The notes beneath the pieces are model-generated. The model was not told the DNA's origin. It saw only the letters and a list, made by a program, of their open reading frames with translations, and ran no database searches. 64,000 nt of DNA, from contig MHGA01000006.1 in the NCBI GenBank assembly GCA_001804415.1, positions 14,308 to 78,307 of the forward strand. Direction: 5' to 3'. The translations under genes and the position numbers were made by a program. This DNA is from Candidatus Aquivivens invisus. Lineage in GTDB: Bacteria > Omnitrophota > Gorgyraeia > Aquiviventales > Aquiviventaceae. Shown one piece after another: positions 1-64,000 of the stretch. Each line of letters starts with the position of its first letter. Within the stretch, counting starts at the first letter, position 1.

Positions 1-1
1 C

Positions 2-604
2 TTGCGGAGGATCCGCGAGGCGCACACGCGGCGCGCGCTCTCGTGGGGGGAGCGCATCTATTTGCCGGCCATCGCCCAGGGGTTGTGGGTGACCTCCGTC
101 CACTTCTGGCGCAACCTCTTGTTGCATCTTGCGCATCGGCTGGGTCTGTTTCGCCACATTCCAGCGTCGGTGACGATTCAATATCCCGATCAGCAGCGGC
201 AGACCTCTCCAAGGCTTCGCACGCGCCACCGGCTCATGCAGCGGGAGGACGGGACCCCTCGGTGCGTGGGCTGCATGTTGTGCGAGACGGTCTGCCCGGC
301 GAAGTGCATCTACATCACGCCGGCGGAGCATCCGGATCCGAACATCGAGAAATACGCGAAGAGCTTCGATCTCGACCTGGGCAAGTGCGTCTACTGCGGC
401 TACTGCGTGGAGGTGTGTCCCGAGGATGCGATTCGGATGGACACGCAACGGCACGACATCGCGGCCTTCTCGCGCGATGGGATGTGGCTGGATATCGTCG
501 AGCTCTTACACCCTGGCTCCAAACACCCGACGGATCCCCCGAAGAAATTTGTCCAGCTTGCGCTCGAGGACTTCAGGCAACTGAAGCGCGAGCGTCCTAC
601 CTAG
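2..604 (+). CDS. nuoI: NADH-quinone oxidoreductase subunit I, C-terminal part (two 4Fe-4S ferredoxin motifs; 5' end lies outside window)
   Basis: CxxCxxCxxxCP twice (CVGCMLCETVCP, CVYCGYCVEVCP); typical NuoI length/ending. Confidence 0.85.
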   Translation: MRRIREAHTRRALSWGERIYLPAIAQGLWVTSVHFWRNLLLHLAHRLGLFRHIPASVTIQYPDQQRQTSPRLRTRHRLMQREDGTPRCVGCMLCETVCPAKCIYITPAEHPDPNIEKYAKSFDLDLGKCVYCGYCVEVCPEDAIRMDTQRHDIAAFSRDGMWLDIVELLHPGSKHPTDPPKKFVQLALEDFRQLKRERPT

Positions 605-1712
605 CGACTCCGGAGGGGGCGAGGTTGCCGGCGCCTGGTTGTTGAGGTGCGTGGGGGTTGGGCGGCCCCCCGAACAGCTCCTTCTGGGTGGCGTGCTGGA
701 GCGCCTCGTCCGTCGTGATCTTCCTTTCCTGCACGAGCGTCTGCAAGCACTGATCCATCGATTGCATCCCTTCCTTCTTCGCCGTCTGAATGATCGAGGG
801 AATCTGGAACGTCTTGCCCTCGCGGATCAGGTTGGCGATGGCCGAATTGGCGATCATGATTTCCACGGCGGCGATGCGTTCCTGGCCATTCGCTTGCCTC
901 AGCAGGTTCTGCGCCACAACCCCGACCAACACGGTCGAGAGGACCTGACGGATCTGCGGCTGCTGGGCAGCCGGAAAGACGTTGATGATCCGGTCCACCG
1001 TGTCGGAGGCGCTGTTGGTGTGCAGCGTGCCGAACACCAGGTGGCCGGTCTCCGCGGCGGTGAGTGCGAGCTCGATCGTCTCCAGGTCCCGCATCTCCCC
1101 GACCAGGATCACGTCAGGATCCTCCCGCAGAGCCGCTCGGAGCGCGCTGGCAAACGAATCCGTATGGACGCCCGCTTCGCGCTGGTTGATGAGGCAGCCT
1201 TTGTTGGGATGCACGAATTCGATCGGGTCTTCGATGGTGATGATGTGCTCTTTGCGGTTGGCGTTGATGTGGTCGATGATGGCGGCCAGCGTGGTGCTCT
1301 TGCCGCTGCCGGTGGCGCCGGTCACCAGCACCAGCCCCGCGCGGCAGGTGGCGAACCGGATGATCTGCTGCGGCAGCCCCAACTGCGCCACGCTTTTGAT
1401 CTCGAAGGGGATATGCCGGAACACCGCCCCGGGCCCTTGCCGCTGGACGAAGGCGTTGACTCGGAACCGTCCGGTGCCGGGCAGCTCGTACGCGAAGTCG
1501 ACATCGTGGTGTTCGTTCCAGCGTTGTTTCTGCTCGGGGCTCATGAGCGGCTCGATCAGCACGCGCGCCGCCTCCGCCGTCACCACCCCCACGCCGTCGC
1601 ACGGCCGCAACTCGCCGTGGATGCGAAAAAGCGGCGGCGAGCCAGTCGTCAGGTGCACGTCGCTGGCGTGATGGTCTCTTGCCGCCACGAGCAACGGGTC
1701 AATGTCCGCCAC
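597..1712 (-). CDS. pilT: Type IV pilus retraction ATPase PilT
   Basis: Walker A GATGSGKST, PilT/PilU family motifs, 371 aa; SD GCAGGAGG upstream of ATG 1712. Confidence 0.85.
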   Translation of the reverse strand: MADIDPLLVAARDHHASDVHLTTGSPPLFRIHGELRPCDGVGVVTAEAARVLIEPLMSPEQKQRWNEHHDVDFAYELPGTGRFRVNAFVQRQGPGAVFRHIPFEIKSVAQLGLPQQIIRFATCRAGLVLVTGATGSGKSTTLAAIIDHINANRKEHIITIEDPIEFVHPNKGCLINQREAGVHTDSFASALRAALREDPDVILVGEMRDLETIELALTAAETGHLVFGTLHTNSASDTVDRIINVFPAAQQPQIRQVLSTVLVGVVAQNLLRQANGQERIAAVEIMIANSAIANLIREGKTFQIPSIIQTAKKEGMQSMDQCLQTLVQERKITTDEALQHATQKELFGGPPNPHAPQQPGAGNLAPSGVAR

Positions 1713-1805
1713 GGGTCGCCTCCTGCGACTGCAACGCTCAACGGATGATAAGGACGCTTAAAATAAGTATACCTGATCGCCGCCCGCGCTGAGGGGTGGG
1801 GAGAA

Positions 1806-3233
1806 TCAAAACGCTATGGCCGAGGAGAGGAGACGGAGAAACGGCTCCTGCACGGTGCCGATGATGACGATGCCAAGGAGCAACAGGAAGAGGACGGCCC
1901 GGCTGATGCCGTCCACCGCGATCGGCTTCGAAGACGCAGGCTTCAGCAGGTACATGCGCCGCACCACACAGAGATAGTAGTACAGCGAGATCGCCACGTT
2001 GAGGCCACCGATCGCCGCCAGCCAGAGCCGATGGCTCTCGACGGCCGAGAGCAGCACGAGCAGCTTGCCGACGAATCCGGCCAGCGGCGGCACGCCGGCC
2101 AGCGACAACAGCGCCACGAACATCGCCGCCGCCAAGAAGGGCGAGCGGTGCGAGAGACCGTTGTACTCCTCCAGCGAGTCGCCGGGGACGATCATCACGA
2201 CGAAGAACGCCGCGAGGGTGCTGACCAGGTACGCCAGGAGGTAAAAGCCCACCGCCTGCGCGCCGGAGAGCAACCCGCTGCACAGCCCCATCAGCAGATA
2301 TCCTGCGTGGCCGATGGAGGAATAGCCGAGCAGCCGCTTGACGTTGGTCTGCGGGATCGCGGCGAGGTTGCCGTACAGCAGGGTCGCGGCGGAGAGCGCG
2401 GCGAGCACGGCCGTCCACACCGCCGCAACCGGCAAGGCCACCGAGTAGAGTAGGCGCAGCAGGACGATCATCCCCGCCATCTTCGAGCCGACCGACAGGA
2501 GTGCCACCACCGGGGTGGGCGCACCCTCGTAGACATCCGGCACCCAGAGATGAAACGGCACGGCCGCCACTTTGAATCCCAATCCCGCCAAGACCAGGAA
2601 CAACCCCGCGAGCACATTCGGGCCGGCCGGGCCGGAGGCCAACAGCGCGCGGAGCGCCTCGAATCCTGTGCCGCCCGCCGCGCCGTAGAGCAAGCTGATG
2701 CCGTACACCAGGAACCCCGAGGAGACAGAGCCCATGATCAGGTACTTCATACCGGCTTCGATGGAGCGGGGATCAGTCTTGACGTACGCGGCCATGACGT
2801 ACAGCGAGAACGTCAGCAGCTCCAAGGCGATGAACAGCAGCAGCAGATCGTTGATGGACGCCAGCACCAGCATCCCCAGCAGTGCGGAGAAGATCAAGAG
2901 GTAGAATTCTCCAAGGTGGGTGATGGCCAGCGGGTTCGCCTGGCGCATCATGGCGATCACGACCGCGGTGGTAATCAGGAAGAGCCACTTGAAGGTGAAG
3001 GCGAACCCATCAAAGAGAAACATGGGTCCGAAGGCCTGCCCGAGCCAACGCGATTGCCATCCCAGCACCCACGCCAGCACCCCGATCCCCAGCATCGCCA
3101 GGCTCCACAGCCGGCGCTGGCGCTTGCCGCGTTCCAGCCCCGCGAACCGGGGGGTGAGCAGCGCATCGCCCGCCAGCAGGACGGCGATCCAGCCGCAGAC
3201 GGCAAGCTCAATCGCGACAACCGGCCAATTCAT
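1806..3233 (-). CDS. nuoN: NADH-quinone oxidoreductase subunit N
   Basis: 14-TM antiporter-like subunit, NuoN-type N-terminus, follows nuoM. Confidence 0.85.
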   Translation of the reverse strand: MNWPVVAIELAVCGWIAVLLAGDALLTPRFAGLERGKRQRRLWSLAMLGIGVLAWVLGWQSRWLGQAFGPMFLFDGFAFTFKWLFLITTAVVIAMMRQANPLAITHLGEFYLLIFSALLGMLVLASINDLLLLFIALELLTFSLYVMAAYVKTDPRSIEAGMKYLIMGSVSSGFLVYGISLLYGAAGGTGFEALRALLASGPAGPNVLAGLFLVLAGLGFKVAAVPFHLWVPDVYEGAPTPVVALLSVGSKMAGMIVLLRLLYSVALPVAAVWTAVLAALSAATLLYGNLAAIPQTNVKRLLGYSSIGHAGYLLMGLCSGLLSGAQAVGFYLLAYLVSTLAAFFVVMIVPGDSLEEYNGLSHRSPFLAAAMFVALLSLAGVPPLAGFVGKLLVLLSAVESHRLWLAAIGGLNVAISLYYYLCVVRRMYLLKPASSKPIAVDGISRAVLFLLLLGIVIIGTVQEPFLRLLSSAIAF

Positions 3234-3248
3234 CTGTAGAAGATGTAA

Positions 3249-4814
3249 TCATCTAACAATCTGTGTAATCGAGGTCTGCTCTTTAGCTATATGCACTTCG
3301 AGAGGTTGCGCGGGTGCCAGGGTGCGCGCGACGAGCGGGCGCGTGGAGAGATCAATCAATCGCACCAGCGGCTTGGGCCAGCATCCCACGATCAACAGTG
3401 CTGCGATCAACACCACATACGGGAGGCGGGCAAACGGGGTGGCGGCGTCTTTCGCGTGGGCGAGGCTCTCGTTGGCGCCTCCGAAGAACACCCCGCGCAC
3501 CATCCGCAGCATGTACACCGAGGTGATCACGATCCCCAGCACCGCCAGCACCGCCTGCAGACGGTACCGATCCCACGACCCGAAGATCACCATCATCTCC
3601 GCCACGAAGTTCGCGAATCCCGGCAGGCCGCTGGACGCCATGGCGGCCATCACCCCGCAGGTGGCGATGAACGGCAGGCGCTTCGCCAGCCCTCCCAGCT
3701 CCGGCAGGGAGCGCGTGTGCGTCTCGTCGTAGATGTGGCCGACCAGCGCGAAGGCGAGCGCCGTCATCACCCCGTGCCCGAACATCAGCAACACCGCACC
3801 GTTGAGCGAGAGCGGAGTGAGCGCACAGATCCCCAGCAGGACGTAGCCCATGTGGCTGGAGGAGGAGTACCCGATGATGAACTTCAAATCTTTCTGGGCC
3901 ATGGCGACCAGCCCGCCGTAGATGATGTTCATCGTGCACAGCCCGGCGATCCACGGCAGCCACGCCTGCGCGCCGAGGGGCAGGAGGTTCAGCGGCAGGC
4001 GGATGATCGCGTAGGAACCCAGCTTCATCAGGACCGCCGCATGCAGCATGCTCACCGCCGACGGAGCCGCGGCGTGTCCGATAGGCGACCAGCTATGCAG
4101 CGGCCACAGCGGCGCGATGACCCCGAAGCCCACCGCCAGCAGGGGAAAGATCCACCACTGCAACCGGGCGTCCAGCGGATGGGCGCGCAGATGCTCCTCC
4201 AGCGCGACCACGTCAAAGGTCTGCGCCCCGCAACTGACGTACAGCCACAAGAGTCCGATCAACGCCAGCACCGCGCCGGAGGTGAGGTAAATCGTCAGCT
4301 TCATCGCGGCGTATTCTTTCGAGAACACCACCCGGCCGCCTTCCTTGGTATCGCTGCCCCAGACGCCGATGAGCGGATACATCGGGATCACCGCCATCTC
4401 GTAGAAGAAGTAGAAGAAGAACAGATCCAGCGACAGGAACACCCCGAACACGCCGGTGATGAGCAGCAGGTAGAAGAGATAGTATTCCTTCACGCGCTCC
4501 TTGATGGCGTACGAGATCAGCACGCCGGCGAAGGCGCAGATCGCATGCAGCAGCACCAGCACGGCGCTGATCCCATCCACCCCGAGGTGAAACCCGACGC
4601 CCAGCGCGGCGATCCACGGCACCTCCACGTGGAACTGATATCCACCGGAGGAGCGGTCGAAATTCGTCACCACCCACAGCGCGGTCAGCAGCGGGATGAA
4701 GGTCGCCCCCACCGCCACCCGCCGGATGAGGCGGATCTCTTGCCGGGGGAGCCACAGCAACAGCATCACGCCCATCGCCGGCGCCAGCAGGATCATCAGC
4801 AGCGGACTCATCAT
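3249..4814 (-). CDS. nuoM: NADH-quinone oxidoreductase subunit M (start ATGATGA overlapping nuoL stop)
   Basis: NuoM-type sequence; ATG at 4814 overlaps TGA of nuoL (4811-4813); the longer ORF to 4931 is rejected as extension. Confidence 0.85.
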   Translation of the reverse strand: MMSPLLMILLAPAMGVMLLLWLPRQEIRLIRRVAVGATFIPLLTALWVVTNFDRSSGGYQFHVEVPWIAALGVGFHLGVDGISAVLVLLHAICAFAGVLISYAIKERVKEYYLFYLLLITGVFGVFLSLDLFFFYFFYEMAVIPMYPLIGVWGSDTKEGGRVVFSKEYAAMKLTIYLTSGAVLALIGLLWLYVSCGAQTFDVVALEEHLRAHPLDARLQWWIFPLLAVGFGVIAPLWPLHSWSPIGHAAAPSAVSMLHAAVLMKLGSYAIIRLPLNLLPLGAQAWLPWIAGLCTMNIIYGGLVAMAQKDLKFIIGYSSSSHMGYVLLGICALTPLSLNGAVLLMFGHGVMTALAFALVGHIYDETHTRSLPELGGLAKRLPFIATCGVMAAMASSGLPGFANFVAEMMVIFGSWDRYRLQAVLAVLGIVITSVYMLRMVRGVFFGGANESLAHAKDAATPFARLPYVVLIAALLIVGCWPKPLVRLIDLSTRPLVARTLAPAQPLEVHIAKEQTSITQIVR

Positions 4815-6760
4815 GGATGGTTCGCCAGATACAGCAACGCGACGACTCCCACAAAAAACACCAACACGTACTGCTGCACCTTCCCGGTTTGGCACAAGCG
4901 CAGCAACCGGCCGGCCGTCTTGGTCGTCCACGCCGTGCCGTTGACCGCCAAGCCGATAATGACGAACCGCTCAAACAGCGCGCAGGCGGAGGCGATGAGG
5001 CGCTGCTGAATCCGATCCACATACCAGGCATACGCGTCGTCGATACGGTAGTGCCGAAGGAGCAGCCGGTAGACCGGGCCGAACGTCTGCGCAATCTTCG
5101 ACGGTGAGATTGAGCGCGTGCCGTAGATCAACCATGCCAGCCCGACGCCGATGGCCACCACCACCAGGGAGGTCCCGGCGATGCCCCAATGCAGCTCGGC
5201 CGCCTGCTCACCCAGAAACGCCGGGATGCCGAGGTAACCGCCGACGATGGACAGCGCCGCCAGCACCGCCAGCGGAACGAGCATGATCGTCGGAGACTCG
5301 TGCGGATGCAATCCGTGGGCGGGCGACCGAGCCGGCACCATCCCTGCTGGCGAGGAAGTGCCGTCAGCCGCAGGGCTGACGGCCTTGCCCACAAACGCCA
5401 CACACCACACCCGCGCCGTGTAGAACGCGGTGAAACCCGCGGTCACCGTCCCCAACCAGTAGAGCGAGGCGTTGTGCTCATGGGCGAGCGCGAGGATGGC
5501 ATCCTTGCTGAAAAAACCGCTCAAGCCCGGCGCGCCGCACAACGCCAGCGCGCCGACGAAAAACGAGAGCGACGTCCATCGCATCGACGTCCACAGTCCC
5601 CCCAGCTCCCAGATGTTCTGCCGGTGGGTGCCGTGGATGACGCTGCCGGCGCTGAGGAACAGCAGCGCCTTGAAAAACGCGTGCGTGGTGAGGTGATACA
5701 TGCCCGCGCCCGCCCCGCCCAACCCCACCGCCATCACCATGTAGCCAAGCTGGCTCAGCGTCGAGTACGCGAGGATGCGCTTCAGGTCCGATTCCACGAT
5801 GGCCAGGCACGCCGAGAGAAACGCCGTCGCGCCACCGACCCACGCGATCACGGTCAAGACGGTGCGCAACTCCTCGAACAGCCAGAAGGTCCGGCAGAGC
5901 ATGTAGACCCCGGCCGCCACCATCGTGGCCGCATGGATGAGCGCGGAGACCGACGTGGGCCCTTCCATCGCATCCGGCAGCCACACGTGCAGCGGAAACT
6001 GCGCCGACTTGCCCAGCACCCCGCAGAACAGCAACAGCCCGATCCCCGTCAGCGCCGTAGGGGACAGCCACCCCAGCTCCATCAGGTGCGGAAGCCGCTG
6101 GTACAGCGTCTGGAACTGCACGCTGCGCTCAGCGGCGATCGGGCTTGAGACGGCCCACAGCCAGACAATCCCCAGCAGGAAGCCGAAGTCCGCGACGCGG
6201 TTGACCATGAACGCTTTCTTGCCGGCCTCAGCGGCGGCGGGTTTCTCGTACCAGTGGCCGATGAGCGCGTAGGAGCAGAACCCCACTAGCTCCCAGCCGA
6301 TGAACAGCTCGATCCAGTTGGTCGCCAGGACGATCGCCAGCATGGAGAAGGCGAACAGCGACAGCAGTCCGAAGTACCGGCTGTAGCCGGCGTCATCCGC
6401 CATGTAGCCGATGGAATAGAGGAAGATGGCACTGCCCACGCCGGTGACCACCAGCGACATGAGCAGGGAGAGCCGGTCGATGAGCACCCCGAACGGAATG
6501 GAGAAGTCCGGCAGCCCGATCCATGTCACCGATAGCTCCAGCGGCAGGGTCAGGCCTCCGCTGCGCGCTTGGACGAACAGCGACAGCGCGCAGGCAAACG
6601 AGAGCAGCAGCCCCCCATTGGCGAGCAGCGCGCTCAACCGCCGTCGGGAGATCCCGAAGAGGAGAATCCCCAGCGCCGAGACGAGCGGGCTGAGCAACAG
6701 GGTCCACGCGCAGAAAACGGCTGAAGGCTGAAGGCTGAAGGCTGAAGGCTGGGCTACCAT
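4811..6760 (-). CDS. nuoL: NADH-quinone oxidoreductase subunit L; 12-aa N-terminal extension encoded by a (GGCTGAA)n heptamer tract
   Basis: 649-aa antiporter-like subunit with long C-terminal helix region; ATG 6760 overlaps nuoK stop. Confidence 0.85.
   Translation of the reverse strand: MVAQPSAFSLQPSAVFCAWTLLLSPLVSALGILLFGISRRRLSALLANGGLLLSFACALSLFVQARSGGLTLPLELSVTWIGLPDFSIPFGVLIDRLSLLMSLVVTGVGSAIFLYSIGYMADDAGYSRYFGLLSLFAFSMLAIVLATNWIELFIGWELVGFCSYALIGHWYEKPAAAEAGKKAFMVNRVADFGFLLGIVWLWAVSSPIAAERSVQFQTLYQRLPHLMELGWLSPTALTGIGLLLFCGVLGKSAQFPLHVWLPDAMEGPTSVSALIHAATMVAAGVYMLCRTFWLFEELRTVLTVIAWVGGATAFLSACLAIVESDLKRILAYSTLSQLGYMVMAVGLGGAGAGMYHLTTHAFFKALLFLSAGSVIHGTHRQNIWELGGLWTSMRWTSLSFFVGALALCGAPGLSGFFSKDAILALAHEHNASLYWLGTVTAGFTAFYTARVWCVAFVGKAVSPAADGTSSPAGMVPARSPAHGLHPHESPTIMLVPLAVLAALSIVGGYLGIPAFLGEQAAELHWGIAGTSLVVVAIGVGLAWLIYGTRSISPSKIAQTFGPVYRLLLRHYRIDDAYAWYVDRIQQRLIASACALFERFVIIGLAVNGTAWTTKTAGRLLRLCQTGKVQQYVLVFFVGVVALLYLANHP
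6718..6752. repeat. Tandem heptanucleotide repeat (GGCTGAA)x4.7 inside the first 15 codons of nuoL
   Basis: ggctgaa repeated 4 times perfectly + ggctggg; read directly. Confidence 0.95.
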
Positions 6761-7056
6761 TTGAGCTGGCGGACCTCATCGACGTTGAGCGTCTTCAATT
6801 GGCGGGACATCAGGATCGCAATCGCGAGTCCCACGGTGACCTCAGCCGCCGCAACGGTGATCACAAACAGCACGATGAGCTGCCCGTTCAGATCCCCCAG
6901 CGCCCGACCGTAGGCGACAAACGACAGGTTGGCCGCGTTGAACATCAGCTCGATGCACAGCAGGATCATCAGCACGTTGCGCCGCGTCATGATCCCGACG
7001 AGCCCGATCGCAAAGAGCACCCCGCTGAGGACGAGGTAGTGATTGAGGGTGATCAT
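6754..7056 (-). CDS. nuoK: NADH-quinone oxidoreductase subunit K
   Basis: 100 aa, 3 TM, conserved NuoK sequence. Confidence 0.9.
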   Translation of the reverse strand: MITLNHYLVLSGVLFAIGLVGIMTRRNVLMILLCIELMFNAANLSFVAYGRALGDLNGQLIVLFVITVAAAEVTVGLAIAILMSRQLKTLNVDEVRQLKW

Positions 7057-7078
7057 CGAGGGAATGAATAGGTCGGGG

Positions 7079-7582
7079 TCATTGATCGTGTCGCGTGACG
7101 CGGGCGAGGGTGATCGCGCCGATGATGGCCGCGAGGATGAGGAAGGACGTCAGTTCAAACGGCAGCAGGTACGTCGTGAAGAGCAGGCGCGCGACCTCCC
7201 GCACCGTCCACGTCGCCGCCGCCGTCGTGCCCGGGCCGGAGGCGGTGCGCACCAACATCCCCACCAGCTGCACGCAGAAGAGTGCGCCCACCAGCGTGCC
7301 GATGGCGCGCAGCGTAAAGGGGCGCATGCGCGAGAGTGCCTCCGGAGCGAGATTGAGCAGCATGATGGCGAACAGGAACAGCACCAGCACCGCCCCGGCG
7401 TACAGGAGGATTTGGATCGCGGCCACAAAAAAGGCCCCCAGCATCACGAACAGGGAGGCCAAGCAGAACATCGCCACCAGGAGGGAGAGCACGCTGTAGA
7501 TCGGCTGGGGACTGGTGACGACCAGCAGCGCGGCCGCCAGCAGGACTGCGCTGAAGAGATAAAAACAGACTGCTTCCACCAT
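7079..7582 (-). CDS. nuoJ: NADH-quinone oxidoreductase subunit J (true start ATG 7582; the longer ORF to 8281 is an antisense extension)
   Basis: 167 aa MVEAVCFYLF..., NuoJ-type TM profile. Confidence 0.8.
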   Translation of the reverse strand: MVEAVCFYLFSAVLLAAALLVVTSPQPIYSVLSLLVAMFCLASLFVMLGAFFVAAIQILLYAGAVLVLFLFAIMLLNLAPEALSRMRPFTLRAIGTLVGALFCVQLVGMLVRTASGPGTTAAATWTVREVARLLFTTYLLPFELTSFLILAAIIGAITLARVTRHDQ

Positions 7583-7654
7583 TGGGCTCTTGCGGGGGGA
7601 TTCGGAAGGCCTTATTATAGAGGCTCCTTGTTGGGGTGTCCACTGAGGCCTCCC

Positions 7655-8779
7655 ATGAATCGTGCCCAACTCATCATCGCCGATAGCGAGAAAAACGCCA
7701 ACCTCTACTACGCCACGAGATTCCTGGCGCCCGATCCGTTCATCTTGGTTCAAGCCGACGGCCGCAAGCAGCTGGTCATGAGCGACCTGGAGCTGGATCG
7801 CGCCAAGGCGCAAGCGACGGTGGATGAGGTCCTCTCGTACACCGCCCTGGCCCGACAGGCCAAGCAACGGCTCAGCGGGGAACCGACGATGCTGGATGTC
7901 GTCGATGAGCTCTTGCAGGCGTACGGGGCGAAGGCGATCGAGGTCCCGCTCGATTTCAGCGTCGGGCACGCGGATGGGCTGAGGCAGCGGGGCTATGAGA
8001 TCGTCGCCAAGCCGGAGCCGTTTTACCCGCAGCGACTGCTGAAGTCCGAGGAGGAAATCGCCTTCCTCACCCAGACGCTTCGCGCGACGGAAGACGCGCT
8101 CGAATCGGCCATCGAGCTGATCCGCAACTCCGAGATCAAGGCCGACGGGACGCTGTGGATCGGTGGCAAGCCCCTCACGGTGGAGATGATCCGGAAGGTC
8201 CTGCACATGCAGCTGCTGGAGCGCAACTGCATCGGGCAGCACACGATCATCGCCTGCGGGGCGCAGGCGGTCGATCCGCACAACGAAGGTTCAGGCCCGC
8301 TGAGGGCCAACGAGCCGATCGTGATGGACGTGTTCCCGCAGCACGCCGATACGCGCTACTTCGCCGACATCACGCGCACCATCGTCAAGGGCAAGGCGGC
8401 TCCGAAAGTCCGCAAGATGTTCGACGCGGTGCGCGAGGGGCAGGAGATCGCCTTTCGGATGATCAAAGACGGCGTGGATGGGTCGGTGGTGCATCAAGCG
8501 ATCCTGGCCTCGTTCGAGTCGCTCGGGTTCAAGACGGGGCCGCAGGACGGCCGCATGCAGGGGTTCTTCCACGGGACGGGTCACGGGGTCGGCTTGGAGA
8601 TCCACGAGCCGCCGCGCATCAGCCCCCGCAAGGACATCTTGAGAGCCGGCATGGTGGTGACGGTTGAGCCCGGACTCTACTACATGGATGCCGGCGGGAT
8701 GCGCCTCGAGGACATGGTCGTGGTGACGAGCGACGGGTGTCTGGTGCTGACCCAGGCCCCGAAAATCTTGGAAGTGTAG
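7655..8779 (+). CDS. M24 family Xaa-Pro aminopeptidase / creatinase-type peptidase
   Basis: Creatinase N-domain plus pita-bread fold motifs (HGTGHGVGLEIHEPP, VEPGLY). Confidence 0.8.
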   Translation: MNRAQLIIADSEKNANLYYATRFLAPDPFILVQADGRKQLVMSDLELDRAKAQATVDEVLSYTALARQAKQRLSGEPTMLDVVDELLQAYGAKAIEVPLDFSVGHADGLRQRGYEIVAKPEPFYPQRLLKSEEEIAFLTQTLRATEDALESAIELIRNSEIKADGTLWIGGKPLTVEMIRKVLHMQLLERNCIGQHTIIACGAQAVDPHNEGSGPLRANEPIVMDVFPQHADTRYFADITRTIVKGKAAPKVRKMFDAVREGQEIAFRMIKDGVDGSVVHQAILASFESLGFKTGPQDGRMQGFFHGTGHGVGLEIHEPPRISPRKDILRAGMVVTVEPGLYYMDAGGMRLEDMVVVTSDGCLVLTQAPKILEV

Positions 8780-8783
8780 CGCC

Positions 8784-10403
8784 ATGCCCGAGACGCTCCA
8801 CACCACCGCCTTGACCCCTGAGCCCATCGTCAGGCTCGAGAACTATTTCCGCGAGCCGTACAACCTCGCCGTCGCGGCGGCGCGCACCTGTTACTCCTCC
8901 CAGGTGATCTCGACGGACGATGTGGACCGCGATGACCAAACCCGCGCCCAGCGGGACCGCATCGCGGAGAGCATCTACAAGGCCGGCCATCACACGACGA
9001 TCCAGCACCCCACCTTCCAGTTCGTCCTTGAGCGCGTGTCACGCCACTGCATTTGGTCCTTCCTCCACGCGCATCCTTTTTATAACAGCGAGCAGGTTTC
9101 ACAACGTTTTGTCGAGGTGAAGCCGGAGCATTTTACGATCCCGCCGCTGGAAGACGCCGCCCGGTCGATCTACCTCAAGGCGGTGCGCGCGCAGATGGAC
9201 GCCTACCACCGCCTGTGCGAGCTGGTGGAGCCGACGGTCAACCTGGAGTATCGGCGGATCTTTCCCCATCGCGAGCTGTCGGACAAACGCTGGAAGGGCG
9301 CCATCAAGAAACGCTGCCAGGAGGTGGCGAGGTACGTCTTGCCGGTGGCGACCCACGCGCACCTCTACCACACGATCAGCGGGATTACCCTGCACCGCTA
9401 CTGGCGGCTATGCCGGCAGTTTGACGTCCCGCTGGAGCAGCGCTTCGTCGTGCAGCGAATGGTCGAGGAGGTGTGCCGGGTCGATCCGAAGTTCATGGCC
9501 CTGGCGGAGGATCCGATGCCGATGGAGGAGACGCTGGAGTATCGCGTGTTCCAGGCTCTCCACGCCGGATCCCCGGCCCGCCTCGATGGCCAGAGTCCGG
9601 GGCGGGCAACCAACGGGACGGGCCGAGGCTTTGTCGATGAATTCGACCGGGAGCTCGGTGCGCACACCTCCAGGCTGGTGGATTACAAGGCGCGCGCGCA
9701 AGAGACCCTGGCGCAGGCGGTGCGATCGGTGCTCGGCGTACCCAGAGGACAGCTGTCAGATCTGCAGGCGATCGATCTGGTGCTCAATCCGGCGCGCAAC
9801 CCCTACCTGTCCGACACGCTGACCCTCACGACGGTCAGCAAGCTCTCCCGCGCCCTGGTGCATCCCCACTTTACATTTAAGAAGAAACTGTCGCACACCG
9901 CTGATTCGCAGGACCAGCGCCACCGCATGGTGCCCGCCTCGCGGCCGATCCTGCTGACCCACTTCGTCGCGGATCGACCGGACTACATCACCCCCGTCCT
10001 GATTCGCGCCACCCCGGAAGCTCTCGCCTGCTACGGCGAGGTGATGACCACGGTCTGGCGCGCCATCACCCGGTTGCTCGAGCTAGGGGTGAGCCACGAA
10101 TTCGCGCTGTACCTGCTCCCCAATGCGTTTCCGATCCGGTTTGAAGAGTCGGGCGATTTGCTGCACTTCCATCACAAGTGGGTGCAGCGGCTCTGCTACA
10201 CGGCGCAGGAGGAAATCTGGAACAGCTGTCGCGAAGAGGTGTTGCAGGTGACCGAGCGTTTTCCGGAGATCGGCCGGTACCTCCAAGCGCCGTGCTGGCC
10301 GAGGTCGCAGGCAGGGATTCGTCCGTACTGTCCCGAAGGCGACCGCTTCTGCGGCGTCGCCGTGTGGAAGCTGCCGGTCGAAGAGTACCAACGGCTCATT
10401 TGA
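8784..10403 (+). CDS. Tandem-domain ThyX-like (flavin-dependent thymidylate synthase family) protein, 539 aa
   Basis: Two ThyX-like halves; the first has GHHTTIQH...SRHCIWSFLHAHPF..SQRF (RHR replaced by HAH), the second retains RHRMVPAS. Confidence 0.55.
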   Translation: MPETLHTTALTPEPIVRLENYFREPYNLAVAAARTCYSSQVISTDDVDRDDQTRAQRDRIAESIYKAGHHTTIQHPTFQFVLERVSRHCIWSFLHAHPFYNSEQVSQRFVEVKPEHFTIPPLEDAARSIYLKAVRAQMDAYHRLCELVEPTVNLEYRRIFPHRELSDKRWKGAIKKRCQEVARYVLPVATHAHLYHTISGITLHRYWRLCRQFDVPLEQRFVVQRMVEEVCRVDPKFMALAEDPMPMEETLEYRVFQALHAGSPARLDGQSPGRATNGTGRGFVDEFDRELGAHTSRLVDYKARAQETLAQAVRSVLGVPRGQLSDLQAIDLVLNPARNPYLSDTLTLTTVSKLSRALVHPHFTFKKKLSHTADSQDQRHRMVPASRPILLTHFVADRPDYITPVLIRATPEALACYGEVMTTVWRAITRLLELGVSHEFALYLLPNAFPIRFEESGDLLHFHHKWVQRLCYTAQEEIWNSCREEVLQVTERFPEIGRYLQAPCWPRSQAGIRPYCPEGDRFCGVAVWKLPVEEYQRLI

Positions 10404-10411
10404 AGCAAGCG

Positions 10412-10460
10412 ACAAGGGACAAGGGACAAGGGACAAGGGACAAGGGACAAGGGACAAGGA
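10412..10460. repeat. Tandem heptanucleotide repeat (ACAAGGG)x7 between thyX-like stop and cld-like start
   Basis: Seven consecutive 7-nt units, last one ACAAGGA. Confidence 0.95.
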
Positions 10461-10462
10461 AC

Positions 10463-11209
10463 ATGACCATGCCGATACCGGTCGAGGAAGCCAAGAGCCA
10501 CGCCCCCGCGGTTCAACGGGAGGCCGTGGCTCGGCAGATCGTGGGGTTCTCGTTCTACCGCGTGGATCCGGAGTGGAGGCGGCTGCCGGCTTCGACGAAG
10601 CGCAGGCAGGGCGGGGAGCTGGCCGGTGTCATCACGCGCTACGCCAAGCAGCTGATGGTGCTGACCTATTCGCTCGTCGGGTTGAAGCCCGACGTCGACT
10701 TCTTGATCTGGCGCGTGGGCAACCGGCTTGAGCAGCTGCAGGCGATGTCGGCGGCGGTTCGGCAGACGGCGATGGCCGGGTACCTGTCGATGCCGCACGC
10801 GTATCTGTCGATGACGAAACGGTCCACCTACGTGGATAAGCTCGATCCCGATCACGCGGATGCGCGGCGGTTCATCACGCCGTTTCACAGCAAGTACCTG
10901 TTCGTCTATCCCTTCGTGAAAACCCACGAATGGTATCAGCTCCCGTTCGAACAGCGCCAGGCGATGATGGACGAGCATATCGTCCTGGGGAACACGTACC
11001 CCTCGGTGCGGATCCACACGACCTACGGCTTCGGGCTGGATGATCACGAGTTCGTCCTCGCCTTTGAAACCGACCACCCTCAGGACTTCCTCGATCTCGT
11101 GATGGCGATGCGCGAGAGCAAGGCTCGCCCCTACACCCTGCGGGATACGCCGATCTTCACCTGTGTGGCCAAACCGTTTGATGAGATTCTCAATGAAATC
11201 GGCTGCTGA
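10463..11209 (+). CDS. Chlorite dismutase family protein (Cld-like/HemQ-like), cytoplasmic (no signal peptide)
   Basis: C-terminal half aligns with Nitrospira Cld (YxFVKTxEWYxLxxxxRxxMMxEH, GLDDxxF..FET); ATG right after the heptamer tract. Confidence 0.75.
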   Translation: MTMPIPVEEAKSHAPAVQREAVARQIVGFSFYRVDPEWRRLPASTKRRQGGELAGVITRYAKQLMVLTYSLVGLKPDVDFLIWRVGNRLEQLQAMSAAVRQTAMAGYLSMPHAYLSMTKRSTYVDKLDPDHADARRFITPFHSKYLFVYPFVKTHEWYQLPFEQRQAMMDEHIVLGNTYPSVRIHTTYGFGLDDHEFVLAFETDHPQDFLDLVMAMRESKARPYTLRDTPIFTCVAKPFDEILNEIGC

Positions 11210-11214
11210 ACGGC

Positions 11215-11913
11215 ATGCCCGAGTGTCTCACCGCTGAGGTCACGTACCCGAGCGACGGCCTCACGCTCAGGGGCTTCCTGGCGCGGCCACACGATGAGCA
11301 GCCTCGTCCCGCCGTGGTGGTGATCCACGAATGGTGGGGGCTCAACGACCACATCAAGGATGTCACCCAGCGGTTTGCGAAGGAAGGTTACGTGGCGCTG
11401 GCGCCTGACCTCTACTCCCGTGTGGGTCACAAGGTGACGAAGGACCCCGACGAGGCGGCGAAGCTGATGGAACGCCTGCAATCGCAACACGCGCTCAAAG
11501 ACCTCAACGCGGCCACGCGCTATCTCAAGACGCTATCGTGTGTCGACCCCATCAAGATCGGGGCGGTGGGGTTGGGCATGGGAGGGACGTTCGCCTTGAT
11601 GGTGGCCTCACACAACTCCGATGTCAAAGCCTCGGTGTCGTTTTACGGGCAGATCCCCCCAACCGATAGCCTCAAGTATCTCCTCGCGCCTATCCTCTAT
11701 CTCCACGGGGGGCAGGACGCGTGGATTCCGTCGCGCGAGGCGCAGCGCCTTGCTCAGGGGCTCAAACAATTCGGACGGCCGGGCGAGGTGCAGAGCTACG
11801 CGGATTGCCCGCACGCCTTTTTCAACGACACCCATCCTGAGGTGTATCGTTCGAACGAGGCCAAGGACGCCTGGCAACGGACCGCGCGTTTCCTCGCAAC
11901 CTACCTGAGGTAG
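11215..11913 (+). CDS. Dienelactone hydrolase family protein
   Basis: VVIHEWWGLNDH, alpha/beta hydrolase DLH layout, 232 aa. Confidence 0.75.
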   Translation: MPECLTAEVTYPSDGLTLRGFLARPHDEQPRPAVVVIHEWWGLNDHIKDVTQRFAKEGYVALAPDLYSRVGHKVTKDPDEAAKLMERLQSQHALKDLNAATRYLKTLSCVDPIKIGAVGLGMGGTFALMVASHNSDVKASVSFYGQIPPTDSLKYLLAPILYLHGGQDAWIPSREAQRLAQGLKQFGRPGEVQSYADCPHAFFNDTHPEVYRSNEAKDAWQRTARFLATYLR

Positions 11914-11915
11914 CC

Positions 11916-12395
11916 ATGGATGCCCAAGCGAAGAAGATCGCGTTGAGGAAAATTCCGCACGGCGTCTATATCATCGGGGTGGCGCAGGACGGCCAGCTCA
12001 ACGCCTTCACCGGCACGTGGCTGACGCAGGTGTCCTTCACGCCTCCGTTGGTCGCGCTGGGGATCAGGAAGGACAGCCACTCCTTGTCCATGATCCAGCA
12101 CGCCAAGGTGTTCTCGGTGAACATCCTGGGCAAAGAGCAGAAGCCGCTCGCCGAGCATTTCGTCAAGCCCGCCACCGTCATCGGGGAGAAACTCAAGACC
12201 GTTGCGCACCGCGCCGGCAAGACCGGGGCTCCGCTCTTGGATGACGCGATCGCCTTCGTGGAGTGCGAGGTGCGGGAAATCGCCAATGAGCTCGGCGACC
12301 ATGCGGTGGTCATCGGCGAGGTGGTGGAGGCCGGCGTGCGCAACGACGTGCCGGCCTTGACGCTGATAGACACCGGCTGGCACTACGGTGGTTAA
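11916..12395 (+). CDS. Flavin reductase-like (FMN-binding split-barrel) protein
   Basis: 159 aa, typical flavin reductase domain (YIIGVAQDGQLNAFTGTWLTQVSFTPP). Confidence 0.7.
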   Translation: MDAQAKKIALRKIPHGVYIIGVAQDGQLNAFTGTWLTQVSFTPPLVALGIRKDSHSLSMIQHAKVFSVNILGKEQKPLAEHFVKPATVIGEKLKTVAHRAGKTGAPLLDDAIAFVECEVREIANELGDHAVVIGEVVEAGVRNDVPALTLIDTGWHYGG

Positions 12396-13929
12396 GTCTC
12401 TGGTTCGCTGGGCGAGGTGGGGCTGGCTGGTTCTCCTCCTCGGCTACTGCGCGCTGTTTTTCGCCGAGCCGATCAATCTCACCACCGCCGACCTGGGCCG
12501 GCATCTCAAGAACGGCCAGCTTGTCTGGCAGCATCCGGAGCTTCTCTCCACCAACTTCTACTCCTACACCGAGCCCACCCACCCCTTCCTCAATCACCAT
12601 TGGGCGAGCGGGATGGTGTTCTTTCTCATCTGGAGGCTCGGTGGGTTCGCCGGCCTGCACCTGTTCTTCATCGCGCTGAATCTCGCGGCTCTGGCCATCG
12701 CATGGCGATGCGCCGAGGAACGGGCCGGGGTCGGCGTCGCCGCGTGGCTCTCCATCCTCCTGCTCCCGCTCCTGGCCATTCGGGCTGAGGTTCGTCCCGA
12801 AGCCTTCAGCCTGCTCTTCACGTCGGTCTTCTTTCAGCGGTTGCTTCGATTCAGAGACCAACGGGCCTCACAACGCTCGGTGTGGTGGTTGCCTCTGCTC
12901 GAAGCCGTGTGGGTGAATCTCCACAGCTATTTTTTCCTGGGCCCGGCGCTGATCGCCGCCTTCCTCGTCGACAGCTTGTGCTCGCCCGCACGGAGGGGAC
13001 AGGCGCGCGTGTTGGCCGTCGTGCTGAGCCTGGCGATGCTGGCCACGCTGCTCAATCCCTTTGGGATCACGGGAGCCCTAGTGCCGTTGACGATCTTTCA
13101 GGAGTATGGCTACCGGTTGTTTGAGAACCAGACGATCCCGTTTCTCCTCGCTCGTTTTCAGATGCCCGCCTTGTGGCTCTTTCTCGGCGTGTTTATGGCG
13201 CTGGCCCTCAGCCTGGGGGGCGCGTGGGCTCGGGTGGGGAAATCAGCGGGAGTGGCCGAGACGCTCATCGCCGTTGGCGTCAGCGCCATGGGCTGGGTGG
13301 CCTATCGGAATCTGGCGTTGTTCGGGCTATTGGCCTTGCCGCTGATCGCCTCAGCGCTTGGCGTGCTGCGAGCGGTCCGTCCGCGCAACGACCGGTTCTT
13401 CGCGCTGGCCGCGGTGCTGTCGCTTGCGCTGGTCATCGCCGTCCCGTCGACGGTGTGGTCGCTTCCTCCGGCCTCCGGACGGCGTCTGGGTCTTGAGCCA
13501 GGCGACGGCGAGGCGGCGGCGTTTATCCGGCAGCAGCATCTTGAAGGCCCCATCTTTAATAACTATGACATCGGCGGCTACCTGATCTTCCACCTGTTTC
13601 CTGAGCACCGCGTCTTTGTCGACAACCGGCCGGAGGCGTATTCCGCGGCGTTCTTCAGGGAGCTCTATATCCCGATGCAAGAGGATGACGCGGTGTGGCG
13701 CGAGGCGGAGGCGAGGTTCGGGTTGAACATGATCGTCTTCCACCGGCACGACTTGACGCCGTGGGGGCAGCGCTTCATGATCGCGCGCGTGGACGATCCC
13801 GCGTGGGCCCCGGTCTTTGCGGACCGCGACACCCTCATCCTGCTGAAGCGAAACGTGCGCAACCGATCAGCGATCGACCGCTTTGAAATTCCCCGAAGCG
13901 CGTTTCACGTGACGCGCGCAAGCCCTTGA
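12388..13929 (+). CDS. Large polytopic membrane protein, unknown function (glycosyltransferase-39/ArnT-like topology possible)
   Basis: 513 aa, about 12 hydrophobic helices plus C-terminal soluble domain; GTG start overlapping previous gene. Confidence 0.5.
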   Translation: MVKSLVRWARWGWLVLLLGYCALFFAEPINLTTADLGRHLKNGQLVWQHPELLSTNFYSYTEPTHPFLNHHWASGMVFFLIWRLGGFAGLHLFFIALNLAALAIAWRCAEERAGVGVAAWLSILLLPLLAIRAEVRPEAFSLLFTSVFFQRLLRFRDQRASQRSVWWLPLLEAVWVNLHSYFFLGPALIAAFLVDSLCSPARRGQARVLAVVLSLAMLATLLNPFGITGALVPLTIFQEYGYRLFENQTIPFLLARFQMPALWLFLGVFMALALSLGGAWARVGKSAGVAETLIAVGVSAMGWVAYRNLALFGLLALPLIASALGVLRAVRPRNDRFFALAAVLSLALVIAVPSTVWSLPPASGRRLGLEPGDGEAAAFIRQQHLEGPIFNNYDIGGYLIFHLFPEHRVFVDNRPEAYSAAFFRELYIPMQEDDAVWREAEARFGLNMIVFHRHDLTPWGQRFMIARVDDPAWAPVFADRDTLILLKRNVRNRSAIDRFEIPRSAFHVTRASP

Positions 13930-13969
13930 CCCCCACACCAATTGTCGCAGACAACAATTGGTGTGGGGG
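13930..13969. promoter_or_regulatory. Perfect 16-bp-arm palindrome (CCCCCACACCAATTGT-N7-ACAATTGGTGTGGGGG) immediately after the stop at 13929
   Basis: Read directly; no T-run on either side. Confidence 0.6.
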
Positions 13970-14015
13970 CTTGACCCTCTCGTTGCGGGGTGTCAGAATA
14001 GCCAGAGGAGGATCG

Positions 14016-14336
14016 GTGATTCGACGCTCGCGTCGTGTCGTCATCATGGGGCTCGCCGTCTGTTGGAGCCTGAGCGGTCCGGCACAACCGGTGTCGGCAG
14101 ATGCCCTTGGGGATCTTGTTGGAGGGCTTGGGCAGCTGCTCATCGGCGCGTTTGCCATTCCGGTTGAAGCCATCCAGGGGACGCTCAACGGGCCGCCGAT
14201 TCTTGGGACCATCGGCGGCATCCTCAGCGGGACGGTCCATACGGTCGGTTCAACACTGGGCGGGGTGCTGCAGATCGCCAAATCCGTCGTCCCCCTCGCC
14301 ACCTCCCTGGTGCCATTTCTTCCCTGGGTTCTCTAG
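14016..14336 (+). CDS. Small secreted Gly-rich protein, divergent member of the small secreted paralog family (see 37489, 47084, 56874)
   Basis: SD AGGAGG 4 nt before GTG; signal peptide; shares PxEAIQG...G...GG..H.V block with paralogs. Confidence 0.55.
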   Translation: MIRRSRRVVIMGLAVCWSLSGPAQPVSADALGDLVGGLGQLLIGAFAIPVEAIQGTLNGPPILGTIGGILSGTVHTVGSTLGGVLQIAKSVVPLATSLVPFLPWVL

Positions 14337-14343
14337 CCCTTCC

Positions 14344-15195
14344 GTGACCGTGCATCGCACCCGGCTGTCAACCTACGCCAACTTCATCAAACTTGAGCAC
14401 ACGATTCTTTCTCTGCCGCTCATCTATGCGGGAGCCGTCGTGGGTGCGGCAGGGTGGCCCTCGATCCGGCTGGCCGGCCTGATCCTGCTTGCGGCGATCG
14501 GAGGACGGGTGATGGCGATGGGATTGAACCGCCTCATCGACGCCGCCATCGATGCGCGCAACCCCCGCACGAAGGGCCGCGAGCTGCCAAGCGGCACGAT
14601 GCGACCGCTTGAGGCGTGGGGGATCGTCGGACTGGCCGGCCTGCTCTATGCAGGCAGTGCGGCGGCGGTTGCGCCGATCTGCCTGATCTGGTCGCCGCTG
14701 CCGGTTGCGCTGTTTGTCCTGTATCCGTATCTGAAGCGATTCACCGCGCTCTCACACGTTGGACTCGGTCTGGCTTGGTCGATGGGCCCGCTCGGTGGAT
14801 GGTTGGCGACTGCGCAGTCGTTGGCGCACCTTGATCAGATCATGTGGCTGTGGCTGTTCGCCGTCTTGTGGGTGGCGGGGTTCGACGTGATCTACGCCAC
14901 CCTGGATGAAGCGTTCGACCGGCAGGAAGGGTTGCATTCGCTGCCTGCGCGGATGGGAAAAGACCGCGCCCTGCGAGTTGCCGCGTTGTTGCACGCCGCC
15001 GCGTTCATGGCTCTGGCCATCTTACAGCGCGACGTCCTGCGCTCACCCGTTGGCTGGCCGTGGCTGCTCGCCATCGCCGCCATTCTCATTTGGGAGCACG
15101 CCATCGCTCCCCGCCGCCCAGAGTTCGCCTTCTTCTACTTAAATGCCGCTCTCGGCTTCCTTGTCTTCGGTCTGGTTGCATCCGGCTTGAGATAA
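14344..15195 (+). CDS. UbiA-family prenyltransferase, probable menaquinone (futalosine-route) prenyltransferase MqnP-like
   Basis: NRLIDAAIDARNPRTKGRELPSG UbiA motif, 8-9 TM; adjacent to UbiX/UbiD homologs. Confidence 0.75.
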   Translation: MTVHRTRLSTYANFIKLEHTILSLPLIYAGAVVGAAGWPSIRLAGLILLAAIGGRVMAMGLNRLIDAAIDARNPRTKGRELPSGTMRPLEAWGIVGLAGLLYAGSAAAVAPICLIWSPLPVALFVLYPYLKRFTALSHVGLGLAWSMGPLGGWLATAQSLAHLDQIMWLWLFAVLWVAGFDVIYATLDEAFDRQEGLHSLPARMGKDRALRVAALLHAAAFMALAILQRDVLRSPVGWPWLLAIAAILIWEHAIAPRRPEFAFFYLNAALGFLVFGLVASGLR

Positions 15196-15216
15196 CGGCG
15201 CTCCTTATCCAATCTA

Positions 15217-15245
15217 TTGATAATATACATTCTATATAGTATAAT
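15217..15245 (+). promoter_or_regulatory. Canonical sigma-70 promoter TTGATA-17nt-TATAAT upstream of phd/yefM antitoxin
   Basis: -35 TTGATA 15217-15222, 17-nt spacer, -10 TATAAT 15240-15245, SD GGGAGGGAGAGG before ATG 15285; AT-rich island. Confidence 0.7.
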
Positions 15246-15284
15246 CATATTAGTGGAATTGAGTTGGTAGCAGGGAGGGAGAGG

Positions 15285-15551
15285 ATGAAGGAGATCACAG
15301 CTCTCGAGCTTCGGAAGCGCTTTGGGGAAGTCATGGAAGATGTTCGTTATCGCAAGGAGCCGTATCTCGTAAAGCGGAACGGACGCCCCATGATCGTGCT
15401 GCTTGATATCGATGCGTATCAGGCCGATGAAAGTCGCCGAAAGGAAGACGTCTTCATTGAAGACTATACCGAGGAGCGTCTTCAGGAATTCTTAGAGGAA
15501 GACCGCCTGGATCCCGGCGTGCAGGCCCGTGTGAATCGGCGTCTGCGATAA
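15285..15551 (+). CDS. Phd/YefM-family antitoxin
   Basis: MKEITALELRKRFGEVMEDV...PYLVKRNGRPMIVLLDIDAYQ typical YefM/Phd N-domain. Confidence 0.8.
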   Translation: MKEITALELRKRFGEVMEDVRYRKEPYLVKRNGRPMIVLLDIDAYQADESRRKEDVFIEDYTEERLQEFLEEDRLDPGVQARVNRRLR

Positions 15552-15983
15552 ATGGTCCGGGTCTTCCTGGATGCGAACGTGTATTTCGCTGGTTGTTATT
15601 CTGCGAAGGGGGCCTCGGCGCTCCTGCTGAAGCTGGCGGTGCGCAAACGCCTCCAAGTGGTGGCATCTCGGCTAGTATTGCGGGAAGCCGAGCGCAACTT
15701 GCATGCGAAAGCCGATCGCAAGGCTCTGCGCGTGTTTCATCGGTTCTTAGAGACTGCCACCCCGCGCATACTTCGAACGCCATCCGCCAAAACGCTCGCT
15801 GCCTACGAGACGATTATTCATCCGAAAGACGTCCCAGTGCTGGCTGCGGCCGTTGAAGCAAAGGTTGACTATCTGGTGACGCTGGACCGCCGGCATTTCT
15901 TTGCCCCCCTCGTCGAGGCCCGAATTAAATCGCCGCGCATTCTGGCCCCCGGCGACTTCCTACAGGAATGGCTGTCGAGATGA
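15552..15983 (+). CDS. PIN-domain (VapC-like) toxin
   Basis: FLDANVY PIN signature, TAAATG junction with antitoxin. Confidence 0.75.
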   Translation: MVRVFLDANVYFAGCYSAKGASALLLKLAVRKRLQVVASRLVLREAERNLHAKADRKALRVFHRFLETATPRILRTPSAKTLAAYETIIHPKDVPVLAAAVEAKVDYLVTLDRRHFFAPLVEARIKSPRILAPGDFLQEWLSR

Positions 15984-16219
15984 AACGTACAAAACGCGAA
16001 GTGGCGGACATCATTGACTCATTTTTATCAGGCGAGGGAGAGGAGTGGGACTGGGATGATTTTACCAGCATTCCAATTCACGATCCCGAGTTAAACAGAA
16101 TTCGTCTGAGGTGCGTTCAACTCGACAAAGAATTTCCTCCAGAGAAACGTGGCGAGTATTGTAATGCTCATGGAATGGACGTGTTGCGGGATTATGTGAA
16201 GCGATTACGGACGAAATAG
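15979..16219 (+). CDS. Small acidic hypothetical protein in low-GC island (80 aa)
   Basis: ATGA overlap with vapC stop; markedly AT-rich codon usage. Confidence 0.4.
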
Positions 16220-16226
16220 AGATCTG

Positions 16227-16790
16227 ATGGAGAGAATGATGCGCATTGTAGTCGGGATGACGGGGGCGTCGGGGGCGGTCTTCGGGGTGGAGTTTCTGCG
16301 GCGATGTCAGGCGGAGAAATACCTGATTCTGACGAAGTGGGGGCGGTACGTGCTGAAAGAAGAAACCGGCCTGACCGAACACCATCTAGCCGAGCATGTC
16401 AAACGCAGCTTTTCAGACGACGATCTCTCCGCGCCGTTTTCCTCAGGGTCGACGCCGTTCGATGCGCTGGTGATCGTGCCCTGCTCCGCCTCGACGATGG
16501 CCAAGCTCGCTGTCGGGATTGCCGATACCCTGCTGACAAGGGCGGCGATGGTCGCTCTCAAAGAACGGCGAAAGCTGATCATCTGCCTTCGCGAGACGCC
16601 GTTGTCCACCATCCACTTGGAACAGGCGCACAAGCTCTCGCAGGCCGGCGCCATCGTGATGCCGATTTGCCCGCCGTTCTATCACCGCCCCCAGACGATC
16701 GACGAGATGGTGAGCCAGTTCACCGAGAAGGTCCTGAGTCTCCTCGGATTCGAAACCTCGCTTGCTTGGAAAGCCGAAGCCCTTGAGTAA
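16227..16790 (+). CDS. ubiX: Flavin prenyltransferase UbiX family (MqnL-like in futalosine route)
   Basis: Flavoprotein fold motifs GMTGASGAV, PCSASTMAKLAVGIADTLLTRAA. Confidence 0.85.
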   Translation: MERMMRIVVGMTGASGAVFGVEFLRRCQAEKYLILTKWGRYVLKEETGLTEHHLAEHVKRSFSDDDLSAPFSSGSTPFDALVIVPCSASTMAKLAVGIADTLLTRAAMVALKERRKLIICLRETPLSTIHLEQAHKLSQAGAIVMPICPPFYHRPQTIDEMVSQFTEKVLSLLGFETSLAWKAEALE

Positions 16791-18548
16791 ATGGCTGATT
16801 TGCAATCCTTCCTCTCCCTCTTAGAACGCGAGGACCAACTCGCCCGCATCCGGGTGGAGGTCGATCCGGAGCTCGAGATCACCGAGATCGCCACGCGCGT
16901 GGTCAAGGAACGGGGGCCGGCGCTGTTGTTCGAGCGGGTGAAAGGCTCGGCCATCCCTCTGGCGATTAACATCTTGGGGACTGAGCGGCGCATCGAGCTC
17001 GCGCTCGGTCGGCACCCGCAAGAGGTTGGGGCCTCGCTGAAGCGCTTGATGGAAGCCGCGATGCCGCCTCGGCCCAAGCGGTTGCTCGAGGAATGGCGCA
17101 CCGTTGGCCGGGTGCTGTCGATGCCGCCCAGGCGGGTGCGTCGCGCGGCGTGCCACGACGTGGAAGAACCGCCCGACCTGGGGAAGCTGCCCATCATGAA
17201 ATGCTGGCCGAACGACGCGGGGCGGTTCATCACCTGCGGGATGGTGCTGACGCATGATCCCAAGACGGAGGTCCGGAACCTTGGCATCTACCGGATGCAG
17301 GTGGTCGGAGGCGATCAGGTGCTCATGCACTGGCAGATCCAGAAGGGCGGAGGATTCCACTATTGGAAAGCCGAGCAGCAGGGCAAGGCGCTGGCGGTCT
17401 CGGTCATCATCGGCGCAGATCCTCTCCTTTATATCGCTTCGGTCGCTCCGCTGCCTGAAGGGATTGACGAGCTGGCGTTCGCCGGATTTCTGGGAGGCCG
17501 GCGCATCCCGCTGGTGCATGGGAAGGCCACACCGACCGTCGCTCCCGCCGAGGCGGAGATCGTGCTGGAAGGTGTGGTGCCGCCTGATGAGCGCCTGCCC
17601 GAAGGGCCGTTCGGGGACCATTTCGGCCACTACTCCCATCCCGCGCCGTTTCCCGTGATGTGGGTTCAGACCATGACGCGCCGCGCCAAGCCGATTTATC
17701 TCTCGGCGGTCGTGGGCAAACCCCCTCAAGAGGACCGGTATATCGGCGACGCGGTGCAGGAGATGCTGCTGCCGATGATCCGGTTGATCCATCCGGAGCT
17801 GAAGGACCTGTGGGCCTATTACGAGGCCGGGTTTCACAGCCTGGCGGTGGCGGCGGTTGAGGAGCGGTACGGCAAGGAAGGGATGAAGACCGCCCTGGGG
17901 CTGCTGGGAACCGGGCAGATGAGCCTCACCAAGTGCCTCATCCTGGTGGATCCGGACGTCAACGCGCGCGACGCCAACGAAGTGCTGCGCGCCGTGCGCG
18001 ATCATTTCGATCCGGCGGAGGACTTTCTCTTGCTCCCTGGTGTCCCTTTTGATACGCTAGATTTTACGAGCCTGACCCCCAATCTGGGCAGCAAGATGGT
18101 GCTCGATGCCACCCGCGACGGGAAGGCATCCCCTCCAGGGGTTCCTCCAGTTGATCTGGAGGCTGTCCGGTGTCTGCATCCACGGATCCAAGCTGCCCGC
18201 ATCATCGGGGGATGTCTGGTGGCGGTCCAGGTCGAGGGCGAAGGCCGCTCGGTGGTGGAGGCGCTCGTTCAGGCGGATGCGTTGCGCGCCGTCAAGCTGA
18301 TCGCCGCGGTCAGCGCCGACGTGGACCTGCGCGAGGGCGAAAGCCTGTTGTGGGGGATCTTCACGCGGTTTGATCCCGCCCGCGACGTCGTCTTCACCGA
18401 GGTGGAGCTCCACGGAGGCTGGCCCATCCACCGAGGCCGCCTCGGCATCGATGCCACCTTCAAGACCGGATACCCTGATCCGATCGTGATGGATCCGGCA
18501 GTCGTCACACGAGTCACCCAACGATGGCCTCACTACTTCAAGGCGTAG
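16791..18548 (+). CDS. ubiD: UbiD-family decarboxylase (MqnM-like in futalosine route)
   Basis: 585 aa, UbiD family conserved blocks; starts 1 nt after ubiX stop. Confidence 0.8.
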   Translation: MADLQSFLSLLEREDQLARIRVEVDPELEITEIATRVVKERGPALLFERVKGSAIPLAINILGTERRIELALGRHPQEVGASLKRLMEAAMPPRPKRLLEEWRTVGRVLSMPPRRVRRAACHDVEEPPDLGKLPIMKCWPNDAGRFITCGMVLTHDPKTEVRNLGIYRMQVVGGDQVLMHWQIQKGGGFHYWKAEQQGKALAVSVIIGADPLLYIASVAPLPEGIDELAFAGFLGGRRIPLVHGKATPTVAPAEAEIVLEGVVPPDERLPEGPFGDHFGHYSHPAPFPVMWVQTMTRRAKPIYLSAVVGKPPQEDRYIGDAVQEMLLPMIRLIHPELKDLWAYYEAGFHSLAVAAVEERYGKEGMKTALGLLGTGQMSLTKCLILVDPDVNARDANEVLRAVRDHFDPAEDFLLLPGVPFDTLDFTSLTPNLGSKMVLDATRDGKASPPGVPPVDLEAVRCLHPRIQAARIIGGCLVAVQVEGEGRSVVEALVQADALRAVKLIAAVSADVDLREGESLLWGIFTRFDPARDVVFTEVELHGGWPIHRGRLGIDATFKTGYPDPIVMDPAVVTRVTQRWPHYFKA

Positions 18549-18574
18549 CCGACCGCCTTCAGCGCCGCGCGCGG

Positions 18575-19702
18575 ATGTCGAGAGCAGAGGCGCTGAAGCT
18601 CTTTGAGGCACGCGATCTCATCGGCCTCGGGCAATTGGCGAACGAGGTCAAGCAAGCCACATGGGGCGATCGCGCCCACTTTGTGATCAACCGCCAGATC
18701 AACCCTACGAACGTCTGCGTCCTGTCCTGCCGGTTCTGCGACTTCGCGACCAAGCGGGGACGCCCTAACGCCTACGAGATGACGATCCAGGACGTCTTAG
18801 ATCGCCTCAGCCCGGAGCTGCGGGAAGTCCACATCGTGCAGGGGCTGCATCCGGACTGGACGTGGGATTTCTACCTGGAGATGCTCCGCGCGATCAAGAC
18901 GAGCTTCCCCCGGATGCAGATCAAAGCCTGGACGGCGGTTGAGATTGACTATTTCTCCAAGAAGTTTCGCCTCTCGGTCGAAGAGGTCCTGGTGCAGATG
19001 AAGGAGGCGGGGCTCTCCGCCTTGCCCGGCGGGGGCGCGGAGGTGTTTTCCGAACGGGTGCGCAAGGCGCTGTTTCCCTTTAAAATCGGCGCGCCGAGGT
19101 GGCTGGAGATTCACCGGATCGCGCATCAGCTGGGCATCCCGACCAACGCGACCTTGCTGTACGGCCACATCGAGACGCGCGAAGAACGCGTGGATCACCT
19201 CCTGAAGCTTCGCGAACTCCAGGATGACACCGGCGGCTTCATGAGCTTCATCCCGTTGGCGTATCAAGTCGGCAAGACGCGCGTGGTCGAGCGCCAGGCG
19301 TCGGCGATCGAGGACCTCAAGACGATGGCGATCTCCAGGCTGCTCCTGGACAACATCCCCCACATCAAAGCCTACTGGGTGACGATGGGTGAAGAGACGG
19401 CGTCGATCGCCCTGAACTTCGGGGCCGATGATCTCGACGGGACGATCGGGGAGGAGCGGATCATGCATGCCGCGGATGCCGCAAGCCCGATTCGGCAGAC
19501 CCGCGAGCGGCTGGTGGAACTCATCCGAGCCTCCGGATGCGTGCCGGTGGAACGCGATGCCCTCTATCACGAGGTCGCGGTGTGCGACCCTTCGACTCGC
19601 GCCACGGCCTCTGGCCGTGGGCTCGCTCAGGATTCCGCCCCACGGGCGCAGGAAGAGGTGCCACGGGCTCTGCCCGTGGGGCTCCACAATGGCCACCGGT
19701 AA
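18575..19702 (+). CDS. Radical SAM menaquinone biosynthesis enzyme, MqnC/MqnE family (paralog 1; alternative start 18524); about 45-aa C-terminal extension encoded by hairpin repeats
   Basis: NPTNVCVLSCRFCDFA cluster motif, CofG/CofH-like fold. Confidence 0.75.
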   Translation: MSRAEALKLFEARDLIGLGQLANEVKQATWGDRAHFVINRQINPTNVCVLSCRFCDFATKRGRPNAYEMTIQDVLDRLSPELREVHIVQGLHPDWTWDFYLEMLRAIKTSFPRMQIKAWTAVEIDYFSKKFRLSVEEVLVQMKEAGLSALPGGGAEVFSERVRKALFPFKIGAPRWLEIHRIAHQLGIPTNATLLYGHIETREERVDHLLKLRELQDDTGGFMSFIPLAYQVGKTRVVERQASAIEDLKTMAISRLLLDNIPHIKAYWVTMGEETASIALNFGADDLDGTIGEERIMHAADAASPIRQTRERLVELIRASGCVPVERDALYHEVAVCDPSTRATASGRGLAQDSAPRAQEEVPRALPVGLHNGHR

Positions 19703-19736
19703 AGTCAGAAGTCAAAAGTCAGAAGTCGGAAGTACA
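19702..19736. repeat. Tandem heptanucleotide repeat (AAGTCAG)x5 (imperfect) between mqnC/E paralog 1 and mqnA
   Basis: aagtcag aagtcaa aagtcag aagtcgg aagtaca, followed by CT-rich run. Confidence 0.9.
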
Positions 19737-19766
19737 CTTCCCTCTTCCCCCTTCGCTCTTCCCCCT

Positions 19767-20522
19767 TTGACGGTGGCCCGCATTCCGTATCTCAACTGCG
19801 CGCCGTTTTTTGCCGGCCTTCCGCTCAAGCCAGGATGGGAGGTGGTCGACGTTGCGCCCAGGCGTTTAGGCCAGATGGCTGAGGAGGGCAAGTTCTTGGC
19901 GGGCGTGATGTCGCTGGCGGATTACCTGCGGTTGCAGGATCGCTTCGAGCGGATCGGGCCGCTGGGGGTGGCGGTGCGGGGACGGGTGGGCAGCGCGCTG
20001 CTGTTTTCGCGCAAACCCCTTCGGCAGCTGGACGGCGCCTGCGTCGCGGTGACGGACGAAACGTCGACGACCGCCCTGTTGCTTCGCGTGATCCTGGAAC
20101 AGCGTTACCACCTGACGGTTCGACTCGCGCCGCACGCCCACCCGACCCAGCAGGATGCTGACGCGGTGCTGCTGATCGGCGATGAGGCCTTGCGGTTTGG
20201 CAGCGTCAACCGGCTCTATCCGTTTGAGATTGATGTCGCCTTTGAATGGTGGTTGTGGCAGCATCTGCCCTGCGTCTTCGCCGTGTGGGCGATCCGCGCG
20301 GACGCCGGCGCGAGCACCAAGCGGGAGGTGAGCGAAGCCCTCCAGCGCACCCTGGCGGTCAACCTGCGTCGCCTCGATGAGCTCGTCATCCAACCGGCTG
20401 CCTCCCTGCACGTTCCGGCCGAGGACCTCACGATGTATCTGAGCCGGTTCATCTATCGTCTCAGCGCCGAGGAGGAGCGCGCCATCCAGCGCTTCGCCCA
20501 ACTGTCCCAATCCATGGCATGA
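19767..20522 (+). CDS. mqnA: Chorismate dehydratase MqnA (start uncertain: TTG 19767/GTG 19773, or ATG 19689 if heptamer tract is translated)
   Basis: RIPYLNCAPF MqnA signature, PF02621-type fold. Confidence 0.75.
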   Translation: MTVARIPYLNCAPFFAGLPLKPGWEVVDVAPRRLGQMAEEGKFLAGVMSLADYLRLQDRFERIGPLGVAVRGRVGSALLFSRKPLRQLDGACVAVTDETSTTALLLRVILEQRYHLTVRLAPHAHPTQQDADAVLLIGDEALRFGSVNRLYPFEIDVAFEWWLWQHLPCVFAVWAIRADAGASTKREVSEALQRTLAVNLRRLDELVIQPAASLHVPAEDLTMYLSRFIYRLSAEEERAIQRFAQLSQSMA

Positions 20523-21604
20523 GCCCCGTCTGCTGCGACTCGCTCGAGGAGAAGGTGTTCGCCGGGGAGCGGCTGACGCGCGAGGAAGGCCGCTCCCTCT
20601 TGCAAGACGCCTCCCTCCTTGAGCTAGGTCAGCTCGCCAACTCCGTGCGCTCCCGCCACAATCCCGACCCCGCCGTGACGTTTGTGATCGACTCGAATCC
20701 GAACTACACGAATGTGTGCATCACCGACTGCGTCTTCTGCGCGTTCTACCGCAAGCCCGGCTCGAAGGACGGCTATGTCCTGACGGTGGACCAAGTCATG
20801 GAGAAGGTCCGTCGGGCCGTTGAGTTGGGGGCGACGACCGTCTTGCTGCAAGGAGGGCACAACCCGCAGATTCCCCTCAGCTATTACCTGGCGTTGGTCT
20901 CCGAAACCCGCCGCCGGTTTCCGCAGGTGACCCCGCATTTCTTCACCGCCTCGGAAGTGACGACGATGGCGCAGGTCTCCGGGCTGCCGATCGGCGATGT
21001 GCTCAGACAGCTCAAAGACGCGGGGCAGTCCACCTTGCCGGGCGGGGGCGCGGAGATCCTCTCCGATCGCATTCGGCGGAGGCTCAGTCCGAAGAAAGGC
21101 GGAGCCGAGGCGTGGTTATCGGTCCATCGCGAAGCGCACCGCCTCGGCTTCAAATCGACCGCGACCATGATGTTCGGTCACCTCGAGGACGACGACGATC
21201 TCCTCCAACACCTTGAGCACATCCGCGGGCTGCAAGATGAGACGAGAGGGTTCACCGCTTTTATCCCGTGGAGCTTCAAGCCCGGCAACACCCCGCTCGA
21301 GAAACCGATCCCGCATCACGCCGACCCAACCCGTTACCTTCGGATCATCGCGCTCTCGCGACTCTACCTCGACAACGTCCCGCACATCCAGGCTTCCTGG
21401 TTCTCTGAAGGCAAGAAGACCGGCCAGGTCGCTCTGCACTTCGGGGCCGACGATTTCGGAGGGACCTTGTTCGAGGAGAACGTGCACGCCGCCACCAACT
21501 TTATCAACACAACGAGCGTTGAGGACCTCGTCACCGTGATCCGTGAAGCGGGATTTCGGCCGGTTCAACGCACCACGTTGTACGAACGCATCAAGGAGTG
21601 GTAA
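20519..21604 (+). CDS. Radical SAM menaquinone biosynthesis enzyme, MqnC/MqnE family (paralog 2)
   Basis: NYTNVCITDCVFCAF motif; ATGA overlap with mqnA. Confidence 0.75.
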   Translation: MSPVCCDSLEEKVFAGERLTREEGRSLLQDASLLELGQLANSVRSRHNPDPAVTFVIDSNPNYTNVCITDCVFCAFYRKPGSKDGYVLTVDQVMEKVRRAVELGATTVLLQGGHNPQIPLSYYLALVSETRRRFPQVTPHFFTASEVTTMAQVSGLPIGDVLRQLKDAGQSTLPGGGAEILSDRIRRRLSPKKGGAEAWLSVHREAHRLGFKSTATMMFGHLEDDDDLLQHLEHIRGLQDETRGFTAFIPWSFKPGNTPLEKPIPHHADPTRYLRIIALSRLYLDNVPHIQASWFSEGKKTGQVALHFGADDFGGTLFEENVHAATNFINTTSVEDLVTVIREAGFRPVQRTTLYERIKEW

Positions 21605-21606
21605 GG

Positions 21607-22077
21607 ATGGGACAGGAGATTCCGCTTTCCAACGGTGTGGGCGAGGTCATGGCGCCGCAGACGCTCGTGACGGCCTTCGTCATCGCGCCGGACGGCAGCA
21701 TTCGGTTGGATGCCGGCGCGCTGCATGGACGCAGCCAGATCGAGGGCCAGGTGACGATGGTCTCGCGGCAGGAGCTGGCGGGTGAGTCCCAGCCGGTGCT
21801 CGTCGTGTGGGTGGCCCTGGAGCTTGACGGGGCCAATCGGCCGGTGCGGTACAAAGGCTTGTCGGTGTGCCAGATCCTCGTGAACTCGAAGCAGCAGATG
21901 GGCTACAAGAGCCTCTCCGAGCACGTCAACCGCATGGGCGAAGCGATTCGAGGAGACATCAACATTGCGCGTCTCAGCCCCGAGCAGCGGCGCGCGGTCA
22001 AGCAACAACTCGTGGCCTTGGGCGCTTCGTTCTGGGACGCGTCCGACCCGGTGCTCAAGCAGGCCCTTGAGTCGTGA
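21607..22077 (+). CDS. Hypothetical protein (156 aa), translationally coupled to downstream BioB-like gene
   Basis: SD AAGGAG upstream; ATGA overlap at 22074. Confidence 0.45.
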   Translation: MGQEIPLSNGVGEVMAPQTLVTAFVIAPDGSIRLDAGALHGRSQIEGQVTMVSRQELAGESQPVLVVWVALELDGANRPVRYKGLSVCQILVNSKQQMGYKSLSEHVNRMGEAIRGDINIARLSPEQRRAVKQQLVALGASFWDASDPVLKQALES

Positions 22078-23048
22078 TGGAGTGGTCCTCCATCATCTCG
22101 CGCTCGCTGACGGACGAGGCGATTGCCCGCGAGGAAGCCCTCGACATCCTGCGGCTGCCTGACGAGCAGATCGTGGAGGTCTTACGCGCCGCCTTCGAGG
22201 TGCGCCAAGCCACCTACGGCAAGCGGGTGAAAATCTGCCTGCTGCAAAACGCCCGCAGCGGGCTGTGCCCCGAGGATTGCCACTACTGTTCCCAGTCCGC
22301 CGTATCCACCGCGCCGATTGCGAGGTACCTGCTGCTTCCCCTTGACCAGCTGATGGAGGGGGCTCGTCGCGCGCGCGAGGCCGGGGCAAGACGCTACTGC
22401 ATGGTGACCAGCGGACGGGGCCCCAGCGAAGAAGACATCGCGCACTTCTGTGAAGCCGCCCGACTGATCAAATCCCAGTATCCCCTGGAGATCTGCGTGT
22501 CGCTGGGCATCCTGTCGGGGACGCAGGCCCACCAACTCAAAGAGGCCGGTGTGGGGTGGGTGAACCACAACCTGAACACCAGCGCTCGGCATCATCCCGC
22601 CATCTGTACGACCCACACGTATCAGGATCGCCTCCAAACCGTCCGGAATGTCCAGCAGGCCGGGCTGATGACGTGCAGCGGAGGCATCGTGGGCATGGGC
22701 GAAACGGACGAGGATCTTCTCGAACTCGCCCTGGCCCTGCGGGAGTTGCGCGTCAACTCGCTGCCGGTCAATTTCCTCAATCCGATCCCCGGCACGCCGC
22801 TGGAGGCGTGCCGCGCGCTGACCCCCATGCGGTGTCTGAAAATCCTCTGCCTGTTCCGGTTTCTGAATCCGAAAAGCGATCTGCGCGCCGCGGGAGGCCG
22901 CGAGGTCAATCTGCGCTCCCTCCAGCCGCTGGCGCTGTATCCCGCCAATTCCATCTTCGTGGACGGTTACCTGACCACGCCGGGCCAGGCCGCGCAGGCC
23001 GCCCGGCAGATGGTCAGCGACATGGGGTTTGAGCTGGAGGAGTCATGA
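22074..23048 (+). CDS. bioB: Biotin synthase-like radical SAM protein
   Basis: CPEDCHYCSQS plus BioB-type 2Fe-2S cysteines (RYCMVTSGRG, EICVSLGIL, MTCSGGIVG). Confidence 0.6.
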   Translation: MMEWSSIISRSLTDEAIAREEALDILRLPDEQIVEVLRAAFEVRQATYGKRVKICLLQNARSGLCPEDCHYCSQSAVSTAPIARYLLLPLDQLMEGARRAREAGARRYCMVTSGRGPSEEDIAHFCEAARLIKSQYPLEICVSLGILSGTQAHQLKEAGVGWVNHNLNTSARHHPAICTTHTYQDRLQTVRNVQQAGLMTCSGGIVGMGETDEDLLELALALRELRVNSLPVNFLNPIPGTPLEACRALTPMRCLKILCLFRFLNPKSDLRAAGGREVNLRSLQPLALYPANSIFVDGYLTTPGQAAQAARQMVSDMGFELEES

Positions 23049-23181
23049 TCCCCCCACCTCCTGAGGGCTGCCAATGGCAGCCCATGCAACGCGAGACAGC
23101 GCGCGAGGGGATGGCGAAATTTGCAGAGACAGAGCATGGTTGCATTGCCACGCCATTGGTGTGGCATCAGGAGGTGGGGGG

Positions 23182-23721
23182 ATGAAGCGAACCTGGATCC
23201 TGACGGCGATCGGCAGGGATCGGCCCGGCATCGTGGCGCATGTGACCAAGGTCTTGTACGCGCTCGGCGGCAATCTCGAAGACTCCGCGATGACGCGGCT
23301 GTGCGGCGAATTTGCGATCATGCTGGTCTTCTCCGCGCCGGGTCTGGTGACGGCGAAGCGGCTGGAGAGGGCCTTTCGACCGGTCGCCTCCCGACTAGGG
23401 CTGGCGACTCATCTCAAGCCGCTGGCGGCAACCGCGCAGCGTTCGACGACGCGGCCCCGCGTCTCTCTCATCTCCGTCTACGGGGCTGACCACCCGGGCA
23501 TTGTGTATCGGGTTGCCGAGTTGCTCGCCCGCTCCAAGATCAACATCACCGACCTATCGACCCATCGAACCACGGGCAACCGTCCGCTGTACCATCTCCT
23601 CCTTGAAGTCGAGCTGCCAAACCGACTCGACCCCGCACGGCTCGAACGCCGCCTGAAGACGCTGGGCAGACGACTTGGCGTCACGGTGAGCCTCCGAGCG
23701 GCTGAGACGACAGTCCTCTAG
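23182..23721 (+). CDS. Tandem ACT-domain protein (GcvR/UPF0237-like)
   Basis: Two ACT repeats (GRDRPGIVAHVT..., GADHPGIVYRVAELL...). Confidence 0.6.
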   Translation: MKRTWILTAIGRDRPGIVAHVTKVLYALGGNLEDSAMTRLCGEFAIMLVFSAPGLVTAKRLERAFRPVASRLGLATHLKPLAATAQRSTTRPRVSLISVYGADHPGIVYRVAELLARSKINITDLSTHRTTGNRPLYHLLLEVELPNRLDPARLERRLKTLGRRLGVTVSLRAAETTVL

Positions 23722-23732
23722 CTGCCGCGCGC

Positions 23733-24236
23733 ATGGCCGTGCTGCCTGTCCGACGGTTTCCCGATCCGCTCCTCAAGACCATCACTCGCCCTGTCGATCC
23801 AAACGCCCCGCCTGTCCGGCGGCTCATCGCGGATCTTATCGACACCATGCGGCATCATCCCCGTTGTGTCGGCTTGGCCGCGCCGCAGGTGGGGCAGCTG
23901 CTGCGCGTGGCGGTGGTGGATGTGACCGGCCACCCGAAAGCCGAGCAGTCGCACGGCCTGCTGGTGTTGGTGAATCCCCGCCTCACGGCCCGAGACGGTC
24001 TGCGCATGCAACGGGAGGGATGCCTGTCGGTGCCTGATCTCACCGGGAACGTCAGCCGGGCCGTCCGGGTGCACGTCGAGGCGTGGGATGGCTCAGGCGC
24101 CCGGTGGACCAGGCGGCTGGAGGGATTTGAGGCGGTGGCGGTTCAGCACGAGCTCGATCACCTGGACGGCACGCTCTTCCTGGATCGCGTGGTGAATGCG
24201 CGCACCGACGTGTTCAGGCGACAACGATACGCCTAA
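23733..24236 (+). CDS. def: Peptide deformylase
   Basis: GLAAPQVG, EGCLSVP, HELDHLDG motifs. Confidence 0.9.
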   Translation: MAVLPVRRFPDPLLKTITRPVDPNAPPVRRLIADLIDTMRHHPRCVGLAAPQVGQLLRVAVVDVTGHPKAEQSHGLLVLVNPRLTARDGLRMQREGCLSVPDLTGNVSRAVRVHVEAWDGSGARWTRRLEGFEAVAVQHELDHLDGTLFLDRVVNARTDVFRRQRYA

Positions 24237-25087
24237 CGATCCGCGGTCCGCGTCGGCGGCTGGATCAACGCGAGACGGGGCACGCGCGGGATCAGGCCGC
24301 GCGCATGCGCCTCGCGGTAGAGCAGGCGCAGGGCCTGCCGGCAGGGACGGGAAAAACTCAGGGTGTCTTCGTTCACATACATGCTGACGAACTGTCTGGC
24401 GCGCACCGGATCAATGCCTCGCCCGTAGCGAAGCGACCAGGCCATGGCTTCATCCTGATGCGTCATCGCATAGACGATGCTGTCCCGCAGCAGCTGCGCA
24501 AATTTCGAAGCGAGGGGTTTGCCCAACGAGCGTTTGATGACGTTCAACCCCAGCGGCAGCGGCAATTTTTTCTGCTGCTGCCACCACATCCCTAAATCCA
24601 GGATCGGCAGCAAGCCTTGATCGCGGTAGGTCAGTTGCCGCTCGTGGATGAGCAGCCCCGCCTCCACTTCGCCGTTGAGCACCGCGTCGGGAATCCGCTC
24701 GAAGGCCATCTCGATCGGCACAATCCCCTGGACGGCAAGCGAGAGGAGGAGGGAGGCCGTGGTGTGGAGACCGGGAACCGCCACGCGGCACTTGGCGAGG
24801 TCAGACGGCGCGTAGCCCTTCATCGCCACCACGACCGGCCCGTAGCTTCGCCCCACGCTTGACCCAACGCCCAACATCCAGTAGTCATGGGCGATCAGGG
24901 GGTAGCTCGCCGCCGAGACGGCCGTGACGTCCAGCTCGGCGTGGAGGGCTCGTCGGTTCAGGGTTTGGATGTCTTCGATTGTCTGTCGGACACGGAGTCC
25001 CTCCATCGCGACCTTTCCTTCCGCGATGGCGTAGAACATGAACGCATCGTCCATGTCCGGCGTATGCCCAACAGTGAGCGTCCTCAT
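24233..25087 (-). CDS. MqnA/MqnD-family protein, probable 1,4-dihydroxy-6-naphthoate synthase MqnD (start 25087 or 25096)
   Basis: GHTPDMDDAFMFYA aligns with MqnD GxSPCPNDTFxFYA; N-terminal 55 aa of the longer ORF rejected. Confidence 0.6.
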   Translation of the reverse strand: MRTLTVGHTPDMDDAFMFYAIAEGKVAMEGLRVRQTIEDIQTLNRRALHAELDVTAVSAASYPLIAHDYWMLGVGSSVGRSYGPVVVAMKGYAPSDLAKCRVAVPGLHTTASLLLSLAVQGIVPIEMAFERIPDAVLNGEVEAGLLIHERQLTYRDQGLLPILDLGMWWQQQKKLPLPLGLNVIKRSLGKPLASKFAQLLRDSIVYAMTHQDEAMAWSLRYGRGIDPVRARQFVSMYVNEDTLSFSRPCRQALRLLYREAHARGLIPRVPRLALIQPPTRTADR

Positions 25088-25797
25088 CAGCTCCATTCCT
25101 CGTAGTGGATCTGCCCAGGCTGCACCCCGTAGGCGCGCAGGTCGTGGGCCACCGCCTTCACCACCTCGAGCCAGCCGCAGATGTAAATTTCTTTGTTGGT
25201 GAAGTCGGTGATATACTTGCGGAACGCGTCTTGCACGTGTCCGACCTCGCCCTGCCATTCTTTCGGCCGGCTGACGATCGGAACATACTGGAAGTTATGG
25301 CGCAGGGAGGCCAGCGTGCGGAACTCAGCCTCGAACAAGGTGCCGTGCTCGTACCGGCAGCCGAAGAACAGCCGCACCGGTTGGGTCGCATGCAGGTGAA
25401 AGAGATGATGAATCATGCTCCGCAGCGGGGCGACACCGGTTCCAGTGGCCATGAAGATCGGCTCATACGTGAGGGGTTGCTTGAGGACGAAGCGCCCGTG
25501 CGGGCCGGAGAGGGTGACGGGGGAGCCGGTTTTTAATTGCCAGAAGAAGGTCGAAGCCGCCCCGCCGTCCACATGCTGGAGGCAAATCTCCACCACGCCC
25601 TCCTCATGCGGGGGCGAGGCGATGGAGTAGGCTCGCTTGACGACCGCCCCGTTCTTCGGCACATGGACAATCACGAACTGCCCGGCTTCGAAGGGCAGGT
25701 GGGTGGGTTCGGCCAGCCGAAGCCGGAAACAGCGGACGTTATACGACAAGATGTCAATCCGATCGACGACCGTGCGATACGGTTGCGCTGCCATCAT
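25087..25797 (-). CDS. Ferredoxin-NADP reductase-like FAD/NAD(P)-binding oxidoreductase, translationally coupled (TGATG) to the mqnD-like gene
   Basis: RAYSIAS FAD motif, GTGVAP NAD motif. Confidence 0.65.
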   Translation of the reverse strand: MMAAQPYRTVVDRIDILSYNVRCFRLRLAEPTHLPFEAGQFVIVHVPKNGAVVKRAYSIASPPHEEGVVEICLQHVDGGAASTFFWQLKTGSPVTLSGPHGRFVLKQPLTYEPIFMATGTGVAPLRSMIHHLFHLHATQPVRLFFGCRYEHGTLFEAEFRTLASLRHNFQYVPIVSRPKEWQGEVGHVQDAFRKYITDFTNKEIYICGWLEVVKAVAHDLRAYGVQPGQIHYEEWS

Positions 25798-25866
25798 CTG
25801 GTATTCTAACAGAGCGGCTCGCGCATTGTAAATTGACGTCGTCGGGCGGCGTGGTGAACCTCGCGC

Positions 25867-26568
25867 ATGCGCGCATTGATTCGAACGTTCCAGCGACGGG
25901 TGGTGCGGTGGTACGCGCGCCACCAGCGGAGGCTACCGTGGCGGCGGACGCATGATCCCTATAAGATTCTGGTCTCGGAGATCATGCTGCAGCAGACCCA
26001 GGTGGATCGCGTCATCCCCAAATACCGCGAATTCCTAAAGCGGTACCCCACCGTCGAAGACCTGGCGAAGGCGCGGCCAACCGAGGTTCGCAAGCTGTGG
26101 TACCCGCTGGGCTACAACATCAGGCCGCTGCGCCTGCGCAGGATCGCCAAGCAGGTTGTGGAGCAACACGGCGGCTCAATCCCTGGGTCGTATGACGGCC
26201 TGCTGGCGATGGACGGGATCGGCCGGTACACCGCAGGCGCGGTGCTGAGCTTCGCGTTCAAACAGGACGCGCCCATTCTCGATACGAATGTAGCGCGACT
26301 ACTCTCGCGCTATTTCGGCATCCGAGCGTCTCTCGCGCGCGGGAGGACGCGGCGTCGTCTCTGGGACCTGGCTGCGGCGGTGATCCCCACAGGGCATGGC
26401 TACACCATCAACCAGGCGATGATGGATTTCGGCGCCTTGGTGTGCACGGCACACAACCCTAAGTGTCCCACCTGTGTCTTGCGTCGATCGTGTCGGAGTT
26501 ATCCGTATGCGGCCGCTGCCTCACGTGCGCGTGGTACCCACCTGCAAGGTCGCCCTCGCCGTCGTTGA
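25867..26568 (+). CDS. mutY: A/G-specific adenine glycosylase MutY, catalytic HhH-GPD plus 4Fe-4S domain only (reading frame ends early)
   Basis: HhH motif, CTAHNPKCPTCVLRRSC cluster loop. Confidence 0.75.
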   Translation: MRALIRTFQRRVVRWYARHQRRLPWRRTHDPYKILVSEIMLQQTQVDRVIPKYREFLKRYPTVEDLAKARPTEVRKLWYPLGYNIRPLRLRRIAKQVVEQHGGSIPGSYDGLLAMDGIGRYTAGAVLSFAFKQDAPILDTNVARLLSRYFGIRASLARGRTRRRLWDLAAAVIPTGHGYTINQAMMDFGALVCTAHNPKCPTCVLRRSCRSYPYAAAASRARGTHLQGRPRRR

Positions 26569-26980
26569 GCGGCGCAAGCGCTACCTGATCTGCCGGCGCC
26601 GCGCCGATGCTCATTTCGGCGGCTACTGGGAGTTCCCAGGCGGGAAGAAAGAGGCACGGGAATCATGGGAGGCGTGTCTTCGTCGGGAGCTTCGAGAGGA
26701 ATTAGGCGTGTCGGTGCGGGCGTTGCGAGGGTTCGGGCGTCTGCAGCACCGATATCCTGATCGCCGGATCTCCTTTCGGATCTATCGCTGTCAGATCGCG
26801 CGTGGGCGCCCCAAGCCGTTGGGGACCGCAGACATCCGGTGGGCGACGGCCGAGGAGCTACCGCGCTACCGTTTCCCGCCCGCCGATCTGGCGTTGATTG
26901 CTCGCCTGACTGAAGCAGGGTCGTTGCCTCGTCGTCGACGGCATGCTATACTAACAAGACAGAGGAGGAATCGCTCATGA
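26507..26980 (+). CDS. NUDIX-fold domain corresponding to MutY C-terminal domain, in a different frame (frameshift or split gene)
   Basis: YWEFPGGKKE NUDIX-like block; overlaps mutY ORF by 62 nt. Confidence 0.55.
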   Translation: MRPLPHVRVVPTCKVALAVVERRKRYLICRRRADAHFGGYWEFPGGKKEARESWEACLRRELREELGVSVRALRGFGRLQHRYPDRRISFRIYRCQIARGRPKPLGTADIRWATAEELPRYRFPPADLALIARLTEAGSLPRRRRHAILTRQRRNRS

Positions 26981-27303
26981 TTGCACTGACACCAACAGCG
27001 GTTGAGGAAGTGAAACGGCTGATCGCCAAAGAACAGAAGCCGAACCTGGCTCTGCGTCTCGGGGTCAAGGGGGGCGGGTGCTCCGGCTTCAGCTACCAGA
27101 TGCTCGTGGACGAGGCGACGCCGAAGACCTACGACACCACCTTCGAGCAAGATGGCGTCAAAATCGTCGTTGATGCAAAGAGCCATCTCTACCTGGATGG
27201 CACCACCATCGACTTCAAGAGTGGTTTGGTCGGCGGTGGGTTTGAATTCAACAACCCGTTGGCCAAGAAGAGCTGCGGGTGCGGCTCATCGTTCAGCGTG
27301 TAG
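26977..27303 (+). CDS. erpA: A-type iron-sulfur carrier (ErpA/IscA/HesB family)
   Basis: C-terminal CGCGSSF, 108 aa. Confidence 0.85.
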   Translation: MIALTPTAVEEVKRLIAKEQKPNLALRLGVKGGGCSGFSYQMLVDEATPKTYDTTFEQDGVKIVVDAKSHLYLDGTTIDFKSGLVGGGFEFNNPLAKKSCGCGSSFSV

Positions 27304-27735
27304 AGTCTGAGCCTACTGCCTTCCGAACAGCCTTACAAAGTCTTCACGGTTGAAGAAGCCAACGCGCTCCTGCCTCGCGTTCGCCCGCTCGTCGAGCAGC
27401 TTCGGGCGCTGCAAGGCTCAATCGTCACGACCAACGAGCAGCTCGACGAGAAAGTGCACAAGCTCTCCGGAGGAAACGGCTATCCCTTGCAGGACCTGCG
27501 CCATCACATCGAGAAGCTGACCCGGCATCAGCTCCAACTGATCGAAGCCTTCCATTCCGCCCTCCAGCAGCTTGAGGAACTGGGGTGCGTGTTGAAAGAC
27601 CTCAGCCTCGGCCTGATCGATTTCTATACCGTGCGTGACGGCGAGCCGGCGTTCCTGTGCTGGAAGCTGGACGAAGAGACCGTACGGTTTTGGCATCCGC
27701 TCGATGCCGGCTACGCCGCCCGCCGACCCCTCTAA
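27304..27735 (+). CDS. DUF2203-like hypothetical protein with no canonical start codon; the frame opens directly after the erpA TAG in the same frame
   Basis: Conserved-looking N-terminus KVFTVEEANALLP begins 7 codons after TAG; first ATG/GTG only at 27454. Confidence 0.4.
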   Translation, partial: SLSLLPSEQPYKVFTVEEANALLPRVRPLVEQLRALQGSIVTTNEQLDEKVHKLSGGNGYPLQDLRHHIEKLTRHQLQLIEAFHSALQQLEELGCVLKDLSLGLIDFYTVRDGEPAFLCWKLDEETVRFWHPLDAGYAARRPL

Positions 27736-27737
27736 GC

Positions 27738-28088
27738 ATGGAATCCCGCCCGATCCCGTTTCACAAGATCCTCTTCGTGTGCGTCAACCGGAGGGCTGCG
27801 AACGAGATCTGCTGCGCCCATCGGGATAGCGAGACGATCGCCGCTCAGCTCAAGGAGCGCATCAAAGCCCTGGGGTTGTCTCGCGTCGTGCGGGTCAGCA
27901 AATCAGGATGCCAAGATCTCTGCGCGAAGGGGCCCAACGTGATGGTGTTTCCGGACGGTGTGTGGTATGACGGGGTGACGCCTACGGATGTGGAGCAGAT
28001 TATTCAGGACGCGATCCGTGACGTGCCAGGTGCACGAGCGCTTCCCGTACCACCAGCACCGCCAGTCCCAGCAAGACCAGGGCGATGA
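27738..28088 (+). CDS. Thioredoxin-like [2Fe-2S] ferredoxin (NuoE-like fold)
   Basis: Cys pattern FVCVNRRAANEICC...SGCQDLCAKGP; 3' end overlaps cstA on opposite strand. Confidence 0.65.
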   Translation: MESRPIPFHKILFVCVNRRAANEICCAHRDSETIAAQLKERIKALGLSRVVRVSKSGCQDLCAKGPNVMVFPDGVWYDGVTPTDVEQIIQDAIRDVPGARALPVPPAPPVPARPGR

Positions 28089-29667
28089 CGCCGATCCAAT
28101 CCCAGGCGCCTCGGCCCTGCAGCAGCGTGCTCACCCAGGGCTTGATCGTCAGCACCAGCGACCAGAGCGTCATCGTCACCATGAAGGCGGCAGGAATCCC
28201 GGTCAGCCACCAGGGACGGCGACTTCGTTTCAGCCAGACCGTGATGGTCAACAGGGTGAGCGCGGCCAGCAGTTGATTCGAGGTGCCGAAGATCGTCCAG
28301 AACACCTTCCACGCCGGCACGATCTGGCCTGAGGCGTCTCGGATGGTCAAGCTCACGCACACCGCCGGCAGGGCCAGGGTGCACAGCGTCGAGCCCACCC
28401 GTCCCCACCATCCGGTCCAGCCAGTCAGCTCCTGGAAGACATAGCGTCCTAATCGTGTCGCCACATCCAGCGTGTCGTAGATGAACGTGGCAAACGCCAG
28501 GAGCGCAAACGACCGGGCGAAATCCCGGTTGACCCCGAAGCGCGCCACGAATTGGCTCAGGCCATTGGCGTAAATCCGGTCGGGGGATTGGGCGGTCGTC
28601 GGATCCCCCGGAGCCAGCAGCATCAGCGTGGCCAGCGCGATCACGGCAACCAACCCTTCCAGCAGCATCCCACCATAGCCCACCAACCGGCAGTCTGATT
28701 CCCGGCTGATCTGCTTGGACGTCGTGCCTGAGCTCACGATGCCGTGGAAACCGGAGCACGCCCCGCAGGCGATCGTGACGAACAACATGGGGAACAATGG
28801 GAGCCCCCGTTGGCTCGTCCATCCGAGGAACGCCGGATACTGAATGCGCTCGCCCCCGAGGAAGAGGCCCACCACACCTGCGGCCAGCACGACGTACAAG
28901 AAGAACCCCCCGAGATACCCGCGCGGTTGCAGGAGTAGCCACATCGGCGCGATCGAGGCGAGCAGGCAGTAGGTGAGGATGATTCCGTTCCAGAGCACCT
29001 GCGGGCGCACCCCACCGAGCGCTGGCAAGGTCAGCGGGATGGATTGGCCGAGCCAGATGATCGCTCCCACCAGCGGCAGGAACACGCACGTCGCCAGCCA
29101 CAGCGGCAGGCGCAGCTTATAGAGGGAGAATCCCATCGCCATCGCGGCAGCGAGATACATCGCCGAGGAGGCGGCGACCCCTCCGCCGTAGGTCGCTTCC
29201 ACGAACGAGCCACTCGTCAAATCCGTAAACGCGATGATCACGTAGAGCAGGGACAGCCACACGAAGCCCATGAACAACCCGTGGGCTTTCGGGCCCAGCT
29301 GGTCGCGGACGATTTCCACAATCGAACGCGCGCGATGACGCACCGAGCCGACGAGGCTGGAGAAGTCGTGCACCGCGCCGAAGAAAATCGCCCCGAAGAC
29401 GATCCACAGCAGGGCCGGCAGCCATCCGAACCACAGCCCGGCGAGGATCGGGCCGACGATCGGACCGGCCGCGGCGATCGCCGAGAAATGTTGACCGAGC
29501 AGGAACGGGGCTTTGGCGGGCACGTAGTCCACGCCGTCGTTGAGCTCGCAGGCCGGCGTGGGTCGGCTGGGGGAGAGCTCAAAGCGTCTGGCCAGCCACC
29601 GTCCATAGAGGAGATAGCCGGCCAGAAACAATCCGCACGACGCAAGCGCGATGACGAACAGCGGCAT
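28000..29667 (-). CDS. cstA: Carbon starvation protein A (peptide/pyruvate transporter CstA family)
   Basis: 555 aa, CstA-family conserved blocks. Confidence 0.85.
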   Translation of the reverse strand: MPLFVIALASCGLFLAGYLLYGRWLARRFELSPSRPTPACELNDGVDYVPAKAPFLLGQHFSAIAAAGPIVGPILAGLWFGWLPALLWIVFGAIFFGAVHDFSSLVGSVRHRARSIVEIVRDQLGPKAHGLFMGFVWLSLLYVIIAFTDLTSGSFVEATYGGGVAASSAMYLAAAMAMGFSLYKLRLPLWLATCVFLPLVGAIIWLGQSIPLTLPALGGVRPQVLWNGIILTYCLLASIAPMWLLLQPRGYLGGFFLYVVLAAGVVGLFLGGERIQYPAFLGWTSQRGLPLFPMLFVTIACGACSGFHGIVSSGTTSKQISRESDCRLVGYGGMLLEGLVAVIALATLMLLAPGDPTTAQSPDRIYANGLSQFVARFGVNRDFARSFALLAFATFIYDTLDVATRLGRYVFQELTGWTGWWGRVGSTLCTLALPAVCVSLTIRDASGQIVPAWKVFWTIFGTSNQLLAALTLLTITVWLKRSRRPWWLTGIPAAFMVTMTLWSLVLTIKPWVSTLLQGRGAWDWIGVIALVLLGLAVLVVREALVHLARHGSRPE

Positions 29668-30008
29668 GCCAGAAGTCTACCAAAGGCATCGATGTCAGAG
29701 CAAGTCGTTAGGAGAGTGGATGGTGAACTAAATGCGCCCAAGAATGCACGTTAACATGATGGGGCGCATTTAAATGGAACCCCCCTGAATGTTAAGATGC
29801 ATTGGTGGTTCCATTTAGGACGGGGTGAGGGAGCGCAGCAATTCGCAGAGGATCTGGTTCGTTCGCTTGGCGCGCGCCTGCAGGAGCGGCACCTTCTGCT
29901 CGAGATGCTTGCGCACCTCCTTGCGCAAATCCCATGTCCGATCCAACACCGCGCACAGCTTGCCGATGTTGAGCTCCGCGATGGAGGCAAGCCTCTCTGC
30001 TCAAGAGT

Positions 30009-30746
30009 CTACCTGCGGCTGCGCAGCTTCGCCAAGAGCCTGATGATCTCGAGGTACAGCCACACCAAGGTCACCGTCAGGCCGAAGGCGGCGTACCACT
30101 CCATATACTTCGGGAGATTGTTCCGGGCGCCCTGCTCGATGAAGTCGAAATCCAGCACCAGGTTGAGCGCGGCCACCACCACGATGAACAGACTGATCCC
30201 GATGCCGATGGGGCCGCTGTCATGAAGAAATGGGATGGAGATGCCGAAGAAGGCCAGGACAAAGCTCGCGAGATAGACGAGCATGATCCCGCCGGTGGCC
30301 GCGGCGACCCCGAGGCGGAAGTTGGCCGTCACCGGAATCAGGCGGGAGGTGTAAGCGATCAACAGCGCCGCCAGCACGCCGAAGGTCAACGTCACCGCCT
30401 GCATCGCGATGCCGGGGTAGCTGACCTCGAACATCGCCGAGATGCCACCCAGCGCGAGCCCTTCCAGCGCGGCATAGAGCGGGGCTGTGAGCGGCGCCCA
30501 CGTTTTCTTGAGGATCGTCACGAACGCCACGACCAGCCCGCCTAACGCCCCCAGGGCGATGAAGCCCTGCACGGGAACGCCCATGAAGGCTTTGCCCCAC
30601 ACCCACGCGCTGGTCACCAGCAGCAGGCCCAGGAGCACCGCGGTTTTGTTGACGGTGCCCTGGATGCTCATGGCCGCGCCCGAGACCATGCCGCGCGCGC
30701 CGATAAACGTCCCAGCCCCTAACGCCGGATTGGCGGTTCGCATCAT
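30009..30746 (-). CDS. Bax inhibitor-1/YccA family membrane protein
   Basis: 7-TM, BI-1 family conserved regions. Confidence 0.8.
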   Translation of the reverse strand: MMRTANPALGAGTFIGARGMVSGAAMSIQGTVNKTAVLLGLLLVTSAWVWGKAFMGVPVQGFIALGALGGLVVAFVTILKKTWAPLTAPLYAALEGLALGGISAMFEVSYPGIAMQAVTLTFGVLAALLIAYTSRLIPVTANFRLGVAAATGGIMLVYLASFVLAFFGISIPFLHDSGPIGIGISLFIVVVAALNLVLDFDFIEQGARNNLPKYMEWYAAFGLTVTLVWLYLEIIRLLAKLRSRR

Positions 30747-30788
30747 CTGCGTGCTCCTGGTTGTTCGTGGTACCCACCCGTAGGGCGG

Positions 30789-30954
30789 TTACTCGTCCAC
30801 CTCAAACTGCGCCTCGCACACCCCGCACTCGTAGACCAAGACTTCGTAGCGCATCCCCACGAACCGCGTCTGCGTCAGGCCACAGTTCGGACAGGCGACC
30901 GGCGGCCGCCACGACTCCGGCTCTTCCTCGCCGATGTCCCCGCTCGCTGCCATG
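30789..30954 (-). CDS. Unlisted 55-aa zinc-ribbon protein (CPNCG...CGVC) downstream of hflC
   Basis: Own translation: MAASGDIGEEEPESWRPPVACPNCGLTQTRFVGMRYEVLVYECGVCEAQFEVDE; no clear SD. Confidence 0.4.
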
Positions 30955-30976
30955 GCGGCGTTTCGGCGTGCGCCGT

Positions 30977-31939
30977 TTACTTCGAAGCGGCGCCTGAGAG
31001 CCGTTTGAGGTAGCGGAAGTAATCGCTGTCGGTCGTGAGGATCAGCGTGCTGTGCTCGTCCACGGTGGCGCGGTAGGTCTCCAGCGTCTTCAAAAACGTG
31101 TAGAACTCGGGATCCTTGTTGAACGCCTCGGCATAGACCGCGGTTGACTCGGCATCGGCCTGGCCCTTCACCTCCTGCGCCGTGCGATATGCCTCGGAAG
31201 TGATCCGCTTCAACTCCTTCTCCATCTGGCCCTCGATCTCGGCCCGCTTGCCCTGGCCTTCCGAGCGGGACTTCTCGGCGGCTTGCTTGCGCTCGGCGAT
31301 CATCCGGTCGTAGATCTTCTGGCGGACCTCCTCGATGTAGTTGATCCGCTTGACCCGCATGTCCACCAGCTCGATCCCGTAGCTGGGGACCAGTTCAGAC
31401 GCCCGCGCCAGGATCAGACGGGTCAGCTCATCGCGGCCTTTCTCGATCCGCTCGCCGACTTCAGCCGGCAGGATGATGTCTTCTCCCGTCTCGATGGGTT
31501 CATCCAGCAGCCGGTTGGAGGACCGCACTACCTCCTGGAGGATGTGGCCGGTGACCACGTCCCGGGTGGCGGAGCCGATGATGTCGTTCAAGCGGGCCAT
31601 GGCGCCAAGCTCGCTGCCGACCGTCTGCATGAAGAGCAGCGGATCGGTGATGCGCCAGCGGGCCACCTCATCGATCAAGATGAACTTCTTGTCCTTGGTC
31701 GGAATCTGCGTCGGCAGCCCGTCCCATTCGATGAGCCGTTTGTCAAAGTAGTTCGCCTGTTGGATAAACGGGCGCTTGAGGTGCAAGCCGGCCGCGGTGA
31801 TCGGCGCTCCGATCGGCTCCCCGAATTGGGTAATGACTACCTGATGAGCCTCGGTGACCACGTAGAACACCCCGCCGGCCAGCACCAGGGCCACGAGGAT
31901 GACGAGCACGAGCAGCCCAGAGATGAATCGCGCCATCAC
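30977..31939 (-). CDS. hflC: Protease modulator HflC
   Basis: SPFH/band-7 domain, N-terminal TM, follows hflK with 4-nt overlap. Confidence 0.85.
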   Translation of the reverse strand: MMARFISGLLVLVILVALVLAGGVFYVVTEAHQVVITQFGEPIGAPITAAGLHLKRPFIQQANYFDKRLIEWDGLPTQIPTKDKKFILIDEVARWRITDPLLFMQTVGSELGAMARLNDIIGSATRDVVTGHILQEVVRSSNRLLDEPIETGEDIILPAEVGERIEKGRDELTRLILARASELVPSYGIELVDMRVKRINYIEEVRQKIYDRMIAERKQAAEKSRSEGQGKRAEIEGQMEKELKRITSEAYRTAQEVKGQADAESTAVYAEAFNKDPEFYTFLKTLETYRATVDEHSTLILTTDSDYFRYLKRLSGAASK

Positions 31940-32916
31940 TCCGCTCCTCCCTTCTGCAGCTGCAGGAACGGCAGGAGCGCCTGCTGGCTGGGATCGATGA
32001 TGTACTTCTGCTTCGAGGTCGCCAGCACCTGCGCCATGGCATCGAGATAGAGGCGCTTGCGGGTCACCTCCGGGGCCTGGCGGTACGCCTCCCAGGTGGC
32101 CAGGAAGCGCTGCGCCTCCCCCTTGGCGCGATTGACCACGTCCACGGCATAGCCCTCCGCCTCGCGGATCGTCTTCTCAGCCTCGCCTTTGGCCCTTGGG
32201 ATGACCTTGTTGTAGGCCTCCCACGCCTGGTTGATCGTTCGTTCTTTTTCCTGCTTAGCCTCGTTGACCTCGTTGAAGGCTGGCTGCACGCGCTCGGGCG
32301 GAGTGACATCCTGCAACTTCACGGTGACGATCTGCACGCCTGCCCCATAGCTATCGAGGATCCGCTGGAGCTCCTCCTGCGCCTGCACGTCGATCTCGGC
32401 CCGCTTGATCGTGAGGACCTCATCCACCGAGTAGTCGCCGGTGACCCGCCGCATGACCGCCTCGGAGATGTCACGGAGGGTTTCGCGCTGATCCCGGACC
32501 CGGAACAAAAACTGCACCGGATCCTTGATCTGGAATTGGACGATCCAGCGGATCTCCAGGACATTTAAGTCCCCGGTGAGCATCAGGGATTCGTCCCGGT
32601 AGAAGTCGGAACGGGTCTGGCGCGCCCCTTGAGCCTCCGCGCGAAACCCGAATTCCTCCTTGAAGATGCGCTTGACCTTGATGGGGATGGCCCGCTCCAC
32701 CAACAACGGGATCTTCATGTGCAGGCCCGGCGTCGTCGTCCGCACGTACTTGCCAAATCGCAAGATCACCCCCGCTTCATCCGGACCGATCGAGTAAAAC
32801 GACGTCAGGGCCGCCGCAAGCAGCAGGACCAACACGATGATCGCCGGCAGCCCTTTCAGCCAGCGTTGGACTTGAACGCTCTTCAAAATGTCCTCAGGAG
32901 ACTCGAAGTCAGCCAT
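31936..32916 (-). CDS. hflK: Protease modulator HflK
   Basis: SPFH domain, HflK-type. Confidence 0.85.
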   Translation of the reverse strand: MADFESPEDILKSVQVQRWLKGLPAIIVLVLLLAAALTSFYSIGPDEAGVILRFGKYVRTTTPGLHMKIPLLVERAIPIKVKRIFKEEFGFRAEAQGARQTRSDFYRDESLMLTGDLNVLEIRWIVQFQIKDPVQFLFRVRDQRETLRDISEAVMRRVTGDYSVDEVLTIKRAEIDVQAQEELQRILDSYGAGVQIVTVKLQDVTPPERVQPAFNEVNEAKQEKERTINQAWEAYNKVIPRAKGEAEKTIREAEGYAVDVVNRAKGEAQRFLATWEAYRQAPEVTRKRLYLDAMAQVLATSKQKYIIDPSQQALLPFLQLQKGGAE

Positions 32917-33154
32917 GCGTCACCTCCGTCCGTTGGCCTGAGCGCGAATCAGCGGCAGGTGGCGCCTGAGACCGCTCGGCGTGCTGCATGTGGATCGTGC
33001 GGATGGGAAACGGAATCGTAATGTTTTCTTGGTCATACCGTTTGTGGAGCCGCTTCACGAACTCATGCTTGAGGAGGTACTGATCCACGTACTCTTTGGC
33101 TCCGAGCCGATTTCCTCTCAGCTTCACTGCCACAGAAAAACGAGAAACCGCCAT
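32909..33154 (-). pseudogene. Remnant of an MscS-family channel (C-terminal about 55 aa only)
   Basis: FVKRLHKRYDQENITIPFPIRTIHMQ matches MscS C-terminus (cf. VKNRFDELGIEIPFPHRTLYW of 35020 gene). Confidence 0.55.
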
Positions 33155-33232
33155 CCGTTGTTTCCTCGGATGGCGGCCCGACCACCGACAACTCCTCTAA
33201 GAAGGAGCATGCGCTGCCTTCTTAGACCCTTC
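33134..33232 (-). terminator. Copy 1 of a repeated two-hairpin module ending (minus orientation) in GC hairpin plus U-run; downstream of ArsB/NhaD-family gene
   Basis: Hairpins ctctaagaagg/ccttcttagag and ccgccatccg/cggatggcgg, conserved linker GGTGGTCGGGCC. Confidence 0.6.
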
Positions 33233-33288
33233 GCAGTGCTTTCAGTGTACGTGCGCGAATGGAAAAAGCAAGAAATTTCCGGCCAACC

Positions 33289-34704
33289 TCAGTGCGGCAT
33301 GAGCGACAGTTGTGCCACGAGCAGCAGGTTCGCAACCAGCAGCGTCGGAACCGCAACCAGTAGACCCGCCCTAGCCCACTGAGCAAATGTGATGGTTCCG
33401 AGCTGGCGCCGCTCTAGCATCCCAGCGGCGACGATATTCGCGGTCGAACCGATCAGCGTTGCGTTCCCCATGAGTGTCCCGCCCATCAGCATGGCCCACC
33501 ATAGCGGAAAGGGATTGAGCCCCACGCGGGCCACATCCGAGACAATCGGCACAAATGTTGCCACGGCCAGCACATTGTCCATCACCGCCGTCAGGACGCC
33601 CGAGCTCCAGGCAAACAGCGTCGTGAGCACACCGAGATGTCCGCCGGAGAGTACCACAATCCGTTGCGCCAGCACATCGGTCACCCCAGTTTGCTTCAGC
33701 GTCCCGACCGAGGCGAACAAGAACAGGAAGAATGTCAGCGTCCACCAGTCCACACGCTTCTCCACCAGTTGACGCGCCTGATCGCCGCTCATCATCAGCG
33801 CCGCCCCGGCGCCCAGAAGCGCCACACCCAAGAGCATCGTATTTGGCGGCAGATGCAGCCAATGTTCGATGGGATGGTGGAGCACAAGTCCCACCACCAC
33901 ACTGCCGAAGAGCCAGCCGCTTTGCCGCACACCTGTCTTAGCGAGCCGGGCATCCGCCACGACGTGTTCGATGTGCTCCTCGCCGCGCTTGCCCGTCAAC
34001 ACGCCCTTCAGGCCAGCAATGTCCTTGGCGAAGAGCTTGAAGCAGATGGGAATCGTGATGGCCAGGCACACGGCCGAGATTGGTGTGGCCCAGCGCAGGA
34101 AATCGAGGAATGTGAGCCCGCTGCGCAACGCAATGATGACCCCGACCGGATTGCCCACCACCGTGGCGCTGGAGCCGATATTGGTCGTGAAGACCAGCAT
34201 CAGGATGAAAGGGATCGGGTTGAGTTTTGAGCCTTTGAGCAGGTTGAGCATTGCGGCGACCATGAACAGGATGGATGTCACCTCGTCCACCAGCGCCGCG
34301 GACACCGCAGCCATCATCATCATGGCCAGCATGATCCGCCTGGGGTGCGGGCCAACGAGTTTGAGTAGGCGCTCGATGAGATGCTCGAAGAATAGCTGCT
34401 CCTCCATGAAGCCGATCACCATCATCATGGCCAGGAGGAACGCGATGATGTCCAATCCGGCGAACTCGACGAAGTGTGGGACGTCGAGGAGTCCAGCCGC
34501 CAGCAGACCAGCGATGCCAAAGCAGGCGAAGGCCAGCCGCTGGCGCCAGAACAAGATGGCGCCGTACAAGACCACGCAGAAGCCGCCGACCGCGAGAGTT
34601 TGGGAAGCGGTGAGACCCAGTCGGGCGAGGAGCAAGGGCGTCAGGACAACACCGGCGAGATACCACAGCCAGTCTCGCTTCGCTGAGACGAGGTCACCGA
34701 TCAT
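33289..34704 (-). CDS. ArsB/NhaD-superfamily (CitMHS-type) ion transporter
   Basis: 12-TM, duplicated halves typical of the ArsB/NhaD permease superfamily. Confidence 0.7.
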   Translation of the reverse strand: MIGDLVSAKRDWLWYLAGVVLTPLLLARLGLTASQTLAVGGFCVVLYGAILFWRQRLAFACFGIAGLLAAGLLDVPHFVEFAGLDIIAFLLAMMMVIGFMEEQLFFEHLIERLLKLVGPHPRRIMLAMMMMAAVSAALVDEVTSILFMVAAMLNLLKGSKLNPIPFILMLVFTTNIGSSATVVGNPVGVIIALRSGLTFLDFLRWATPISAVCLAITIPICFKLFAKDIAGLKGVLTGKRGEEHIEHVVADARLAKTGVRQSGWLFGSVVVGLVLHHPIEHWLHLPPNTMLLGVALLGAGAALMMSGDQARQLVEKRVDWWTLTFFLFLFASVGTLKQTGVTDVLAQRIVVLSGGHLGVLTTLFAWSSGVLTAVMDNVLAVATFVPIVSDVARVGLNPFPLWWAMLMGGTLMGNATLIGSTANIVAAGMLERRQLGTITFAQWARAGLLVAVPTLLVANLLLVAQLSLMPH

Positions 34705-34819
34705 GATCGTCTTTCTTGCCCTTCTTCTCTTCCTGGCGGCTCTTGATGACCACGTACGCAAAGAAATACAGGACGCCGCCGACGAGAATGAGCACTACCC
34801 AATTTGCCGGGTCATGCAT
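34694..34819 (-). CDS. Unlisted 41-aa single-TM protein with Lys-rich C-tail, overlapping start of transporter
   Basis: SD GGAGGG 6 nt upstream of ATG 34819; MHDPANWVVLILVGGVLYFFAYVVIKSRQEEKKGKKDDHDR. Confidence 0.45.
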   Translation of the reverse strand: MHDPANWVVLILVGGVLYFFAYVVIKSRQEEKKGKKDDHDR

Positions 34820-34842
34820 CGTGATCCCTCCGTAACGGGAAG

Positions 34843-34925
34843 CGCAAAATAAAAACCGCCATCTAGCAAACGCTAGGTGGCGGCCCGACCACTAGAAACT
34901 CCTCCGGGCGATATACCCGGACCCT
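34843..34925 (-). terminator. Copy 2 of the repeated two-hairpin/terminator module (downstream of mscS)
   Basis: GGAAGCGCAAAATAAAAACCGCCATC identical to copy 3; first hairpin replaced by ccggg/cccgg stem. Confidence 0.6.
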
Positions 34926-35019
34926 TATTGGTACACTCGATTATGTTTGCAATTCTATCGCAAGCGATCTACGCGATCAAGCAGAACAACGGACCCACTC
35001 GTCATGCTGCACGTGATTA

Positions 35020-36174
35020 TCACGTTTGCTGAAGACCTCTCTGTGCGGCAGCAGCGCTCTCCTTCTGCACGCCCCAATAGAGCGTCCGGTGAGGAAACGG
35101 GATCTCGATGCCCAACTCATCGAACCGATTCTTTACGCGGCGCCGGAATTCCCGGGCCACGTCCCACTGTTTGATCGGCACCGTTTTAAAGAAACACTTG
35201 AGCGTCACTTGCGACTCCCCAAATTCCTCAACGCCAAGCATCTGGAGATCCTCCAGGATGAGCTTGCCGAAAACCGGATCCTGCCGCAGCTGCCGGCCCA
35301 GTTCTTTGAGGACGTCCATGACGTGATCCACATTCTCCTTGTAGGCGACGCCGATGTTGAACACCGCTCGGGACCATTCCTTCGTCATGTTGATGACGGC
35401 TTTGATCTCGCCGTTGGGGATGTAAATGACCCTGCCTTCAAGGTCTCTGAGGACCGTCACCCGCAGATTGACGTTCTCGACCATGCCCGCCAAGTCCCCG
35501 ATTTTGATCACGTCGTTGATCCGGTACTGCCCCTCGAATAAAATGAAGATGCCGTTGATAAGATCGCGGATCAGATACTGGCCGCCGAACCCGAAGGCCA
35601 ACCCGGCAATCCCGACGCCCGCCAGGAGTGGGGCCACATTGATCCCGATGGTTTCGAGGATGACATACAGCAGACACCCAACCAGGGTGACGGTTCCCAG
35701 CCAATAGGCCAGCCGGGAGAGCGTCTTAGCCCGCAGCCGTGCCTCGCTCTCGCGGATGGCGTCTTTCTGCGACATGAGCGTTTCGATCCGGCTGATGCCT
35801 CTCTTCAACAGGAGAAACAGCACCCCGCCGAAGAACAGGATCACCATGATCTTGATGGCCTTCTCGATCCAGAGCCAGACGGCCGAGCGTTCATGCGTGA
35901 CCGCGGCTTGTAATTTGGCCTCGGCCACCACCGCCTGCTGGGCCAACTGTTCGGCTTGCGCGCCAGAGACCTGCACTTGCTCCTGGAGCGCGGCTGACTC
36001 TTTGGCCAGCGCTTCAATGCGCTGTTCGAGGACTGCGGTCTCCGGGGTTCGCTCTGTCGCTGCAGTCCCAGTAGACTGCCATGCCAGTACACAGTAGATA
36101 GCTGCAATCCCGAGCAGCCACGGCGCGCCTGTGCGCCCGGTTCCCATTCGATGTCTCATGGCGGTAGCCTCCAC
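35020..36174 (-). CDS. Mechanosensitive ion channel, MscS family, with N-terminal periplasmic coiled-coil
   Basis: MscS TM3/beta domain, C-terminus IEIPFPHRTLY. Confidence 0.8.
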   Translation of the reverse strand: MEATAMRHRMGTGRTGAPWLLGIAAIYCVLAWQSTGTAATERTPETAVLEQRIEALAKESAALQEQVQVSGAQAEQLAQQAVVAEAKLQAAVTHERSAVWLWIEKAIKIMVILFFGGVLFLLLKRGISRIETLMSQKDAIRESEARLRAKTLSRLAYWLGTVTLVGCLLYVILETIGINVAPLLAGVGIAGLAFGFGGQYLIRDLINGIFILFEGQYRINDVIKIGDLAGMVENVNLRVTVLRDLEGRVIYIPNGEIKAVINMTKEWSRAVFNIGVAYKENVDHVMDVLKELGRQLRQDPVFGKLILEDLQMLGVEEFGESQVTLKCFFKTVPIKQWDVAREFRRRVKNRFDELGIEIPFPHRTLYWGVQKESAAAAQRGLQQT

Positions 36175-36203
36175 ACGTTGTTCACCTCTTCATGGCTCTT
36201 TCC

Positions 36204-36911
36204 TCAACAACGACTCAGTGGTAGTTTTTCTGCAAGGAGCACAAGACTTGGAAGATGTGGACGCGCTCTGAGCCGCTCATATTCTATCTCACGCAAGCCG
36301 TGACGTCGGATCAGAGTGCGCAGCGATGTGATGGTGAAATAGCGAAAGTACCGTGGCCCCAATCCCGATTCGTTGACGAATCCTTCTTGCGTGCCATATC
36401 GGACAAAGAGGTAGAGTAACCCGCCAGGCTTCAGGACGCGGACGAGCTCACCCAGAGCCGCATCGGCCGCCCGCCGGGTCAGGTGGTGGAACAGCGCCTG
36501 GGCCCGCACCGCGTCAATGCTCGCCTCCCGGAGACCCAGCCGCCGGATGTCCATTTGAACCAGCGCGCCCGAATCCAGCCCGAGTGCCCGTCTTCCCGCC
36601 TGGAGCATCGCCAAGGAAGAGTCGACACCGAACGCACGAACACCTGGTTGGGCCTTCAACCAGGCCAGGTCGCGTCCGTATCCGGTGCCGGCGTCAAGGA
36701 TGAGCGGAGGCTGGGTTTCGCGCAAGCCGAGCATCTGGCGCCGTGAACGAGCGACGGCCAGCAACCGGCGCAGCCATCGCGCCTCATGGGGCCTGGGACG
36801 ATCGCCCCGGAGCCGCCGAAACGCCTCGACAAATTCCGGGTTCGCATATTGCAAGCGTGTCACCTCTTCAAAGGTGAATTCAGCGGAACGAGAGGCCCGT
36901 TTCATCCCCAT
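36204..36911 (-). CDS. Class I SAM-dependent methyltransferase
   Basis: LDAGTGYG motif I, VLKPGGLL post-I. Confidence 0.7.
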   Translation of the reverse strand: MGMKRASRSAEFTFEEVTRLQYANPEFVEAFRRLRGDRPRPHEARWLRRLLAVARSRRQMLGLRETQPPLILDAGTGYGRDLAWLKAQPGVRAFGVDSSLAMLQAGRRALGLDSGALVQMDIRRLGLREASIDAVRAQALFHHLTRRAADAALGELVRVLKPGGLLYLFVRYGTQEGFVNESGLGPRYFRYFTITSLRTLIRRHGLREIEYERLRARPHLPSLVLLAEKLPLSRC

Positions 36912-37098
36912 CAGAGCTTCCAAGAAGATAAAAGGAGCTGGGCCCCATTCTGCTTCCGCCACCACACCAACCACGCTGAGGCGGAACCACGCGAAGGAGG
37001 TGAGTCCTCGTCAGGCCCAGCTCTCATCACCAGTTAGCCGGTCTCGTCGTTCAAAGCGGGTCCATTACCACCCCTGTCTGTGGCCGATCAAGATTCCC

Positions 37099-37476
37099 TC
37101 ACTGCCCCTTGTAACGCAATTCCACCCCGTGGTTCGGGCAGAATTTGATCCCTTCGGTATAAATCTCGCCACCGACCGGGCAGATTTTGGTCTGGCCGGA
37201 TGTCAGTGGATACTGCTGTCGTTGGAGCTTCTTGTCTTGTGCCTCCAGCGCTGAGCCGATCAATCCCCCACTCAGCGCTCCTAATCCGGCGCCGATCGCC
37301 GTCCCAGCTCCGGCTTTCCCTTTTTGCTCGCCGATGATCGCGCCGGTGCCTGCCCCGAGCAATCCGCCCAGCGCTGCGCCCTGCACGGCTTTGGACTGCG
37401 CGGCGGTCTGTGCGCCTTCACATCCGACCACACCCACGAGGCTCAAGCACAACACGGACCGAGCCATCCACGCCAT
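37099..37476 (-). CDS. Glycine-zipper lipoprotein with C-terminal zinc ribbon
   Basis: Lipobox LVGVVGC, GxxxG zipper run, CPVGG...CPNHG. Confidence 0.55.
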   Translation of the reverse strand: MAWMARSVLCLSLVGVVGCEGAQTAAQSKAVQGAALGGLLGAGTGAIIGEQKGKAGAGTAIGAGLGALSGGLIGSALEAQDKKLQRQQYPLTSGQTKICPVGGEIYTEGIKFCPNHGVELRYKGQ

Positions 37477-37488
37477 CGTTGTTCCTCC

Positions 37489-37929
37489 TTAACGCCGCTG
37501 CGGCCTGGGGCGCGTGATCTCCACGGGAATCCCGCCTTCCGGCAACGGCACATCAATGCGTGTGACGGGAAAGGTGACGAGGTGCACGGCACCTCCCACC
37601 GTATCGCCGATTGCGTTCCACACCCCCTCGGCAACTCCGCGACCGATGGACTGCTTTCGCCTGAAGGCTTCCCAGGGCTCAGTCACCAGTTTGGTCCATC
37701 CAAAGACAACGTTCGTGAGTCCGAAGGCGAATTTCGCCTTGACCCGAGTACCCTGCCCGACTTCACGCGTCCAATAACTGCCCTTCCAGGGAGTGGTTGT
37801 CTTCGCCTGGGTCGGCTTCGACGATAAAGGAGAGCGACCGGTCCGCGGCCCCTCGTCTTTCGCCAACGCCAATGTGGGCGCGATGCCAAGAAGGACGATG
37901 AGCGCCCACCCATTCCATCTTGTCAACAT
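37489..37929 (-). CDS. Small secreted protein, paralog family member (KFxxGLxNxxxGWxEI...VGGAxHxxTFP)
   Basis: Signal peptide plus conserved block shared with 47084 and 56874. Confidence 0.6.
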   Translation of the reverse strand: MLTRWNGWALIVLLGIAPTLALAKDEGPRTGRSPLSSKPTQAKTTTPWKGSYWTREVGQGTRVKAKFAFGLTNVVFGWTKLVTEPWEAFRRKQSIGRGVAEGVWNAIGDTVGGAVHLVTFPVTRIDVPLPEGGIPVEITRPRPQRR

Positions 37930-37964
37930 GCCTGCCTCCTTTGTGTGAGTCATCAGACGCTCCG

Positions 37965-38411
37965 TTACTCCTCAGGAAGATAGCTCGCGAGCCTCGCCCA
38001 GGTTTTCGGCCCGACTTTGCCATCGGCTGAGAGTCCGTTGGTCCGCTGGAACTCCTTGATGGCCTGTTTGGTCTGTGGACCGATCTTGCCGTCGACGCTC
38101 CCCGTGTAGTGCCCGGCGTTCTTCAGTGCCGTCTGGATCCGCCTCGGGGTGGATTTAACGGCAGCGGCTCGTCCCGACTGGCCGAACCCTGCTTGCATTC
38201 CCTCGACACGACCTCGAAGGTAGGAGACATCCTCCCGCTGGTTCCAGGCCTTGCCTTCGATGAGTCCCAAGTGGTTCTCCAGCATGCTGACCCGGCCATC
38301 AAGCTGGGCCACCTGCATATTCAGATTCTGCGTCTGCGCTGCCCGATGGCCGGCGCATCCCGTCAGGGTGACCACCATCAGACCCAGCAAACCCATGTAC
38401 CGTCCTTTCAT
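37965..38411 (-). CDS. Lipoprotein with C-terminal peptidoglycan-binding (PG_binding_1) domain
   Basis: Lipobox LTGC; LKNAGHYTGSVDGKIGPQTKQAIKEFQRTNGLSADGKVGPKTW. Confidence 0.7.
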   Translation of the reverse strand: MKGRYMGLLGLMVVTLTGCAGHRAAQTQNLNMQVAQLDGRVSMLENHLGLIEGKAWNQREDVSYLRGRVEGMQAGFGQSGRAAAVKSTPRRIQTALKNAGHYTGSVDGKIGPQTKQAIKEFQRTNGLSADGKVGPKTWARLASYLPEE

Positions 38412-38433
38412 GTCCTCTTACCTCCTTTGCGGC

Positions 38434-39066
38434 TTACTTCATCCATCCGTCGTCGTCTGCGCGACTGACATTCTTTTCTGGCAGCGACACCATCACTGAC
38501 ACCGGCTCCGTTCTCGTGGCCATGCGGGGACGATCCAGGAAGAGCCGCACGCTGTAGGCCATGCCATCCCAGACCGGCAGCACGCATTCCCGCAACAGCT
38601 CGGATTCGTGCCTCGGTGGCAACTTCGTCATCGTGTTGAGCAGGGTGGTCACGTCGTAGTGCCGCTCCACGTCGCGTTGCCAGCGCACGGACTGCCCAGG
38701 CGACTCGGTGATTGAGCAGCTCAGCATGGCCTCATGTCTGACGTGTGTAGGATAACGCCGGCGGATGGTGTAGCCCAAGCGGGGGACGGTACACGTCAGG
38801 ATATAATCAGCTGTGCCTGTCTCCGCCGTGACAGCACGAACGCCTTTTGACCGGAGCTGATGGAGTAGAAGCTGGGTGAACTCTTCGGGGCTCAGGTGGC
38901 TTGTTTGCCGCGCCGCGGCATCAGAGACCACAGGGTTTACCAAGAGCGTCTGTGCGGCTTCGCCAGAGAACAGCGGAGGGCCTGATCGCTTCAGACCTGC
39001 GCCGGTGCCGCACCCTGTGATCCCAACAACGCACGCTACCAGGAACCACCACCACCACTGGTTCAT
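38434..39066 (-). CDS. Hypothetical lipoprotein
   Basis: MNQWWWWFLVACVVGITGC lipobox; N-terminal extension of the longer ORF rejected. Confidence 0.45.
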   Translation of the reverse strand: MNQWWWWFLVACVVGITGCGTGAGLKRSGPPLFSGEAAQTLLVNPVVSDAAARQTSHLSPEEFTQLLLHQLRSKGVRAVTAETGTADYILTCTVPRLGYTIRRRYPTHVRHEAMLSCSITESPGQSVRWQRDVERHYDVTTLLNTMTKLPPRHESELLRECVLPVWDGMAYSVRLFLDRPRMATRTEPVSVMVSLPEKNVSRADDDGWMK

Positions 39067-39079
39067 GACGTTCGACGTG

Positions 39080-39481
39080 TTACCACCTTGCTTTCTTCTT
39101 GGTCTGGGTTGCCGACGGCTTTGCTGCGGGCTGCACAGCCTTGGGCGTCTCAACGAAAATGCGCTTCGCAATGTTGTTGCCCCGCCTGACTTCGTAGTCG
39201 GCTCGGAGGAGATCGCCCATGCGGATGTTTGACGCGGGGATCACCTTGTCGTTCTTCATGATCAGGGTTTTCTTGGGGTCAATCTGGAGCGTGACCGCCT
39301 GACCCTGTGTGGGCTTCACCGTGACCATTGGGCGTTTGCTGTCCTTGACGTTCACGACGGTCACTTTGCCACTGGCAAATGATGCCGTAGACGCCTTCTT
39401 CCCCATCACCGAAGCCAGCGAACCGATCACGAACAGGCTGGCAACAGCCAGCCCGATGGCAACAATCCAACGTCTACGCAT
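39080..39481 (-). CDS. Secreted hypothetical protein
   Basis: Signal peptide, 133 aa. Confidence 0.45.
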   Translation of the reverse strand: MRRRWIVAIGLAVASLFVIGSLASVMGKKASTASFASGKVTVVNVKDSKRPMVTVKPTQGQAVTLQIDPKKTLIMKNDKVIPASNIRMGDLLRADYEVRRGNNIAKRIFVETPKAVQPAAKPSATQTKKKARW

Positions 39482-39502
39482 GGACTCCCCCTCCTTCCGT
39501 GG

Positions 39503-40243
39503 CTAATCTTCAAGCGCTGCGCGCTCCTGGGCGCGCAGGCTTCCCGGCTCCAGATACTCGCTCAACGCCGTCCACGTCTTCACCCCCACGACTCCATCCG
39601 GCTCCAGGCCGTTGGCTCGCTGAAACGACCGCAGCGCCTGGTCAGTCCGGGGGCCGAGCTCGCCATCAATCGGTCCCAGATCGAAGCCGGCCTGCGTGAG
39701 GGCGAGCTGGACTTTCTTGATTCGCTCCGGGGAGCGCAGGCGAGATTCGAGGATCGCGGAGCGGACCTCATCCCTCTTGCTCGCTGAAGCAGGAGCCTTC
39801 TCTACCTCGGTCGTTGCACTGACCTCAGGGGCATCAGACACCTGTTCCGGCGAGGGATCGAACATGGATGTGGCGGCAGCAGCGAGACGCTGAGGCGCCG
39901 GATCTTCCAGCGCTGAGCGGTCGCGGCTGCGGGCTTGTAAGGCGTTCCACGTTTCGGTGTTCACCTCGCCTGTCGGCTTCAGGTCGTTGGCGGACTGAAA
40001 CGCTTTGAGCGCACGTCGCGTCCGGTGGCCCATCTGACCATCGATCGGCCCTGGATCAAATCCTGCCTGTTGTAAGGCACGCTGGACATCGGCCAGTGGT
40101 GGAGGGAAGGCGGCCTTCGAGGACTGTCGTTCTGGTGAAGCATTAATGGTCTGCTGAAAGAACTGCCCGATGCCTTCGCGCAGCGGCCCCGCAAGCCACA
40201 GCACGATGGCGCCGATTCCGAGAATGACCAGCAGCCGTTTCAT
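39503..40243 (-). CDS. Secreted protein with two peptidoglycan-binding (PG_binding_1) domains
   Basis: Two copies of LxxAGFDxGPIDGxxGxRTxxALxxFQxANxLxxxG. Confidence 0.7.
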   Translation of the reverse strand: MKRLLVILGIGAIVLWLAGPLREGIGQFFQQTINASPERQSSKAAFPPPLADVQRALQQAGFDPGPIDGQMGHRTRRALKAFQSANDLKPTGEVNTETWNALQARSRDRSALEDPAPQRLAAAATSMFDPSPEQVSDAPEVSATTEVEKAPASASKRDEVRSAILESRLRSPERIKKVQLALTQAGFDLGPIDGELGPRTDQALRSFQRANGLEPDGVVGVKTWTALSEYLEPGSLRAQERAALED

Positions 40244-40252
40244 CGTGGACGA

Positions 40253-40960
40253 TCAGCCTCCCTGCCGCCGGAAGGCGAGCAAGGCGTTGGCAAGACGCCG
40301 GGCGATCTCTTCACGCACAGCAGGATCATTGAGCAGTGCTTCATCCTTCGAGTTGGTGAGAAAGCCGGTCTCCACCAGGACCGCTGGAATGGGCGTATGT
40401 TTCAGCACATGAAACCTGGCCTGCTTGATGCCGCGATCCTTGAGCGGCCAGTCGCGCCGAAACTCGCGCTGAATGAGCTGGGCGAGCCGATAGCTGGCAT
40501 CGGGTGAGCGAGCGCTGGCGTACGCAATACCGCGGCCGTACCGCGCGGCATCAGGCAGGTAGTACACCTCAAAGCCCGAGGCGGAGGTATTTTTGGCGGC
40601 ATTGGCGTGGATGCTCAGGAACGCCCAGGCGCCTGAGCGTTTCCCGAGATCACTACGCTGGGCCAGCGTGACCGTCTGATCTCCGGCTCGTGTCAGCATC
40701 ACGCGCAAGCCCGCTTGCTCCAACTGGCGCTTGAGGCGCCGGGTGATATCCAGCGTGACCACTTTCTCCGCGGTACCGCGTCGGCCCCGCGCGCCGACTT
40801 GCTGCCCGCCGTGCCCTGGGTCAAGAACGACATCCCAACCTGCGGGCTTGGCCGGCAGACGCGCAGGCGGCACGCGGGACGGGGCATAGACCCCTGGCGT
40901 AGCGCAGCCGGCAACGACCAATATGAGGGCCAGAGCGCCCCATCGCATGCTCCTCATCAC
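40253..40960 (-). CDS. N-acetylmuramoyl-L-alanine amidase (Amidase_3/AmiC family) lipoprotein
   Basis: LDPGHGG, FLSIHANA, VLVETGFLTN motifs. Confidence 0.8.
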   Translation of the reverse strand: MMRSMRWGALALILVVAGCATPGVYAPSRVPPARLPAKPAGWDVVLDPGHGGQQVGARGRRGTAEKVVTLDITRRLKRQLEQAGLRVMLTRAGDQTVTLAQRSDLGKRSGAWAFLSIHANAAKNTSASGFEVYYLPDAARYGRGIAYASARSPDASYRLAQLIQREFRRDWPLKDRGIKQARFHVLKHTPIPAVLVETGFLTNSKDEALLNDPAVREEIARRLANALLAFRRQGG

Positions 40961-41023
40961 ACCACTGGTTTGGATACCATGTCCCTACTTGATAGAAGCG
41001 CAGAAATCGTGCCAACGTCCTGT

Positions 41024-41058
41024 CAAAAACAAAAACCTCGTAACTGTCGTTACGAGGC
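41024..41058 (-). terminator. Intrinsic terminator after the sigma-54 two-component operon (minus strand: CCUCGUAAC-GACA-GUUACGAGG plus UUUUUGUUUUU)
   Basis: Perfect 9-bp stem and U-run read on minus strand. Confidence 0.7.
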
Positions 41059-41148
41059 TATGTTACAAGCAGCGCGTCGAGTGAAATGTTTAGGTCATAA
41101 CCGATCCTGGCTGGTTAACGGCTTGCCAGTAAGGAAAGCGTGTTGCCT

Positions 41149-42576
41149 CTAGCCCTCCCGTTGGTTGAGGTGCACCCTACGCTGGATACGGTACTTGGAG
41201 ATTTTTTCCCGAAGCGTCGGCCGGGTGATGCCCAGCAACTTCGCGGCTTGAGCCAGATTCCCCTGGGTCTGCATGAGCGCCTCCAGGATGAGCTGCGCCT
41301 CGACCTGCTCGATCAGGTGTTGGTGGGCACTGCCAGGCGCCTGCTCCAGATGCTGCCGCGCCAACTCGCGCACGGCGTTCAAGCTCTCCGGAGCCGACCG
41401 GAGCTGAACGGCCGAGCTCTGCCCGAGGCGTAGATGTTCCGGCATCAGCACATCGCCCTGGCCCAGTACCATCGCCTGCTTGATGCAGTTCTCCAGCTCG
41501 CGGACATTGCCCGGCCACTCGTAGGCGCTTAACCGCTCCAACGCCTCCGGGGATAACCGCATGCCGCTTTTCTGGAGCTCCCGGCTGTACCGCTTCAGGA
41601 AGTATTCCGCCAGCAGCGGGATGTCCTCTTTACGCTCCCGGAGTGACGGCACGGTAATCGTCACGACATGGAGCCGGTAGTAAAGATCCTCCCGAAACCG
41701 CCGGTCGCGGATCAACGCTTCGAGGTCCTGATTGGTCGCCGCCAGCAGCCGCACATCCACGCGGATCGTCTCGTGGCCTCCGAGACGTTCACACGTGCCC
41801 TCTTGGAGCACCCGTAACACCTTCGCTTGGGTGGAAGGGCTCATGTCTCCCACTTCATCTAGGAGTATGGTCCCACCGCTGGCCTGCTCAAACTTGCCCG
41901 GCTTGCGAGCCACCGCCCCCGTAAAGGCCCCCTTTTCATAGCCGAACAGTTCGCTCTCCAGGAGTGTTTCAGGAATCGCCGCGCAGTTGACCGCGATGAA
42001 CGGCCGTTCCGCCCGCTGGCTATGATGGTAGATGGCCCGGGCCACCAGCTCCTTACCGGTGCCGCTCTCCCCCCGGATCAGCACGGTCACATTGGAGGGC
42101 GCGACTTGCCCGATAAGTTTATACACCTCAATCATCTTGGAGGACTTTCCAATGATCCGCTGCGCGCGCGCATCAGCATCAGCGGCGCCGTAGGTCACAG
42201 GGGTGCGCATGAGCTGCCCCATGGCCAAGGCCCGCTCGATCAGCGCGGTCAGCTTCGGGATATCGAAGGGCTTCAGGGTGTACTCGAACGCCCCGAGCTT
42301 CATCGCCTCAATGGCGGTATCGGTCGTGCCATACGCGGTCATCATGATCACGGGCACCTTCGGGACGATGGCCTTCGCCTGCCGGAAGGTCTCCAGGCCG
42401 GAGAGCCCGGCCATGCGGATATCCATGAGAATAAGATCGGGCGAATTCGATCCGAGCAGCGAGAGCGCCTGCTCGCCGCTTTTGGCCGTGAGGACCTCAT
42501 GTCCCTTCTTACCGAGCAGGTGCTGGAATGACGTCAAGACGTTGCGCTCGTCATCTACGACGAGGATGCGGCTCAT
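41149..42576 (-). CDS. Sigma-54-dependent response regulator (NtrC family)
   Basis: REC domain MSRILVVDDE, AAA+ sigma-54 activator GESGTGKE/GAFTGA, C-terminal HTH; start at 42576 (4-nt overlap with kinase). Confidence 0.85.
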   Translation of the reverse strand: MSRILVVDDERNVLTSFQHLLGKKGHEVLTAKSGEQALSLLGSNSPDLILMDIRMAGLSGLETFRQAKAIVPKVPVIMMTAYGTTDTAIEAMKLGAFEYTLKPFDIPKLTALIERALAMGQLMRTPVTYGAADADARAQRIIGKSSKMIEVYKLIGQVAPSNVTVLIRGESGTGKELVARAIYHHSQRAERPFIAVNCAAIPETLLESELFGYEKGAFTGAVARKPGKFEQASGGTILLDEVGDMSPSTQAKVLRVLQEGTCERLGGHETIRVDVRLLAATNQDLEALIRDRRFREDLYYRLHVVTITVPSLRERKEDIPLLAEYFLKRYSRELQKSGMRLSPEALERLSAYEWPGNVRELENCIKQAMVLGQGDVLMPEHLRLGQSSAVQLRSAPESLNAVRELARQHLEQAPGSAHQHLIEQVEAQLILEALMQTQGNLAQAAKLLGITRPTLREKISKYRIQRRVHLNQREG

Positions 42577-43901
42577 GCGACCGCTCCGACAGGTTGGAGC
42601 AGCGGGAGCCGGATCGCCACCGTCGTGCCCGCCCCATGGCGATCCTTCAGTGCAATGCTGCCTCGATGCTGCTCCACCACCTTCTTGGCCAGTGACAGTC
42701 CAAGCCCGATCCCATTGGCCTTCGTCGTGAAGAAGGGCTCGAAGAGATTGGCCCGCGACTCCTTGGGGATGCCGGGGCCGGTGTCGCTCACGGAGACTTC
42801 GAGCGATCCATCCGCCCAAGAAGCCCCGATATCGACCACCCCACCTTCCGGCATGGCCTGGACGGCATTGAGGAGCAGATTCAATAGCACCTGTTCCAGC
42901 TGCTCCGCATCGCCGTGCACCAAGGGCAGGCCGTCGGACAGGCTGGTGCGGACTTGTATCGCTTGTTCCTCAAGAGTTGGCTTCATGACCTCAAGCGCCC
43001 GCGTGATGACGTCGCTGACCGCAAGCAACCGGAGGCAGGGCTCCGGCAGCCGCGCGAGGTCCAGAAAGTTCTGGACCATTCGCTCCAGCCGCTCGATCTC
43101 CTGCCGGATGACGGTCACGTGATCCTGGCTGGCGTGTGACGCCTCGAGTTCGTCCTGCAACGCGTGGATGCGCATTTTGATCGCGGTCAGGGGATTGCGC
43201 ACCTCGTGGGCGACGAGGCCTGCCATGTGCCCCAGGGAGGCGAGCTTCTCCGACTGCACCAGCCGTCGCGTCATGCTCCGCGCGATCAGCCAGCCACCGA
43301 GCACCCCCAACAGGATGGCGGTGGCCACGCTGCCCCAGAGCATCGTCTGAAACCAAATGAGCCGGTGACCGCTGGCTTGCTGCGACTCCGCGATCAGCTG
43401 CTCATTGAAGAAGAGCAGTTCCTCGCAGGAATCATAAAGCCGATCCGCCAGCTCGCGGCCATGCTGGAACAACAGCTGCTCGGCCGCGCGCGTCTCGCCA
43501 TCCTGAGCAAGCTGGATGACGTGATACCGCAGACGGTCGTACTCTTGATAGAGCAAACGAATCCGATCCAAGATTCGCTGCTCATGTGTTGTCAAGGCGA
43601 CCTGTTTAGCTTTGTTAAACCACTCCTCGAATTTGGCACGCTTCTCTTCCAGGAGCTTCAGCCATTGCGGATCGCCGTTCACCAGGTAGCTGCTGACCAG
43701 GCCTTTTTGGTCCAACAGCGTGATCTCAAGCTCTTCTGCAGCCTTGAGACTAGAGACGTTCTCGGTGAGAATGGCTTGCGAAGATCGAGCCACCGTATGG
43801 CTCATCTGCCCGGCAAGCAGACCAATCGCCACGACGAGCAGCCCGAGCAACACGGACCAGGCGAGTACTCTTGTCTTAAAGGACCACATGAGAGATTTCA
43901 C
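42573..43901 (-). CDS. Sensor histidine kinase (HisKA/HATPase, NtrB/AtoS-like)
   Basis: H-box HEVRNPLTAIK, N/G boxes, 2 TM. Confidence 0.8.
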   Translation of the reverse strand: MKSLMWSFKTRVLAWSVLLGLLVVAIGLLAGQMSHTVARSSQAILTENVSSLKAAEELEITLLDQKGLVSSYLVNGDPQWLKLLEEKRAKFEEWFNKAKQVALTTHEQRILDRIRLLYQEYDRLRYHVIQLAQDGETRAAEQLLFQHGRELADRLYDSCEELLFFNEQLIAESQQASGHRLIWFQTMLWGSVATAILLGVLGGWLIARSMTRRLVQSEKLASLGHMAGLVAHEVRNPLTAIKMRIHALQDELEASHASQDHVTVIRQEIERLERMVQNFLDLARLPEPCLRLLAVSDVITRALEVMKPTLEEQAIQVRTSLSDGLPLVHGDAEQLEQVLLNLLLNAVQAMPEGGVVDIGASWADGSLEVSVSDTGPGIPKESRANLFEPFFTTKANGIGLGLSLAKKVVEQHRGSIALKDRHGAGTTVAIRLPLLQPVGAVA

Positions 43902-44023
43902 GACGCTATTATAGCCTCATCGGCCTGGTTTCTTGTATTGCGTCCCAAATTGCTCCGTAATTGCCCGAAGATCTTGGATTGCTCGTTCGATGGTTCGCTG
44001 GCTGGCTCGTTTTCCGTCGCGGA

Positions 44024-44120
44024 AGCGCAAAATAAAAACCGCCATCCAGCAATGCTAGATGGCGGCCCGACCACCGAACCTCCTCTAAGAAGGGGCACAA
44101 GACATCCTTCTTAGACCCTT
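44024..44120 (-). terminator. Copy 3 of the repeated two-hairpin/terminator module (downstream of APC permease)
   Basis: Minus orientation: GGGUCUAAGAAGG..CCUUCUUAGAGG-AGGUUCGGUGGUCGGGCC-GCCAUCUAGCAUUGCUGGAUGGCGG-UUUUUAUUUU. Confidence 0.65.
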
Positions 44121-44167
44121 TGTGTTGTTTAGTCTACCGACATGCATAAAGCAGTCAAGAGGTATTT

Positions 44168-45487
44168 TCACCCCACTCGCCGGCGGGAGAGCGCGTAAAA
44201 GGGTAGCGCTAGGACGAGGAGGCCGAAGCCGAAGAGCGCCTCACGCGGCTGCTTCACGCAGACGTCGAGGATGAAGCCGCACATCACCAAGGAGAACAGC
44301 AGCGGGGTCAGCGGATACCCCCAGGCGCGGTAGGGCCTTGGGCGCGTGGGATGCGCGCGCCGCAGGACGATCACCCCCAGCACCGCCATCACGAAGAACA
44401 CGGAGATGACGACCGTGGAGTAGGTCATGATCTGGTCAAACGTCTTGGTGAACACTAGCACCACGGCGATCGCCGCGTTGGTCCACAAGGCCAGGGCCGG
44501 CGTGTGATACGTCGGGTGCACGGCGCTCAACCATTCGAAGAGGGGATGATCCTTGCCCATCGCATACAGGATGCGCGCGCCGGTGAGGATGTAGCCGTTG
44601 AGCGCGCCGAACGCCGAGCAGGCTACCATGACGGCGATGAACGTCGCCCCCGGATTTCCCCACAGGCGTTCCAGCACATGCGAGGCGACCAGCGTGGTGG
44701 TCGGCAAGTCGGTCATGTCCACGCAGACCAAGTAGCTGATGTTCACCAGCAGATACAAGACAGTCACCAGCGCCAGGCCTCCGAGAATCGAACGCGGCAG
44801 CGTGCGGGACGGATCGCGGATTTCTTCGGCGACGTAGGCGGCCTCCGTCCATCCGCCGAAGGTCCACAGCACAAACACAAACGCCACGCCGGACGACTGG
44901 ATGACGGGCAGGGTCAGGGCGGGGAGGCGCCAGTCAACGGCCACGCCGCGCCCGCCGGCCAACGCAATCACGCCGGTTGCGATCACGCTGACCAACGCCC
45001 CGATCTTCAGCACGGTAAAAATGTTTTGGACCGCTGTGCCCCGCCGCACCCCCAAGACGTTGATGGCGGTCAGCAGCACAATCGAGCCGGCGGCGAGGCC
45101 TCGCAGCGCAACCGGCGACATCGGGAACAACCGCCCGAGGTACTCCGCGAACACAAAACCCAGGATGGCGATGGTGCCGGTTCGCTCGATGAACAGTTTC
45201 GTCCAGCCGAAGAGAAAGCCCCAGAACCGGCCGTAGCCTTGCGTGATGTAGACGTAGTCGCCCCCGCTCTGTGGAAACAGCGTGGACAATTCGGCGTAGC
45301 ACAACGCACCGCACAATGACACGAGTCCCCCGACGACCCAGAGCGCGAGGATCAGCGAGGGACTTGGGAGGTGCGTGGCGATTGAGCTGGCCGTGCGGAA
45401 GATCCCGACGCCGACGATGCAGCCCACCACCAGCATCGTCGCATCGAAGAGCCCCAGCGCCCTAATGAGGGAAGACGGCTTGCTCAT
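44168..45487 (-). CDS. APC-family amino acid permease (start ATG 45487; the GTG 45505 alternative lies inside the repeat)
   Basis: 12-TM APC family profile. Confidence 0.75.
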   Translation of the reverse strand: MSKPSSLIRALGLFDATMLVVGCIVGVGIFRTASSIATHLPSPSLILALWVVGGLVSLCGALCYAELSTLFPQSGGDYVYITQGYGRFWGFLFGWTKLFIERTGTIAILGFVFAEYLGRLFPMSPVALRGLAAGSIVLLTAINVLGVRRGTAVQNIFTVLKIGALVSVIATGVIALAGGRGVAVDWRLPALTLPVIQSSGVAFVFVLWTFGGWTEAAYVAEEIRDPSRTLPRSILGGLALVTVLYLLVNISYLVCVDMTDLPTTTLVASHVLERLWGNPGATFIAVMVACSAFGALNGYILTGARILYAMGKDHPLFEWLSAVHPTYHTPALALWTNAAIAVVLVFTKTFDQIMTYSTVVISVFFVMAVLGVIVLRRAHPTRPRPYRAWGYPLTPLLFSLVMCGFILDVCVKQPREALFGFGLLVLALPFYALSRRRVG

Positions 45488-45492
45488 AGCGG

Positions 45493-45559
45493 CGACAAGC
45501 GACACGCGACAAGCGACAAGAAGAGAATCATGTCACTTGTCCCTTGTCACTTGTCACTC
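45493..45559. repeat. Inverted arrays of heptamers: (CGACAAG)x4, 10-nt spacer, (CTTGTCA/TGTCACT)x4; long hairpin between M15 peptidase stop and permease start
   Basis: Read directly; right arm supplies the last codons and stop of the peptidase. Confidence 0.9.
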
Positions 45560-46419
45560 TGTTCAAAGTGCCAATGCCACGGCTCGAACGCCGTGTTGTG
45601 CGGATTATCGCGGGGGTACGACAGCACGAATCCAAACTCGTGCGCATGGTGCGCAAGCCACTGGTATTCCGGGAGGGCTTCGAACGCCTCAGGGTTGTCC
45701 TCGCCATTGATGCCCTCCTCGTTGATGAAATCGACGGCTTGGCGGGGAGGGTAGCCGTGCTCGCTGTGTCCCGGCAAGGCGACGAAACGGTTGGTCTCGC
45801 GGATGGAATGGTCGTGCTTCGGCAGATAGAAGAGGAACAAATACAGCTGATAAGCCGGCGAGCGATAGCCGGACTCAACCAGGAGGCGCTTGCCGAGGTC
45901 GTGCGCCATGGCCTCCATCATGGCCTCGTAGGCCAGCATGGCTTCCCGAGGCAGAACCTGGGCGTCCAGCAAGATCGGTTGGCCTTCCTTGAGGTATTCC
46001 TGGGGACCCACCGGCACCACGTCGGGCGGTTCGCTCAACTCCCCGAAATAGTGGGAGGTTGCGCCGAGATCGGTTCCGCGCAAGGCGCGGACGGCATCGA
46101 GGAACGCGCGCTGCTCCTCGGTGAGGGGTTGGTACAGCTCCTCCCAGGTGAGCAGGTTGGCCGTGCCGGATTGCTTGTGGGAACTGATGAGCGGATCGAG
46201 GCGTTCAAGGACCGCCTGGAGCTGCGCGGTCTCTTCAGGATCCAGACGATCGACGTGGAGGGCGAGAGCCGACGCGGCAACACACAGCAGCCCGACCGTT
46301 GCCAGAACGCCGGCGAGGAACGGTCGGGCTGCGCGCGCGTGCACGGCGAGAATTACCGTCTCTTCGATGACAATTCGTCGACCACGCCGTTGAACCAGCG
46401 CCCCGCCTGATCCTTGCAT
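45547..46419 (-). CDS. D-alanyl-D-alanine carboxypeptidase, VanY/peptidase M15B family
   Basis: ESGYRSP and LPGHSEHGYPPRQAVD motifs; signal peptide. Confidence 0.75.
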   Translation of the reverse strand: MQGSGGALVQRRGRRIVIEETVILAVHARAARPFLAGVLATVGLLCVAASALALHVDRLDPEETAQLQAVLERLDPLISSHKQSGTANLLTWEELYQPLTEEQRAFLDAVRALRGTDLGATSHYFGELSEPPDVVPVGPQEYLKEGQPILLDAQVLPREAMLAYEAMMEAMAHDLGKRLLVESGYRSPAYQLYLFLFYLPKHDHSIRETNRFVALPGHSEHGYPPRQAVDFINEEGINGEDNPEAFEALPEYQWLAHHAHEFGFVLSYPRDNPHNTAFEPWHWHFEQSDK

Positions 46420-47027
46420 CCCAGGCCGAAGGCCAGCGCCAACCCAAAGCTGACGGCGGCGAGGACGATGAGGAACGCTTCCCCCACCAACTGGATTTGC
46501 AGTTGTCGCAGGGCGGCGGAGATGGCGAAGATCACCACGATGGCTTGGACCGCCTGGCCCAGCAGCCTGGAGGCATCCACCCCCGCATTGCTCGCCGCGG
46601 TACGCACGGTGCTGGCGAGAAACGCTCCCGTGACAATGCCAGCCACGAGGATGAAGATGGCCGCCACCACGTTCGGGAGGAAGGCGACGATGTGCTCAAG
46701 CAGTTGGGCTGCGACGGTGAGCTGCAGGGCGTTGAGGGTGGCAATGAGGACGACCAGCGTCACAAGCCAGTAGATGATCACCCCGATGACTTCCGAGAGC
46801 TTGCGTTTGATACCACCTTTGCTTAACACCTCGGTCAATTGCACCTTATCCGCGAGCTTGTCCAGCTTCGCCGTCTTGAGCAACTTGACGATCACGCCTT
46901 CCACCCCCTTGGCGACCGCCCATCCGACCAGCAGGATGAACAGGGCCCCCAGCACGTTGGGGAGAAACCCCATGAGCTGGCTGAAAAAGACTTGGACCGG
47001 CTGAATGAGCACCAACTGCCAATCCAT
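46353..47027 (-). CDS. Membrane protein with conserved TM-helix repeats (MscS-associated TM_helix type)
   Basis: Three similar TM repeats (FLPNVxxAxFILxxG). Confidence 0.55.
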   Translation of the reverse strand: MDWQLVLIQPVQVFFSQLMGFLPNVLGALFILLVGWAVAKGVEGVIVKLLKTAKLDKLADKVQLTEVLSKGGIKRKLSEVIGVIIYWLVTLVVLIATLNALQLTVAAQLLEHIVAFLPNVVAAIFILVAGIVTGAFLASTVRTAASNAGVDASRLLGQAVQAIVVIFAISAALRQLQIQLVGEAFLIVLAAVSFGLALAFGLGCKDQAGRWFNGVVDELSSKRR

Positions 47028-47083
47028 CCCTCACCTCCCGTGTTCAGGTACGGTGACACGACAACCCGAACCCACTTCAGGAT

Positions 47084-47431
47084 TTATGGGACAGCGCTGG
47101 ATTCTTCCCAGAAGACGAACTCGGGCTGGATGACCGGCTCGTAGTCAGGCGGGGCCGGAAAGGGGAACGTGAAGAACTCGTAGAACCCTGCGGCGGTCCG
47201 GACGAATCCGTGGCCCATCCCGCGCAGCAGCCCCCACGTGAGCCCGGCCGCCATCCCTTCGGTGTTGGAGGTCTCGGCGATGCGTTTGGGGATTTCGACC
47301 CACCCCGTGATGATGTTCGCGAGGCCTCGACCCAACTTGGTCGTCGGGCTGGCAGCGTGACTGAGGGAGGGAACGCTCAGGAAGGCAATCGTCAGGAAGG
47401 TCAGGGTCCGTGCAGCTTGCGACCGTGACAT
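47084..47431 (-). CDS. Small secreted protein, paralog family member
   Basis: Signal peptide; [18 protein letters not shown]...TFPFP. Confidence 0.6.
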
Positions 47432-47487
47432 GCGCGTACTGTAGCATGAGCAGCCTCCGAACGCAAGCGCTTGTTATAATAGGGAGG

Positions 47488-49635
47488 ATGCGAAGGAAAG
47501 AGTGGCTCTTGGTGATCATGGTCGGGGGGATCGCCGGTGCCATCTGGTTGGCCGGCACACGTCCCTGGCCGCACACGGAGTCAGTCCCTATGGTGCAGGA
47601 ACATCCGGGTCGTCAGCCGAACCGTCTCATTAAGGAAAAGAGTCCCTACCTCTTACAACACGCCTACAACCCGGTGGCCTGGTATCCGTGGGGCGACGAG
47701 GCGCTCGCCACAGCTGCGCGTGAGGACAAACCCATTCTCCTGTCGATCGGCTACTCCACCTGCTACTGGTGCCATGTGATGGAGCAGGAGTCGTTCGAAG
47801 ATCCGGAAATCGCCCGGCTCATGAACGAGTGGTTTGTATCCATCAAGGTGGATCGGGAGGAGCGGCCTGATCTTGACGCCCTGTACATGACGGCAGTGCA
47901 GGCGATGTCGGGGCAGGGCGGATGGCCCATGACCGTCTTTCTGACTCCCGAGGGCAGGCCGTTCTGGGGCGGGACGTATTTCCCCCCCGAGGACGCGTAC
48001 GGTCGTCCGGGATTCAGGACGGTCCTGCGCTCGATCCACGAGGCCTGGCAAGCCAAACGCGCCGATCTCCTGGCCACCAGCCAATCAATCACCCAAGCGC
48101 TCCAAGCCGAGACCCAGCGCCTGACGACGGTGCCGTTAACGCGCGAGACCCTCCAGGAGGCGGTTGCGCAGTTGAGCGCCCAATACGATCCCGACCACGG
48201 CGGATTTGGACCGGCCCCGAAGTTCCCCCGACCGCACGCGCTCTCCTTCCTCTTGCGCGTGTGGTATCGGGATCGTGACCCCAAGCCCTTGGAGATGGTC
48301 GAGACGACGCTTCAGGCGATGGCTCGCGGCGGCATCCACGATCATCTCGGCGGCGGGTTCCATCGGTATTCCACCGACGAGCGGTGGCTCGTCCCCCATT
48401 TCGAGAAGATGCTCTACGACCAAGCCTTGTTGGCCCTGGCGTATCTTGAGGCGTTTCAGATTACCGGCAAGGCCGACTACGCGCAGGTCGCCCGAGGCAT
48501 CTTCACCTATGTGCTGCGCGATCTGCGCGATCCGCAGGGGGCCTTCTTGTCCGCAGAGGACGCCGGCGAGGTCGGCAAGGAAGGGGAGTTTTACGTGTGG
48601 AGTCCATCACAGGTTGAGGCCGTCTTGGGAGTGGAGGGCGCGGCGCCGTTCAACCAGGCGTATGACGTGACTGACCAGGGAAATTTTGAGGGGCATAGCC
48701 TCCTTCACCTGAACCAACAGTTATCAGCCGTTGAGCACCTTGCCTTGGCACGCGCCAAGCTGCTGCAAGAGCGCAACCGGCGCCCGAGGCCGCACCGTGA
48801 CGACAAGATCCTCACCGACTGGAACGGCTTGATGATCGGCGCGCTGGCCTATGGCGCGAAGGCACTTGGGGAACCGGCTTACGGCGAGGCGGGCGCAGGC
48901 GCCGCGACGTTTCTTCTCGATCGACTGCAGCGTTCGGGGCAACTGCTCCACCGCTATCGGGACGGCCAGGCCGAGATCCACGCGTTTCTTGATGACTACG
49001 CGTTCCTCAGTTGGGGGTTGCTTGCGTTGTATGAGGCCACGGGTGAGGCGCGCTGGCTGTCGGAGGCCAAACGACTGATGACGCAAGCGCTGCCACTCTT
49101 CTGGGACGATGCCGCAGGCGGGTTGTTCCTGAGTGGTGCTAAGAATGAAACCCTGATCGCCCGCACCAAGGAGCTGTACGACGGCGCGATTCCGTCAGGC
49201 AACTCAGTGGCCGCCCTGGTGTTGGTGCGCTTGAGTCAACTGACCATGGACGAAGCGATGCAGGACAAGGCGAAGCGGCTCATTGAAGCCTTTTCGGGAG
49301 AGGTCGCCCGCGCTCCGCACGCGTTTCCCCAATTTCTGATCGCGGTGGACGGATGGCTGGGTCCCTCGCAGGAGATCGTCATTGCGGGTGATCCCGATGC
49401 CCCGGCGACCCGCCGGATGCTGGAGCACGTCCACCGCCGGTTCCTGCCTCGGGCCTCGGTCGTCTTGCATCCACCAGGGGAAGCGGGCCGGACGATTGAA
49501 TCGCTCATCCCCTTTGTGGCCAATCAGGTCCAGCTCAACGGCCAGCCCACGGCCTATGTGTGTGAGAACTACCTCTGCAAGCTGCCGACGACGGATGTGG
49601 CAAAGCTGGTGGAACTGCTTGATGCGATCCGGTGA
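47488..49635 (+). CDS. Thioredoxin-domain protein YyaL/DUF255 with six-hairpin glycosidase-like domain
   Basis: [12 protein letters not shown] thioredoxin-like motif, about 715 aa. Confidence 0.8.
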
Positions 49636-49672
49636 GGGTGTATAATAACGCCACACAGGAGGGCGAGTCATC

Positions 49673-50293
49673 ATGCCGGATCTGTACAGCAATCTCCACC
49701 TGATCATCCGATGGCTGCATGTGATCGCGGGCATTACGTGGATCGGGCATCTCTATTTCTTCAATTTCGTGAATGTCCCCCTCCAAGGCTCGCTCGATGA
49801 CGCGGCGAAAAAGGCCGTCAACCCGCAGCTGATGCCCCGCGCCCTGTGGTGGTTCCGGTGGGGTGCGATGGTCACGTTCCTCGCGGGACTTTCGCTGTTC
49901 GTCCTGACCTACTTCTACACCCCAGGCGTCGGCTTCGGTGCGACCAGTCTCTTGATCGACACGATGGGCCTGACCCACCGGGCTATGTGGATTCTCTTCG
50001 GGATGCTCCTGGGAACCATCATGTGGTTCAACGTGTGGTTCATCATTTGGCCCACCCAGAAACGTCTCCTCACCGGCAAGGTCCCGGCTGACCAGATTCC
50101 CGCCGCGAGGAAGAAAGCCCTGCTGACCTCGCGGATCAATACGTATCTCTCCGGCCCTATGCTCTTCGGCATGCTCGCCCCGGCGCACTACGGCGCGATG
50201 AGCACGCCGGCACTCCTCATCGCCCTCGGCCTGGGGCTCCTGGCGATCTGGGCGAGCATTCGCTCCTCCTCGAACGTTGGCAAGCTCGCGTAA
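49673..50293 (+). CDS. Membrane protein of the HemJ / urate-hydroxylase-N-domain (DUF989)-like type
   Basis: LHVIAGITWIGHLYFFNFVNVP resembles HemJ/PuuD-N signature; 4-5 TM. Confidence 0.45.
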   Translation: MPDLYSNLHLIIRWLHVIAGITWIGHLYFFNFVNVPLQGSLDDAAKKAVNPQLMPRALWWFRWGAMVTFLAGLSLFVLTYFYTPGVGFGATSLLIDTMGLTHRAMWILFGMLLGTIMWFNVWFIIWPTQKRLLTGKVPADQIPAARKKALLTSRINTYLSGPMLFGMLAPAHYGAMSTPALLIALGLGLLAIWASIRSSSNVGKLA

Positions 50294-51923
50294 TCAGGCC
50301 ACAGTTCTCGCACGGCACGAGGCCCGCCTCGTGTCGTTTCTGTCGAATCCCGCTAGCTACACTCCTCCGGTCGATTGCGTCGAGCGACGGGAAACGCACG
50401 TCTCCCACGTGTTCCTCGCCGGGGCCTTCGCCTACAAGTTGAAGAAGCCGGTCACCTTTCCATTTCTCGACGCCTCCACCCTGGCGCTGCGACGGCGGTG
50501 GTGCGGTTTGGAGCTGACGCTCAACCGGCGGCTCGCTCCCCGCATCTATCTGGGCCTTGCGCCGGTGGTGGAGGGCACCGAGGGCCTGTGTCTCGGAGGG
50601 AAGGGTCGAGTGGTGGAGTGGCTGGTTGCGATGCGCCGACTGCCTGAGGCGCGGATGCTCGATCAGCTCGTGGCGAAAGACCGGGTCAGCCGGCGCGATA
50701 TGTTCCGGATCGCAGACATCCTGGCGCGGTTCTTCAGGACGTGTGCGCGCAGCGCACGCATCAACCGGTTTGGCGCTTCCCGGCTCGTTGCGGAGCTTGT
50801 GCTTGGCAACCTCCGGGAGTGCGCCCCATTTGTGGGGCGGCTGCTGTCGGAGAAGGACCTCCGGTTGCTGGAATCGGCGTATCGGCAGTTCCTCTCGCTC
50901 CATGAACCTCTGCTGCAACGGCGGGTGCGCGAGGGACGCATCATCGACGGCCACGGGGATCTGCGCTGCGAGAACATTTGCATGACTGAGCCGGTGACGA
51001 TCTTTGATTGCGTGGAGTTCCAGCCGGCGTTTCGCTGCGGCGACGCCATCAACGACCTGAGTTTCCTGGCGATGGATCTCGAGTTTCGCGGCAAGCCCAG
51101 ACTGGCCGAGGCGCTGGTGGCGCGCTATCGTCGGAACAGCCGCGATGTCACGTGCGAGCCGCTCCTGCCGTTCTACAAATGCCACCGCAGCCTGGTGCGG
51201 GGCAAGGTCAGGGGGCTTTCGTGGCTGCAGCATCCGCGCGCCGCGGAAGGTCGACGGGTACGGAAGCTTTCCCGACGGCACTTTGCGCTGGCCGTGCGGT
51301 ACGCCAGGCAATTTGCCCCCCCGCGGCTCATCGCAGTCGGCGGCCTGATCGGCACAGGGAAGAGCACCCTGGCCCGCGGGCTGGCCGAGCGGTTGGGGGC
51401 GGTGTGGCTGCGGACCGATGAGATCCGGCTGAAAGAATTTGCGAGATTTCGGCGGCTCGCCTCTGCGAAGCCAGGTGGCGAAGCAGGGGAGGATGCAAGG
51501 GGTTTCTCGGACGGGCTCTACGCCCCGCGCGTCTCAGCCCTGGTGTACGAACGGTTGATCGAGCGAGCCGAAGCCGTCATCCGCCAGGGCCGGTCGGTGG
51601 TCTGCGACGGGACGTTCTCAAGGGCCGAAGGGCGCCGGGCGCTGAGACGCATCGCGAAACGCGCCGGTGGTTCGTTCTATTTCTTTGAGTGCACAGCACC
51701 TCGGCAGGTGGCGAGGCAACGGGTGGGGAGGCGCCTGGCCAGGCAGAGCGACCTGTCAGAAGCCAGACCGGAGCACTACGACCGCCTGAAACACGGGTTT
51801 GAGCCGGTCCGAAGACCTGAGGCTGCTTGCTGGAGGCGGCTGCCCACCACGAGCTCACCGGAGCGCGTGGTGCAGGAGGCGCTGGAGACCCTGCGCCGCG
51901 CCTGGCGTATCGGGGCCTATTGA
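50277..51923 (+). CDS. Bifunctional aminoglycoside-phosphotransferase-like kinase / P-loop ATP-binding protein (start uncertain, TTG)
   Basis: APH catalytic loop HGDLRCENI plus DxxE; C-terminal Walker A GLIGTGKST. Confidence 0.65.
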   Translation: MASSRNQATVLARHEARLVSFLSNPASYTPPVDCVERRETHVSHVFLAGAFAYKLKKPVTFPFLDASTLALRRRWCGLELTLNRRLAPRIYLGLAPVVEGTEGLCLGGKGRVVEWLVAMRRLPEARMLDQLVAKDRVSRRDMFRIADILARFFRTCARSARINRFGASRLVAELVLGNLRECAPFVGRLLSEKDLRLLESAYRQFLSLHEPLLQRRVREGRIIDGHGDLRCENICMTEPVTIFDCVEFQPAFRCGDAINDLSFLAMDLEFRGKPRLAEALVARYRRNSRDVTCEPLLPFYKCHRSLVRGKVRGLSWLQHPRAAEGRRVRKLSRRHFALAVRYARQFAPPRLIAVGGLIGTGKSTLARGLAERLGAVWLRTDEIRLKEFARFRRLASAKPGGEAGEDARGFSDGLYAPRVSALVYERLIERAEAVIRQGRSVVCDGTFSRAEGRRALRRIAKRAGGSFYFFECTAPRQVARQRVGRRLARQSDLSEARPEHYDRLKHGFEPVRRPEAACWRRLPTTSSPERVVQEALETLRRAWRIGAY

Positions 51924-51968
51924 CAAATTATTTTTTATCAGCTAATATTTAGCATAAGCGAATTAAAC

Positions 51969-52403
51969 ATGACGATCAGCCGATCCCACGTCAGCGAAGC
52001 GGTGGCCCAGCTCATGCCCAACATCATCCGGGGCGTGCAGCTGGACTTTTTTGTCAAGCGCCGGGTCACCCAGACCCAGTTGCTCATGCTGCTGGCGATC
52101 CGAGGATACGGACATCCCTCAATGGGTCGTCTGGCCGATGGCCTCCACGTGAAGATGCCCACCGCCACCGGCATCGCGAGCCGCTTGGCCCGTGCGGGGT
52201 ACGTCCGGCGCGCCCCAGGAGAAACCGATCGCCGGCAAGTCCTGGTGCAGCTCACGCCGAGGGGCGAGCAGTTTATCCGCGATTTTCAATCCGTCATCCG
52301 CCGGCGCTGGGAGGACGTGCTGGGTTCGCTCAACGCCGGGGAGCTGGCGGCGTTCCACCGGGTGGTTACCAAACTCTCCGCATCGCTGCAAGGAACCCTC
52401 TAA
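51969..52403 (+). CDS. MarR-family transcriptional regulator
   Basis: wHTH MarR core, 144 aa. Confidence 0.8.
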   Translation: MTISRSHVSEAVAQLMPNIIRGVQLDFFVKRRVTQTQLLMLLAIRGYGHPSMGRLADGLHVKMPTATGIASRLARAGYVRRAPGETDRRQVLVQLTPRGEQFIRDFQSVIRRRWEDVLGSLNAGELAAFHRVVTKLSASLQGTL

Positions 52404-52407
52404 CCTC

Positions 52408-53658
52408 ATGCGCATCCTGTGTGGGATCGTCCTTCTGCTGTTCATGCCCTCGGGGATTTCCTCCGCCTCTGACGTCTTGACGCTCGAAGAGTGTTATGAG
52501 CTCGCGCTGGCGCGCAGCGAGGAGCTCCTGATCCACCAGGAGAAGATCCGGGAAGCCGAAGGGCGGTTCCTCGAGGCGCTCGGCACCGTGATGCCCACCG
52601 CGACGTTCGAATGGTCTCGCAAGCGGCAGGACGGCAACAACGCCTCGGCGTTCAGCCTCCAGGATATCCCAGAGCGAAAATTTGTCTTCACGCAGCCGAT
52701 CTTCTCCGGCTTCAAGGAGTTTGCGGCGTTGGCCGCCTCGCGCGCCCAGCGCCGCGAGCGCGCGTTCGAGCGCCGGCGGGCGGAGCACCTGTTGTTCCTC
52801 GACGTCGTGGACGCGTTCTCCCTGTTGAGGCAGCAGCGGGAAGATTTGGCGACGCTGGAGGCGATCCGCCTGGCGCTGGTGGAGCGACTCGATGAGCTGG
52901 CTGCGCGGCAGCGGCTGGGCCGCTCAAGGCCGAGCGATCGGGTCAGCGCCGAGGCGCGGCTTCGGCGCGACGAAGCTGAGATCGAACGCGTCCGGCGGCA
53001 GGAGGCGACGGCGCGTCACCTGCTTGAGTTCCTCACCGGTCTGCCGCAGATCAGCGGACTCGCGGACGATGCGGCGGGCGCGCCGATGCTCGACGACGAG
53101 GAGACGTGCGTCCAGCGCGCACACCTGCGTCCGGATGTGCAAGCGGAGGAGGAGGCCTGGCGGATCGTCAAGCACGAGGTGGTGGTGGCCCAATCCGGGC
53201 TGTGGCCCGACGTCGATGTGGAGGGCAACTACTACACCCGTCGGGTCGGGAACGCCTCGGGGGTTGATTGGGACGTCCTCTTGAAGGTGGAGGTGCCGAT
53301 CTTCAAGGGCAGCGAGGTGCTCGGGGATATCCAGACGGCCTCGGCGAAAGCCCGTCAGGCAAAATGGCGTTTCGAGCAGGTTCACCGGGAGGCGCAACGC
53401 GAGATTCGGGACGCCTACTCGGACGTGCAGTTGGCGATCGCCCGGCAACAGGCCTTGGATCGCGCGTGGAAAGCCGCCGAGGACAACTACCGGCTCCAAC
53501 TGGACGACTACCGTCTCAACATCGTCAATAACCTCGACGTCCTCCAGACGCTTCAGGAGCTTCAAGATGTGCGCCGCGACCTCATCGCGGCGACGTACGA
53601 CGTGCAACGGCTCTACCAACGCTTGCAAATCGCCACCGCTCATGATCCCACCACCTGA
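52408..53658 (+). CDS. Outer-membrane efflux protein (TolC-like OMF)
   Basis: Signal peptide plus two OEP repeats; 416 aa. Confidence 0.75.
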   Translation: MRILCGIVLLLFMPSGISSASDVLTLEECYELALARSEELLIHQEKIREAEGRFLEALGTVMPTATFEWSRKRQDGNNASAFSLQDIPERKFVFTQPIFSGFKEFAALAASRAQRRERAFERRRAEHLLFLDVVDAFSLLRQQREDLATLEAIRLALVERLDELAARQRLGRSRPSDRVSAEARLRRDEAEIERVRRQEATARHLLEFLTGLPQISGLADDAAGAPMLDDEETCVQRAHLRPDVQAEEEAWRIVKHEVVVAQSGLWPDVDVEGNYYTRRVGNASGVDWDVLLKVEVPIFKGSEVLGDIQTASAKARQAKWRFEQVHREAQREIRDAYSDVQLAIARQQALDRAWKAAEDNYRLQLDDYRLNIVNNLDVLQTLQELQDVRRDLIAATYDVQRLYQRLQIATAHDPTT

Positions 53659-53757
53659 GCATCAAGGCAGCTCCGGTGCGGCGATCCCGGGCTGCCTTGA
53701 TACGCGTGGGGGGCTTAACCGTTGGCCCCGCCTTCGGCGGGGCGCACAGGTGGGGGG

Positions 53758-56700
53758 ATGACCCTCTCTGATCTGTCGATCAAGAAACCGGTGTTCGCCT
53801 GGATGCTCATGGCCGGGCTGATCGTCTTCGGCACGATCAGTTTTAAGCGACTGGGCGTGAGCCAGATGCCGGATGTCGAGTTTCCGGTCGTGTCCGTCGA
53901 TCTGCGATGGGAGGGTGCCGCCCCGGAGGTGATGGAGACCGACGTCGTGGATGTCACGGAAGACGTCATCACGAGCATCCAAGGCATCCGGGATATCTCT
54001 TCCTCGATCCGCCAGGGACAAGCGACGATCACCATTGAATTCGATCTGGAGCGCGACATCGACGTCGCCGTGCAGGAGGTGCAGACCAAGCTCGCCCAGG
54101 CGCAGCTGCGCCTGCCACGCGAGCTGGATCCGCCGATCGTGACCAAGGTCAATCCGCAGGATCAACCCATCATGTGGCTGGGCGTTTCAGGCGACGTGCC
54201 GAAGCGCGAGCTGATGGAGTACGTGCAGGACCACCTGAAGGATCAGTTTCAGACGATCAGCGGCGTGGGTGAAATCTTCCTGGGCGGATTTCTCGAGCGC
54301 AACCTGCGCGTCTGGATCGATGCGGACAAGCTGGAGGTCGCTCAGTTGACCATCGAGGATGTCATCACGGCGATCCAACGGGAGCACGCGGAGCTGCCGG
54401 CCGGCCGCCTGGAGACCGGCGCGAAAGAGTTCAACGTGCGCGCCATGGGCGAGGCGAGCAGCGTGGAGGAGTTCGGCAGGATCCTCATCCCGAGCCGCGG
54501 GGGCCAGCCGATCTACACCCCGATTGCCTTGAAGGATGTGGCGGTCATCGAGGACGGGCTGGCGGACCAACGGCGCATCTCCCGCATCATGGGCGAGACG
54601 GCGGTGGGCTTAGGGATCCGCAAGCAGCGCGGGGCGAACGACGTGGAGGTCGCCCGGCGGGTGCGCCGGAAAATGGCGGAGGTGGCGCAACGACTGCCTC
54701 AGGGGATCCAGCTCGGCGTCAACTTTGACCGGACGCGCTTCATCGAGGACTCGATCAACGAGCTCACCTTCACGCTGATCCTCTCGGCCATCCTGACGTC
54801 CCTGGTCTGCTGGGCGTTCCTCGGGTCGTGGAGTGCGACGCTCAACATCCTCATGGCGATCCCGACCTCGATCGTCGGATCGTTCATCTGTTTGTATTTC
54901 CTCGGCTTCACCCTCAACACCTTCACGCTGCTCGCACTCTCCCTGGCGATCGGCGTGGTGGTGGATGACGCCATCATGGTACTGGAAAACATCGTGCGCC
55001 ACCGCGAGCAGGGCCTCGCGCGGATCGAGGCGGCCAGGCTGGGCGCCCGGCAGATCACCTCGGCGGCGCTGGCGGCCACGCTGTCGATCATCGCGATCTT
55101 CCTGCCGGTGGCGTTCATGGCCGGCCTCATCGGGAAATTTTTCTTCGAATTCGGCATGACCATCTCCATCGCGGTCGCACTCTCCCTCCTGGAAGCCTTG
55201 ACGCTGGCCCCGATGCGCTGCGCCCAGTTCCTTCGGATCGGCGAGCGGCGCACGCAATTCGGCAAAGCGGTGGAATCGGCGTTTCGGATCCTGGCGGTTC
55301 GCTATCACGCGGCGCTGATCTGGTCCCTGCGGAATCGGCGAATGGTGCTCCTGGCCTCCGCGGCGATCTTCGTCGTGTCGTTGGGGGTGCTGCCGTGGCT
55401 GCGGAAGGAGTTCGTGCCGCCGCAGGATCAAAGCATGTTTTTGGTCCGGCTGCAGACGCCGGTCGGCTCGTCGATCGAGTTCACGGATGAGCAATTCAAG
55501 CTGGCGGAGCAGTTCGCGATGAGCCGCCCGGAGATCAAGCGCTATTTCGGAGCCATCGGCGGCTTCGGCGGCGGGGAGGTGAACGCGGGCATCTTGTTCA
55601 TCACCCTCCATCCGCCGCGCCAGCGCCGGATCGTGCCGCCGGACAGACATCCCCTGTCGCAACGCGAGTTGATGGCGCTCTTCCGGAAGGAGCTCAACGC
55701 CATTCCCGATGTGAAGGCCTCGATTCAAGACCTGAGCCTCAGCGGGTTCTCCGCCCAGCGGGGATTTCCCATTGAGTTCAGCATCCGCGGACCGGACTGG
55801 GAGCAGCTCGGCGTCATCGCGCAGGAGATGGAACGGCGGATGAGCCGAAACCCCCTCATGGTGGACGTCGACAGCGACTACTTGACCGGCGTGCCGGAGG
55901 TGCGCGTGCGGCCCGACCGCCGGCAGGCGGCGGCGCGCGGTGTCAGCATGGCGACGATCGCGCGGACCATCAACGCGCTCATCGGGGGGGAGCGGGTGGC
56001 CAAGTACACCCGCGGAGGCCGGCGCTACGACGTGCGGGTGCGGTTGATGCCGACCCAGCGTCTGCAGGCCGATGACATCGAGCGGTTATGGGTCTGGAAC
56101 CGCCACGGCGAGCTGGTCCAACTGAAGGACATCGTGACGATCACCGAAAATCCGTCGCTGTTGACCATCACGCGCAAGAACCGCGAGCGGGCCATCAGCG
56201 TTTTCTCGAACATCGCCCCGGGCCGGTCGCAGGCGGAGGCATTGCGGGAGGTGCAGCGGATCGCCAAGGACGTCCTGCCGCAGGGCTATCACGCGGTCTT
56301 CGGCGGCAGCGCGCAGACGTTCCGCGAGTCGTTTCAAAGCCTCCTGTTTGTCCTGTGGCTCGGCGTCCTCGTGGCGTACATGGTGCTGGCGTCGCAGTAC
56401 AACAGCTACCTCCATCCCGTCCTGGTGCTCTTAGCACTTCCGTTCAGCGTCTCCGGCGCCCTGATGGCGCTCTGGGTGGGAGGGCAGTCGCTGAACATTT
56501 ACAGTTTCATCGGACTGATCTTGCTGATGGGGATCGTCAAGAAAAACTCCATCCTGTTGGTGGACTTCACCAACCAGCTTCGGGAACAAGGGCAGGGCGT
56601 CCATGAGGCGCTCCTGAACGCGTGCCCCATGCGGCTGCGTCCGATCCTCATGACGTCCATCTCGACGGTGGCGGCCGCTGTCCCTCCGGCCCTGGCCGTG

Positions 56701-56880
56701 GGGCCTGGGGCGGAGACGCGCATCCCGATGGCGGTCGCGGTCATCGGCGGGGTGCTGCTCTCAACCCTCCTGACCTTGTTTGTGGTGCCGTGCGCGTATA
56801 GCCTCATCCCTGAGAAAAACAAAGGCCCTTGGGGATTCCCAAGGGCCTTGTCGATTGCGCAGGAAGCAAAAGGCTATTGA
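53758..56880 (+). CDS. RND efflux transporter (AcrB/CzcA superfamily)
   Basis: 1040 aa, 12-TM RND topology with two large periplasmic loops. Confidence 0.85.
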   Translation: MTLSDLSIKKPVFAWMLMAGLIVFGTISFKRLGVSQMPDVEFPVVSVDLRWEGAAPEVMETDVVDVTEDVITSIQGIRDISSSIRQGQATITIEFDLERDIDVAVQEVQTKLAQAQLRLPRELDPPIVTKVNPQDQPIMWLGVSGDVPKRELMEYVQDHLKDQFQTISGVGEIFLGGFLERNLRVWIDADKLEVAQLTIEDVITAIQREHAELPAGRLETGAKEFNVRAMGEASSVEEFGRILIPSRGGQPIYTPIALKDVAVIEDGLADQRRISRIMGETAVGLGIRKQRGANDVEVARRVRRKMAEVAQRLPQGIQLGVNFDRTRFIEDSINELTFTLILSAILTSLVCWAFLGSWSATLNILMAIPTSIVGSFICLYFLGFTLNTFTLLALSLAIGVVVDDAIMVLENIVRHREQGLARIEAARLGARQITSAALAATLSIIAIFLPVAFMAGLIGKFFFEFGMTISIAVALSLLEALTLAPMRCAQFLRIGERRTQFGKAVESAFRILAVRYHAALIWSLRNRRMVLLASAAIFVVSLGVLPWLRKEFVPPQDQSMFLVRLQTPVGSSIEFTDEQFKLAEQFAMSRPEIKRYFGAIGGFGGGEVNAGILFITLHPPRQRRIVPPDRHPLSQRELMALFRKELNAIPDVKASIQDLSLSGFSAQRGFPIEFSIRGPDWEQLGVIAQEMERRMSRNPLMVDVDSDYLTGVPEVRVRPDRRQAAARGVSMATIARTINALIGGERVAKYTRGGRRYDVRVRLMPTQRLQADDIERLWVWNRHGELVQLKDIVTITENPSLLTITRKNRERAISVFSNIAPGRSQAEALREVQRIAKDVLPQGYHAVFGGSAQTFRESFQSLLFVLWLGVLVAYMVLASQYNSYLHPVLVLLALPFSVSGALMALWVGGQSLNIYSFIGLILLMGIVKKNSILLVDFTNQLREQGQGVHEALLNACPMRLRPILMTSISTVAAAVPPALAVGPGAETRIPMAVAVIGGVLLSTLLTLFVVPCAYSLIPEKNKGPWGFPRALSIAQEAKGY

Positions 56881-57212
56881 AGGAGCTGCGTCCCGCCTTC
56901 CGGAAGGGGGACGTCGATCTGCGGGATGGGGAAGGTTGCCACGTGCAACGCCCCGCCGACGGTCTGCCCGATGCCGTTGAAGAGCCCTTCGCCGATGCCG
57001 AGGAAGAAGTTCCCTCCACCCTGGATGGCTTCCGCCGGTTCGCTGAAGATCTCCGTCCAGCCCAGCAGCCCGTTCTTGAGGCCGTAGACGAACTTGCCCT
57101 TTACCTTGCCAAGATAGTCCACCTCTTGCGTCCACGGGCTTGCCGCAAACGCCGCAATGGGCGCTGCCACCAACGCGAGGACCACTGCGATTGCCCCTAA
57201 CCGTCTGGTCAT
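56874..57212 (-). CDS. Small secreted protein, paralog family member
   Basis: Signal peptide; GKFVYGLKNGLLGWTEIFSEPAEAIQG...VGGALHVATFPIP. Confidence 0.6.
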   Translation of the reverse strand: MTRRLGAIAVVLALVAAPIAAFAASPWTQEVDYLGKVKGKFVYGLKNGLLGWTEIFSEPAEAIQGGGNFFLGIGEGLFNGIGQTVGGALHVATFPIPQIDVPLPEGGTQLLQ

Positions 57213-57348
57213 GGGTACCCTCCTCTGTTAACACAACACTCTAGCAGGGTTCTATAAAAATGCAACAAAAATTATCAAAAACCATCAAACGTTAAATCTG
57301 AATTTTCGTTTTCCTTGAGCCCATTAATCAGTACACTATTCTCGGCCC

Positions 57349-58221
57349 ATGAAACGGGTGTTGGTCGTCTACAAGAAAAGCGCCTATCAGCTCCACGTGG
57401 TGGAGCGGAAGGATCCGTGGCTGAGGCGGCTGCTGCGAGCGAGTCACCCCGATGCCCTCGACTGGCTCGCGGCCCACCGCGTGCAACAACGCACCCTCGA
57501 TGCCGTGGTGCGCAGCCTGCGCAGCCTCGGCGTGCGGGAGACCCTGGTCTATCGCGAGCGCCTTCGGCCCGCCACCGGCTACGATCTGGTGCTGAGTGTG
57601 GGAGGCGACGGGACGGTGCTGCAGGCCTCCCACTTCATGAAGGACACGCCGCTCCTGGGCGTGAACTCAGATCCGACGCGCAGTGAGGCCGTGTTCTGCG
57701 CGGCCACCGCCTCGGACGTCCATCGAGTCGTGCGGGACGCGTTGGAGGGCCGGCTGCCCGCGCTCTTGCTCTACCGCTTGGCCGTTGCGCTCAACGGCCG
57801 GCGGCTGGGTCCGTTAGCGCTCAATGACGTGCTGATCGCCCATGAGGATCCCGCCACGATGAGCCGCTATCGCCTGCGGCTCGGCGCCCGGTGTGAAGAT
57901 CACAAGAGTTCAGGATTGTGGGTGGCCACCGCCGCGGGCTCCAGCAGCGCGATGGCCGCGGCGGGAGGAAGGCGCCTGCCCTGGGGGGCCAAGCGGTTTC
58001 AGTACCGGCCTCGCGAGCTGTACCAGGGGCGCTTGACCCGTTGTCGCCTGACAGGCGGGCAGCTTTCGCCCCCACGGTGTCTTGAGTTGGTCTGGTTGAT
58101 GCGGGAGGGTGCGGTCTTTCTCGACGGGCCGCATCTCAAACACCGACTGCGATTCGGGGATCGGGTGACGGTGTCGCTCTCGCCGCAACATCCATTCCGC
58201 GTGCTGGGCTTACGCCGATGA
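57349..58221 (+). CDS. nadK: NAD kinase
   Basis: GGDGT motif, NAD kinase fold. Confidence 0.8.
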   Translation: MKRVLVVYKKSAYQLHVVERKDPWLRRLLRASHPDALDWLAAHRVQQRTLDAVVRSLRSLGVRETLVYRERLRPATGYDLVLSVGGDGTVLQASHFMKDTPLLGVNSDPTRSEAVFCAATASDVHRVVRDALEGRLPALLLYRLAVALNGRRLGPLALNDVLIAHEDPATMSRYRLRLGARCEDHKSSGLWVATAAGSSSAMAAAGGRRLPWGAKRFQYRPRELYQGRLTRCRLTGGQLSPPRCLELVWLMREGAVFLDGPHLKHRLRFGDRVTVSLSPQHPFRVLGLRR

Positions 58222-58228
58222 GACAGAG

Positions 58229-58336
58229 CGACAAGCGACAAGCGACAGGTAACAAGTCGAACAGGCCTACTCGAGGGCAGCTTCCTCTGTTGTGGTGTTG
58301 CCTTGTCGCTTGTACCTTGTCGCTTGTCCCTGTCCT
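58229..58336. repeat. Inverted arrays of heptamers (CGACAAG)x3-5 ... 37-nt spacer ... (CTTGTCG/CTTGTMC)x5 between nadK and memo-ammecr1
   Basis: Read directly; ATG 58218 (overlapping nadK TGA) is in frame through the array with the downstream gene. Confidence 0.9.
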
Positions 58337-58367
58337 TGAGGTCACGGCGGAGCCGCGAAGCGCCCGC

Positions 58368-59735
58368 GTGGCCGGGGCGTTCTATCCCGATGACCCTGCC
58401 GTCTTGCGCGCGACGATTGAGCAGCTCCTCGCGGGCCACGACGGCGCACCGGCATCGCCCGACAAGCCCCGCATACTCATCAGCCCCCACGCCGGCTACC
58501 CCTATGCGGGGTCAGTGGCCTCCCGCGCCTTCCACGAGGTCCAGGGGCGTGCCTATGATGGAGTCGTCGTCGTGGGCTTCACACACCGCTTGAACTTCGA
58601 GGGTACCTCCGTCGAGACCCGCGACGCCTACCACACGCCGCTGGGTCCCATCCCCGTCGACACGGAGGCCGTGGAGTTCCTGCAGGCGCAACCCGGCATC
58701 ACGCACGTCGAGGAGGCGCATGAGGCCGACGAGCACTCGATGGAGGTGATGCTGCCGTTCTTGCAGGTTGCCTTAGGCGAGTTCCGGGTGGTCCCGATGC
58801 TGATGGGCCGCCATGATTTCTCAGACGCCCAGGAACTGGCCGCGGCCCTGGCGCAGTTGGCGCAGCACGGCGAGTATCTGTTCGTGTTCAGCACCGACCT
58901 CTCCCACTACCATCCGTACGACGAGGCGAAACGGCTCGATGACCAGACCGTCAACCTCATCCTGCGCGAAACCGCGGGGGCGGTTGATCGGCTCTTCTCC
59001 CAGGGCCACCTGGAGGCGTGCGGTCGGGGGCCGGTGGTCGCCGGGTTGCTGCTCGCCCAACGGTTCGGCTATCTGGAGCGTCGGTTGCTCCTCTACGCGA
59101 ATTCGGGCGATACGACGGGTGAGGCGAGTCGCGGGGTCGTGGGGTATGCCGCCATCGGGATGTATCCGCCGAAGACGTCCGCGTCGGTGGAGACGGTGTC
59201 CCGCGACGCGGGGATGGCGCTGGTGCGCGCGGCCCGGCAGGTCATCACCGCGAAACTTCAACCCACCCCCTCGACCGAGGCCGTTGCGCTGGACGTGTTT
59301 CCTGAGCTGCAGCAAGCGCGCGGCATGTTCGTGACGCTGCGCAAGCACGGGGAGTTGCGCGGCTGCATCGGCCGCATCGAGACAGACGAGCCGATGGCCT
59401 CGCTGCTGCCGACCGTCTCGGTCGAAGCGGCGCTGGCGGATACGCGCTTCCTGCCTGTGACTGCGGAGGAGCTGGACGACATCACCGTCGAAGTCTCCGT
59501 CCTGAGCCCGCCGGCACCGGTCAGCTTCCAAGACATCGTCGCCGGGCGTGACGGGGTGGTGCTGCGGAAGGACGGCCGCAGCGGGGTGTTCCTGCCGCAG
59601 GTCTGGACAGAGAGCGGCTGGACGAGGCTGGAATTCTTACGCGAGCTGGCCCACCAGAAGGCCGGGCTCCAGCCGGATGCCTGGCAATCCGCGCAGCTGT
59701 TCACCTTCCAGGATCAGGTGTTTGAAGAACACTGA
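58368..59735 (+). CDS. Fused MEMO1-like (AmmeMemoRadiSam protein B-type) and AMMECR1 (protein A-type) protein; GTG start 58368, alternative ATG 58218
   Basis: N-terminal VAGAFYP...ISPHAGYPYAGSVASRAF (MEMO), C-terminal FVTLRKHGELRGCIGRIE (AMMECR1). Confidence 0.7.
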   Translation: MAGAFYPDDPAVLRATIEQLLAGHDGAPASPDKPRILISPHAGYPYAGSVASRAFHEVQGRAYDGVVVVGFTHRLNFEGTSVETRDAYHTPLGPIPVDTEAVEFLQAQPGITHVEEAHEADEHSMEVMLPFLQVALGEFRVVPMLMGRHDFSDAQELAAALAQLAQHGEYLFVFSTDLSHYHPYDEAKRLDDQTVNLILRETAGAVDRLFSQGHLEACGRGPVVAGLLLAQRFGYLERRLLLYANSGDTTGEASRGVVGYAAIGMYPPKTSASVETVSRDAGMALVRAARQVITAKLQPTPSTEAVALDVFPELQQARGMFVTLRKHGELRGCIGRIETDEPMASLLPTVSVEAALADTRFLPVTAEELDDITVEVSVLSPPAPVSFQDIVAGRDGVVLRKDGRSGVFLPQVWTESGWTRLEFLRELAHQKAGLQPDAWQSAQLFTFQDQVFEEH

Positions 59736-61015
59736 TTCGTCTGGCAGGCGGTGTTGCGGTGGAAGAGGAAGCGGCGCGCCGCCACCCAATCGTAGGCTCG
59801 TACGCCGACCCAGCGTGCGCCGGGGAGGTACAGCAGCGGCACAAGCCACCACAGCAGCACGAGCCGGACGCTGATCCGGCGAAACGCGTCAAACCCCTCC
59901 GCGATCCTCCCGTACGGCTCCACCAGTTGCATGCGACTCTGGCAGCCCTCCCGAGTCAGCGACGGGTGGATGGCGCGTAGATCCGCGACCCCGTGAAAGT
60001 CAATCGGCTCCAGCCGACCGAACAGGTCAAGCGCGAACAGCCGCGCAACACTCGCCAGGCAAAATCCGCATCGTCCGTCGTAGAGCAGGCGGATCCGCCC
60101 GCGCTGCGCATGACGGGTTCTCCGCCGTTCAATCCACCGCACGAGGGTTTCCGGCTCGACGAACAGCAGCAGCTGCGGGGGAAAGAGGAAGAAGAAGATC
60201 GTCGGCACATGGAGGGTCACCAGCAGCAGCACGTGAAAGCTGACACCCCACAGCAGCGCGAAGGGGCGCGTGCGCCGGATGAAGAGCAGGAACGGCAGGG
60301 CGAATTCCCCCGTGATGACCACCAGCTCAATCCACTGGCACACCTCAGGCTGCCCCGCCAGCCATGCGCGGAAGGGGAACTGTCGCACCACACCCTGCGG
60401 CGGGTAGCGCAGAAGATAGTAGTATGGGTTGTCGGTGAGCCAGTTGCCTCCGGCGGTGATCTTGCTCAAGCCGGTGTAGAGAAAGGTCCAGGCGATCTGC
60501 AATTGCAACAGCCGCTGCACGAAAAACGGCCGGAGGCGTTTGTACGCATGGGCGCCGGCTCGGTCGCCGCGCAGGAAGCTGTCGACCGAGAGGAAGTCGC
60601 CGGGGTAGCTCGTGACGTACATCAGCGAGAGTGTGACCAGCAAAATGTCAAATGACAGCGTGCCGATGTGGAGGGAATTGAGCGCGTAAAAGTAGTAACA
60701 GGACACTCCCATGAGGAGGCAGCTTGCCTGGGTATTGAGGCCGATCAGCACGCAGGCCCAGGAGCCGCCGAAGAGCCCGACGAACGTCCACACCAGCCAG
60801 TCGGGACTTTGCTCGATGAGCTGCAGGGCCCAGAGCGGGAAGAACGAGCCGTTCTTCTCCTTGAAGGCGGTGGCGAGGTAATTGTCCTCCATCTGAAAGA
60901 ACCCGGGGAACAGATGAGCCCCGACCGTGATCGCCACCGCGATCCGGAACAACCCCAGGCTGAGCGACGGTCTCTCGACCAAGAACGCCTTGTGCCACCA
61001 CGCTCTCACGGACAT
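59714..61015 (-). CDS. HTTM-domain (vitamin-K-dependent gamma-carboxylase-like TM domain) protein fused to a DCC-family thiol-disulfide oxidoreductase (DUF393) domain
   Basis: N-terminal LGLFRIAVAITVGAH HTTM; C-terminal LLYDGRCGFC DCC motif. Confidence 0.65.
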   Translation of the reverse strand: MSVRAWWHKAFLVERPSLSLGLFRIAVAITVGAHLFPGFFQMEDNYLATAFKEKNGSFFPLWALQLIEQSPDWLVWTFVGLFGGSWACVLIGLNTQASCLLMGVSCYYFYALNSLHIGTLSFDILLVTLSLMYVTSYPGDFLSVDSFLRGDRAGAHAYKRLRPFFVQRLLQLQIAWTFLYTGLSKITAGGNWLTDNPYYYLLRYPPQGVVRQFPFRAWLAGQPEVCQWIELVVITGEFALPFLLFIRRTRPFALLWGVSFHVLLLVTLHVPTIFFFLFPPQLLLFVEPETLVRWIERRRTRHAQRGRIRLLYDGRCGFCLASVARLFALDLFGRLEPIDFHGVADLRAIHPSLTREGCQSRMQLVEPYGRIAEGFDAFRRISVRLVLLWWLVPLLYLPGARWVGVRAYDWVAARRFLFHRNTACQTNQCSSNT

Positions 61016-61449
61016 CGGTACATGACCTGCCGTTGAATCTCGTCCGGACGATTCGCAAGGTCCGGATGCGCCGCGTAGACCACCGTGAAACCGTCATACT
61101 GAGGAAACTTTCGCCGCAGGTATCGGCAGAATCGCGGCGCGTCGTGCAAAGAGAGCACGCTGATGAGGACGTTACGGTGAATGTTGTCGTACCAGACAAA
61201 GCGGGTTTCAAAAATCTCGTGGGGATCGATCAGAGACGGCTGGCCGTGCTTGAGGCCGTAGACCTCCGTGAACCCGTAGGAGCGGTCCACGTTGAAGAAC
61301 ATGATCCAGCCAGCCGGCGGGTACAGAAATTTCAGCTTCGGCAGCTCCCGCCCGATGAGGGGGCTGAGGTAGTTCAGGCGGAGGGTCTCGTAATGGAAGA
61401 CGGCGATCCAGAGGATCACGAATCCACTGATCCAGACATGGCGTCGCAT
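61006..61449 (-). CDS. Hypothetical membrane-anchored protein co-transcribed with HTTM-DCC gene
   Basis: ATG 61449; N-terminal TM; 10-nt overlap with downstream gene. Confidence 0.4.
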   Translation of the reverse strand: MRRHVWISGFVILWIAVFHYETLRLNYLSPLIGRELPKLKFLYPPAGWIMFFNVDRSYGFTEVYGLKHGQPSLIDPHEIFETRFVWYDNIHRNVLISVLSLHDAPRFCRYLRRKFPQYDGFTVVYAAHPDLANRPDEIQRQVMYRCP

Positions 61450-61471
61450 GCCACTACTATATCGCATCGCC

Positions 61472-61512
61472 GGAAAAAGAAAACGGCCCCGCGCTCGCAA
61501 GAGCGCAGGGCC
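61472..61512 (-). terminator. Intrinsic terminator of cspA (GGCCCUGCGCUC-UUGC-GAGCGCGGGGCC plus UUUUCUUUUUCC)
   Basis: Read on minus strand directly after cspA stop. Confidence 0.7.
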
Positions 61513-61531
61513 GCTTCCGGCGAGCCCAACG

Positions 61532-61735
61532 CTAGGCGGCCTTCGTCACGTTGGCAGCCTGAGGACCTTTCGGTCCTTGGGTGACCTCGAACTCCACCTG
61601 TTGGCCTTCCTGAAGGCTGCGAAAGCCGTCAGCTTTGATGGCGCTGTGATGGACGAACACGTCCTTCGACCCGTCCTCCGGGGTGATGAACCCATACCCC
61701 TTCTGGTCGCTGAACCACTTCACGGTACCCTTCGC
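61532..61735 (-). CDS. cspA: Cold-shock protein CspA family
   Basis: [18 protein letters not shown]..., RNP motifs; long 5' leader. Confidence 0.9.
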
Positions 61736-62032
61736 CATGCTCCGTACACCCCCCTTCATTTTCGGTCACACAACTTACGTTTCCGCCAAACCACTCGGCG
61801 GATCCGCCAAGTCTTGTGGCGGACGCTGTCGCTCCGTAAGTGACGGCCTCAAATGAAAAAACCGCTGGACGACCGAACAGATCGCCCTGCGGTTTCCCCA
61901 ACCAACTACTTCTGGATCAACGCCTTCCCGACGTTCAGAAGGGCGCATAGACACTGTAACTATATCAGGACGGTGAGGTGGTTGTCAAGGACATGTTTGT
62001 CGGCGGAGAGGCATAGTATATAATGAACGGTC

Positions 62033-64000
62033 ATGTCGAACGGCGAACACGAGCCTCTGAAGGCGTTGTACGCCGGCCTGGCCCAGCGGCACGCGGCGCT
62101 GCGCAAGCGGTTGGGCCGCCCGCTGACGCTGGCCGAGAAGATTCTCGGCGCGCACGCGGCGGATGCCGAGACACAGGCCTTCGCCCGCGGCACCAGCTAC
62201 CTGACGCTGAAGCCCGATCGGGTGATCATGCAGGATGCCACCGCCCAGATGGCGATCCTCCAGTTCATGCTCGCCGGCCGAGACGCCGTGGCGGTGCCGA
62301 CGACGGTCCACTGCGATCACCTCATCCAGGCGCGCGTCGGAGCCTCCGGCGACATGCAGGCGGCGCTGGACGCCAACCGCGAGGTGTATGACTTCCTCCG
62401 CTCCGCGTCCCAGCGCTACGGGATGGGCTTCTGGCAGCCGGGGGCGGGCATCATTCATCAAGTGTTCCTGGAACAGTACGCGTTTCCCGGCGGGCTGATC
62501 ATCGGGACGGACTCGCACACCCCCAATGCCGGCGGCCTGGGGATGCTGGCGATTGGCGTGGGGGGATCGGAAGCGGCCGACGTGATGGCCGGGCTGCCAT
62601 GGGAAGTCAAATGCCCGAAGCTCATCGGCGTGCGGCTGACCGGACGCTTAAGCGGCTGGACCTCGCCGAAAGACGTCATCCTGAAGGTCTGCGGCCTCCT
62701 GACGACGAAAGGCGGTACGAACAAGATCCTCGAGTATTTCGGGGCCGGCACGCGCTCCATCAGTTGCACGGGCAAGGCGACGATCACGAACATGGGCGCG
62801 GAGCTGGGTGCGACCACCTCGGTGTTTCCGTTCGATGAGCGGATGAGCACGTATCTGCGCGCCACCGGCCGCGCCGGCGTGGCGGATCTGGCGCAGCGAC
62901 ACGCCGAGGACCTGGGAGCGGATCCGCAGGTCCAGGAGGACCCCCGGCGGTTCTACGACGAGGTCATTGAGATCGACCTTTCTTGGCTTGAGCCGCACAT
63001 CGTCGGGCCTCGTTCGCCCGACGTCGCGAGGCCGATTTCGCAATTGGCGAAGGACGTGGAGCGCGGCGGCTGGCCGCCCCAGATCAACGTTGCGCTGATC
63101 GGCAGTTGCACCAACTCCTCCTACGAAGATATCGGCCGCGCCGCCTCGGTGGCCCGGCAGGCCCGGCAGGCCGGCCTCAAGGCGAAATGCTACTTCCTGA
63201 TCACGCCGGGGTCGGATCAGATCTACGAGACGATCCGGCGCGACGGGCAGCTCGAAGCGCTGGAGGCGATCGGCGGCACGGTATTAGCGAATGCCTGCGG
63301 GCCGTGCATCGGCCAGTGGAGGCGCGATGACATCGCGCCCGGCGAAGTGAACTCGATCCTCACGTCGTTCAACCGCAACTTCCCGCGCCGCAACGACGGC
63401 ACCGCCGAGACGCTGGCGTTCATGGGCAGCCCAGAACTTGTGACCGCGATGGCGCTGGCGGCGGACCTGCGGTTCAATCCACTGACCGACTCGGTGGACA
63501 CGCCCGATGGACGCCGCGTGAAGCTGAGCCCTCCGGAGGCGCCGGAGCTGCCGTCCAACGGCTTTGCGCGCGGCATGGCGGGCTGCTTGCCGCCCCTGCC
63601 GCAGGCGGAGCGCCGGACGATCAGCGTGCTGGTGCCGCCGGGTAGCGAGCGGCTGCACGTATTGGAGCCGTTTCGGCCATGGAACGGGCGTGACTTCGAG
63701 CGCCTGCCGGTGTTGATCAAAGTCCGGGGGCAGTGCACCACCGACCACATCTCCCCGGCGGGGAAGTGGCTGCGGTTCCGCGGTCATCTGGATCGGATCA
63801 GCGACAACATGTTCACCGCCGCGGAAAACGTCTTCACGAAACACACCGGCATGGCGATCGATCAGCTCGATGGAAACGAGAAGCCGATCCCAGAGGCGGC
63901 GCGCCACTACAAGGCGGAGGGCTTGGGGTGGGTTGCCGTCGGCGATGAGAACTACGGGGAGGGCTCCAGCCGCGAGCACGCGGCCATGTCACCCCGGCAT
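62033..64000 (+). CDS. acnA: Aconitate hydratase (mitochondrial-type/AcnA-like), N-terminal 656 codons; continues beyond window
   Basis: Own translation: RVIMQDATAQMA, GSCTNSSYED, ANACGPCIGQW cluster-ligand motifs; not in ORF track because no stop within window. Confidence 0.85.
   Translation, partial: MSNGEHEPLKALYAGLAQRHAALRKRLGRPLTLAEKILGAHAADAETQAFARGTSYLTLKPDRVIMQDATAQMAILQFMLAGRDAVAVPTTVHCDHLIQARVGASGDMQAALDANREVYDFLRSASQRYGMGFWQPGAGIIHQVFLEQYAFPGGLIIGTDSHTPNAGGLGMLAIGVGGSEAADVMAGLPWEVKCPKLIGVRLTGRLSGWTSPKDVILKVCGLLTTKGGTNKILEYFGAGTRSISCTGKATITNMGAELGATTSVFPFDERMSTYLRATGRAGVADLAQRHAEDLGADPQVQEDPRRFYDEVIEIDLSWLEPHIVGPRSPDVARPISQLAKDVERGGWPPQINVALIGSCTNSSYEDIGRAASVARQARQAGLKAKCYFLITPGSDQIYETIRRDGQLEALEAIGGTVLANACGPCIGQWRRDDIAPGEVNSILTSFNRNFPRRNDGTAETLAFMGSPELVTAMALAADLRFNPLTDSVDTPDGRRVKLSPPEAPELPSNGFARGMAGCLPPLPQAERRTISVLVPPGSERLHVLEPFRPWNGRDFERLPVLIKVRGQCTTDHISPAGKWLRFRGHLDRISDNMFTAAENVFTKHTGMAIDQLDGNEKPIPEAARHYKAEGLGWVAVGDENYGEGSSREHAAMSPRH

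Follow-up and report, generated by a model that had tools for sequence, protein, structure and literature searches.

A stop-proximal heptamer-repeat hairpin at the nadK-memo junction of an Omnitrophota genome, overlapped by a predicted signal-peptide coding region

In the stretch of Omnitrophota DNA analysed here (64,000 nt, referred to as the window), two inverted heptamer arrays follow immediately on the stop of an NAD-kinase-like gene and lie within the 5′ end of a Memo-AMMECR1 gene. This raises the question whether the tract is a phase-variable switch, as originally predicted, an RNA element of the gene junction, or a by-product of repeat turnover. The features concerned are collected in Table 1. 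The upstream gene, called nadK here, is divergent: its product gave a weak match to PF01513 in a profile search (28 bits), every match to the NCBIfam NAD-kinase models fell below the cut-off, and its translation shows a GGDG motif by reading.

Table 1. Positions of the genes, repeat arms and related arrays in the window
Feature	Position	Strand	Remarks
Divergent NAD-kinase-like gene (nadK)	57349..58221	+	290 aa; TGA = 58219-58221
ATGA overlap, memo-ammecr1 start/nadK stop	58218..58221	+	-4 spacing; ATG 58218-58220, TGA 58219-58221
Memo-AMMECR1 fusion gene	58218..59735	+	505 aa; read as secreted precursor
Predicted signal-peptide coding region	58218..58349	+	Residues 1-44, by inspection of the translation
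Left arm	58222..58256	+	Codes for residues 2-13 (RQSDKRQATGNK); ~3.6-5 GCGACAA units, imperfect
Spacer	58257..58300	+	Between left arm and right arm
Right arm	58301..58335	+	Codes for L29-L40 (LVACTLSLVPVL); ~5 CTTGTCG units, imperfect and degenerating into hexamers
Whole stem-loop	58222..58334	+	Outermost pair 58222-58334; begins directly after nadK stop
GTG, alternative start, rejected	58368..58370	+	Conserved EPRSAR upstream of GTG
Second full GACAAG hairpin copy	45486..45562	-	Between D-Ala-D-Ala-carboxypeptidase-like gene and permease gene
Single-arm GACAAG-family array (GGGACAA)6	10406..10463	+	Fills 59-nt spacer, ThyX-like gene to chlorite-dismutase-like gene
(CCTTCAG)4.7 array, sense strand	6719..6751	-	2 nt after nuoK stop, 5′ end of nuoL
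(AAGTCAG)4.6 + (CTTCCCY)4.4 arrays	19702..19767	+	Begin in stop codon of mqnE-like gene, upstream of mqnA-like gene

The sequence confirmed that ATG 58218 overlaps the nadK TGA as ATGA and, as had also been claimed, that its frame runs open through both arms into Memo-AMMECR1 (ORF 58218-59735). The Memo domain occupies residues 49-312 of this product and AMMECR1 residues 336-502, and the alignments to the Memo profile and TIGR04336 begin at residues 47-49 (TIGR04336 from residue 47). Other gene callers agreed on this product, with an identical 505-aa protein on 24 contigs or more. The NCBI call is 472 aa long and starts from TTG 58317, and another annotation is 455 aa long and starts from GTG 58368; both starts were ruled out because the conserved EPRxA(K/R) motif and the whole signal peptide lie upstream of them. 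ATG 58218 is likely to be the true start of memo-ammecr1, since the ATGA is kept in orthologues and the signal peptide of about 115 homologues lies upstream of GTG 58368. The GTG start that the original prediction had named as evidence against itself was thus not borne out, the conserved signal-peptide end A↓EPRxA(K/R)VAG lying upstream of it.

Inspection of the translation showed the pattern of a Sec-type (SPase I) signal peptide, with five Arg/Lys in residues 1-21, an h-region at residues 22-40 and V-T-A before E45. Its predicted parts are the n-region MRQSDKRQATGNKSNRPTRGQ, the h-region LPLLWCCLVACTLSLVPVL and the c-region EVTA, with a predicted cut before EPRSARVAGAFYP; residues 24-40 read LLWCCLVACTLSLVPVL. 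A classical signal peptide of n-h-c layout, ending in AxA↓EPRxA(K/R)-VAGxFYP, is shared by all of about 115 homologues, and homologues conserve A↓EPRTAK ahead of VAG. The inverted arm codes for the hydrophobic core of this signal peptide, bearing out the proposal that the arm would yield a hydrophobic, signal-peptide-like segment, and Memo-AMMECR1 is predicted to carry a genuine Sec-type signal peptide. A lipoprotein signal (LVAC) was ruled out on inspection, as orthologues lack a conserved Cys and residue 28 does not fit the usual lipobox, and a Tat signal was ruled out because there is no conserved RR motif and no TIGR01409 match. The gene would accordingly be annotated from the ATGA as a predicted secreted or periplasmic precursor, not as the 472-aa or 455-aa cytoplasmic protein of public records, and a secreted form would change the view of the AmmeMemo-type protein in Omnitrophota.

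The purine-rich left arm codes for the polar, basic n-region and the complementary, pyrimidine-rich right arm for the hydrophobic core, a split that follows from the genetic code, in which the complement of a polar codon mostly specifies a hydrophobic residue. A perfect (CTTGTCG)n array in the memo frame would read LVACRLS. Sequence inspection showed that the observed deviations remove Arg codons; these imperfections, sparing the hydrophobic core its Arg residues, point to a sequence that is translated and stable. The arms are full of rare codons, with a CAI-like index of 0.31 in the right arm vs 0.74 for the remaining memo-ammecr1 gene, and CTT makes up 5% of the Leu codons in the genes of the window vs four of the seven in the right arm.

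Tandem Repeats Finder (TRF) reported period-7 arrays at 58222-58247/58256 and 58301-58335. The left arm has about 3.6 units (94% matched) with perfect periodicity over 21 nt only, and the right arm about five units with a 75% match; the tract holds two to three perfect units, and nowhere does perfect repetition extend beyond 21 nt (three units). The long heptamer array described originally is therefore present as period-7 arrays but is shorter and less perfect than claimed, and the arms are 44-45 nt apart, not 37 nt. The arms are complementary over 30 nt at 80%. The stem of about 30 bp expected directly after nadK was recovered as a main helix of 14 + 17 bp (about 31 bp) with a 2x2 internal loop between, opening with the pairing of 58222 with 58334; GGUAACA and UGUUGCC of the spacer extend the helix, and the remaining spacer forms a small inner hairpin and a loop. 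The minimum free energy of the 171 nt was -80.4 kcal/mol vs -63.4 +/- 4.2 for dinucleotide shuffles (z = -4.0), and 0/200 shuffles folded as well as the native sequence. No Rfam family matched the hairpin, the single match to an lncRNA model (E = 0.17) being noise.

The original prediction held that gain or loss of 7-nt units might shift the frame and so toggle a signal-peptide-like extension or shut off translation of the secreted protein. A 7-nt unit is not divisible by 3, the tract lies in the 5′ coding region (codons 2-40), and Neisseria opa genes, with CTCTT repeats among their leader-peptide codons, offer a precedent (PMC3745409). However, the tract was base-for-base identical in 22 fetched loci, corresponding to 15 distinct contigs from different assemblies, so that repeat length, whose invariance the original prediction had named as counter-evidence, is invariant at assembly level and the slippage toggle is not supported. 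Look-ups anchored on nadK, which are independent of the repeat, likewise showed a single geometry and no alternative length of the downstream gene, and the 505-aa product is identical on the 24 or more contigs that carry it. A six-unit array elsewhere in the same genome (10406) does vary between assemblies, and the start geometry differs in the related loci L108 and L126, as though frames had shifted in evolution; but the two to three perfect units here are interrupted, whereas contingency loci typically have at least 5-6 perfect units, and repeats of this type also stand at the start of nuoL and other housekeeping genes, which switching would harm. Phase variation is therefore considered very improbable.

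In 16 related loci, memo is preceded by an orthologue of nadK with 59-68% identity. The ATGA overlap is kept in 6/10 orthologous junctions; L001, L103, L104, L108 and L116 show the same -4 overlap, and the junction of L118 has TTGA followed by an ATG 5 nt later. Strong structure was found in seven of the 11 loci with memo directly after nadK; six had z from -3.2 to -5.7, and the junction structure of L126 reached -67 kcal/mol (an energy only, with no z-score). Ten loci with memo under its own promoter gave z from -1.1 to +1.3, although this contrast lacks phylogenetic independence, since hairpin-bearing and hairpin-free loci may form two clades. The units differ by species and are 7 or 8 nt long (CGACAAG, GACTCAA/GACGCAA, TAGTCCA, CCCTTAT and the octamer GAAGAACY), yet every left arm found its best partner in the right arm of its own locus, with a mean RNAduplex energy of -49 kcal/mol for such matched pairs (the diagonal) vs -21 for arms of different loci. 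The folds, this matched pairing and the rare codons of the arms speak for a hairpin under constraint, although concerted change of both arms could stem from template switching or gene conversion instead of selection. The sense strand folded better than the antisense strand in 5/8 cases, a comparison that does not separate RNA-level from DNA-level constraint.

These junctions bear on a neutral or selfish explanation, in which heptamer slippage and template switching build functionless hairpins in weakly constrained sequence, here intercistronic spacers and signal-peptide codons, and selection merely keeps the frame open and the core hydrophobic. The variation of units between junctions and between species is in line with it, as are L001, L106 and L118 (3/11 junction loci), in which heptamers are present with no significant global fold, and protein constraint alone would explain the deviations of the right arm. 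However, the element is kept at the nadK stop codon across species whose proteins are just 56-68% identical, GACAAG-family copies of different species are closely similar in sequence, and the signal-peptide codons of the ten loci with memo under its own promoter, which are equally unconstrained, have neither arrays nor folds.

The heptamers are not confined to this junction. Perfect period-7 arrays of at least 2.5 copies numbered three in the window vs 0.02 expected, and all other periods from 4 to 12 occurred at expected numbers, the enrichment being unique to period 7. The GACAAG double unit GACAAGNGACAAG, allowing at most one mismatch, had 17 matches in the window vs 0.23 expected, at three junctions, and (N)GACAAG heptamers fill three junctions between co-directional genes. 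All five heptamer loci of the window lie between co-oriented ORFs, and the distance from the upstream stop codon to the beginning of the array is -9 to +3 nt; in these 64 kb the unit is (N)GACAAG in 3/5 and GGCTGAA or AAGTCAG in 2/5. Such tight placement at stop codons also argues against functionless by-products. Conversely, heptamer repeats are over-represented in the intergenic DNA of many bacteria, for which polymerase slippage has been proposed (PMC4692102), and the purely intergenic 10406 array, with six units, has one unit fewer in other assemblies, implying that slippage is active in this genome. The 6719-6751 array was identical in three other assemblies and the 19702-19767 arrays in ten others. 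On balance, an origin of the hairpin as a mere by-product is judged somewhat unlikely.

The hairpins of 45486-45562 and of the related locus L113 align with the nadK-memo hairpin over both arms. In the former, the upstream stop (45549-45547) falls inside the first arm; a record look-up for the product of 45547-46419 gave none. The covariance model R1 scored 87 bits for 45486-45562 and 86 for the nadK-memo copy, both of which are training sequences. The R1 scan gave high scores for its three training copies only, with no further GACAAG copies in the sequence scanned, and the weaker matches in L103, L105 and L108 reflect generic repeat-armed hairpins. Similar dispersed imperfect palindromes, as in REP-like elements, were thus found in small number, two in the window and one in L113. 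The nadK-memo tract had been described as the third case of an ATG followed by heptamers, a pattern better explained by arrays at stop codons and cistron junctions generally: of the supposed cases, 10406 lies wholly between genes and 19702 probably precedes the real TTG/GTG start.

We give about an even chance to the reading that the nadK-memo hairpin is one copy of a lineage-specific heptamer family at co-directional junctions, stop-proximal and acting on mRNA, and not a phase switch. It is probably a REP-like or Xanthomonas-like repeat hairpin overprinted by the signal-peptide coding region, probably tuning both termination and re-initiation; this copy is not intergenic but lies wholly inside the Memo-AMMECR1 ORF. 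Judging from its position and conservation, the stem-loop would act at the mRNA level on the nadK-memo junction, with memo translated from the ATG of the ATGA straight through the (GCGACAA)n/(CTTGTCG)n hairpin. Less than 15 nt from the nadK stop, the hairpin would meet the terminating ribosome, as stop-proximal REP hairpins do; REPs at most 15 nt from the stop codon reduce translation (Liang 2015, cited in PMC12306157). Because the hairpin encloses the memo start region, it may block independent initiation, and Memo-AMMECR1 synthesis would depend on ribosomes finishing nadK and be throttled relative to them by termination, re-initiation and unfolding. It is known that coupling is lowered by structure just after the upstream stop and enforced by structure around the downstream start (PMC12548453). 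The -4 stop/start overlap typical of coupled pairs is the one conserved in 6/10 junctions, and memo would be translationally coupled to nadK.

In L113 the GACAAG-family hairpin (z = -8.4) starts at the nadK stop even though memo is 750 nt distant, with a terminator and a convergent csp gene in between, which speaks for a link of the element to the stop codon. As this copy exists without a downstream start codon, control of memo initiation cannot be the general role of the element. L113 also bears on the possibility that the hairpin acts on the transcript and not on ribosomes, as an attenuator or pause site lacking a U-tract, an RNase III site or a barrier to 3′-exonucleases, which would result in unequal nadK and memo mRNA levels from one promoter. 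Its repeat hairpin and a separate canonical terminator stand in tandem, implying that the two are different devices; on the other hand, loci with a separate memo always have a GC-rich terminator-like hairpin 5-15 nt after nadK. The region 57000-60000 contained neither a promoter-like site for memo, as a single promoter would have it, nor a terminator-like site. An intrinsic (Rho-independent) terminator was ruled out on the latter ground and by the lack of a T/U run 3′ of the stem, whose tail reads CCTGTCCTTGAGG; the missing T-run also weakens the case for a transcript-level device. RNase III cuts the heptamer-repeat arm of the long 5′-UTR hairpin of hmw in H. influenzae (PMC12721329), and REP hairpins stabilise upstream mRNA (PMC12306157), but a cut within the stem would destroy the memo coding region and the conserved ATGA argues for co-translation of nadK and memo. 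A role on the transcript is therefore regarded as quite unlikely.

Among known systems, the closest are the intergenic heptamer families GGGAATC of Xanthomonas and GGGGAYT of Nostoc, which include inverted pairs (Rehm et al. 2015, PMC4692102). Shared features are imperfect arrays built from 2 to about 8 copies of a 7-nt unit, location mostly between co-oriented ORFs near the stop of the 5′ ORF, many convergent pairs that could fold into stem-loops, and occurrence at the same junctions in related species with turnover of length and sequence. Unlike those families, the repeats described here are not G-rich and hence have no G-quadruplex potential, their unit is not uniform within the window (GACAAG in 3/5 loci, other units in 2/5), and the nadK-memo copy is entirely inside a coding region and translated. 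The TAACTGA direct repeats of marine Beggiatoaceae, for which a post-transcriptional role was proposed but not tested (MacGregor 2015, PMC4679880), are likewise heptamer arrays (2-6 copies) abutting start codons, often overlapping the upstream stop and occasionally lying within ORF ends. However, TAACTGA introduces stops into every frame, which makes read-through impossible, whereas the nadK-memo array is translated; it is also a single genome-wide unit that is almost never inverted (one indirect repeat), unlike the heptamers of the window.

The element also resembles the REP/BIME sequences of E. coli (Liang, Rudd and Deutscher 2015, as summarised in PMC12306157), likewise imperfect palindromes scattered over 3′ ends and the junctions of operons. 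REPs are known to affect mRNA stability as well as the terminating ribosome, and, like stop-proximal REPs, the element starts within a few nt of the upstream stop. It differs from REP/BIME in that its arms are tandem heptamers, not one 35-nt unit, and this copy is intragenic for the downstream gene. In the hmw1A 5′-UTR of Haemophilus influenzae, a heptamer array likewise forms an arm of a long RNA hairpin before a secreted protein, the structure matters for expression, and dependence on RNase III was shown (PMC12721329); that array has at least 11 perfect units, is phase variable and lies in the UTR and not in codons, and its right arm is a G-rich non-repeat, unlike the inverted heptamer arm here. 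As in the CTCTT tracts of Neisseria opa (PMC3745409), a short non-triplet tandem repeat codes for the hydrophobic part of a signal peptide, but opa tracts are long and perfect and switch at ~1e-3 per generation, whereas the nadK-memo tract has two to three perfect units, no variation observed and an inverted partner. Rickettsia palindromic elements (reviewed in PMC10969869) are also dispersed palindromic repeats tolerated and translated within protein genes; they are ~150 bp long and lie inside folded domains, whereas the nadK-memo hairpin lies at the extreme N-terminus and would double as a targeting signal. Coupled pairs with -4 (ATGA) spacing share the overlap and the structure around the downstream start or after the upstream stop (PMC12548453), but the nadK-memo structure, in which coupling would operate, is far longer than usual and lies downstream of the start codon.

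Heptamer hairpins adjacent to stop codons, known in Xanthomonas, Nostoc and Beggiatoaceae, also occur, then, in an uncultured phylum. To our knowledge, they have never been functionally explained. At the nadK-memo junction, a single stretch carries overlapping codes as repeat, stem-loop and predicted signal peptide. A bolder and, in our estimate, unlikely proposal is that in this Omnitrophota lineage repeat-armed hairpins at stop codons are maintained lineage-wide junction regulators whose arms co-evolve through concerted turnover of the repeats. Read-through of such a hairpin from an ATGA would yield a ready-made signal peptide (polar n-region, loop and hydrophobic core), since polar residues are paired with hydrophobic ones by complementary codons. 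If so, a regulatory RNA hairpin would encode the signal peptide of Memo-AMMECR1 and may even have given rise to it or taken the place of an earlier one, and one sequence would be under both RNA and protein selection. The nadK-memo junction in about 20 species, with or without the hairpin and with differing units, could be used to test for selection on RNA structure.

The junction between nadK and the Memo-AMMECR1 fusion gene memo is an ATGA overlap, in which the memo ATG (58218-58220) overlaps the TGA of an upstream 290-aa ORF (57349-58221), and the reading frame from ATG 58218 is open to 59735 (505 aa). Profile searches placed the Memo domain at residues 49-312 and the AMMECR1 domain at residues 336-502 of the product, with the TIGR04336 and TIGR04335 matches beginning at residue 47; the upstream gene is a divergent NAD-kinase relative only (PF01513, 28 bits; every NCBIfam match under cut-off). 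TRF detected period-7 arrays at 58222-58256 (GCGACAA type, left arm) and 58301-58335 (CTTGTCG type, right arm), which are mutually inverted with 30-nt arms and 80% complementarity. The 171-nt junction folded at -80.4 kcal/mol versus -63.4 +/- 4.2 kcal/mol in shuffles (z = -4.0); in the main helix 58222 is paired to 58334, and 14 and 17 bp flank a 2x2 internal loop. ORF, TRF and fold results all agree with the original prediction of an ATGA overlap followed by in-frame inverted heptamer arms that can pair, and establish this anatomy. However, the arrays, predicted to be long, proved short and imperfect, with just three perfect units in the left arm, and the gap between the arms is 44-45 nt rather than 37 nt.

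Public annotations differ on the memo start, giving 505 aa (ATG), 472 aa (TTG 58317) or 455 aa (GTG 58368); the product matches, at 100% identity, a hypothetical protein from Omnitrophica WOR_2 bacterium RIFCSPLOWO2_02_FULL_63_16 and its sister bins. Genome and metagenome scans retrieved orthologous loci (56-67% identity), with memo directly after nadK in 10. The -4 ATGA overlap was present in 6 of the 10 direct junctions, the window counted (window and retrieved loci L001, L103, L104, L108 and L116), and L118 has TTGA with an ATG 5 nt further. The results showed that every orthologue and approximately 115 protein-search homologues are extended at the N-terminus by a basic n-region and hydrophobic core, and that all share the conserved junction AxA|EPR(T/S)A(K/R)-VAGxFYP. 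The window signal peptide reads MRQSDKRQATGNKSNRPTRGQ-LPLLWCCLVACTLSLVPVL-EVTA|EPRSARVAGAFYP, and among the candidate starts only ATG 58218 supplies the charged n-region. GTG 58368 was excluded as the memo start because the conserved EPRSAR sits upstream of it. On inspection and conservation, we conclude that the predicted start codon ATG 58218 and the signal peptide are very probably real. Essentially all Omnitrophota Memo-AMMECR1 fusions (protein homologues P0002-P0120) also showed a signal peptide of the classical kind, in which the A|EPRTAK junction is conserved. The AmmeMemo-type system is usually regarded as cytoplasmic, and an exported AmmeMemo-type protein, as the signal peptides predicted in Omnitrophota homologues would imply, is unexpected. 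No radical-SAM partner gene is adjacent to memo in the window.

The left arm codes residues 2-13 (RQSDKRQATGNK) and the right arm codes L29-L40 (LVACTLSLVPVL) within the hydrophobic core of the signal peptide, bearing out the expected hydrophobic translation of the inverted arm. In the memo frame, a perfect (CTTGTCG)n would read LVACRLS. The right arm has two imperfections, a change of CG to AC and then a decay to the hexamers CTTGTC/CCTGTC, both at sites where an Arg codon would enter the core. The CG-to-AC departure creates the 2x2 internal loop of the stem; as it avoids Arg yet opens the loop, the protein constraint beats pairing there. CTT makes up 5% of Leu codons in window genes versus 4 of 7 in memo codons 22-40, and a CAI-like index was 0.31 for the right arm versus 0.74 for the rest of memo; nucleotide constraint overrides codon choice in this arm. 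RNA-structure, repeat and protein codes overlap in this element of an uncultured phylum, for which we infer a function.

Strong structures were found in 7 of the 11 loci with memo directly after nadK (see table). L001, L106 and L118 contain heptamers and lack a significant global fold, and ten loci in which memo has its own promoter (TGnTACAAT type) have signal-peptide codons without arrays (z from -1.1 to +1.3). The repeat units vary by species, and the best RNAduplex partner of every left arm is its own right arm (mean arm-versus-arm energy across loci, -49 kcal/mol on the diagonal and -21 kcal/mol off it), the position being kept while the sequence turns over. The nadK stop lies at or in the 5' base of the stem in most loci; the memo start codon lies at the 5' base in the window, in the left arm in L104 and L105, and in the apical loop in L107 and L108. 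In L113 (also L114), a GACAAG-family hairpin (536-680, z = -8.4) begins at the nadK stop. Past it come a canonical terminator hairpin, the convergent cold-shock gene csp and, 750 nt away, memo, which has a promoter of its own and an unrelated signal peptide. In other loci with the two genes apart, a plain terminator-like hairpin follows the nadK stop at a distance of 5-15 nt. What stays constant is therefore the association with the upstream stop codon; where the two genes adjoin, the reading frame of memo passes across the element.

Two further observations concern memo starts. L126 has no canonical in-frame start from the nadK stop to a GTG that would leave the signal peptide truncated to 12 residues, and could use a non-canonical start or represent an inactive state. 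In L002, L003, L005 and L109-L117, a conserved extended -10-like TGnTACAAT lies ~7-40 nt before the memo ATG, a proximity pointing to leaderless mRNAs, or to very short leaders, in the lineage.

Heptamer loci of the window and folds of nadK-memo junctions (L numbers, orthologous loci)
Feature	Upstream gene	Downstream gene	Fold	Arms
Heptamer array 6719	nuoK	nuoL		
Heptamer array 10406	thyX-like	chlorite-dismutase-like		
Heptamer array 19702	mqnE-like	mqnA-like		
Heptamer arrays 45492/45531	carboxypeptidase-like	permease		
Heptamer arrays 58222/58301	nadK	memo		
Window junction	nadK	memo	z = -3.4 (comparative set)	
L103 junction	nadK	memo	z = -3.2	
L104 junction	nadK	memo	z = -3.9	
L105 junction	nadK	memo	z = -3.4	
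L107 junction	nadK	memo	z = -5.7	
L108 junction	nadK	memo	z = -5.1	
L126 junction, 566-672	nadK	memo	-67 kcal/mol (energy, not z)	octamer, (GAAGAACY)5 + (GTTCTTCR)5

Period 7 is the sole enriched repeat period in the window, periods 4-12 being otherwise at expectation, and there are three perfect period-7 arrays of at least 2.5 copies versus 0.02 expected. All five heptamer loci lie between co-directional genes. Units of the (N)GACAAG family occur at three of the five (double unit, 17 matches versus 0.23 expected), and a minus-strand hairpin at 45486-45562 aligns with the nadK-memo hairpin across both arms, ACAGAG lead-in included. Other junctions of related genomes showed more arrays and inverted pairs. 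The nadK-memo element is a member of a repeat family sited at stop codons. It may be a neutral or selfish by-product of such repeats, a reading we consider possible if doubtful; sense and antisense fold energies did not tell RNA and DNA constraint apart.

In the same minus-strand hairpin, taken as 45484-45562, the TGA of the upstream gene (45549-45547) lies within the first arm, and the loop ATG 45531 opens a 15-codon hydrophobic uORF (MILFLSLVACRLSPL). The TGA of this uORF forms an ATGA overlap with the permease ATG 45487, so that a termination/re-initiation relay to the permease is a possibility. At 10406-10463, (GGGACAA)n fills the spacer between the ThyX-like and chlorite-dismutase-like genes, and every unit has a purine motif (ACAAGGGA / AAGGA) shortly ahead of ATG 10463. 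The nuoL ATG (6760, minus strand) is 1 nt ahead of the nuoK TAG, with (CCTTCAG)4.7 immediately after; this putative start would give a ~15-residue repeat-encoded extension ahead of the first transmembrane helix. Two copies of the palindrome CCACGG(C/G)CTCTG(G/C)CCGTGG (~19601-19625 and 19661-19682) lie just before the 19702 arrays, within a C-terminal tail of the mqnE-like ORF that looks poorly conserved.

The 10406 array, which is noncoding, has six units in the window versus five in three same-organism assemblies (L120-L122); therefore slippage is active in this genome, here acting on a tract that is long and perfect. Between assemblies, no variation was seen in the imperfect 6719 and 19702 arrays. 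Unit slippage had also been proposed to toggle the memo extension. However, the 271-nt junction region was identical in 22 of 22 fetched loci, representing 15 distinct contigs from different assemblies and assemblers, and nadK-anchored look-ups, which are independent of the repeat, returned a single gene geometry. The tract is stable, its length being invariant at the assembly level, which argues against a toggle and makes phase variation very improbable. In Neisseria, phase variation of opa is driven by repeats within its leader-peptide codons (PMC3745409).

In Xanthomonas and Nostoc, intergenic DNA is enriched in heptamer repeats, which lie between co-oriented genes close to where the upstream ORF stops and frequently form inverted pairs (PMC4692102); those of Beggiatoaceae abut start codons and overlap upstream stops (PMC4679880); and Rickettsia has in-frame translated palindromic elements (PMC10969869). 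In Haemophilus influenzae, hmw1A is controlled by an RNase III-processed, heptamer-armed 5'-UTR hairpin (PMC12721329). A transcript-level role at nadK-memo, by attenuation, RNase III processing or stability, is unlikely in our judgement. An Rfam search of the hairpin gave no family match. The full combination of features occurs in none of these five systems, opa included, and is new among the systems compared.

The stem-loop would act on the mRNA at the nadK-memo junction, where a search of its surroundings revealed no promoter-like and no terminator-like site. REP hairpins no more than 15 nt from a stop disturb terminating ribosomes (PMC12306157, citing Liang et al. 2015); the stem-loop sits inside this distance and would meet the terminating ribosome. 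In coupled genes, a structure right after the upstream stop weakens the coupling, and one that surrounds the downstream start prevents independent initiation (PMC12548453); the stem-loop would fit both effects. We give a translation-level role of the hairpin at the junction an even chance.

Same-organism assemblies differ from the window at 56920-56958 and 60388-60410, and scaffold gaps (N runs) are present. L087 has a divergent segment in a small TIGR04073-like gene, and in L088 an HTTM/DCC1-like gene is split by an unmatched insert of ~80 nt that has a 23-nt duplication (window 60388-60410) at its borders. The nhaA-I RNA family (RF03057) has three minus-strand matches in the window (33168-33229, 34875-34924 and 44057-44118), scoring 42.5-42.9 bits, above the gathering score.

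Follow-up and report, generated by a model that had tools for sequence, protein, structure and literature searches.

A fused Memo–AMMECR1 gene with a predicted signal peptide and no linked radical-SAM gene in a clade of Omnitrophota

The window, by which we mean the whole stretch of DNA analysed (64,000 nucleotides), carries a complete gene that joins a Memo domain (protein B of the AmmeMemoRadiSam system) to an AMMECR1 domain (protein A). The features of the locus are collected in Table 1. The first-pass annotation had read the gene as a fusion in the order B to A, and the single open reading frame (ORF) does pass the curated cut-offs for both families. The Memo part matches PF01875 over residues 49–312 (E 8.6e-59, 199.4 bits against a cut-off of 27) and TIGR04336 over profile positions 1–268 of 270 (241.3 bits against a cut-off of 26). 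The C-terminal half, on which the annotation had made its reading depend, passes both AMMECR1 models: PF01871 over residues 336–502 and profile positions 1–168 of 168 (E 5.1e-46, 156.7 bits against a cut-off of 25) and TIGR04335 with 164 bits against a cut-off of 99. Structure prediction, proposed earlier as a check on the domain boundaries, gave an AlphaFold2 model (pLDDT 91.5, pTM 0.86) in which both domains fold confidently, with a linker near residues 317–328. In Foldseek searches, the modelled Memo domain matches human MEMO1 (7kq8, 7l5c, and 3bcz) with E-values of 1e-19 to 2.5e-20 and superposes on it with TM scores of 0.81–0.82 (rmsd 2.6–2.8 Å), by which the predicted model has the Memo (LigB-like) fold. 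The motifs PHAGY (H91), FTH (H123), and DLSHYH (D227/H230) align with PHAGY, SHH, and DFCHW of human MEMO1; H91, H123, D227/H230, and C268 are invariant among 45 homologues. The metal-site residues of MEMO1 we take to be H49, H81, D189/H192, and C244 (human numbering). The title of PDB entry 7m8h names C244 as a metal-binding site residue. The AMMECR1 domain matches PH0010 (1vaj) with a phmmer E-value of 1.6e-25, the LRGCIG motif being aligned, and its model superposes on 1vaj with a TM score of 0.79 (Foldseek). The motif spans residues 380–385, and L380, R381, G382, C383, and G385 are again invariant among 45 homologues. Together these data show both domains to be intact, with the MEMO1 and AMMECR1 folds and the family-invariant residues retained.

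Table 1. Genes and sequence features at the fusion locus; positions are those of the window
Feature	Position	Strand	Description
NADK2-like (ATP-NAD kinase superfamily) gene	57349..58221	+	290 aa; stop overlaps the ATG of the fusion gene (ATGA)
Predicted mRNA hairpin of the two arrays	58213..58349	+	Contains the ATGA stop/start overlap and all of the leader-coding part
Fused Memo–AMMECR1 (AmmeMemoRadiSam B–A) pre-protein gene, complete	58218..59735	+	505 aa; ORF list, Pfam and NCBIfam above curated cut-offs
Predicted Sec signal peptide	58218..58349	+	Residues 1–44; leader common to homologues; presumed cleavage
Heptamer array 1	58222..58247	+	GACAAGC x3.6 (Tandem Repeats Finder); part of the charged n-region of the leader
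Heptamer array 2	58301..58335	+	CCTTGTC/GCTTGTC x5; reverse complement of array 1; codes for the hydrophobic h-region
Memo / AmmeMemoRadiSam protein B domain	58356..59156	+	Residues 47–313; TIGR04336, PF01875, Foldseek
AMMECR1 / AmmeMemoRadiSam protein A domain	59217..59723	+	Residues 334–502; TIGR04335, PF01871, phmmer, Foldseek
HTTM + DCC1-like membrane protein gene	59714..61015	-	433 aa; PF05090, PF04134
Small conserved hypothetical gene	61006..61500	-	164 aa as longest ORF; directly upstream of the HTTM–DCC gene and overlapping it

The gene that adjoins the fusion upstream had been called nadK. Membership of the NAD-kinase superfamily stands: the N-domain of Pfam NAD_kinase scores 28 bits against 25.5, the GGDGT motif is present, and the closest solved relative is human mitochondrial NADK2 (4.8e-12). 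The specific name does not, as the other Pfam NAD-kinase domain is below threshold and the NCBIfam models score at most 41 bits against cut-offs of 211–570 (best match 40.7 bits against 326). By sequence, the gene is a member of the superfamily with a putative kinase specificity. On the other side of the fusion lies the HTTM–DCC gene; HTTM is vitamin-K-carboxylase-like and DCC is a thiol-oxidoreductase. ORF coordinates and strands make this gene convergent with the fusion gene, not divergent as previously described; the two 3′ ends overlap tail to tail by 22 nt. It is a separate transcription unit. The small ORF at 61006..61500 gave no Pfam or NCBIfam match.

The fusion had been regarded as unusual, but B–A fusions occur across many phyla and are already annotated; JGI labels proteins of this kind 'AmmeMemoRadiSam system protein B/protein A'. 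A search for relatives in species-representative genomes gave at least 600 pattern matches, and 598 of the 600 listed encode a relative. The best 80 of the 598 come from more than 10 phyla; a motif screen found a complete fused B–A ORF in 67, and in nearly all of the remaining ones the tblastn match spans both domains. The fused homologues among the matches listed are all distant, with 31–42% identity to the window protein. Nearer relatives are plentiful: the identical protein sequence is present on 24 or more contigs from several samples, hundreds of conserved homologues share 56–71% identity with it, and the alignment of 45 homologues (56–69% identity) has more than 100 invariant columns. 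As judged from these comparisons and the model, the ORF is a functional gene. A neighbour-joining analysis of 87 fused proteins places the window protein in an Omnitrophota clade that is monophyletic. The order NADK2-like → fusion ← HTTM–DCC ← small ORF is conserved in this clade, and the outer flanks differ between loci. The NADK2-like gene is immediately upstream at nearly all clade loci with enough upstream sequence, often with the ATGA overlap; HTTM–DCC is kept beside the fusion in most, and the small ORF, called with 137–147 residues elsewhere, co-occurs with it. Since all conserved neighbours are from a single lineage, shared ancestry could account for the gene order.

No radical-SAM gene of the TIGR04337 type lies beside the fusion, and here the ORF motif scan and tblastn bear out the first-pass annotation. 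The CxxxCxxC ORFs in the 64-kb window are just MqnE, MqnC, and BioB, 35–40 kb from the fusion, and four diverse TIGR04337 queries gave no tblastn match in the window at E ≤ 1e-3. A TIGR04337 homologue was found neither within −58 to +14 kb of the fusion (about 72 kb, the window and 10 kb beyond) nor at any of about 17 distinct clade loci (±10 kb in the relatives). The gene cluster by which AmmeMemoRadiSam is recognised, with TIGR04337 near A and B, is thus not present at the window locus. At the distant loci, tblastn detected a TIGR04337 homologue in 46 of 80. It lies within 4 kb of 42 of the 67 fused B–A loci, with none in the fetched stretch of the other 25, and the radical-SAM genes adjoining distant fusions are true members of the family (337–644 bits, the cut-off being 220). 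Since fused proteins usually are still linked to TIGR04337, fusion is not what explains the missing radical SAM; on the loci compared, the lack of a linked gene is a property of one Omnitrophota clade. Export is no argument against a partner either, because signal-peptide-bearing fusions in other lineages, including those at the Omnitrophota loci L010, L014, and L023, stand directly beside TIGR04337; the gene is adjacent to 24 of 38 leader-bearing fusions. TIGR04337 is abundant in Omnitrophota: when a profile built from three TIGR04337 proteins of Omnitrophota was searched against a 5.8-billion-protein database, the best 120 of 8000 matches were all close relatives in other Omnitrophota.

We lean slightly towards a clade that works without a dedicated radical-SAM partner. 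Eukaryotic MEMO1 and AMMECR1 function in this way, and we know of no TIGR04337 orthologue in eukaryotes, where both Memo and AMMECR1 are present. A dispersed AmmeMemoRadiSam system, with TIGR04337 encoded elsewhere in the genome, possibly beside a second, 'Omnitrophota-type' B–A fusion, is a serious possibility that falls a little short of an even chance. In the cytoplasm, the radical-SAM enzyme might then act on the substrate or, ahead of Sec export, on the pre-protein, a scenario we consider plausible to a like degree. In favour of dispersal, the radical-SAM gene at Bacteroidales-type loci is 2.3–2.8 kb from the fusion and not adjacent to it, and 25 distant fused loci have none in the fetched stretch; its frequency beside leader-bearing fusions and in Omnitrophota at large points in the same direction. 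Its absence from about 17 clade loci (±10 kb) and from the 72 kb around the fusion argues against dispersal and for the partner-free reading.

The 5′ end of the fusion gene is most likely ATG 58218. The start given earlier, GTG 58368, is 150 nt too late and thereby missed the signal peptide; we prefer the ATG because a signal peptide and the residues A↓EPR at its end are encoded upstream of 58368 and are conserved across homologues. The 4-nt overlap that this ATG makes with the kinase gene is also made at loci L089 and L090. Two further in-frame starts exist: from TTG 58290 a short leader would remain, and from TTG 58317, the start in the NCBI annotation (472 aa), there is no leader. The leader was compared with the features of Sec (signal peptidase I) substrates, namely positive charge in the n-region, 10–20 hydrophobic residues in the h-region, and small side chains at positions −3 and −1, by heuristic scoring. 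By this heuristic the window protein has a Sec-type leader. The n-region MRQSDKRQATGNKSNRPTRGQ contains five K/R residues, the h-region LPLLWCCLVACTLSLVPVL has a 12-residue Kyte–Doolittle mean of 2.42, and the c-region EVTA puts V at −3 and A at −1 relative to a predicted cut before EPR; the AlphaFold2 model has a helix at residues 21–36. A hydrophobic leader that ends just before the conserved EPRxAKVAG is present in 113 of 119 homologues. In 112 leaders, position −1 is Ala in 85, position −3 is Val or Ala in 63, and position +1 is Glu in 75. In all full-length members of the clade, the n-region is positively charged, the core is hydrophobic, and an AxA-type site precedes the conserved EPR. 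A Tat signal and a lipoprotein signal were rejected for the clade, with a Tat-like motif in merely 6 and a lipobox-like motif in 5 of the 112 leaders. We infer that the protein is exported by Sec and cut at VTA↓EPR by signal peptidase I. Of the fused bacterial proteins examined, more than half have predicted export signals, among them the whole Omnitrophota clade.

A cytoplasmic protein, started at GTG 58368 or TTG 58317 with the heptamer arrays as an untranslated intergenic element, would agree with the NCBI start and with the position of the other arrays of the window, yet it is improbable. Across the clade, protein-level conservation extends to the A↓EPR residues, whose codons lie upstream of 58368, the frame is open from the ATG through both arrays, and the overlap at ATG 58218 recurs at the two loci named above. 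Clade members that have no arrays carry canonical signal peptides in the corresponding position, and the array-free leaders of L088, L091, L097, L099, L103, and L105 are as signal-like as that of the window protein. These array-free orthologues and the conserved A↓EPR junction likewise led us to reject the leader as an artefact of translated intergenic repeats.

The heptamer arrays, placed upstream of the gene in the first-pass annotation, both sit inside its leader-coding part. They form an inverted pair with arms of 21–30 nt that are 80–90% complementary. The hairpin predicted from them has a minimum free energy of −67.9 kcal/mol (z = −4.1), and none of 200 shuffled sequences folds as well. 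Similar hairpins are predicted at array-bearing orthologous loci and none at array-free ones. Array units and copy numbers vary between orthologous loci, and many clade members have no arrays; all array-bearing loci have an open frame from an ATG through both arrays. The other heptamer arrays in the window occupy short intergenic stretches just 5′ of start codons. A literature search on heptamer repeats in Omnitrophota returned none, just analogous repeats in cyanobacteria and Beggiatoaceae, for which intergenic heptamer repeat arrays, with TAACTGA repeats, are described (PMC4679880).

The suggestion that array length controls expression finds no support, since the 210-nt array region is identical in eight same-species contigs that differ in sample and assembly of origin; no repeat-number polymorphism was found among these consensus sequences, in which minority variants are invisible. 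The same identity argues against a phase-variable contingency gene, in which slippage of the 7-nt units, not a multiple of three, would toggle the frame as CTCTT does in opa. The two arrays do lie within codons 2–40, and orthologous arrays differ in unit and copy number, which implies rapid turnover; with few and imperfect copies (3.6 and 5), and with arrays absent from many clade members, we consider phase variation very improbable. In Neisseria opa, the leader-peptide CTCTT repeats code for the hydrophobic core of the signal peptide. A reading of the gene as a canonical-system paralogue in decay, for which the sole point is the missing linked radical-SAM gene, is hardly credible in view of the full-length ORF, the HMM scores above cut-off for both families, the invariant catalytic motifs, and the high-confidence model, and is effectively refuted by the conservation of the hundreds of homologues.

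As a whole, the locus is probably best explained by a functional B–A fusion gene whose product is exported and which falls in a distinct Omnitrophota clade within a widespread fused family. In such a locus, the ATGA overlap would couple translation from ATG 58218 to that of the kinase gene. Initiation would take place at the base of the predicted two-array hairpin, which a terminating ribosome would therefore have to open. The pre-protein would pass through Sec before the cut by signal peptidase I, and the mature two-domain enzyme would reside outside the cytoplasm, perhaps as a redox or dioxygenase-like unit that depends on a metal (Fe or Cu) and has an envelope-located substrate. The fusion would deliver the A and B activities together. 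A more far-reaching proposal, which we hold to be unlikely in its entirety, is that the clade has a radical-SAM-independent extracytoplasmic Memo–AMMECR1 that forms an envelope redox module with two newly acquired partners, the translationally coupled NADK2-like kinase and the convergent HTTM–DCC protein, with a quinone, isoprenoid, or lipid of the membrane as substrate, and that the paired arrays build both the signal-peptide code and the coupling hairpins. If true, the module would indicate in which class the long-sought substrate of Memo and AMMECR1 is to be found. Paired complementary heptamer arrays that serve as signal-peptide code and as start-site hairpins enforcing translational coupling would be a separate novelty.

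Memo and AMMECR1 are found from archaea to humans. MEMO1 has links to cell motility and to metal redox; AMMECR1 lies in the region of the AMME contiguous-deletion syndrome. To our knowledge, neither family has an established biochemical function, nor any member a substrate or chemistry. The natural fusion confirms that Memo and AMMECR1 act as a unit, which is already implicit in existing annotations. More useful are the export signals on many fusions and a clade that has no linked radical SAM yet is strongly conserved. If both export and radical-SAM loss hold, the search for the substrate is narrowed to the cell envelope, and the clade becomes a simpler, radical-SAM-free bacterial model. What is new here is the Omnitrophota clade itself, with a signal peptide predicted throughout, a NADK2-like gene upstream, and no linked TIGR04337. 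For now, the locus represents an annotated member of a known family, from an organism that is uncultured.

Short tandem units of 5–7 nt near gene starts are common to the window arrays, those of cyanobacteria and Beggiatoaceae, and Neisseria opa. The window arrays differ from all of these in that they are complementary pairs that form a hairpin, with no length polymorphism seen, and in that the heptamer unit of the Omnitrophota arrays changes between related species.

The locus is a modest variation on the known AmmeMemoRadiSam system, not a new kind of system. Memo–AMMECR1–radical-SAM contexts were reportedly treated by Burroughs et al. in 2019; our literature searches on 'AmmeMemoRadiSam' returned passing mentions at most. 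The canonical system has three genes (TIGR04335 for A, TIGR04336 for B, and TIGR04337), and solved structures of A are PH0010 (1vaj), MM0484 (1zq7), and ST0229 (1wsc). The window protein passes the A and B cut-offs and has the AMMECR1 fold and LRGCIG, but its A and B form one polypeptide, it has a predicted export signal, and no radical SAM is encoded in the locus. Two-gene systems, with a fused B–A protein and TIGR04337, are found, for instance, at L014, L010, and L023 in Omnitrophota, L040 in Burkholderiales, and L027 in Ignavibacteriota. The window protein shares with them the B-to-A order, a length of about 460–530 residues, and the HMM families, and many of their fusions also have an N-terminal signal peptide or lipobox. 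They differ from it in sequence (31–42% identity), in having TIGR04337 adjacent or within 4 kb, and in having no NADK2-like or HTTM–DCC neighbours. In anaerobic sulfatase maturation, a cytoplasmic radical-SAM enzyme acts on Sec-exported sulfatases before export. By analogy, this could explain the exported B–A fusions that stand beside TIGR04337 elsewhere, although the sulfatase system and Memo/AMMECR1 are unrelated families; we know of no modification of Memo or AMMECR1. Eukaryotic MEMO1 and AMMECR1 are separate proteins, cytosolic or nuclear and about 25% identical to the window protein, which is fused and predicted to be exported. With MEMO1 (3bcz, iron-bound 7kq8, and copper-bound 7l5c), the window protein has in common the fold and the conserved positions of the metal-site motifs.

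The two halves of the fusion protein match the Pfam families Memo (aa 49–312, E 8.6e-59) and AMMECR1 (aa 336–502, E 5.1e-46), both far over the gathering cut-offs, and the NCBIfam models for AmmeMemoRadiSam protein B (TIGR04336, 241 bits; cut-off 26) and protein A (TIGR04335, 164 bits; cut-off 99). The first-pass annotation, which placed B and A in that order on one polypeptide, is borne out, as is the identity of the AMMECR1 half. The AlphaFold2 model, computed with an input alignment of 45 homologues, is confident (pLDDT 91.5, pTM 0.86); it resolves an N-terminal helix (aa 21–36), the Memo domain and the AMMECR1 domain, with a brief drop in confidence at around aa 320–330 between the two domains. 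By Foldseek, the first domain resembles human MEMO1 (TM 0.81–0.82), and the second resembles PH0010, MM0484 and ST0229 (TM 0.79 at best); a sequence search of solved structures is consistent with these assignments. In the Memo half, PHAGY, (S/T)H and D-x-x-H line up with the corresponding motifs of human MEMO1; together with C268 and the LRGCIG motif of AMMECR1, they are invariant among the homologues. As both sets of HMMs, the model, the fold matches and the invariant motifs agree, the gene is real and intact; the full two-domain ORF speaks against a decayed copy.

The start codon required correction. The TGA stop of the upstream kinase gene overlaps ATG 58218, NCBI places the start at TTG 58317 (472 aa), and the first-pass annotation had chosen GTG 58368; residues of a predicted signal peptide are encoded between 58218 and 58368. 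The leader reads MRQSDKRQATGNKSNRPTRGQ-LPLLWCCLVACTLSLVPVL-EVTA, followed by EPRSARVAG; it requires ATG 58218 as start codon, for which TTG 58290 is a poorer substitute. A strongly hydrophobic leader ending directly before a conserved EPRxAKVAGxFYP is present in 113 of 119 clade members; the other six, including the shorter NCBI call of the window gene, have an N-terminus too short for a leader. Alanine is found at −1 in 85 of 112 leaders, valine or alanine at −3 in 63 and glutamate at +1 in 75, while Tat-like and lipobox-like motifs are rare. Given the hydrophobic stretch, these residues and the scarcity of the other motifs, the predicted leader carries the signature of a Sec/signal peptidase I substrate.

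Features of the window and array positions at orthologous kinase/fusion junctions
Feature	Position	Strand	Remarks
Fusion ORF	58218..59735	+	505 aa, Memo then AMMECR1
NADK2-like kinase gene	57349..58221	+	remote NAD-kinase relative, upstream of fusion
HTTM (vitamin-K-carboxylase-like) + DCC1-like thiol-oxidoreductase fusion gene	59714..61015	-	domain matches
MqnE	18524-19702		TIGR03700, 472 bits
MqnC	20519-21604		TIGR03699, 468 bits
Biotin synthase BioB	22074-23048		
Array 1, GACAAGC x3.6	58222-58247		part of leader's charged n-region
Array 2, CCTTGTC/GCTTGTC x5	58301-58335		complement of array 1; leader's hydrophobic core
Heptamer array sites in window	6719-6751, 10406-10463, 19702-19767, 45492-45558, 58222-58335		
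Arrays at junctions in other clade species	L087 9956-10089; L089 9986-10125; L096 1476-1554; L093 9968-10009; L094 5200-5268; L106 1799-1832		

Heptamer arrays thought at first to lie upstream of the fusion are located within codons 2–40, counted from ATG 58218. Arrays 1 and 2 are predicted to fold into a hairpin (58213–58349; −67.9 kcal/mol, z −4.1), with a stability that none of 200 shuffles reached. The base of this hairpin takes in the ATGA overlap. The window has eight tandem arrays of 3.6–8.3 copies (units GGCTGAA, GGGACAA, AAGTCAG, CTTCCCC, GCGACAA, TGTCACT, GACAAGC and CCTTGTC), each of them at the beginning of a gene or in a short intergenic spacer immediately 5′ of a start codon. Complementary pairs that fold into hairpins occur at two sites, 58222–58335 and 45492–45558 (hairpin 45470–45580, −39.7 kcal/mol, z −3.5); the 45492 unit, GCGACAA, is the same as the 58222 unit. 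The ORF between MqnE and MqnC begins just past an array pair. Our literature search found no report of heptamer arrays in Omnitrophota. The same junction holds arrays in other clade species too, with different units and often as complementary pairs (TAGTCCA/CTATGGT in locus L087; the exact reverse complements GACGCAA/GTCTTGC in L096). In these loci the signal peptide owes its hydrophobic core to the second array (WTIVYGLLVYGLWTMVYGL in L087, for instance), and the hairpins are similarly strong (z −3.3 to −5.05). Array-free members have ordinary signal peptides and no significant mRNA structure. Since the units differ among species and array-free members keep their signal peptides, the arrays are a fast-evolving feature of these genomes that is dispensable for the enzyme. 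That complementarity is kept despite the change in sequence points either to selection on the hairpin or to a mechanism generating repeats as inverted pairs. Array length had been proposed to tune expression; this is not supported, as the 210-nt array region is identical in eight same-species contigs from different samples, which are consensus assemblies that would hide rare variants. The most plausible local effect is that translation of the fusion would depend on ribosomes coming from the kinase gene.

The kinase gene is located immediately upstream of the fusion in nearly every clade locus with enough sequence, and the 4-nt overlap recurs often; genes further out vary. Its earlier label, nadK, is right as to kinship and too precise as to family: only the Pfam NAD-kinase N-domain passes (28 bits), all NCBIfam scores fall below cut-off (at most 41 bits versus 211–570), and the best solved relative is human mitochondrial NADK2 (4.8e-12; bacterial NadK 1e-5). 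The GGDGT motif is kept. The HTTM-DCC gene, previously described as divergent, in fact converges on the fusion, and the two share 22 nt at their 3′ ends. It is overlapped upstream by a small ORF without family match, as a conserved pair (59714–61500, minus strand), which lies convergent downstream of the fusion in most clade loci (L088–L093, L098–L105), with overlapping HTTM-DCC and fusion 3′ ends in some. In one contig carrying the window gene itself (L005, GCA_003508135.1), an extra stretch of about 100 nt splits the HTTM-DCC gene in two. Further upstream is an efflux operon of MarR, an outer-membrane factor (OEP) and an RND transporter (ACR_tran, 1040–1052 aa) at 50277–56880, also seen in L001 (3752–8663), followed on the opposite strand by a gene for a secreted-looking hypothetical protein of 112 aa without family match (56874–57212). 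A futalosine-pathway menaquinone cluster occupies 18524–23048.

The fusion itself is not unusual; the architecture is widespread and previously annotated. At E<=1e-10 the protein database holds 3407 relatives, with both Pfam domains in all 120 of those listed, and several already bear the JGI name ‘AmmeMemoRadiSam system protein B/AmmeMemoRadiSam system protein A’. Scanning species representatives, one genome each, gave at least 600 pattern matches, and the best 80 loci (31–42% identity) come from Omnitrophota, Acidobacteriota, Nitrospirota, Bacteroidota, Ignavibacteriota, Burkholderiales, Desulfobacterota, Zixibacteria, Verrucomicrobiota and others. The tblastn alignment covers both domains in nearly all 80, and screening for motifs gave an entire fused ORF for 67 of them. 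In 46 of the 80, the fetched stretch also contains a homologue of the radical-SAM partner; all seven neighbours checked are true TIGR04337 (337–644 bits; cut-off 220). For the 67 ORFs the radical-SAM gene is within 300 nt in 30, at 0.4–4 kb in 12 and out of view in 25. The fused form thus normally belongs to a two-gene system, and as a linked TIGR04337 gene is usual there, fusion does not explain an absent partner.

In a neighbour-joining tree of 87 fused proteins, the close relatives of the window protein (56–71% identity) group together as one clade, and every match bearing a source name is from Omnitrophota. Three marks distinguish it: the signal peptide, the conserved upstream kinase gene and the lack of a linked radical-SAM gene. 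By tblastn with four diverse TIGR04337 queries, no partner was found across the window (58 kb on the upstream and 4 kb on the downstream side of the fusion), across a further 10 kb visible in L001–L006 or at any of the roughly 17 distinct loci of the clade. The three CxxxCxxC proteins of the window are MqnE, MqnC and BioB, and the first-pass observation that no partner gene adjoins the fusion stands. In a profile search for TIGR04337 proteins of the Omnitrophota type, matches from other lineages saturated the results. Loss of the partner from the clade has roughly an even chance, and its relocation elsewhere is a serious possibility at somewhat under even. The chance is modest that the clade is a module of the envelope with new partners and truly independent of radical SAM. 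Export signals alone do not imply independence from a cytoplasmic radical-SAM enzyme, because 24 of the 38 leader- or lipobox-bearing proteins among the 67 distant fusions, from many phyla, keep TIGR04337 adjacent or within 4 kb. Other Omnitrophota with a leader (L010, L014, L023) have the radical-SAM gene directly upstream. Among the distant loci, Bacteroidota leaders end in a Cys lipobox, and the Burkholderiales and Rhodocyclales proteins have no leader. The family as a whole may pair exported Memo-AMMECR1 proteins with a presumably cytoplasmic radical-SAM enzyme, judging from predicted leaders; our literature search found no description of such pairing. A cytoplasmic radical-SAM step ahead of export is conceivable. 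Anaerobic sulfatase maturases provide a precedent for such an order.

The two-domain Memo-AMMECR1 protein encoded here is thus intact and conserved and has the features of a leader; its gene lies behind a conserved kinase gene, with no linked TIGR04337. Its translation would be coupled to that of the kinase gene, the pre-protein would be exported by Sec and cleaved between VTA and EPR, and the mature protein would act outside the cytoplasm. There it would probably be a metal-dependent unit, as the metal-site positions of MEMO1 are conserved and solved MEMO1 structures (PDB titles among the Foldseek matches) have iron and copper bound. A membrane lipid or quinone is an attractive guess for the substrate, prompted by the HTTM-DCC neighbour and the predicted extracytoplasmic location. 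Memo contexts were reportedly linked to nucleotide-base and aliphatic isoprenoid modification in a 2019 comparative study by Burroughs and colleagues.

The fusion belongs to the TIGR04336 and TIGR04335 families and to the widespread fused B-A architecture. Ordinary in itself, it gains interest from how widespread the export signals are and from its clade-specific context, both of them leads toward the function of the Memo-AMMECR1 pair. The eukaryotic MEMO1 and AMMECR1, which are not known to have such a radical-SAM partner, may be a functional parallel. The usual description of AmmeMemoRadiSam as three linked genes does not fit the window locus; the closest likeness is to the two-gene fused systems of other bacteria, from which it differs by the missing radical-SAM gene and the added lineage-specific neighbours.

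What the first reader, a model, noticed from the sequence alone, without database searches (positions are those of the whole stretch)
59714..61449. HTTM (gamma-carboxylase-like) domain fused to a DCC thiol-disulfide oxidoreductase, with a coupled membrane partner, in a menaquinone-producing genome
The N-terminal HTTM polytopic domain is the membrane core of vitamin-K-dependent carboxylase/epoxidase. Here it is fused to a DUF393/DCC domain with a CGFC motif, and it overlaps by 10 nt with an upstream 147-aa membrane-anchored protein. In an organism that makes menaquinone via the futalosine pathway, a quinone/thiol redox role (vitamin-K-epoxide-cycle-like) is an attractive and untested function.
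Basis: partly seen in the sequence, partly recalled or inferred. Interest (0 to 1): 0.55.

Follow-up and report, generated by a model that had tools for sequence, protein, structure and literature searches.

The report
Split bacterial vitamin-K-carboxylase-like membrane enzyme
This is a real, tightly coupled two-gene unit in a groundwater bacterium: a membrane enzyme built like the core of the human vitamin-K-dependent carboxylase and fused to a thiol-redox domain, plus a small membrane-anchored partner from an undescribed protein family; what it acts on is unknown.

Summary
ORF A (59714-61015, minus strand, 433 aa) carries Pfam HTTM and DCC1-like domains, both above their curated cut-offs. 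It overlaps the upstream 147-aa ORF B (61006-61449) by 10 nt.

From charge distribution and homology, the DCC domain (invariant DGRCGFC plus a C-terminal CxTNQC) is inferred to be cytoplasmic, and B's domain periplasmic.

B lies directly upstream of A in 48 of 49 related loci. It belongs to a small closed family with no Pfam model and no significant match among solved structures.

Futalosine-pathway menaquinone genes are in the window but about 38 kb away, and are never next to the pair in 54 related loci. The conserved neighbour is instead a signal-peptide-bearing Memo-AMMECR1 fusion (37 of 45 assessable loci).

An August 2026 preprint proposes a vitamin-K-dependent carboxylase role for an analogous DUF5819 + HTTM-DCC pair in a Firmicute, so the general idea is not new.

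Verdict: a new variant of a known kind. A menaquinol-dependent GGCX-like mechanism with a built-in thiol reductase is plausible but unproven.

The parts
61006..61449 (-). ORF B, 147 aa: single-pass membrane-anchored partner. N-terminal helix, then a small alpha/beta domain inferred to be periplasmic. It belongs to a family with no Pfam model.
   Evidence: ORF list and sequence. 451 homologues. Closed family of 47 representatives among 1.84 billion proteins. No Pfam or NCBIfam hit, even at E<=10, for 16 diverse members. AF2 model pLDDT 77.7. Directly upstream of A in 48 of 49 loci.
61354..61443 (-). B residues 3-32: N-terminal transmembrane helix, preceded by MRRH (inferred N-in, C-out). It ends in the conserved FHYE..LR..YL motif.
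   Evidence: AF2 helix 3-32. The only hydrophobic peak in B. F18, Y20, R24 and L28 are invariant.
61297..61320 (-). B residues 44-51, PPAGWIMF: the most conserved motif of B, modelled with low confidence in the monomer. Candidate loop that caps the quinone pocket of A, analogous to GGCX loop LL9 (inference).
   Evidence: Invariant in 38 close homologues. G47 invariant and W48 nearly so across the whole family. pLDDT <50 for residues 42-53. Role of LL9 and Met401 from PMC12647623.
61006..61015 (-). 10-nt overlap between the stop codon of B and the start codon of A (ATGTCCGTGA), indicating translational coupling.
   Evidence: Sequence. The B-to-A spacing in related loci is mostly between -26 and +150 nt.
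59714..61015 (-). ORF A, 433 aa: HTTM (GGCX-like) polytopic membrane domain fused to a DCC-type CxxC domain.
   Evidence: Pfam. 509 homologues, the best 120 covering at least 91% of the query. AF2 model pLDDT 76.2, pTM 0.72.
60152..60961 (-). HTTM domain (residues 19-288), modelled as eight helices. It carries K185 (60461-60463), W192, E237 (60305-60307), F260 and F274, which align to GGCX K218, W223, D263, F286 and F299.
60101..60154 (-). Basic amphipathic linker PETLVRWIERRRTRHAQR (residues 288-305). It marks the cytoplasmic side and sits where GGCX has its TM8-TM9 cytosolic loop.
   Evidence: Charge count, hhalign register, coordinates.
59765..60088 (-). DCC1-like domain (residues 310-417) with the invariant motif DGRCGFC (60059-60079). 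The secondary structure is thioredoxin-like, followed by hydrophobic C-terminal helices.
   Evidence: Pfam PF04134, 61 bits. Invariant D313, C316 and C319. beta-alpha-beta-alpha-beta-beta-alpha pattern with block-mean pLDDT 79-93. Only weak glutaredoxin/thioredoxin-fold matches.
59729..59746 (-). C-terminal CQTNQC (residues 424-429), lying beyond the Pfam DCC model: a second conserved cysteine pair and a candidate relay pair (inference).
   Evidence: C424 and C429 are invariant in 26 homologues and present in 37-38 of the 39 family members that have a residue at these positions.
61479..61518 (-). Intrinsic-terminator-like hairpin (18-bp stem, 12 G-C pairs, T-run) between the csp gene (61532-61759) and B. 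It sets the 5' boundary of the B-A unit.
58218..59735 (+). Convergent neighbour, 505 aa: Memo + AMMECR1 fusion (AmmeMemoRadiSam system proteins B and A) with an extra N-terminal signal-peptide-like segment of 46 residues. Its 3' end overlaps A by 22 nt. Possibly functionally linked to the pair.
   Evidence: Pfam and NCBIfam. Lies within 1.5 kb of the B-A pair in 37 of 45 assessable loci, in three different arrangements. N-terminal signal-like segments are seen across nearly all full-length homologues.

Best explanation
B and A together form a split bacterial counterpart of the vitamin-K-dependent carboxylase (GGCX).

Shown:
- A's HTTM domain has the GGCX transmembrane fold.
- Family-conserved residues align to the GGCX residues that hydrogen-bond and deprotonate the hydroquinone (Lys218, positioned by Trp223; Asp263, here a Glu), sandwich the naphthoquinone ring (Phe286) and stack on CO2 (Phe299).
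- B is an obligate, translationally coupled partner.

Inferred:
- A has eight helices with both ends in the cytoplasm, and its active-site lysine sits at the periplasmic end of helix 5.
- B inserts N-in/C-out. Its helix plays the role of GGCX TM9, its invariant PPAGWIMF loop the role of the pocket-covering loop LL9, and its small disulfide-bonded domain forms a minimal substrate-binding cap.
- The complex binds menaquinol, which this organism makes by the futalosine pathway. It uses menaquinol oxygenation to generate a strong base that modifies an extracytoplasmic substrate, either by carboxylation or by another proton-abstraction-driven reaction.
- The fused cytoplasmic DCC domain (CGFC plus the C-terminal Cx4C pair) uses cytoplasmic thiol reductants to return the oxidised quinone or quinone epoxide to the quinol. 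It would thus act as a built-in functional analogue of VKOR.
- The substrate is unknown. The best candidate is the co-localised exported Memo-AMMECR1 protein, or whatever that protein acts on.
For: - Pfam HTTM and DCC1-like hits both exceed their gathering scores.
- hhalign pairs K185/W192/E237/F260/F274 with GGCX K218/W223/D263/F286/F299. The human sequence was verified as 100% identical to the PDB chains. The roles of these residues come from PMC12647623 and PMC13486548.
- These residues are present in 43-45 of 45 family members, including the variants that lack DCC.
- B is upstream of A in 48 of 49 loci, often overlapping it.
- B has two invariant cysteines and an N-terminal anchor.
- Positive charges cluster on the proposed cytoplasmic loops and on the linker before the DCC domain.
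- The DxxCxxC motif is invariant and a second conserved Cys pair follows it.
- Menaquinone biosynthesis genes and complex I subunits are in the same window.
- Independent precedent: an AF3 model of a DUF5819 + HTTM-DCC pair resembles whole GGCX, with menaquinol placed beside the equivalent Lys/Trp/Phe (bioRxiv 10.64898/2026.08.19.745780).
Against: - No activity, substrate or complex has been shown for this family.
- The hhalign alignment to GGCX has only 34% probability (single-sequence template). A profile of the family did not reach GGCX in a sequence search of the PDB.
- GGCX N290 has no equivalent in this alignment, and the N159/H160 equivalents (N113/H116) are offset.
- The DCC domain is absent from four related loci, so it is not indispensable in cis.
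- The chemistry needs O2, and nothing here shows the organism meets oxygen.
- No mqn gene is near the pair in 54 loci.
- The topology is inferred, not measured.
Confidence: 0.5

Rival explanations
1. A transmembrane thiol-quinone oxidoreductase that works like DsbB or VKOR rather than like a carboxylase. The HTTM domain serves only as a menaquinone-binding scaffold. Cysteine pairs pass electrons between periplasmic client proteins, the quinone pool and cytoplasmic thiols. The pairs would be B C108/C146, A C106/C226 near the periplasmic face, and the cytoplasmic CGFC and Cx4C. No oxygenation or strong-base chemistry is involved.
For: - There are many conserved cysteines on both sides of the membrane.
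- The DCC family is named as a thiol-disulfide oxidoreductase family.
- In three divergent loci (L016, L024, L033) a DsbA-like thioredoxin gene and a MauE/DoxX membrane-protein gene sit on the same strand just upstream of Memo-AMMECR1, B and A.
- A bacterial VKOR fused to a thioredoxin-like domain is an established precedent (my own knowledge; not checked here).
Against: - The specific GGCX quinol-deprotonation constellation (Lys, Trp, acidic residue, two Phe) is nearly invariant. A pure electron-transfer role does not explain that.
- The membrane domain has no CxxC.
- B's two cysteines are 38 residues apart, which looks more like a structural disulfide.
- C106 is replaced in 5 of 45 members.
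Confidence: 0.2
2. An SdpA/SdpB-like maturation or export system for a secreted peptide or toxin. In Bacillus subtilis, a small protein (SdpA) and an HTTM membrane protein (SdpB) are needed to produce the SDP cannibalism toxin. HTTM proteins also occur in linaridin gene clusters.
For: - The gene order is the same: a small protein followed by an HTTM membrane protein.
- HTTM proteins in RiPP clusters are reported in PMC9927463.
- SdpAB is known from the literature (my own knowledge; papers listed).
Against: - Neither protein gave any NCBIfam hit, nor any Pfam hit to an SdpA or SdpB family.
- None of the neighbour families recurring in five or more loci is a precursor peptide, immunity gene or transporter.
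- The pair is single-copy and embedded among housekeeping genes (csp, aconitase, an NAD-kinase-like gene) across a whole lineage. That looks like core physiology, not an accessory toxin island.
Confidence: 0.1
3. A membrane-lipid or quinone-modifying enzyme that retains epoxidase chemistry but has no protein substrate, as proposed for giant-virus gamma-carboxylase-like epoxidases fused to desaturases. B and the DCC domain would tune or regenerate the cofactor.
For: - The lumenal carboxylase and propeptide-binding domain of GGCX (PF22777) is absent.
- Viral truncated HTTM proteins keep K218 and carry a Glu at position D263, exactly as here (PMC13486548).
Against: - No lipid-modifying domain or gene is fused to the pair or conserved beside it.
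- The equivalent of the CO2-stacking Phe299 is invariant.
Confidence: 0.1

Closest known systems
[quoted passage not shown]
   Same: - Conserved residues align to K218, W223, D263 (as Glu), F286 and F299.
- Inferred: the N-terminus is cytoplasmic and the active site faces away from the cytoplasm.
   Different: - A lacks TM9 and the roughly 350-residue lumenal region (LL9, clamps A and B, C-terminal domain; Pfam PF22777) that binds the propeptide and the glutamate.
- Here a separate 147-aa protein may supply a minimal version of that region, but no homology to it is detectable.
- A DCC thiol-redox domain occupies the position of the GGCX cytosolic TM8-TM9 loop.
- Sequence identity is only 14-20%.
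DUF5819 + HTTM-DCC1-like pair of Melghirimyces thermohalophilus (A0A1G6IAS5 / A0A1G6IBF2), AF3 model in bioRxiv 10.64898/2026.08.19.745780
   Same: - Two adjacent genes: a small protein with an N-terminal TM helix plus one domain, and an HTTM-DCC fusion of about 440 aa.
- A conserved Lys/Trp/Phe triad sits around a modelled menaquinol.
- The proposed role is a bacterial vitamin-K-dependent carboxylase-like complex.
   Different: - The partner here is not DUF5819. No Pfam hit appears at E<=10 for 16 diverse members, and an exhaustive profile search finds only a closed family of 47 representatives.
- The phylum is different (Omnitrophota-type MAGs rather than Firmicutes).
- A conserved exported Memo-AMMECR1 neighbour is present here.
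- No complex model could be made here.
MloH (Streptomyces malonomycin biosynthesis) and other single-chain bacterial GGCX orthologues
   Same: Bacterial HTTM enzymes that use GGCX-type chemistry. MloH carboxylates an aspartyl residue (cited).
   Different: - In MloH the HTTM region and the region corresponding to DUF5819 or the lumenal domain are in one chain, without a DCC domain.
- MloH sits in a biosynthetic gene cluster, which is not the case here.
VKOR / DsbB quinone-dependent thiol oxidoreductases, including VKOR-thioredoxin fusions
   Same: Both couple a membrane quinone site to CxxC thiol chemistry. The DCC domain, with two Cys pairs, could play VKOR's role of regenerating the quinol (inference).
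   Different: - There is no sequence or fold relationship.
- The CxxC motif here is in a soluble, probably cytoplasmic domain, not in a four-helix membrane bundle facing the periplasm.
SdpA/SdpB of Bacillus subtilis
   Same: A small protein gene is followed by an HTTM membrane protein gene.
   Different: - No SdpA or SdpB model matches either protein.
- There is no toxin precursor or immunity gene nearby.
- SdpB has no DCC domain (my own knowledge).

Membership tests
HTTM / GGCX-like vitamin-K-dependent carboxylase-epoxidase superfamily (PF05090) | Match to the HTTM profile above the curated cut-off | tested here: met
   55.7 bits against a cut-off of 27.7; residues 19-288 cover profile positions 8-257 of 259.
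HTTM / GGCX-like vitamin-K-dependent carboxylase-epoxidase superfamily (PF05090) | GGCX-type fold of the transmembrane domain | tested here: met
   [not shown]
HTTM / GGCX-like vitamin-K-dependent carboxylase-epoxidase superfamily (PF05090) | Catalytic lysine (K218) with its stacking Trp (W223) and the adjacent acidic residue (D263) | tested here: met
   K185, W192 and E237 align to these positions. They are present in 44/45, 43/45 and 43/45 family members. A Glu at the D263 position retains partial activity in human GGCX according to PMC13486548. Caveat: the hhalign probability is only 34%.
HTTM / GGCX-like vitamin-K-dependent carboxylase-epoxidase superfamily (PF05090) | Aromatic residues under the naphthoquinone ring (F286) and at the CO2 site (F299) | tested here: met
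   F260 and F274 align to these positions and are invariant in alignment A1. Their roles are taken from PMC12647623.
HTTM / GGCX-like vitamin-K-dependent carboxylase-epoxidase superfamily (PF05090) | Lumenal domain (PF22777: LL9 loop, Y395, clamps) required for glutamate carboxylation and propeptide binding | tested here: not met
   [not shown]
HTTM / GGCX-like vitamin-K-dependent carboxylase-epoxidase superfamily (PF05090) | Quinol- and O2-dependent epoxidase or carboxylase activity | not testable with these tools
   This needs biochemistry.
DCC thiol-disulfide oxidoreductase family (PF04134, DUF393) | Match to the DCC1-like profile above the cut-off | tested here: met
   61 bits against a cut-off of 27.8; residues 310-417 cover profile positions 1-109 of 113.
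DCC thiol-disulfide oxidoreductase family (PF04134, DUF393) | DxxCxxC motif | tested here: met
   D313-G-R-C316-G-F-C319 is present in all 41 family members that have the domain. That DxxCxxC defines the family is from my own knowledge (Ginalski et al. 2004); it was not re-read here.
DCC thiol-disulfide oxidoreductase family (PF04134, DUF393) | Thioredoxin-like fold and thiol-disulfide exchange activity | tested here: inconclusive
   The secondary-structure order beta-alpha-beta-alpha-beta-beta-alpha, with block-mean pLDDT 79-93, fits a thioredoxin-like fold. Matches to glutaredoxin and thioredoxin structures are only weak (E 0.58; Foldseek E > 1). Activity cannot be tested here.
DUF5819 / SdpA-type partners of HTTM proteins | Sequence match to the DUF5819 or SdpA models | tested here: not met
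   B and 15 diverse relatives give no Pfam family at E<=10, and B gives no NCBIfam family. A profile search of 1.84 billion proteins found only 47 representatives, with no remote tail.
DUF5819 / SdpA-type partners of HTTM proteins | N-terminal TM helix plus one small domain, encoded next to the HTTM gene | tested here: met
   AF2 helix 3-32 followed by an alpha/beta domain. B is upstream and on the same strand in 48 of 49 loci.
DUF5819 / SdpA-type partners of HTTM proteins | Predicted physical complex in which the partner's helix packs on the HTTM bundle and a loop reaches the quinone pocket | not testable with these tools
   Only single-chain prediction was available, and AFDB fold libraries were offline.
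SdpAB-type toxin maturation system | Adjacent precursor peptide (SdpC-like) and immunity or regulator genes | tested here: not met
   The neighbour families recurring in 54 loci are Memo-AMMECR1, an NAD-kinase-like protein, a cold-shock protein, aconitase, a GTPase and a PPIase. None is a peptide precursor or an immunity gene.
AmmeMemoRadiSam system (for the neighbouring gene at 58218-59735) | AMMECR1 (protein A) and Memo (protein B) components | tested here: met
   TIGR04336 at 241 bits and TIGR04335 at 164 bits, both above their cut-offs, in a single polypeptide.
AmmeMemoRadiSam system (for the neighbouring gene at 58218-59735) | Partner radical SAM enzyme encoded alongside | tested here: inconclusive
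   None of the neighbour families recurring in five or more loci looks like a radical SAM enzyme, but not every neighbour was scanned and whole genomes were not available.

The most novel reading that the evidence does not exclude
B, HTTM-DCC and the exported Memo-AMMECR1 fusion form one extracytoplasmic modification machine, joined in some lineages by a DsbA-like protein and a MauE/DoxX protein. In this machine, menaquinol-driven GGCX-type proton abstraction takes the place of the radical SAM enzyme that partners Memo and AMMECR1 in the cytoplasmic AmmeMemoRadiSam system. That would assign a first biochemical context to two long-orphan conserved families, MEMO1 and AMMECR1. It would also reveal a vitamin-K-type post-translational or lipid modification in the periplasm of an uncultured phylum, with its own fused cytoplasmic quinone-recycling reductase.
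Probability: 0.12. Interest if true: 0.8.

Novelty: new variant of a known kind. Interest (0 to 1): 0.5.

Why it matters
Vitamin-K-dependent carboxylation is well understood only in animals, and what the many bacterial HTTM proteins do is essentially unknown.

This locus offers a compact, widely distributed bacterial version. The membrane core carries the residues that align to the GGCX catalytic set. The lumenal part appears reduced to a separate 147-aa protein. A thiol-redox domain is fused on the cytoplasmic side.

If the mechanism holds, three things follow:
- GGCX-type strong-base chemistry would be shown to run on menaquinone in bacteria.
- The complex would be a minimal system for studying how the quinone pocket is capped and how the cofactor is recycled without VKOR.
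- It would point to a periplasmic substrate, possibly tied to Memo and AMMECR1, two conserved proteins with human disease links and no agreed function.

If it does not hold, the locus is still a well-defined member of an uncharacterised but already noticed class.

Tried and rejected
1. B as a detached homologue of the GGCX TM9-to-lumenal region. By eye, GYSWDMMVH, YLNPGVF and CLSRLLPKY in GGCX resemble AGWIMFFNV, LIDPHEIF and CRYLRRKFPQY in B. The tests did not support this: BLASTP E 8, hhalign against human GGCX and hhalign against an 18-sequence GGCX lumenal profile (E 0.28). I keep it only as an untested structural analogy.

2. B as DUF5819 or SdpA. There was no Pfam or NCBIfam hit and no bridging sequences in an exhaustive profile search.

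4. A sequence link from the A family profile to solved GGCX chains. Only a marginal glutaredoxin hit was found. The link rests on the Pfam HTTM model, fold searches and a low-probability hhalign alignment.

5. A search for HTTM-DCC relatives on plasmids, to obtain annotated DUF5819 neighbours. No match was found.

6. A neighbourhood link to menaquinone synthesis. No MqnP, SCO4490-type decarboxylase, MqnE or MqnC homologue occurs in 528 kb of related loci.

7. Co-transcription with the upstream cold-shock gene. This was rejected because a strong terminator lies between them.

8. The longer TTG start for B (164 aa). This was rejected because it lies within that terminator and homologues align from the ATG.

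9. Minus-strand ORFs at 61985-63979. These gave no Pfam hits. The region is an aconitase gene on the plus strand.

10. Literature on DCC/DUF393 function. The library held almost nothing beyond the 2026 preprint.

Full report
**1. What is in the sequence**

On the minus strand, ORF B (61006-61449, 147 aa from its ATG) is followed by ORF A (59714-61015, 433 aa). The two share 10 nt, ATGTCCGTGA.

A matches Pfam HTTM (residues 19-288, 55.7 bits, cut-off 27.7) and DCC1-like (residues 310-417, 61 bits, cut-off 27.8). B matches nothing in Pfam or NCBIfam.

An 18-bp-stem terminator with a T-run (61518-61479) separates B from the upstream cold-shock gene (61532-61759). It also contains the alternative TTG start of B, so the ATG start and a B-A transcription unit are the sensible reading. 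Public assemblies that hold exactly this A protein (43 index blocks, including GCA_001805685.1 and GCA_003528865.1) call the same two products.

On the other side, A's 3' end overlaps by 22 nt the 3' end of a convergent 505-aa gene (58218-59735). That gene fuses Memo and AMMECR1 (AmmeMemoRadiSam proteins B and A) and is itself start/stop-overlapped with an NAD-kinase-like gene (57349-58221).

Further out lie an RND efflux pump, a DUF255 thioredoxin-like protein and an aconitase.

MqnE, MqnC, the SCO4490-type decarboxylase and a UbiA/MqnP-like prenyltransferase lie at 14.1-21.6 kb, and complex I antiporter-like subunits lie at 1.8-6.8 kb.

**2. Conservation and linkage**

A has 509 homologues at E <= 0.001. 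The best 120 are 57-87% identical and cover at least 91% of the query. Those that carry a source name are labelled DUF393 or 'DCC family YuxK' in Candidatus Omnitrophica MAGs. B has 451 homologues, all unnamed or 'hypothetical'.

A scan of one genome per species returned 54 loci. The records are mostly labelled Omnitrophota; some carry Planctomycetes, Elusimicrobia or other names.

B lies directly upstream of A on the same strand in 48 of the 49 loci that have at least 520 nt upstream of A. The estimated spacing is mostly between -26 and +150 nt and is often an overlap, even when the proteins are only about 50% identical to the window's. B and A are therefore an obligate pair.

Four loci (L043, L044, L048, L053) encode an A that stops after the HTTM domain. 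They have no DCC sequence nearby but still have B.

**3. The HTTM half**

A family profile did not reach GGCX by sequence in the PDB, so the relationship is remote.

I recalled the human GGCX sequence and verified it as 100% identical to the deposited chains. I then aligned the family profile to it. A residues 11-299 pair with GGCX 53-327 (hhalign E 4e-4, probability 34%). In that register:
- K185 = K218
- W192 = W223
- E237 = D263
- F260 = F286
- F274 = F299

According to the 2025 cryo-EM work (PMC12647623):
- Asp263 hydrogen-bonds the quinone.
- Phe286 lies under the naphthoquinone ring.
- Phe299 stacks on CO2.

D263E retains partial activity, and giant-virus homologues naturally carry Glu at that position (PMC13486548).

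The five residues are invariant in the 26-sequence alignment. Those checked in 45 family members, including the DCC-less ones, were present in 43-45 of them. GGCX N290 has no counterpart. The N159/H160 pair may correspond to the invariant N113/H116, but the alignment is offset there.

**4. Topology (inferred)**

The modelled helices and the distribution of Lys and Arg put the N-terminus, the 135-164 loop, the IRRTRP turn and the very basic linker PETLVRWIERRRTRHAQR on one side. The conserved loops 41-71 and 188-222 fall on the other side.

The alignment to GGCX agrees with this. K185 ends helix 5 on the non-cytoplasmic side, and the linker falls where GGCX has its Arg/Lys-rich cytosolic loop between TM8 and TM9.

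So the DCC domain is most likely cytoplasmic. B, with MRRH before its only hydrophobic helix, is most likely N-in with its domain in the periplasm.

In GGCX, TM9 is followed by the lumenal loop LL9, whose Met401 covers the quinone ring and contacts Lys218. B's helix is followed by PPAGWIMF, the most conserved motif of the family. That motif is disordered in the monomer model, as expected for an interface element. This equivalence is an analogy, not a demonstrated homology.

**5. The partner B**

An exhaustive profile search of 1.84 billion representative proteins found only 47, with no weak tail apart from fragments. Sixteen diverse members gave no Pfam family even at E <= 10.

Across the family, F18, Y20, R24, L28, G47, D88, C108 and C146 are invariant. 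The two cysteines probably form a periplasmic disulfide (inference).

B is therefore an undescribed family. It has the same gene position and the same gross architecture as DUF5819 or SdpA partners of HTTM proteins, but no detectable sequence relationship to them.

**6. The DCC half**

D313-G-R-C316-G-F-C319 is invariant. The region is modelled confidently (block-mean pLDDT 79-93) with a thioredoxin-like order of strands and helices, followed by hydrophobic helices. Matches to glutaredoxin and thioredoxin folds are only marginal.

Beyond the Pfam model lies a second conserved pair, C424-x4-C429. A CxxC site plus a second cysteine pair recalls the two-pair relays of VKOR and DsbB (my own knowledge), but this is only a lead.

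**7. What is already known**

A preprint of August 2026 (bioRxiv 10.64898/2026.08.19.745780) models a DUF5819 protein with an adjacent 447-aa HTTM-DCC1-like protein from Melghirimyces thermohalophilus.
- The complex resembles whole GGCX, with the DUF5819 helix matching a GGCX TM helix.
- Menaquinol is placed next to a conserved Lys/Trp/Phe triad.
- The authors suggest a bacterial vitamin-K-dependent carboxylase system of different specificity.
- They also note that MloH fuses the two parts in one chain.

The HTTM-DCC architecture and the general hypothesis are therefore already in the literature as predictions. Nothing has been tested experimentally for this class.

**8. Surroundings that bear on function**

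No menaquinone gene lies within +/-6 kb of the pair in any of the 54 loci.

The recurrent neighbour is the Memo-AMMECR1 fusion. It lies within 1.5 kb in 37 of 45 assessable loci, in three arrangements: 29 convergent downstream, 5 divergent upstream and 3 upstream on the same strand. It stays adjacent even where it is only 28-38% identical to the window's copy and the other neighbours have changed.

In the window, the Memo profile starts at residue 47. The preceding segment looks like a signal peptide: basic residues, then LPLLWCCLVACTLSLVPVL, then VTA|EPR. The same layout recurs in nearly all full-length homologues.

An exported Memo-AMMECR1 is unusual, because the AmmeMemoRadiSam system is named for a partner that is a radical SAM enzyme. 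I expect that partner, and the canonical system, to be cytoplasmic (inference from my own knowledge). In L016, L024 and L033 the same-strand series is DsbA-like thioredoxin, MauE/DoxX membrane protein, Memo-AMMECR1, B, A.

These observations point to an extracytoplasmic redox or protein-maturation context. They do not identify a substrate.

**9. Conclusion**

The best-supported reading (about 0.5) is a split, menaquinol-using GGCX-like enzyme. A supplies the quinone and catalytic core facing the periplasm. B supplies the missing helix, pocket lid and a minimal cap. The fused cytoplasmic DCC domain recycles the oxidised cofactor with cellular thiols.

Rivals are a DsbB/VKOR-like thiol-quinone relay without oxygenation (0.2), an SdpAB-like peptide maturation system (0.1) and a lipid- or quinone-directed epoxidase (0.1).

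Its interpretation is reasonable but only partly supported, and its own refutation test (association with quinone biosynthesis) is negative at neighbourhood level and untested at genome level.

I rate this a new variant of a known kind. Its interest is moderate, raised mainly by the undescribed partner family and the unexpected link to an exported Memo-AMMECR1 protein.

Noticed in passing
window 58218-59735 (+); related loci L001-L052: A Memo + AMMECR1 fusion carries about 46 extra N-terminal residues that look like a Sec signal peptide. The canonical AmmeMemoRadiSam system works with a radical SAM enzyme, which I expect to be cytoplasmic, so an exported version is unexpected. It stays within 1.5 kb of the B-A pair in 37 of 45 assessable loci, in three different orientations.
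   Followed up: partly
L016:2775-3849, and the matching genes in L024 and L033: In three divergent loci, a DsbA-like thioredoxin gene and a MauE/DoxX membrane-protein gene sit on the same strand directly upstream of Memo-AMMECR1, B and A. This suggests a periplasmic thiol-redox operon.
   Followed up: partly
L043, L044, L048, L053 (match to A residues about 7-299 only): Some lineages encode the HTTM protein without the DCC domain, and no DCC sequence lies nearby. They still have B upstream and, in three of the four, Memo-AMMECR1 downstream. I could not check whether a stand-alone DCC gene exists elsewhere in those genomes.
   Followed up: partly
window 57349-58221 (+): A divergent NAD-kinase-like gene has a GGDGT motif but only a weak Pfam hit to the N-terminal NAD_kinase domain. 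Its stop codon overlaps the start codon of the Memo-AMMECR1 gene by 4 nt, and it is conserved next to that gene in many close relatives.
   Followed up: no
window 14101-21604 (+): A futalosine-pathway cluster: a UbiA/MqnP-like prenyltransferase, an SCO4490-type UbiD-family decarboxylase, MqnE and MqnC. An unassigned 364-aa ORF (19428-20522) overlaps the end of MqnE and gave no NCBIfam hit.
   Followed up: partly
window 61479-61518 (-): A very strong terminator-like hairpin (18-bp stem, 12 G-C pairs, T-run) follows directly after the cold-shock protein gene at 61532-61759.
   Followed up: yes
window 47410-49635 (+): A 741-aa protein has an N-terminal DUF255/Thioredox_DsbH thioredoxin-like domain plus weak hits to GlcNAc 2-epimerase and GH76 families. 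A related gene also lies downstream of the pair in L016.
   Followed up: no
window 56874-57212 (-): A 112-aa protein with a signal peptide and no Pfam hit, also called as a gene in public assemblies. From memory it resembles the small exosortase-associated TIGR04073-type proteins (GW.EI motif). This was not tested.
   Followed up: no
window 10178-11209 (+): A chlorite-dismutase-family protein, possibly a HemQ-type coproheme decarboxylase, lies next to a ThyX-like gene.
   Followed up: no
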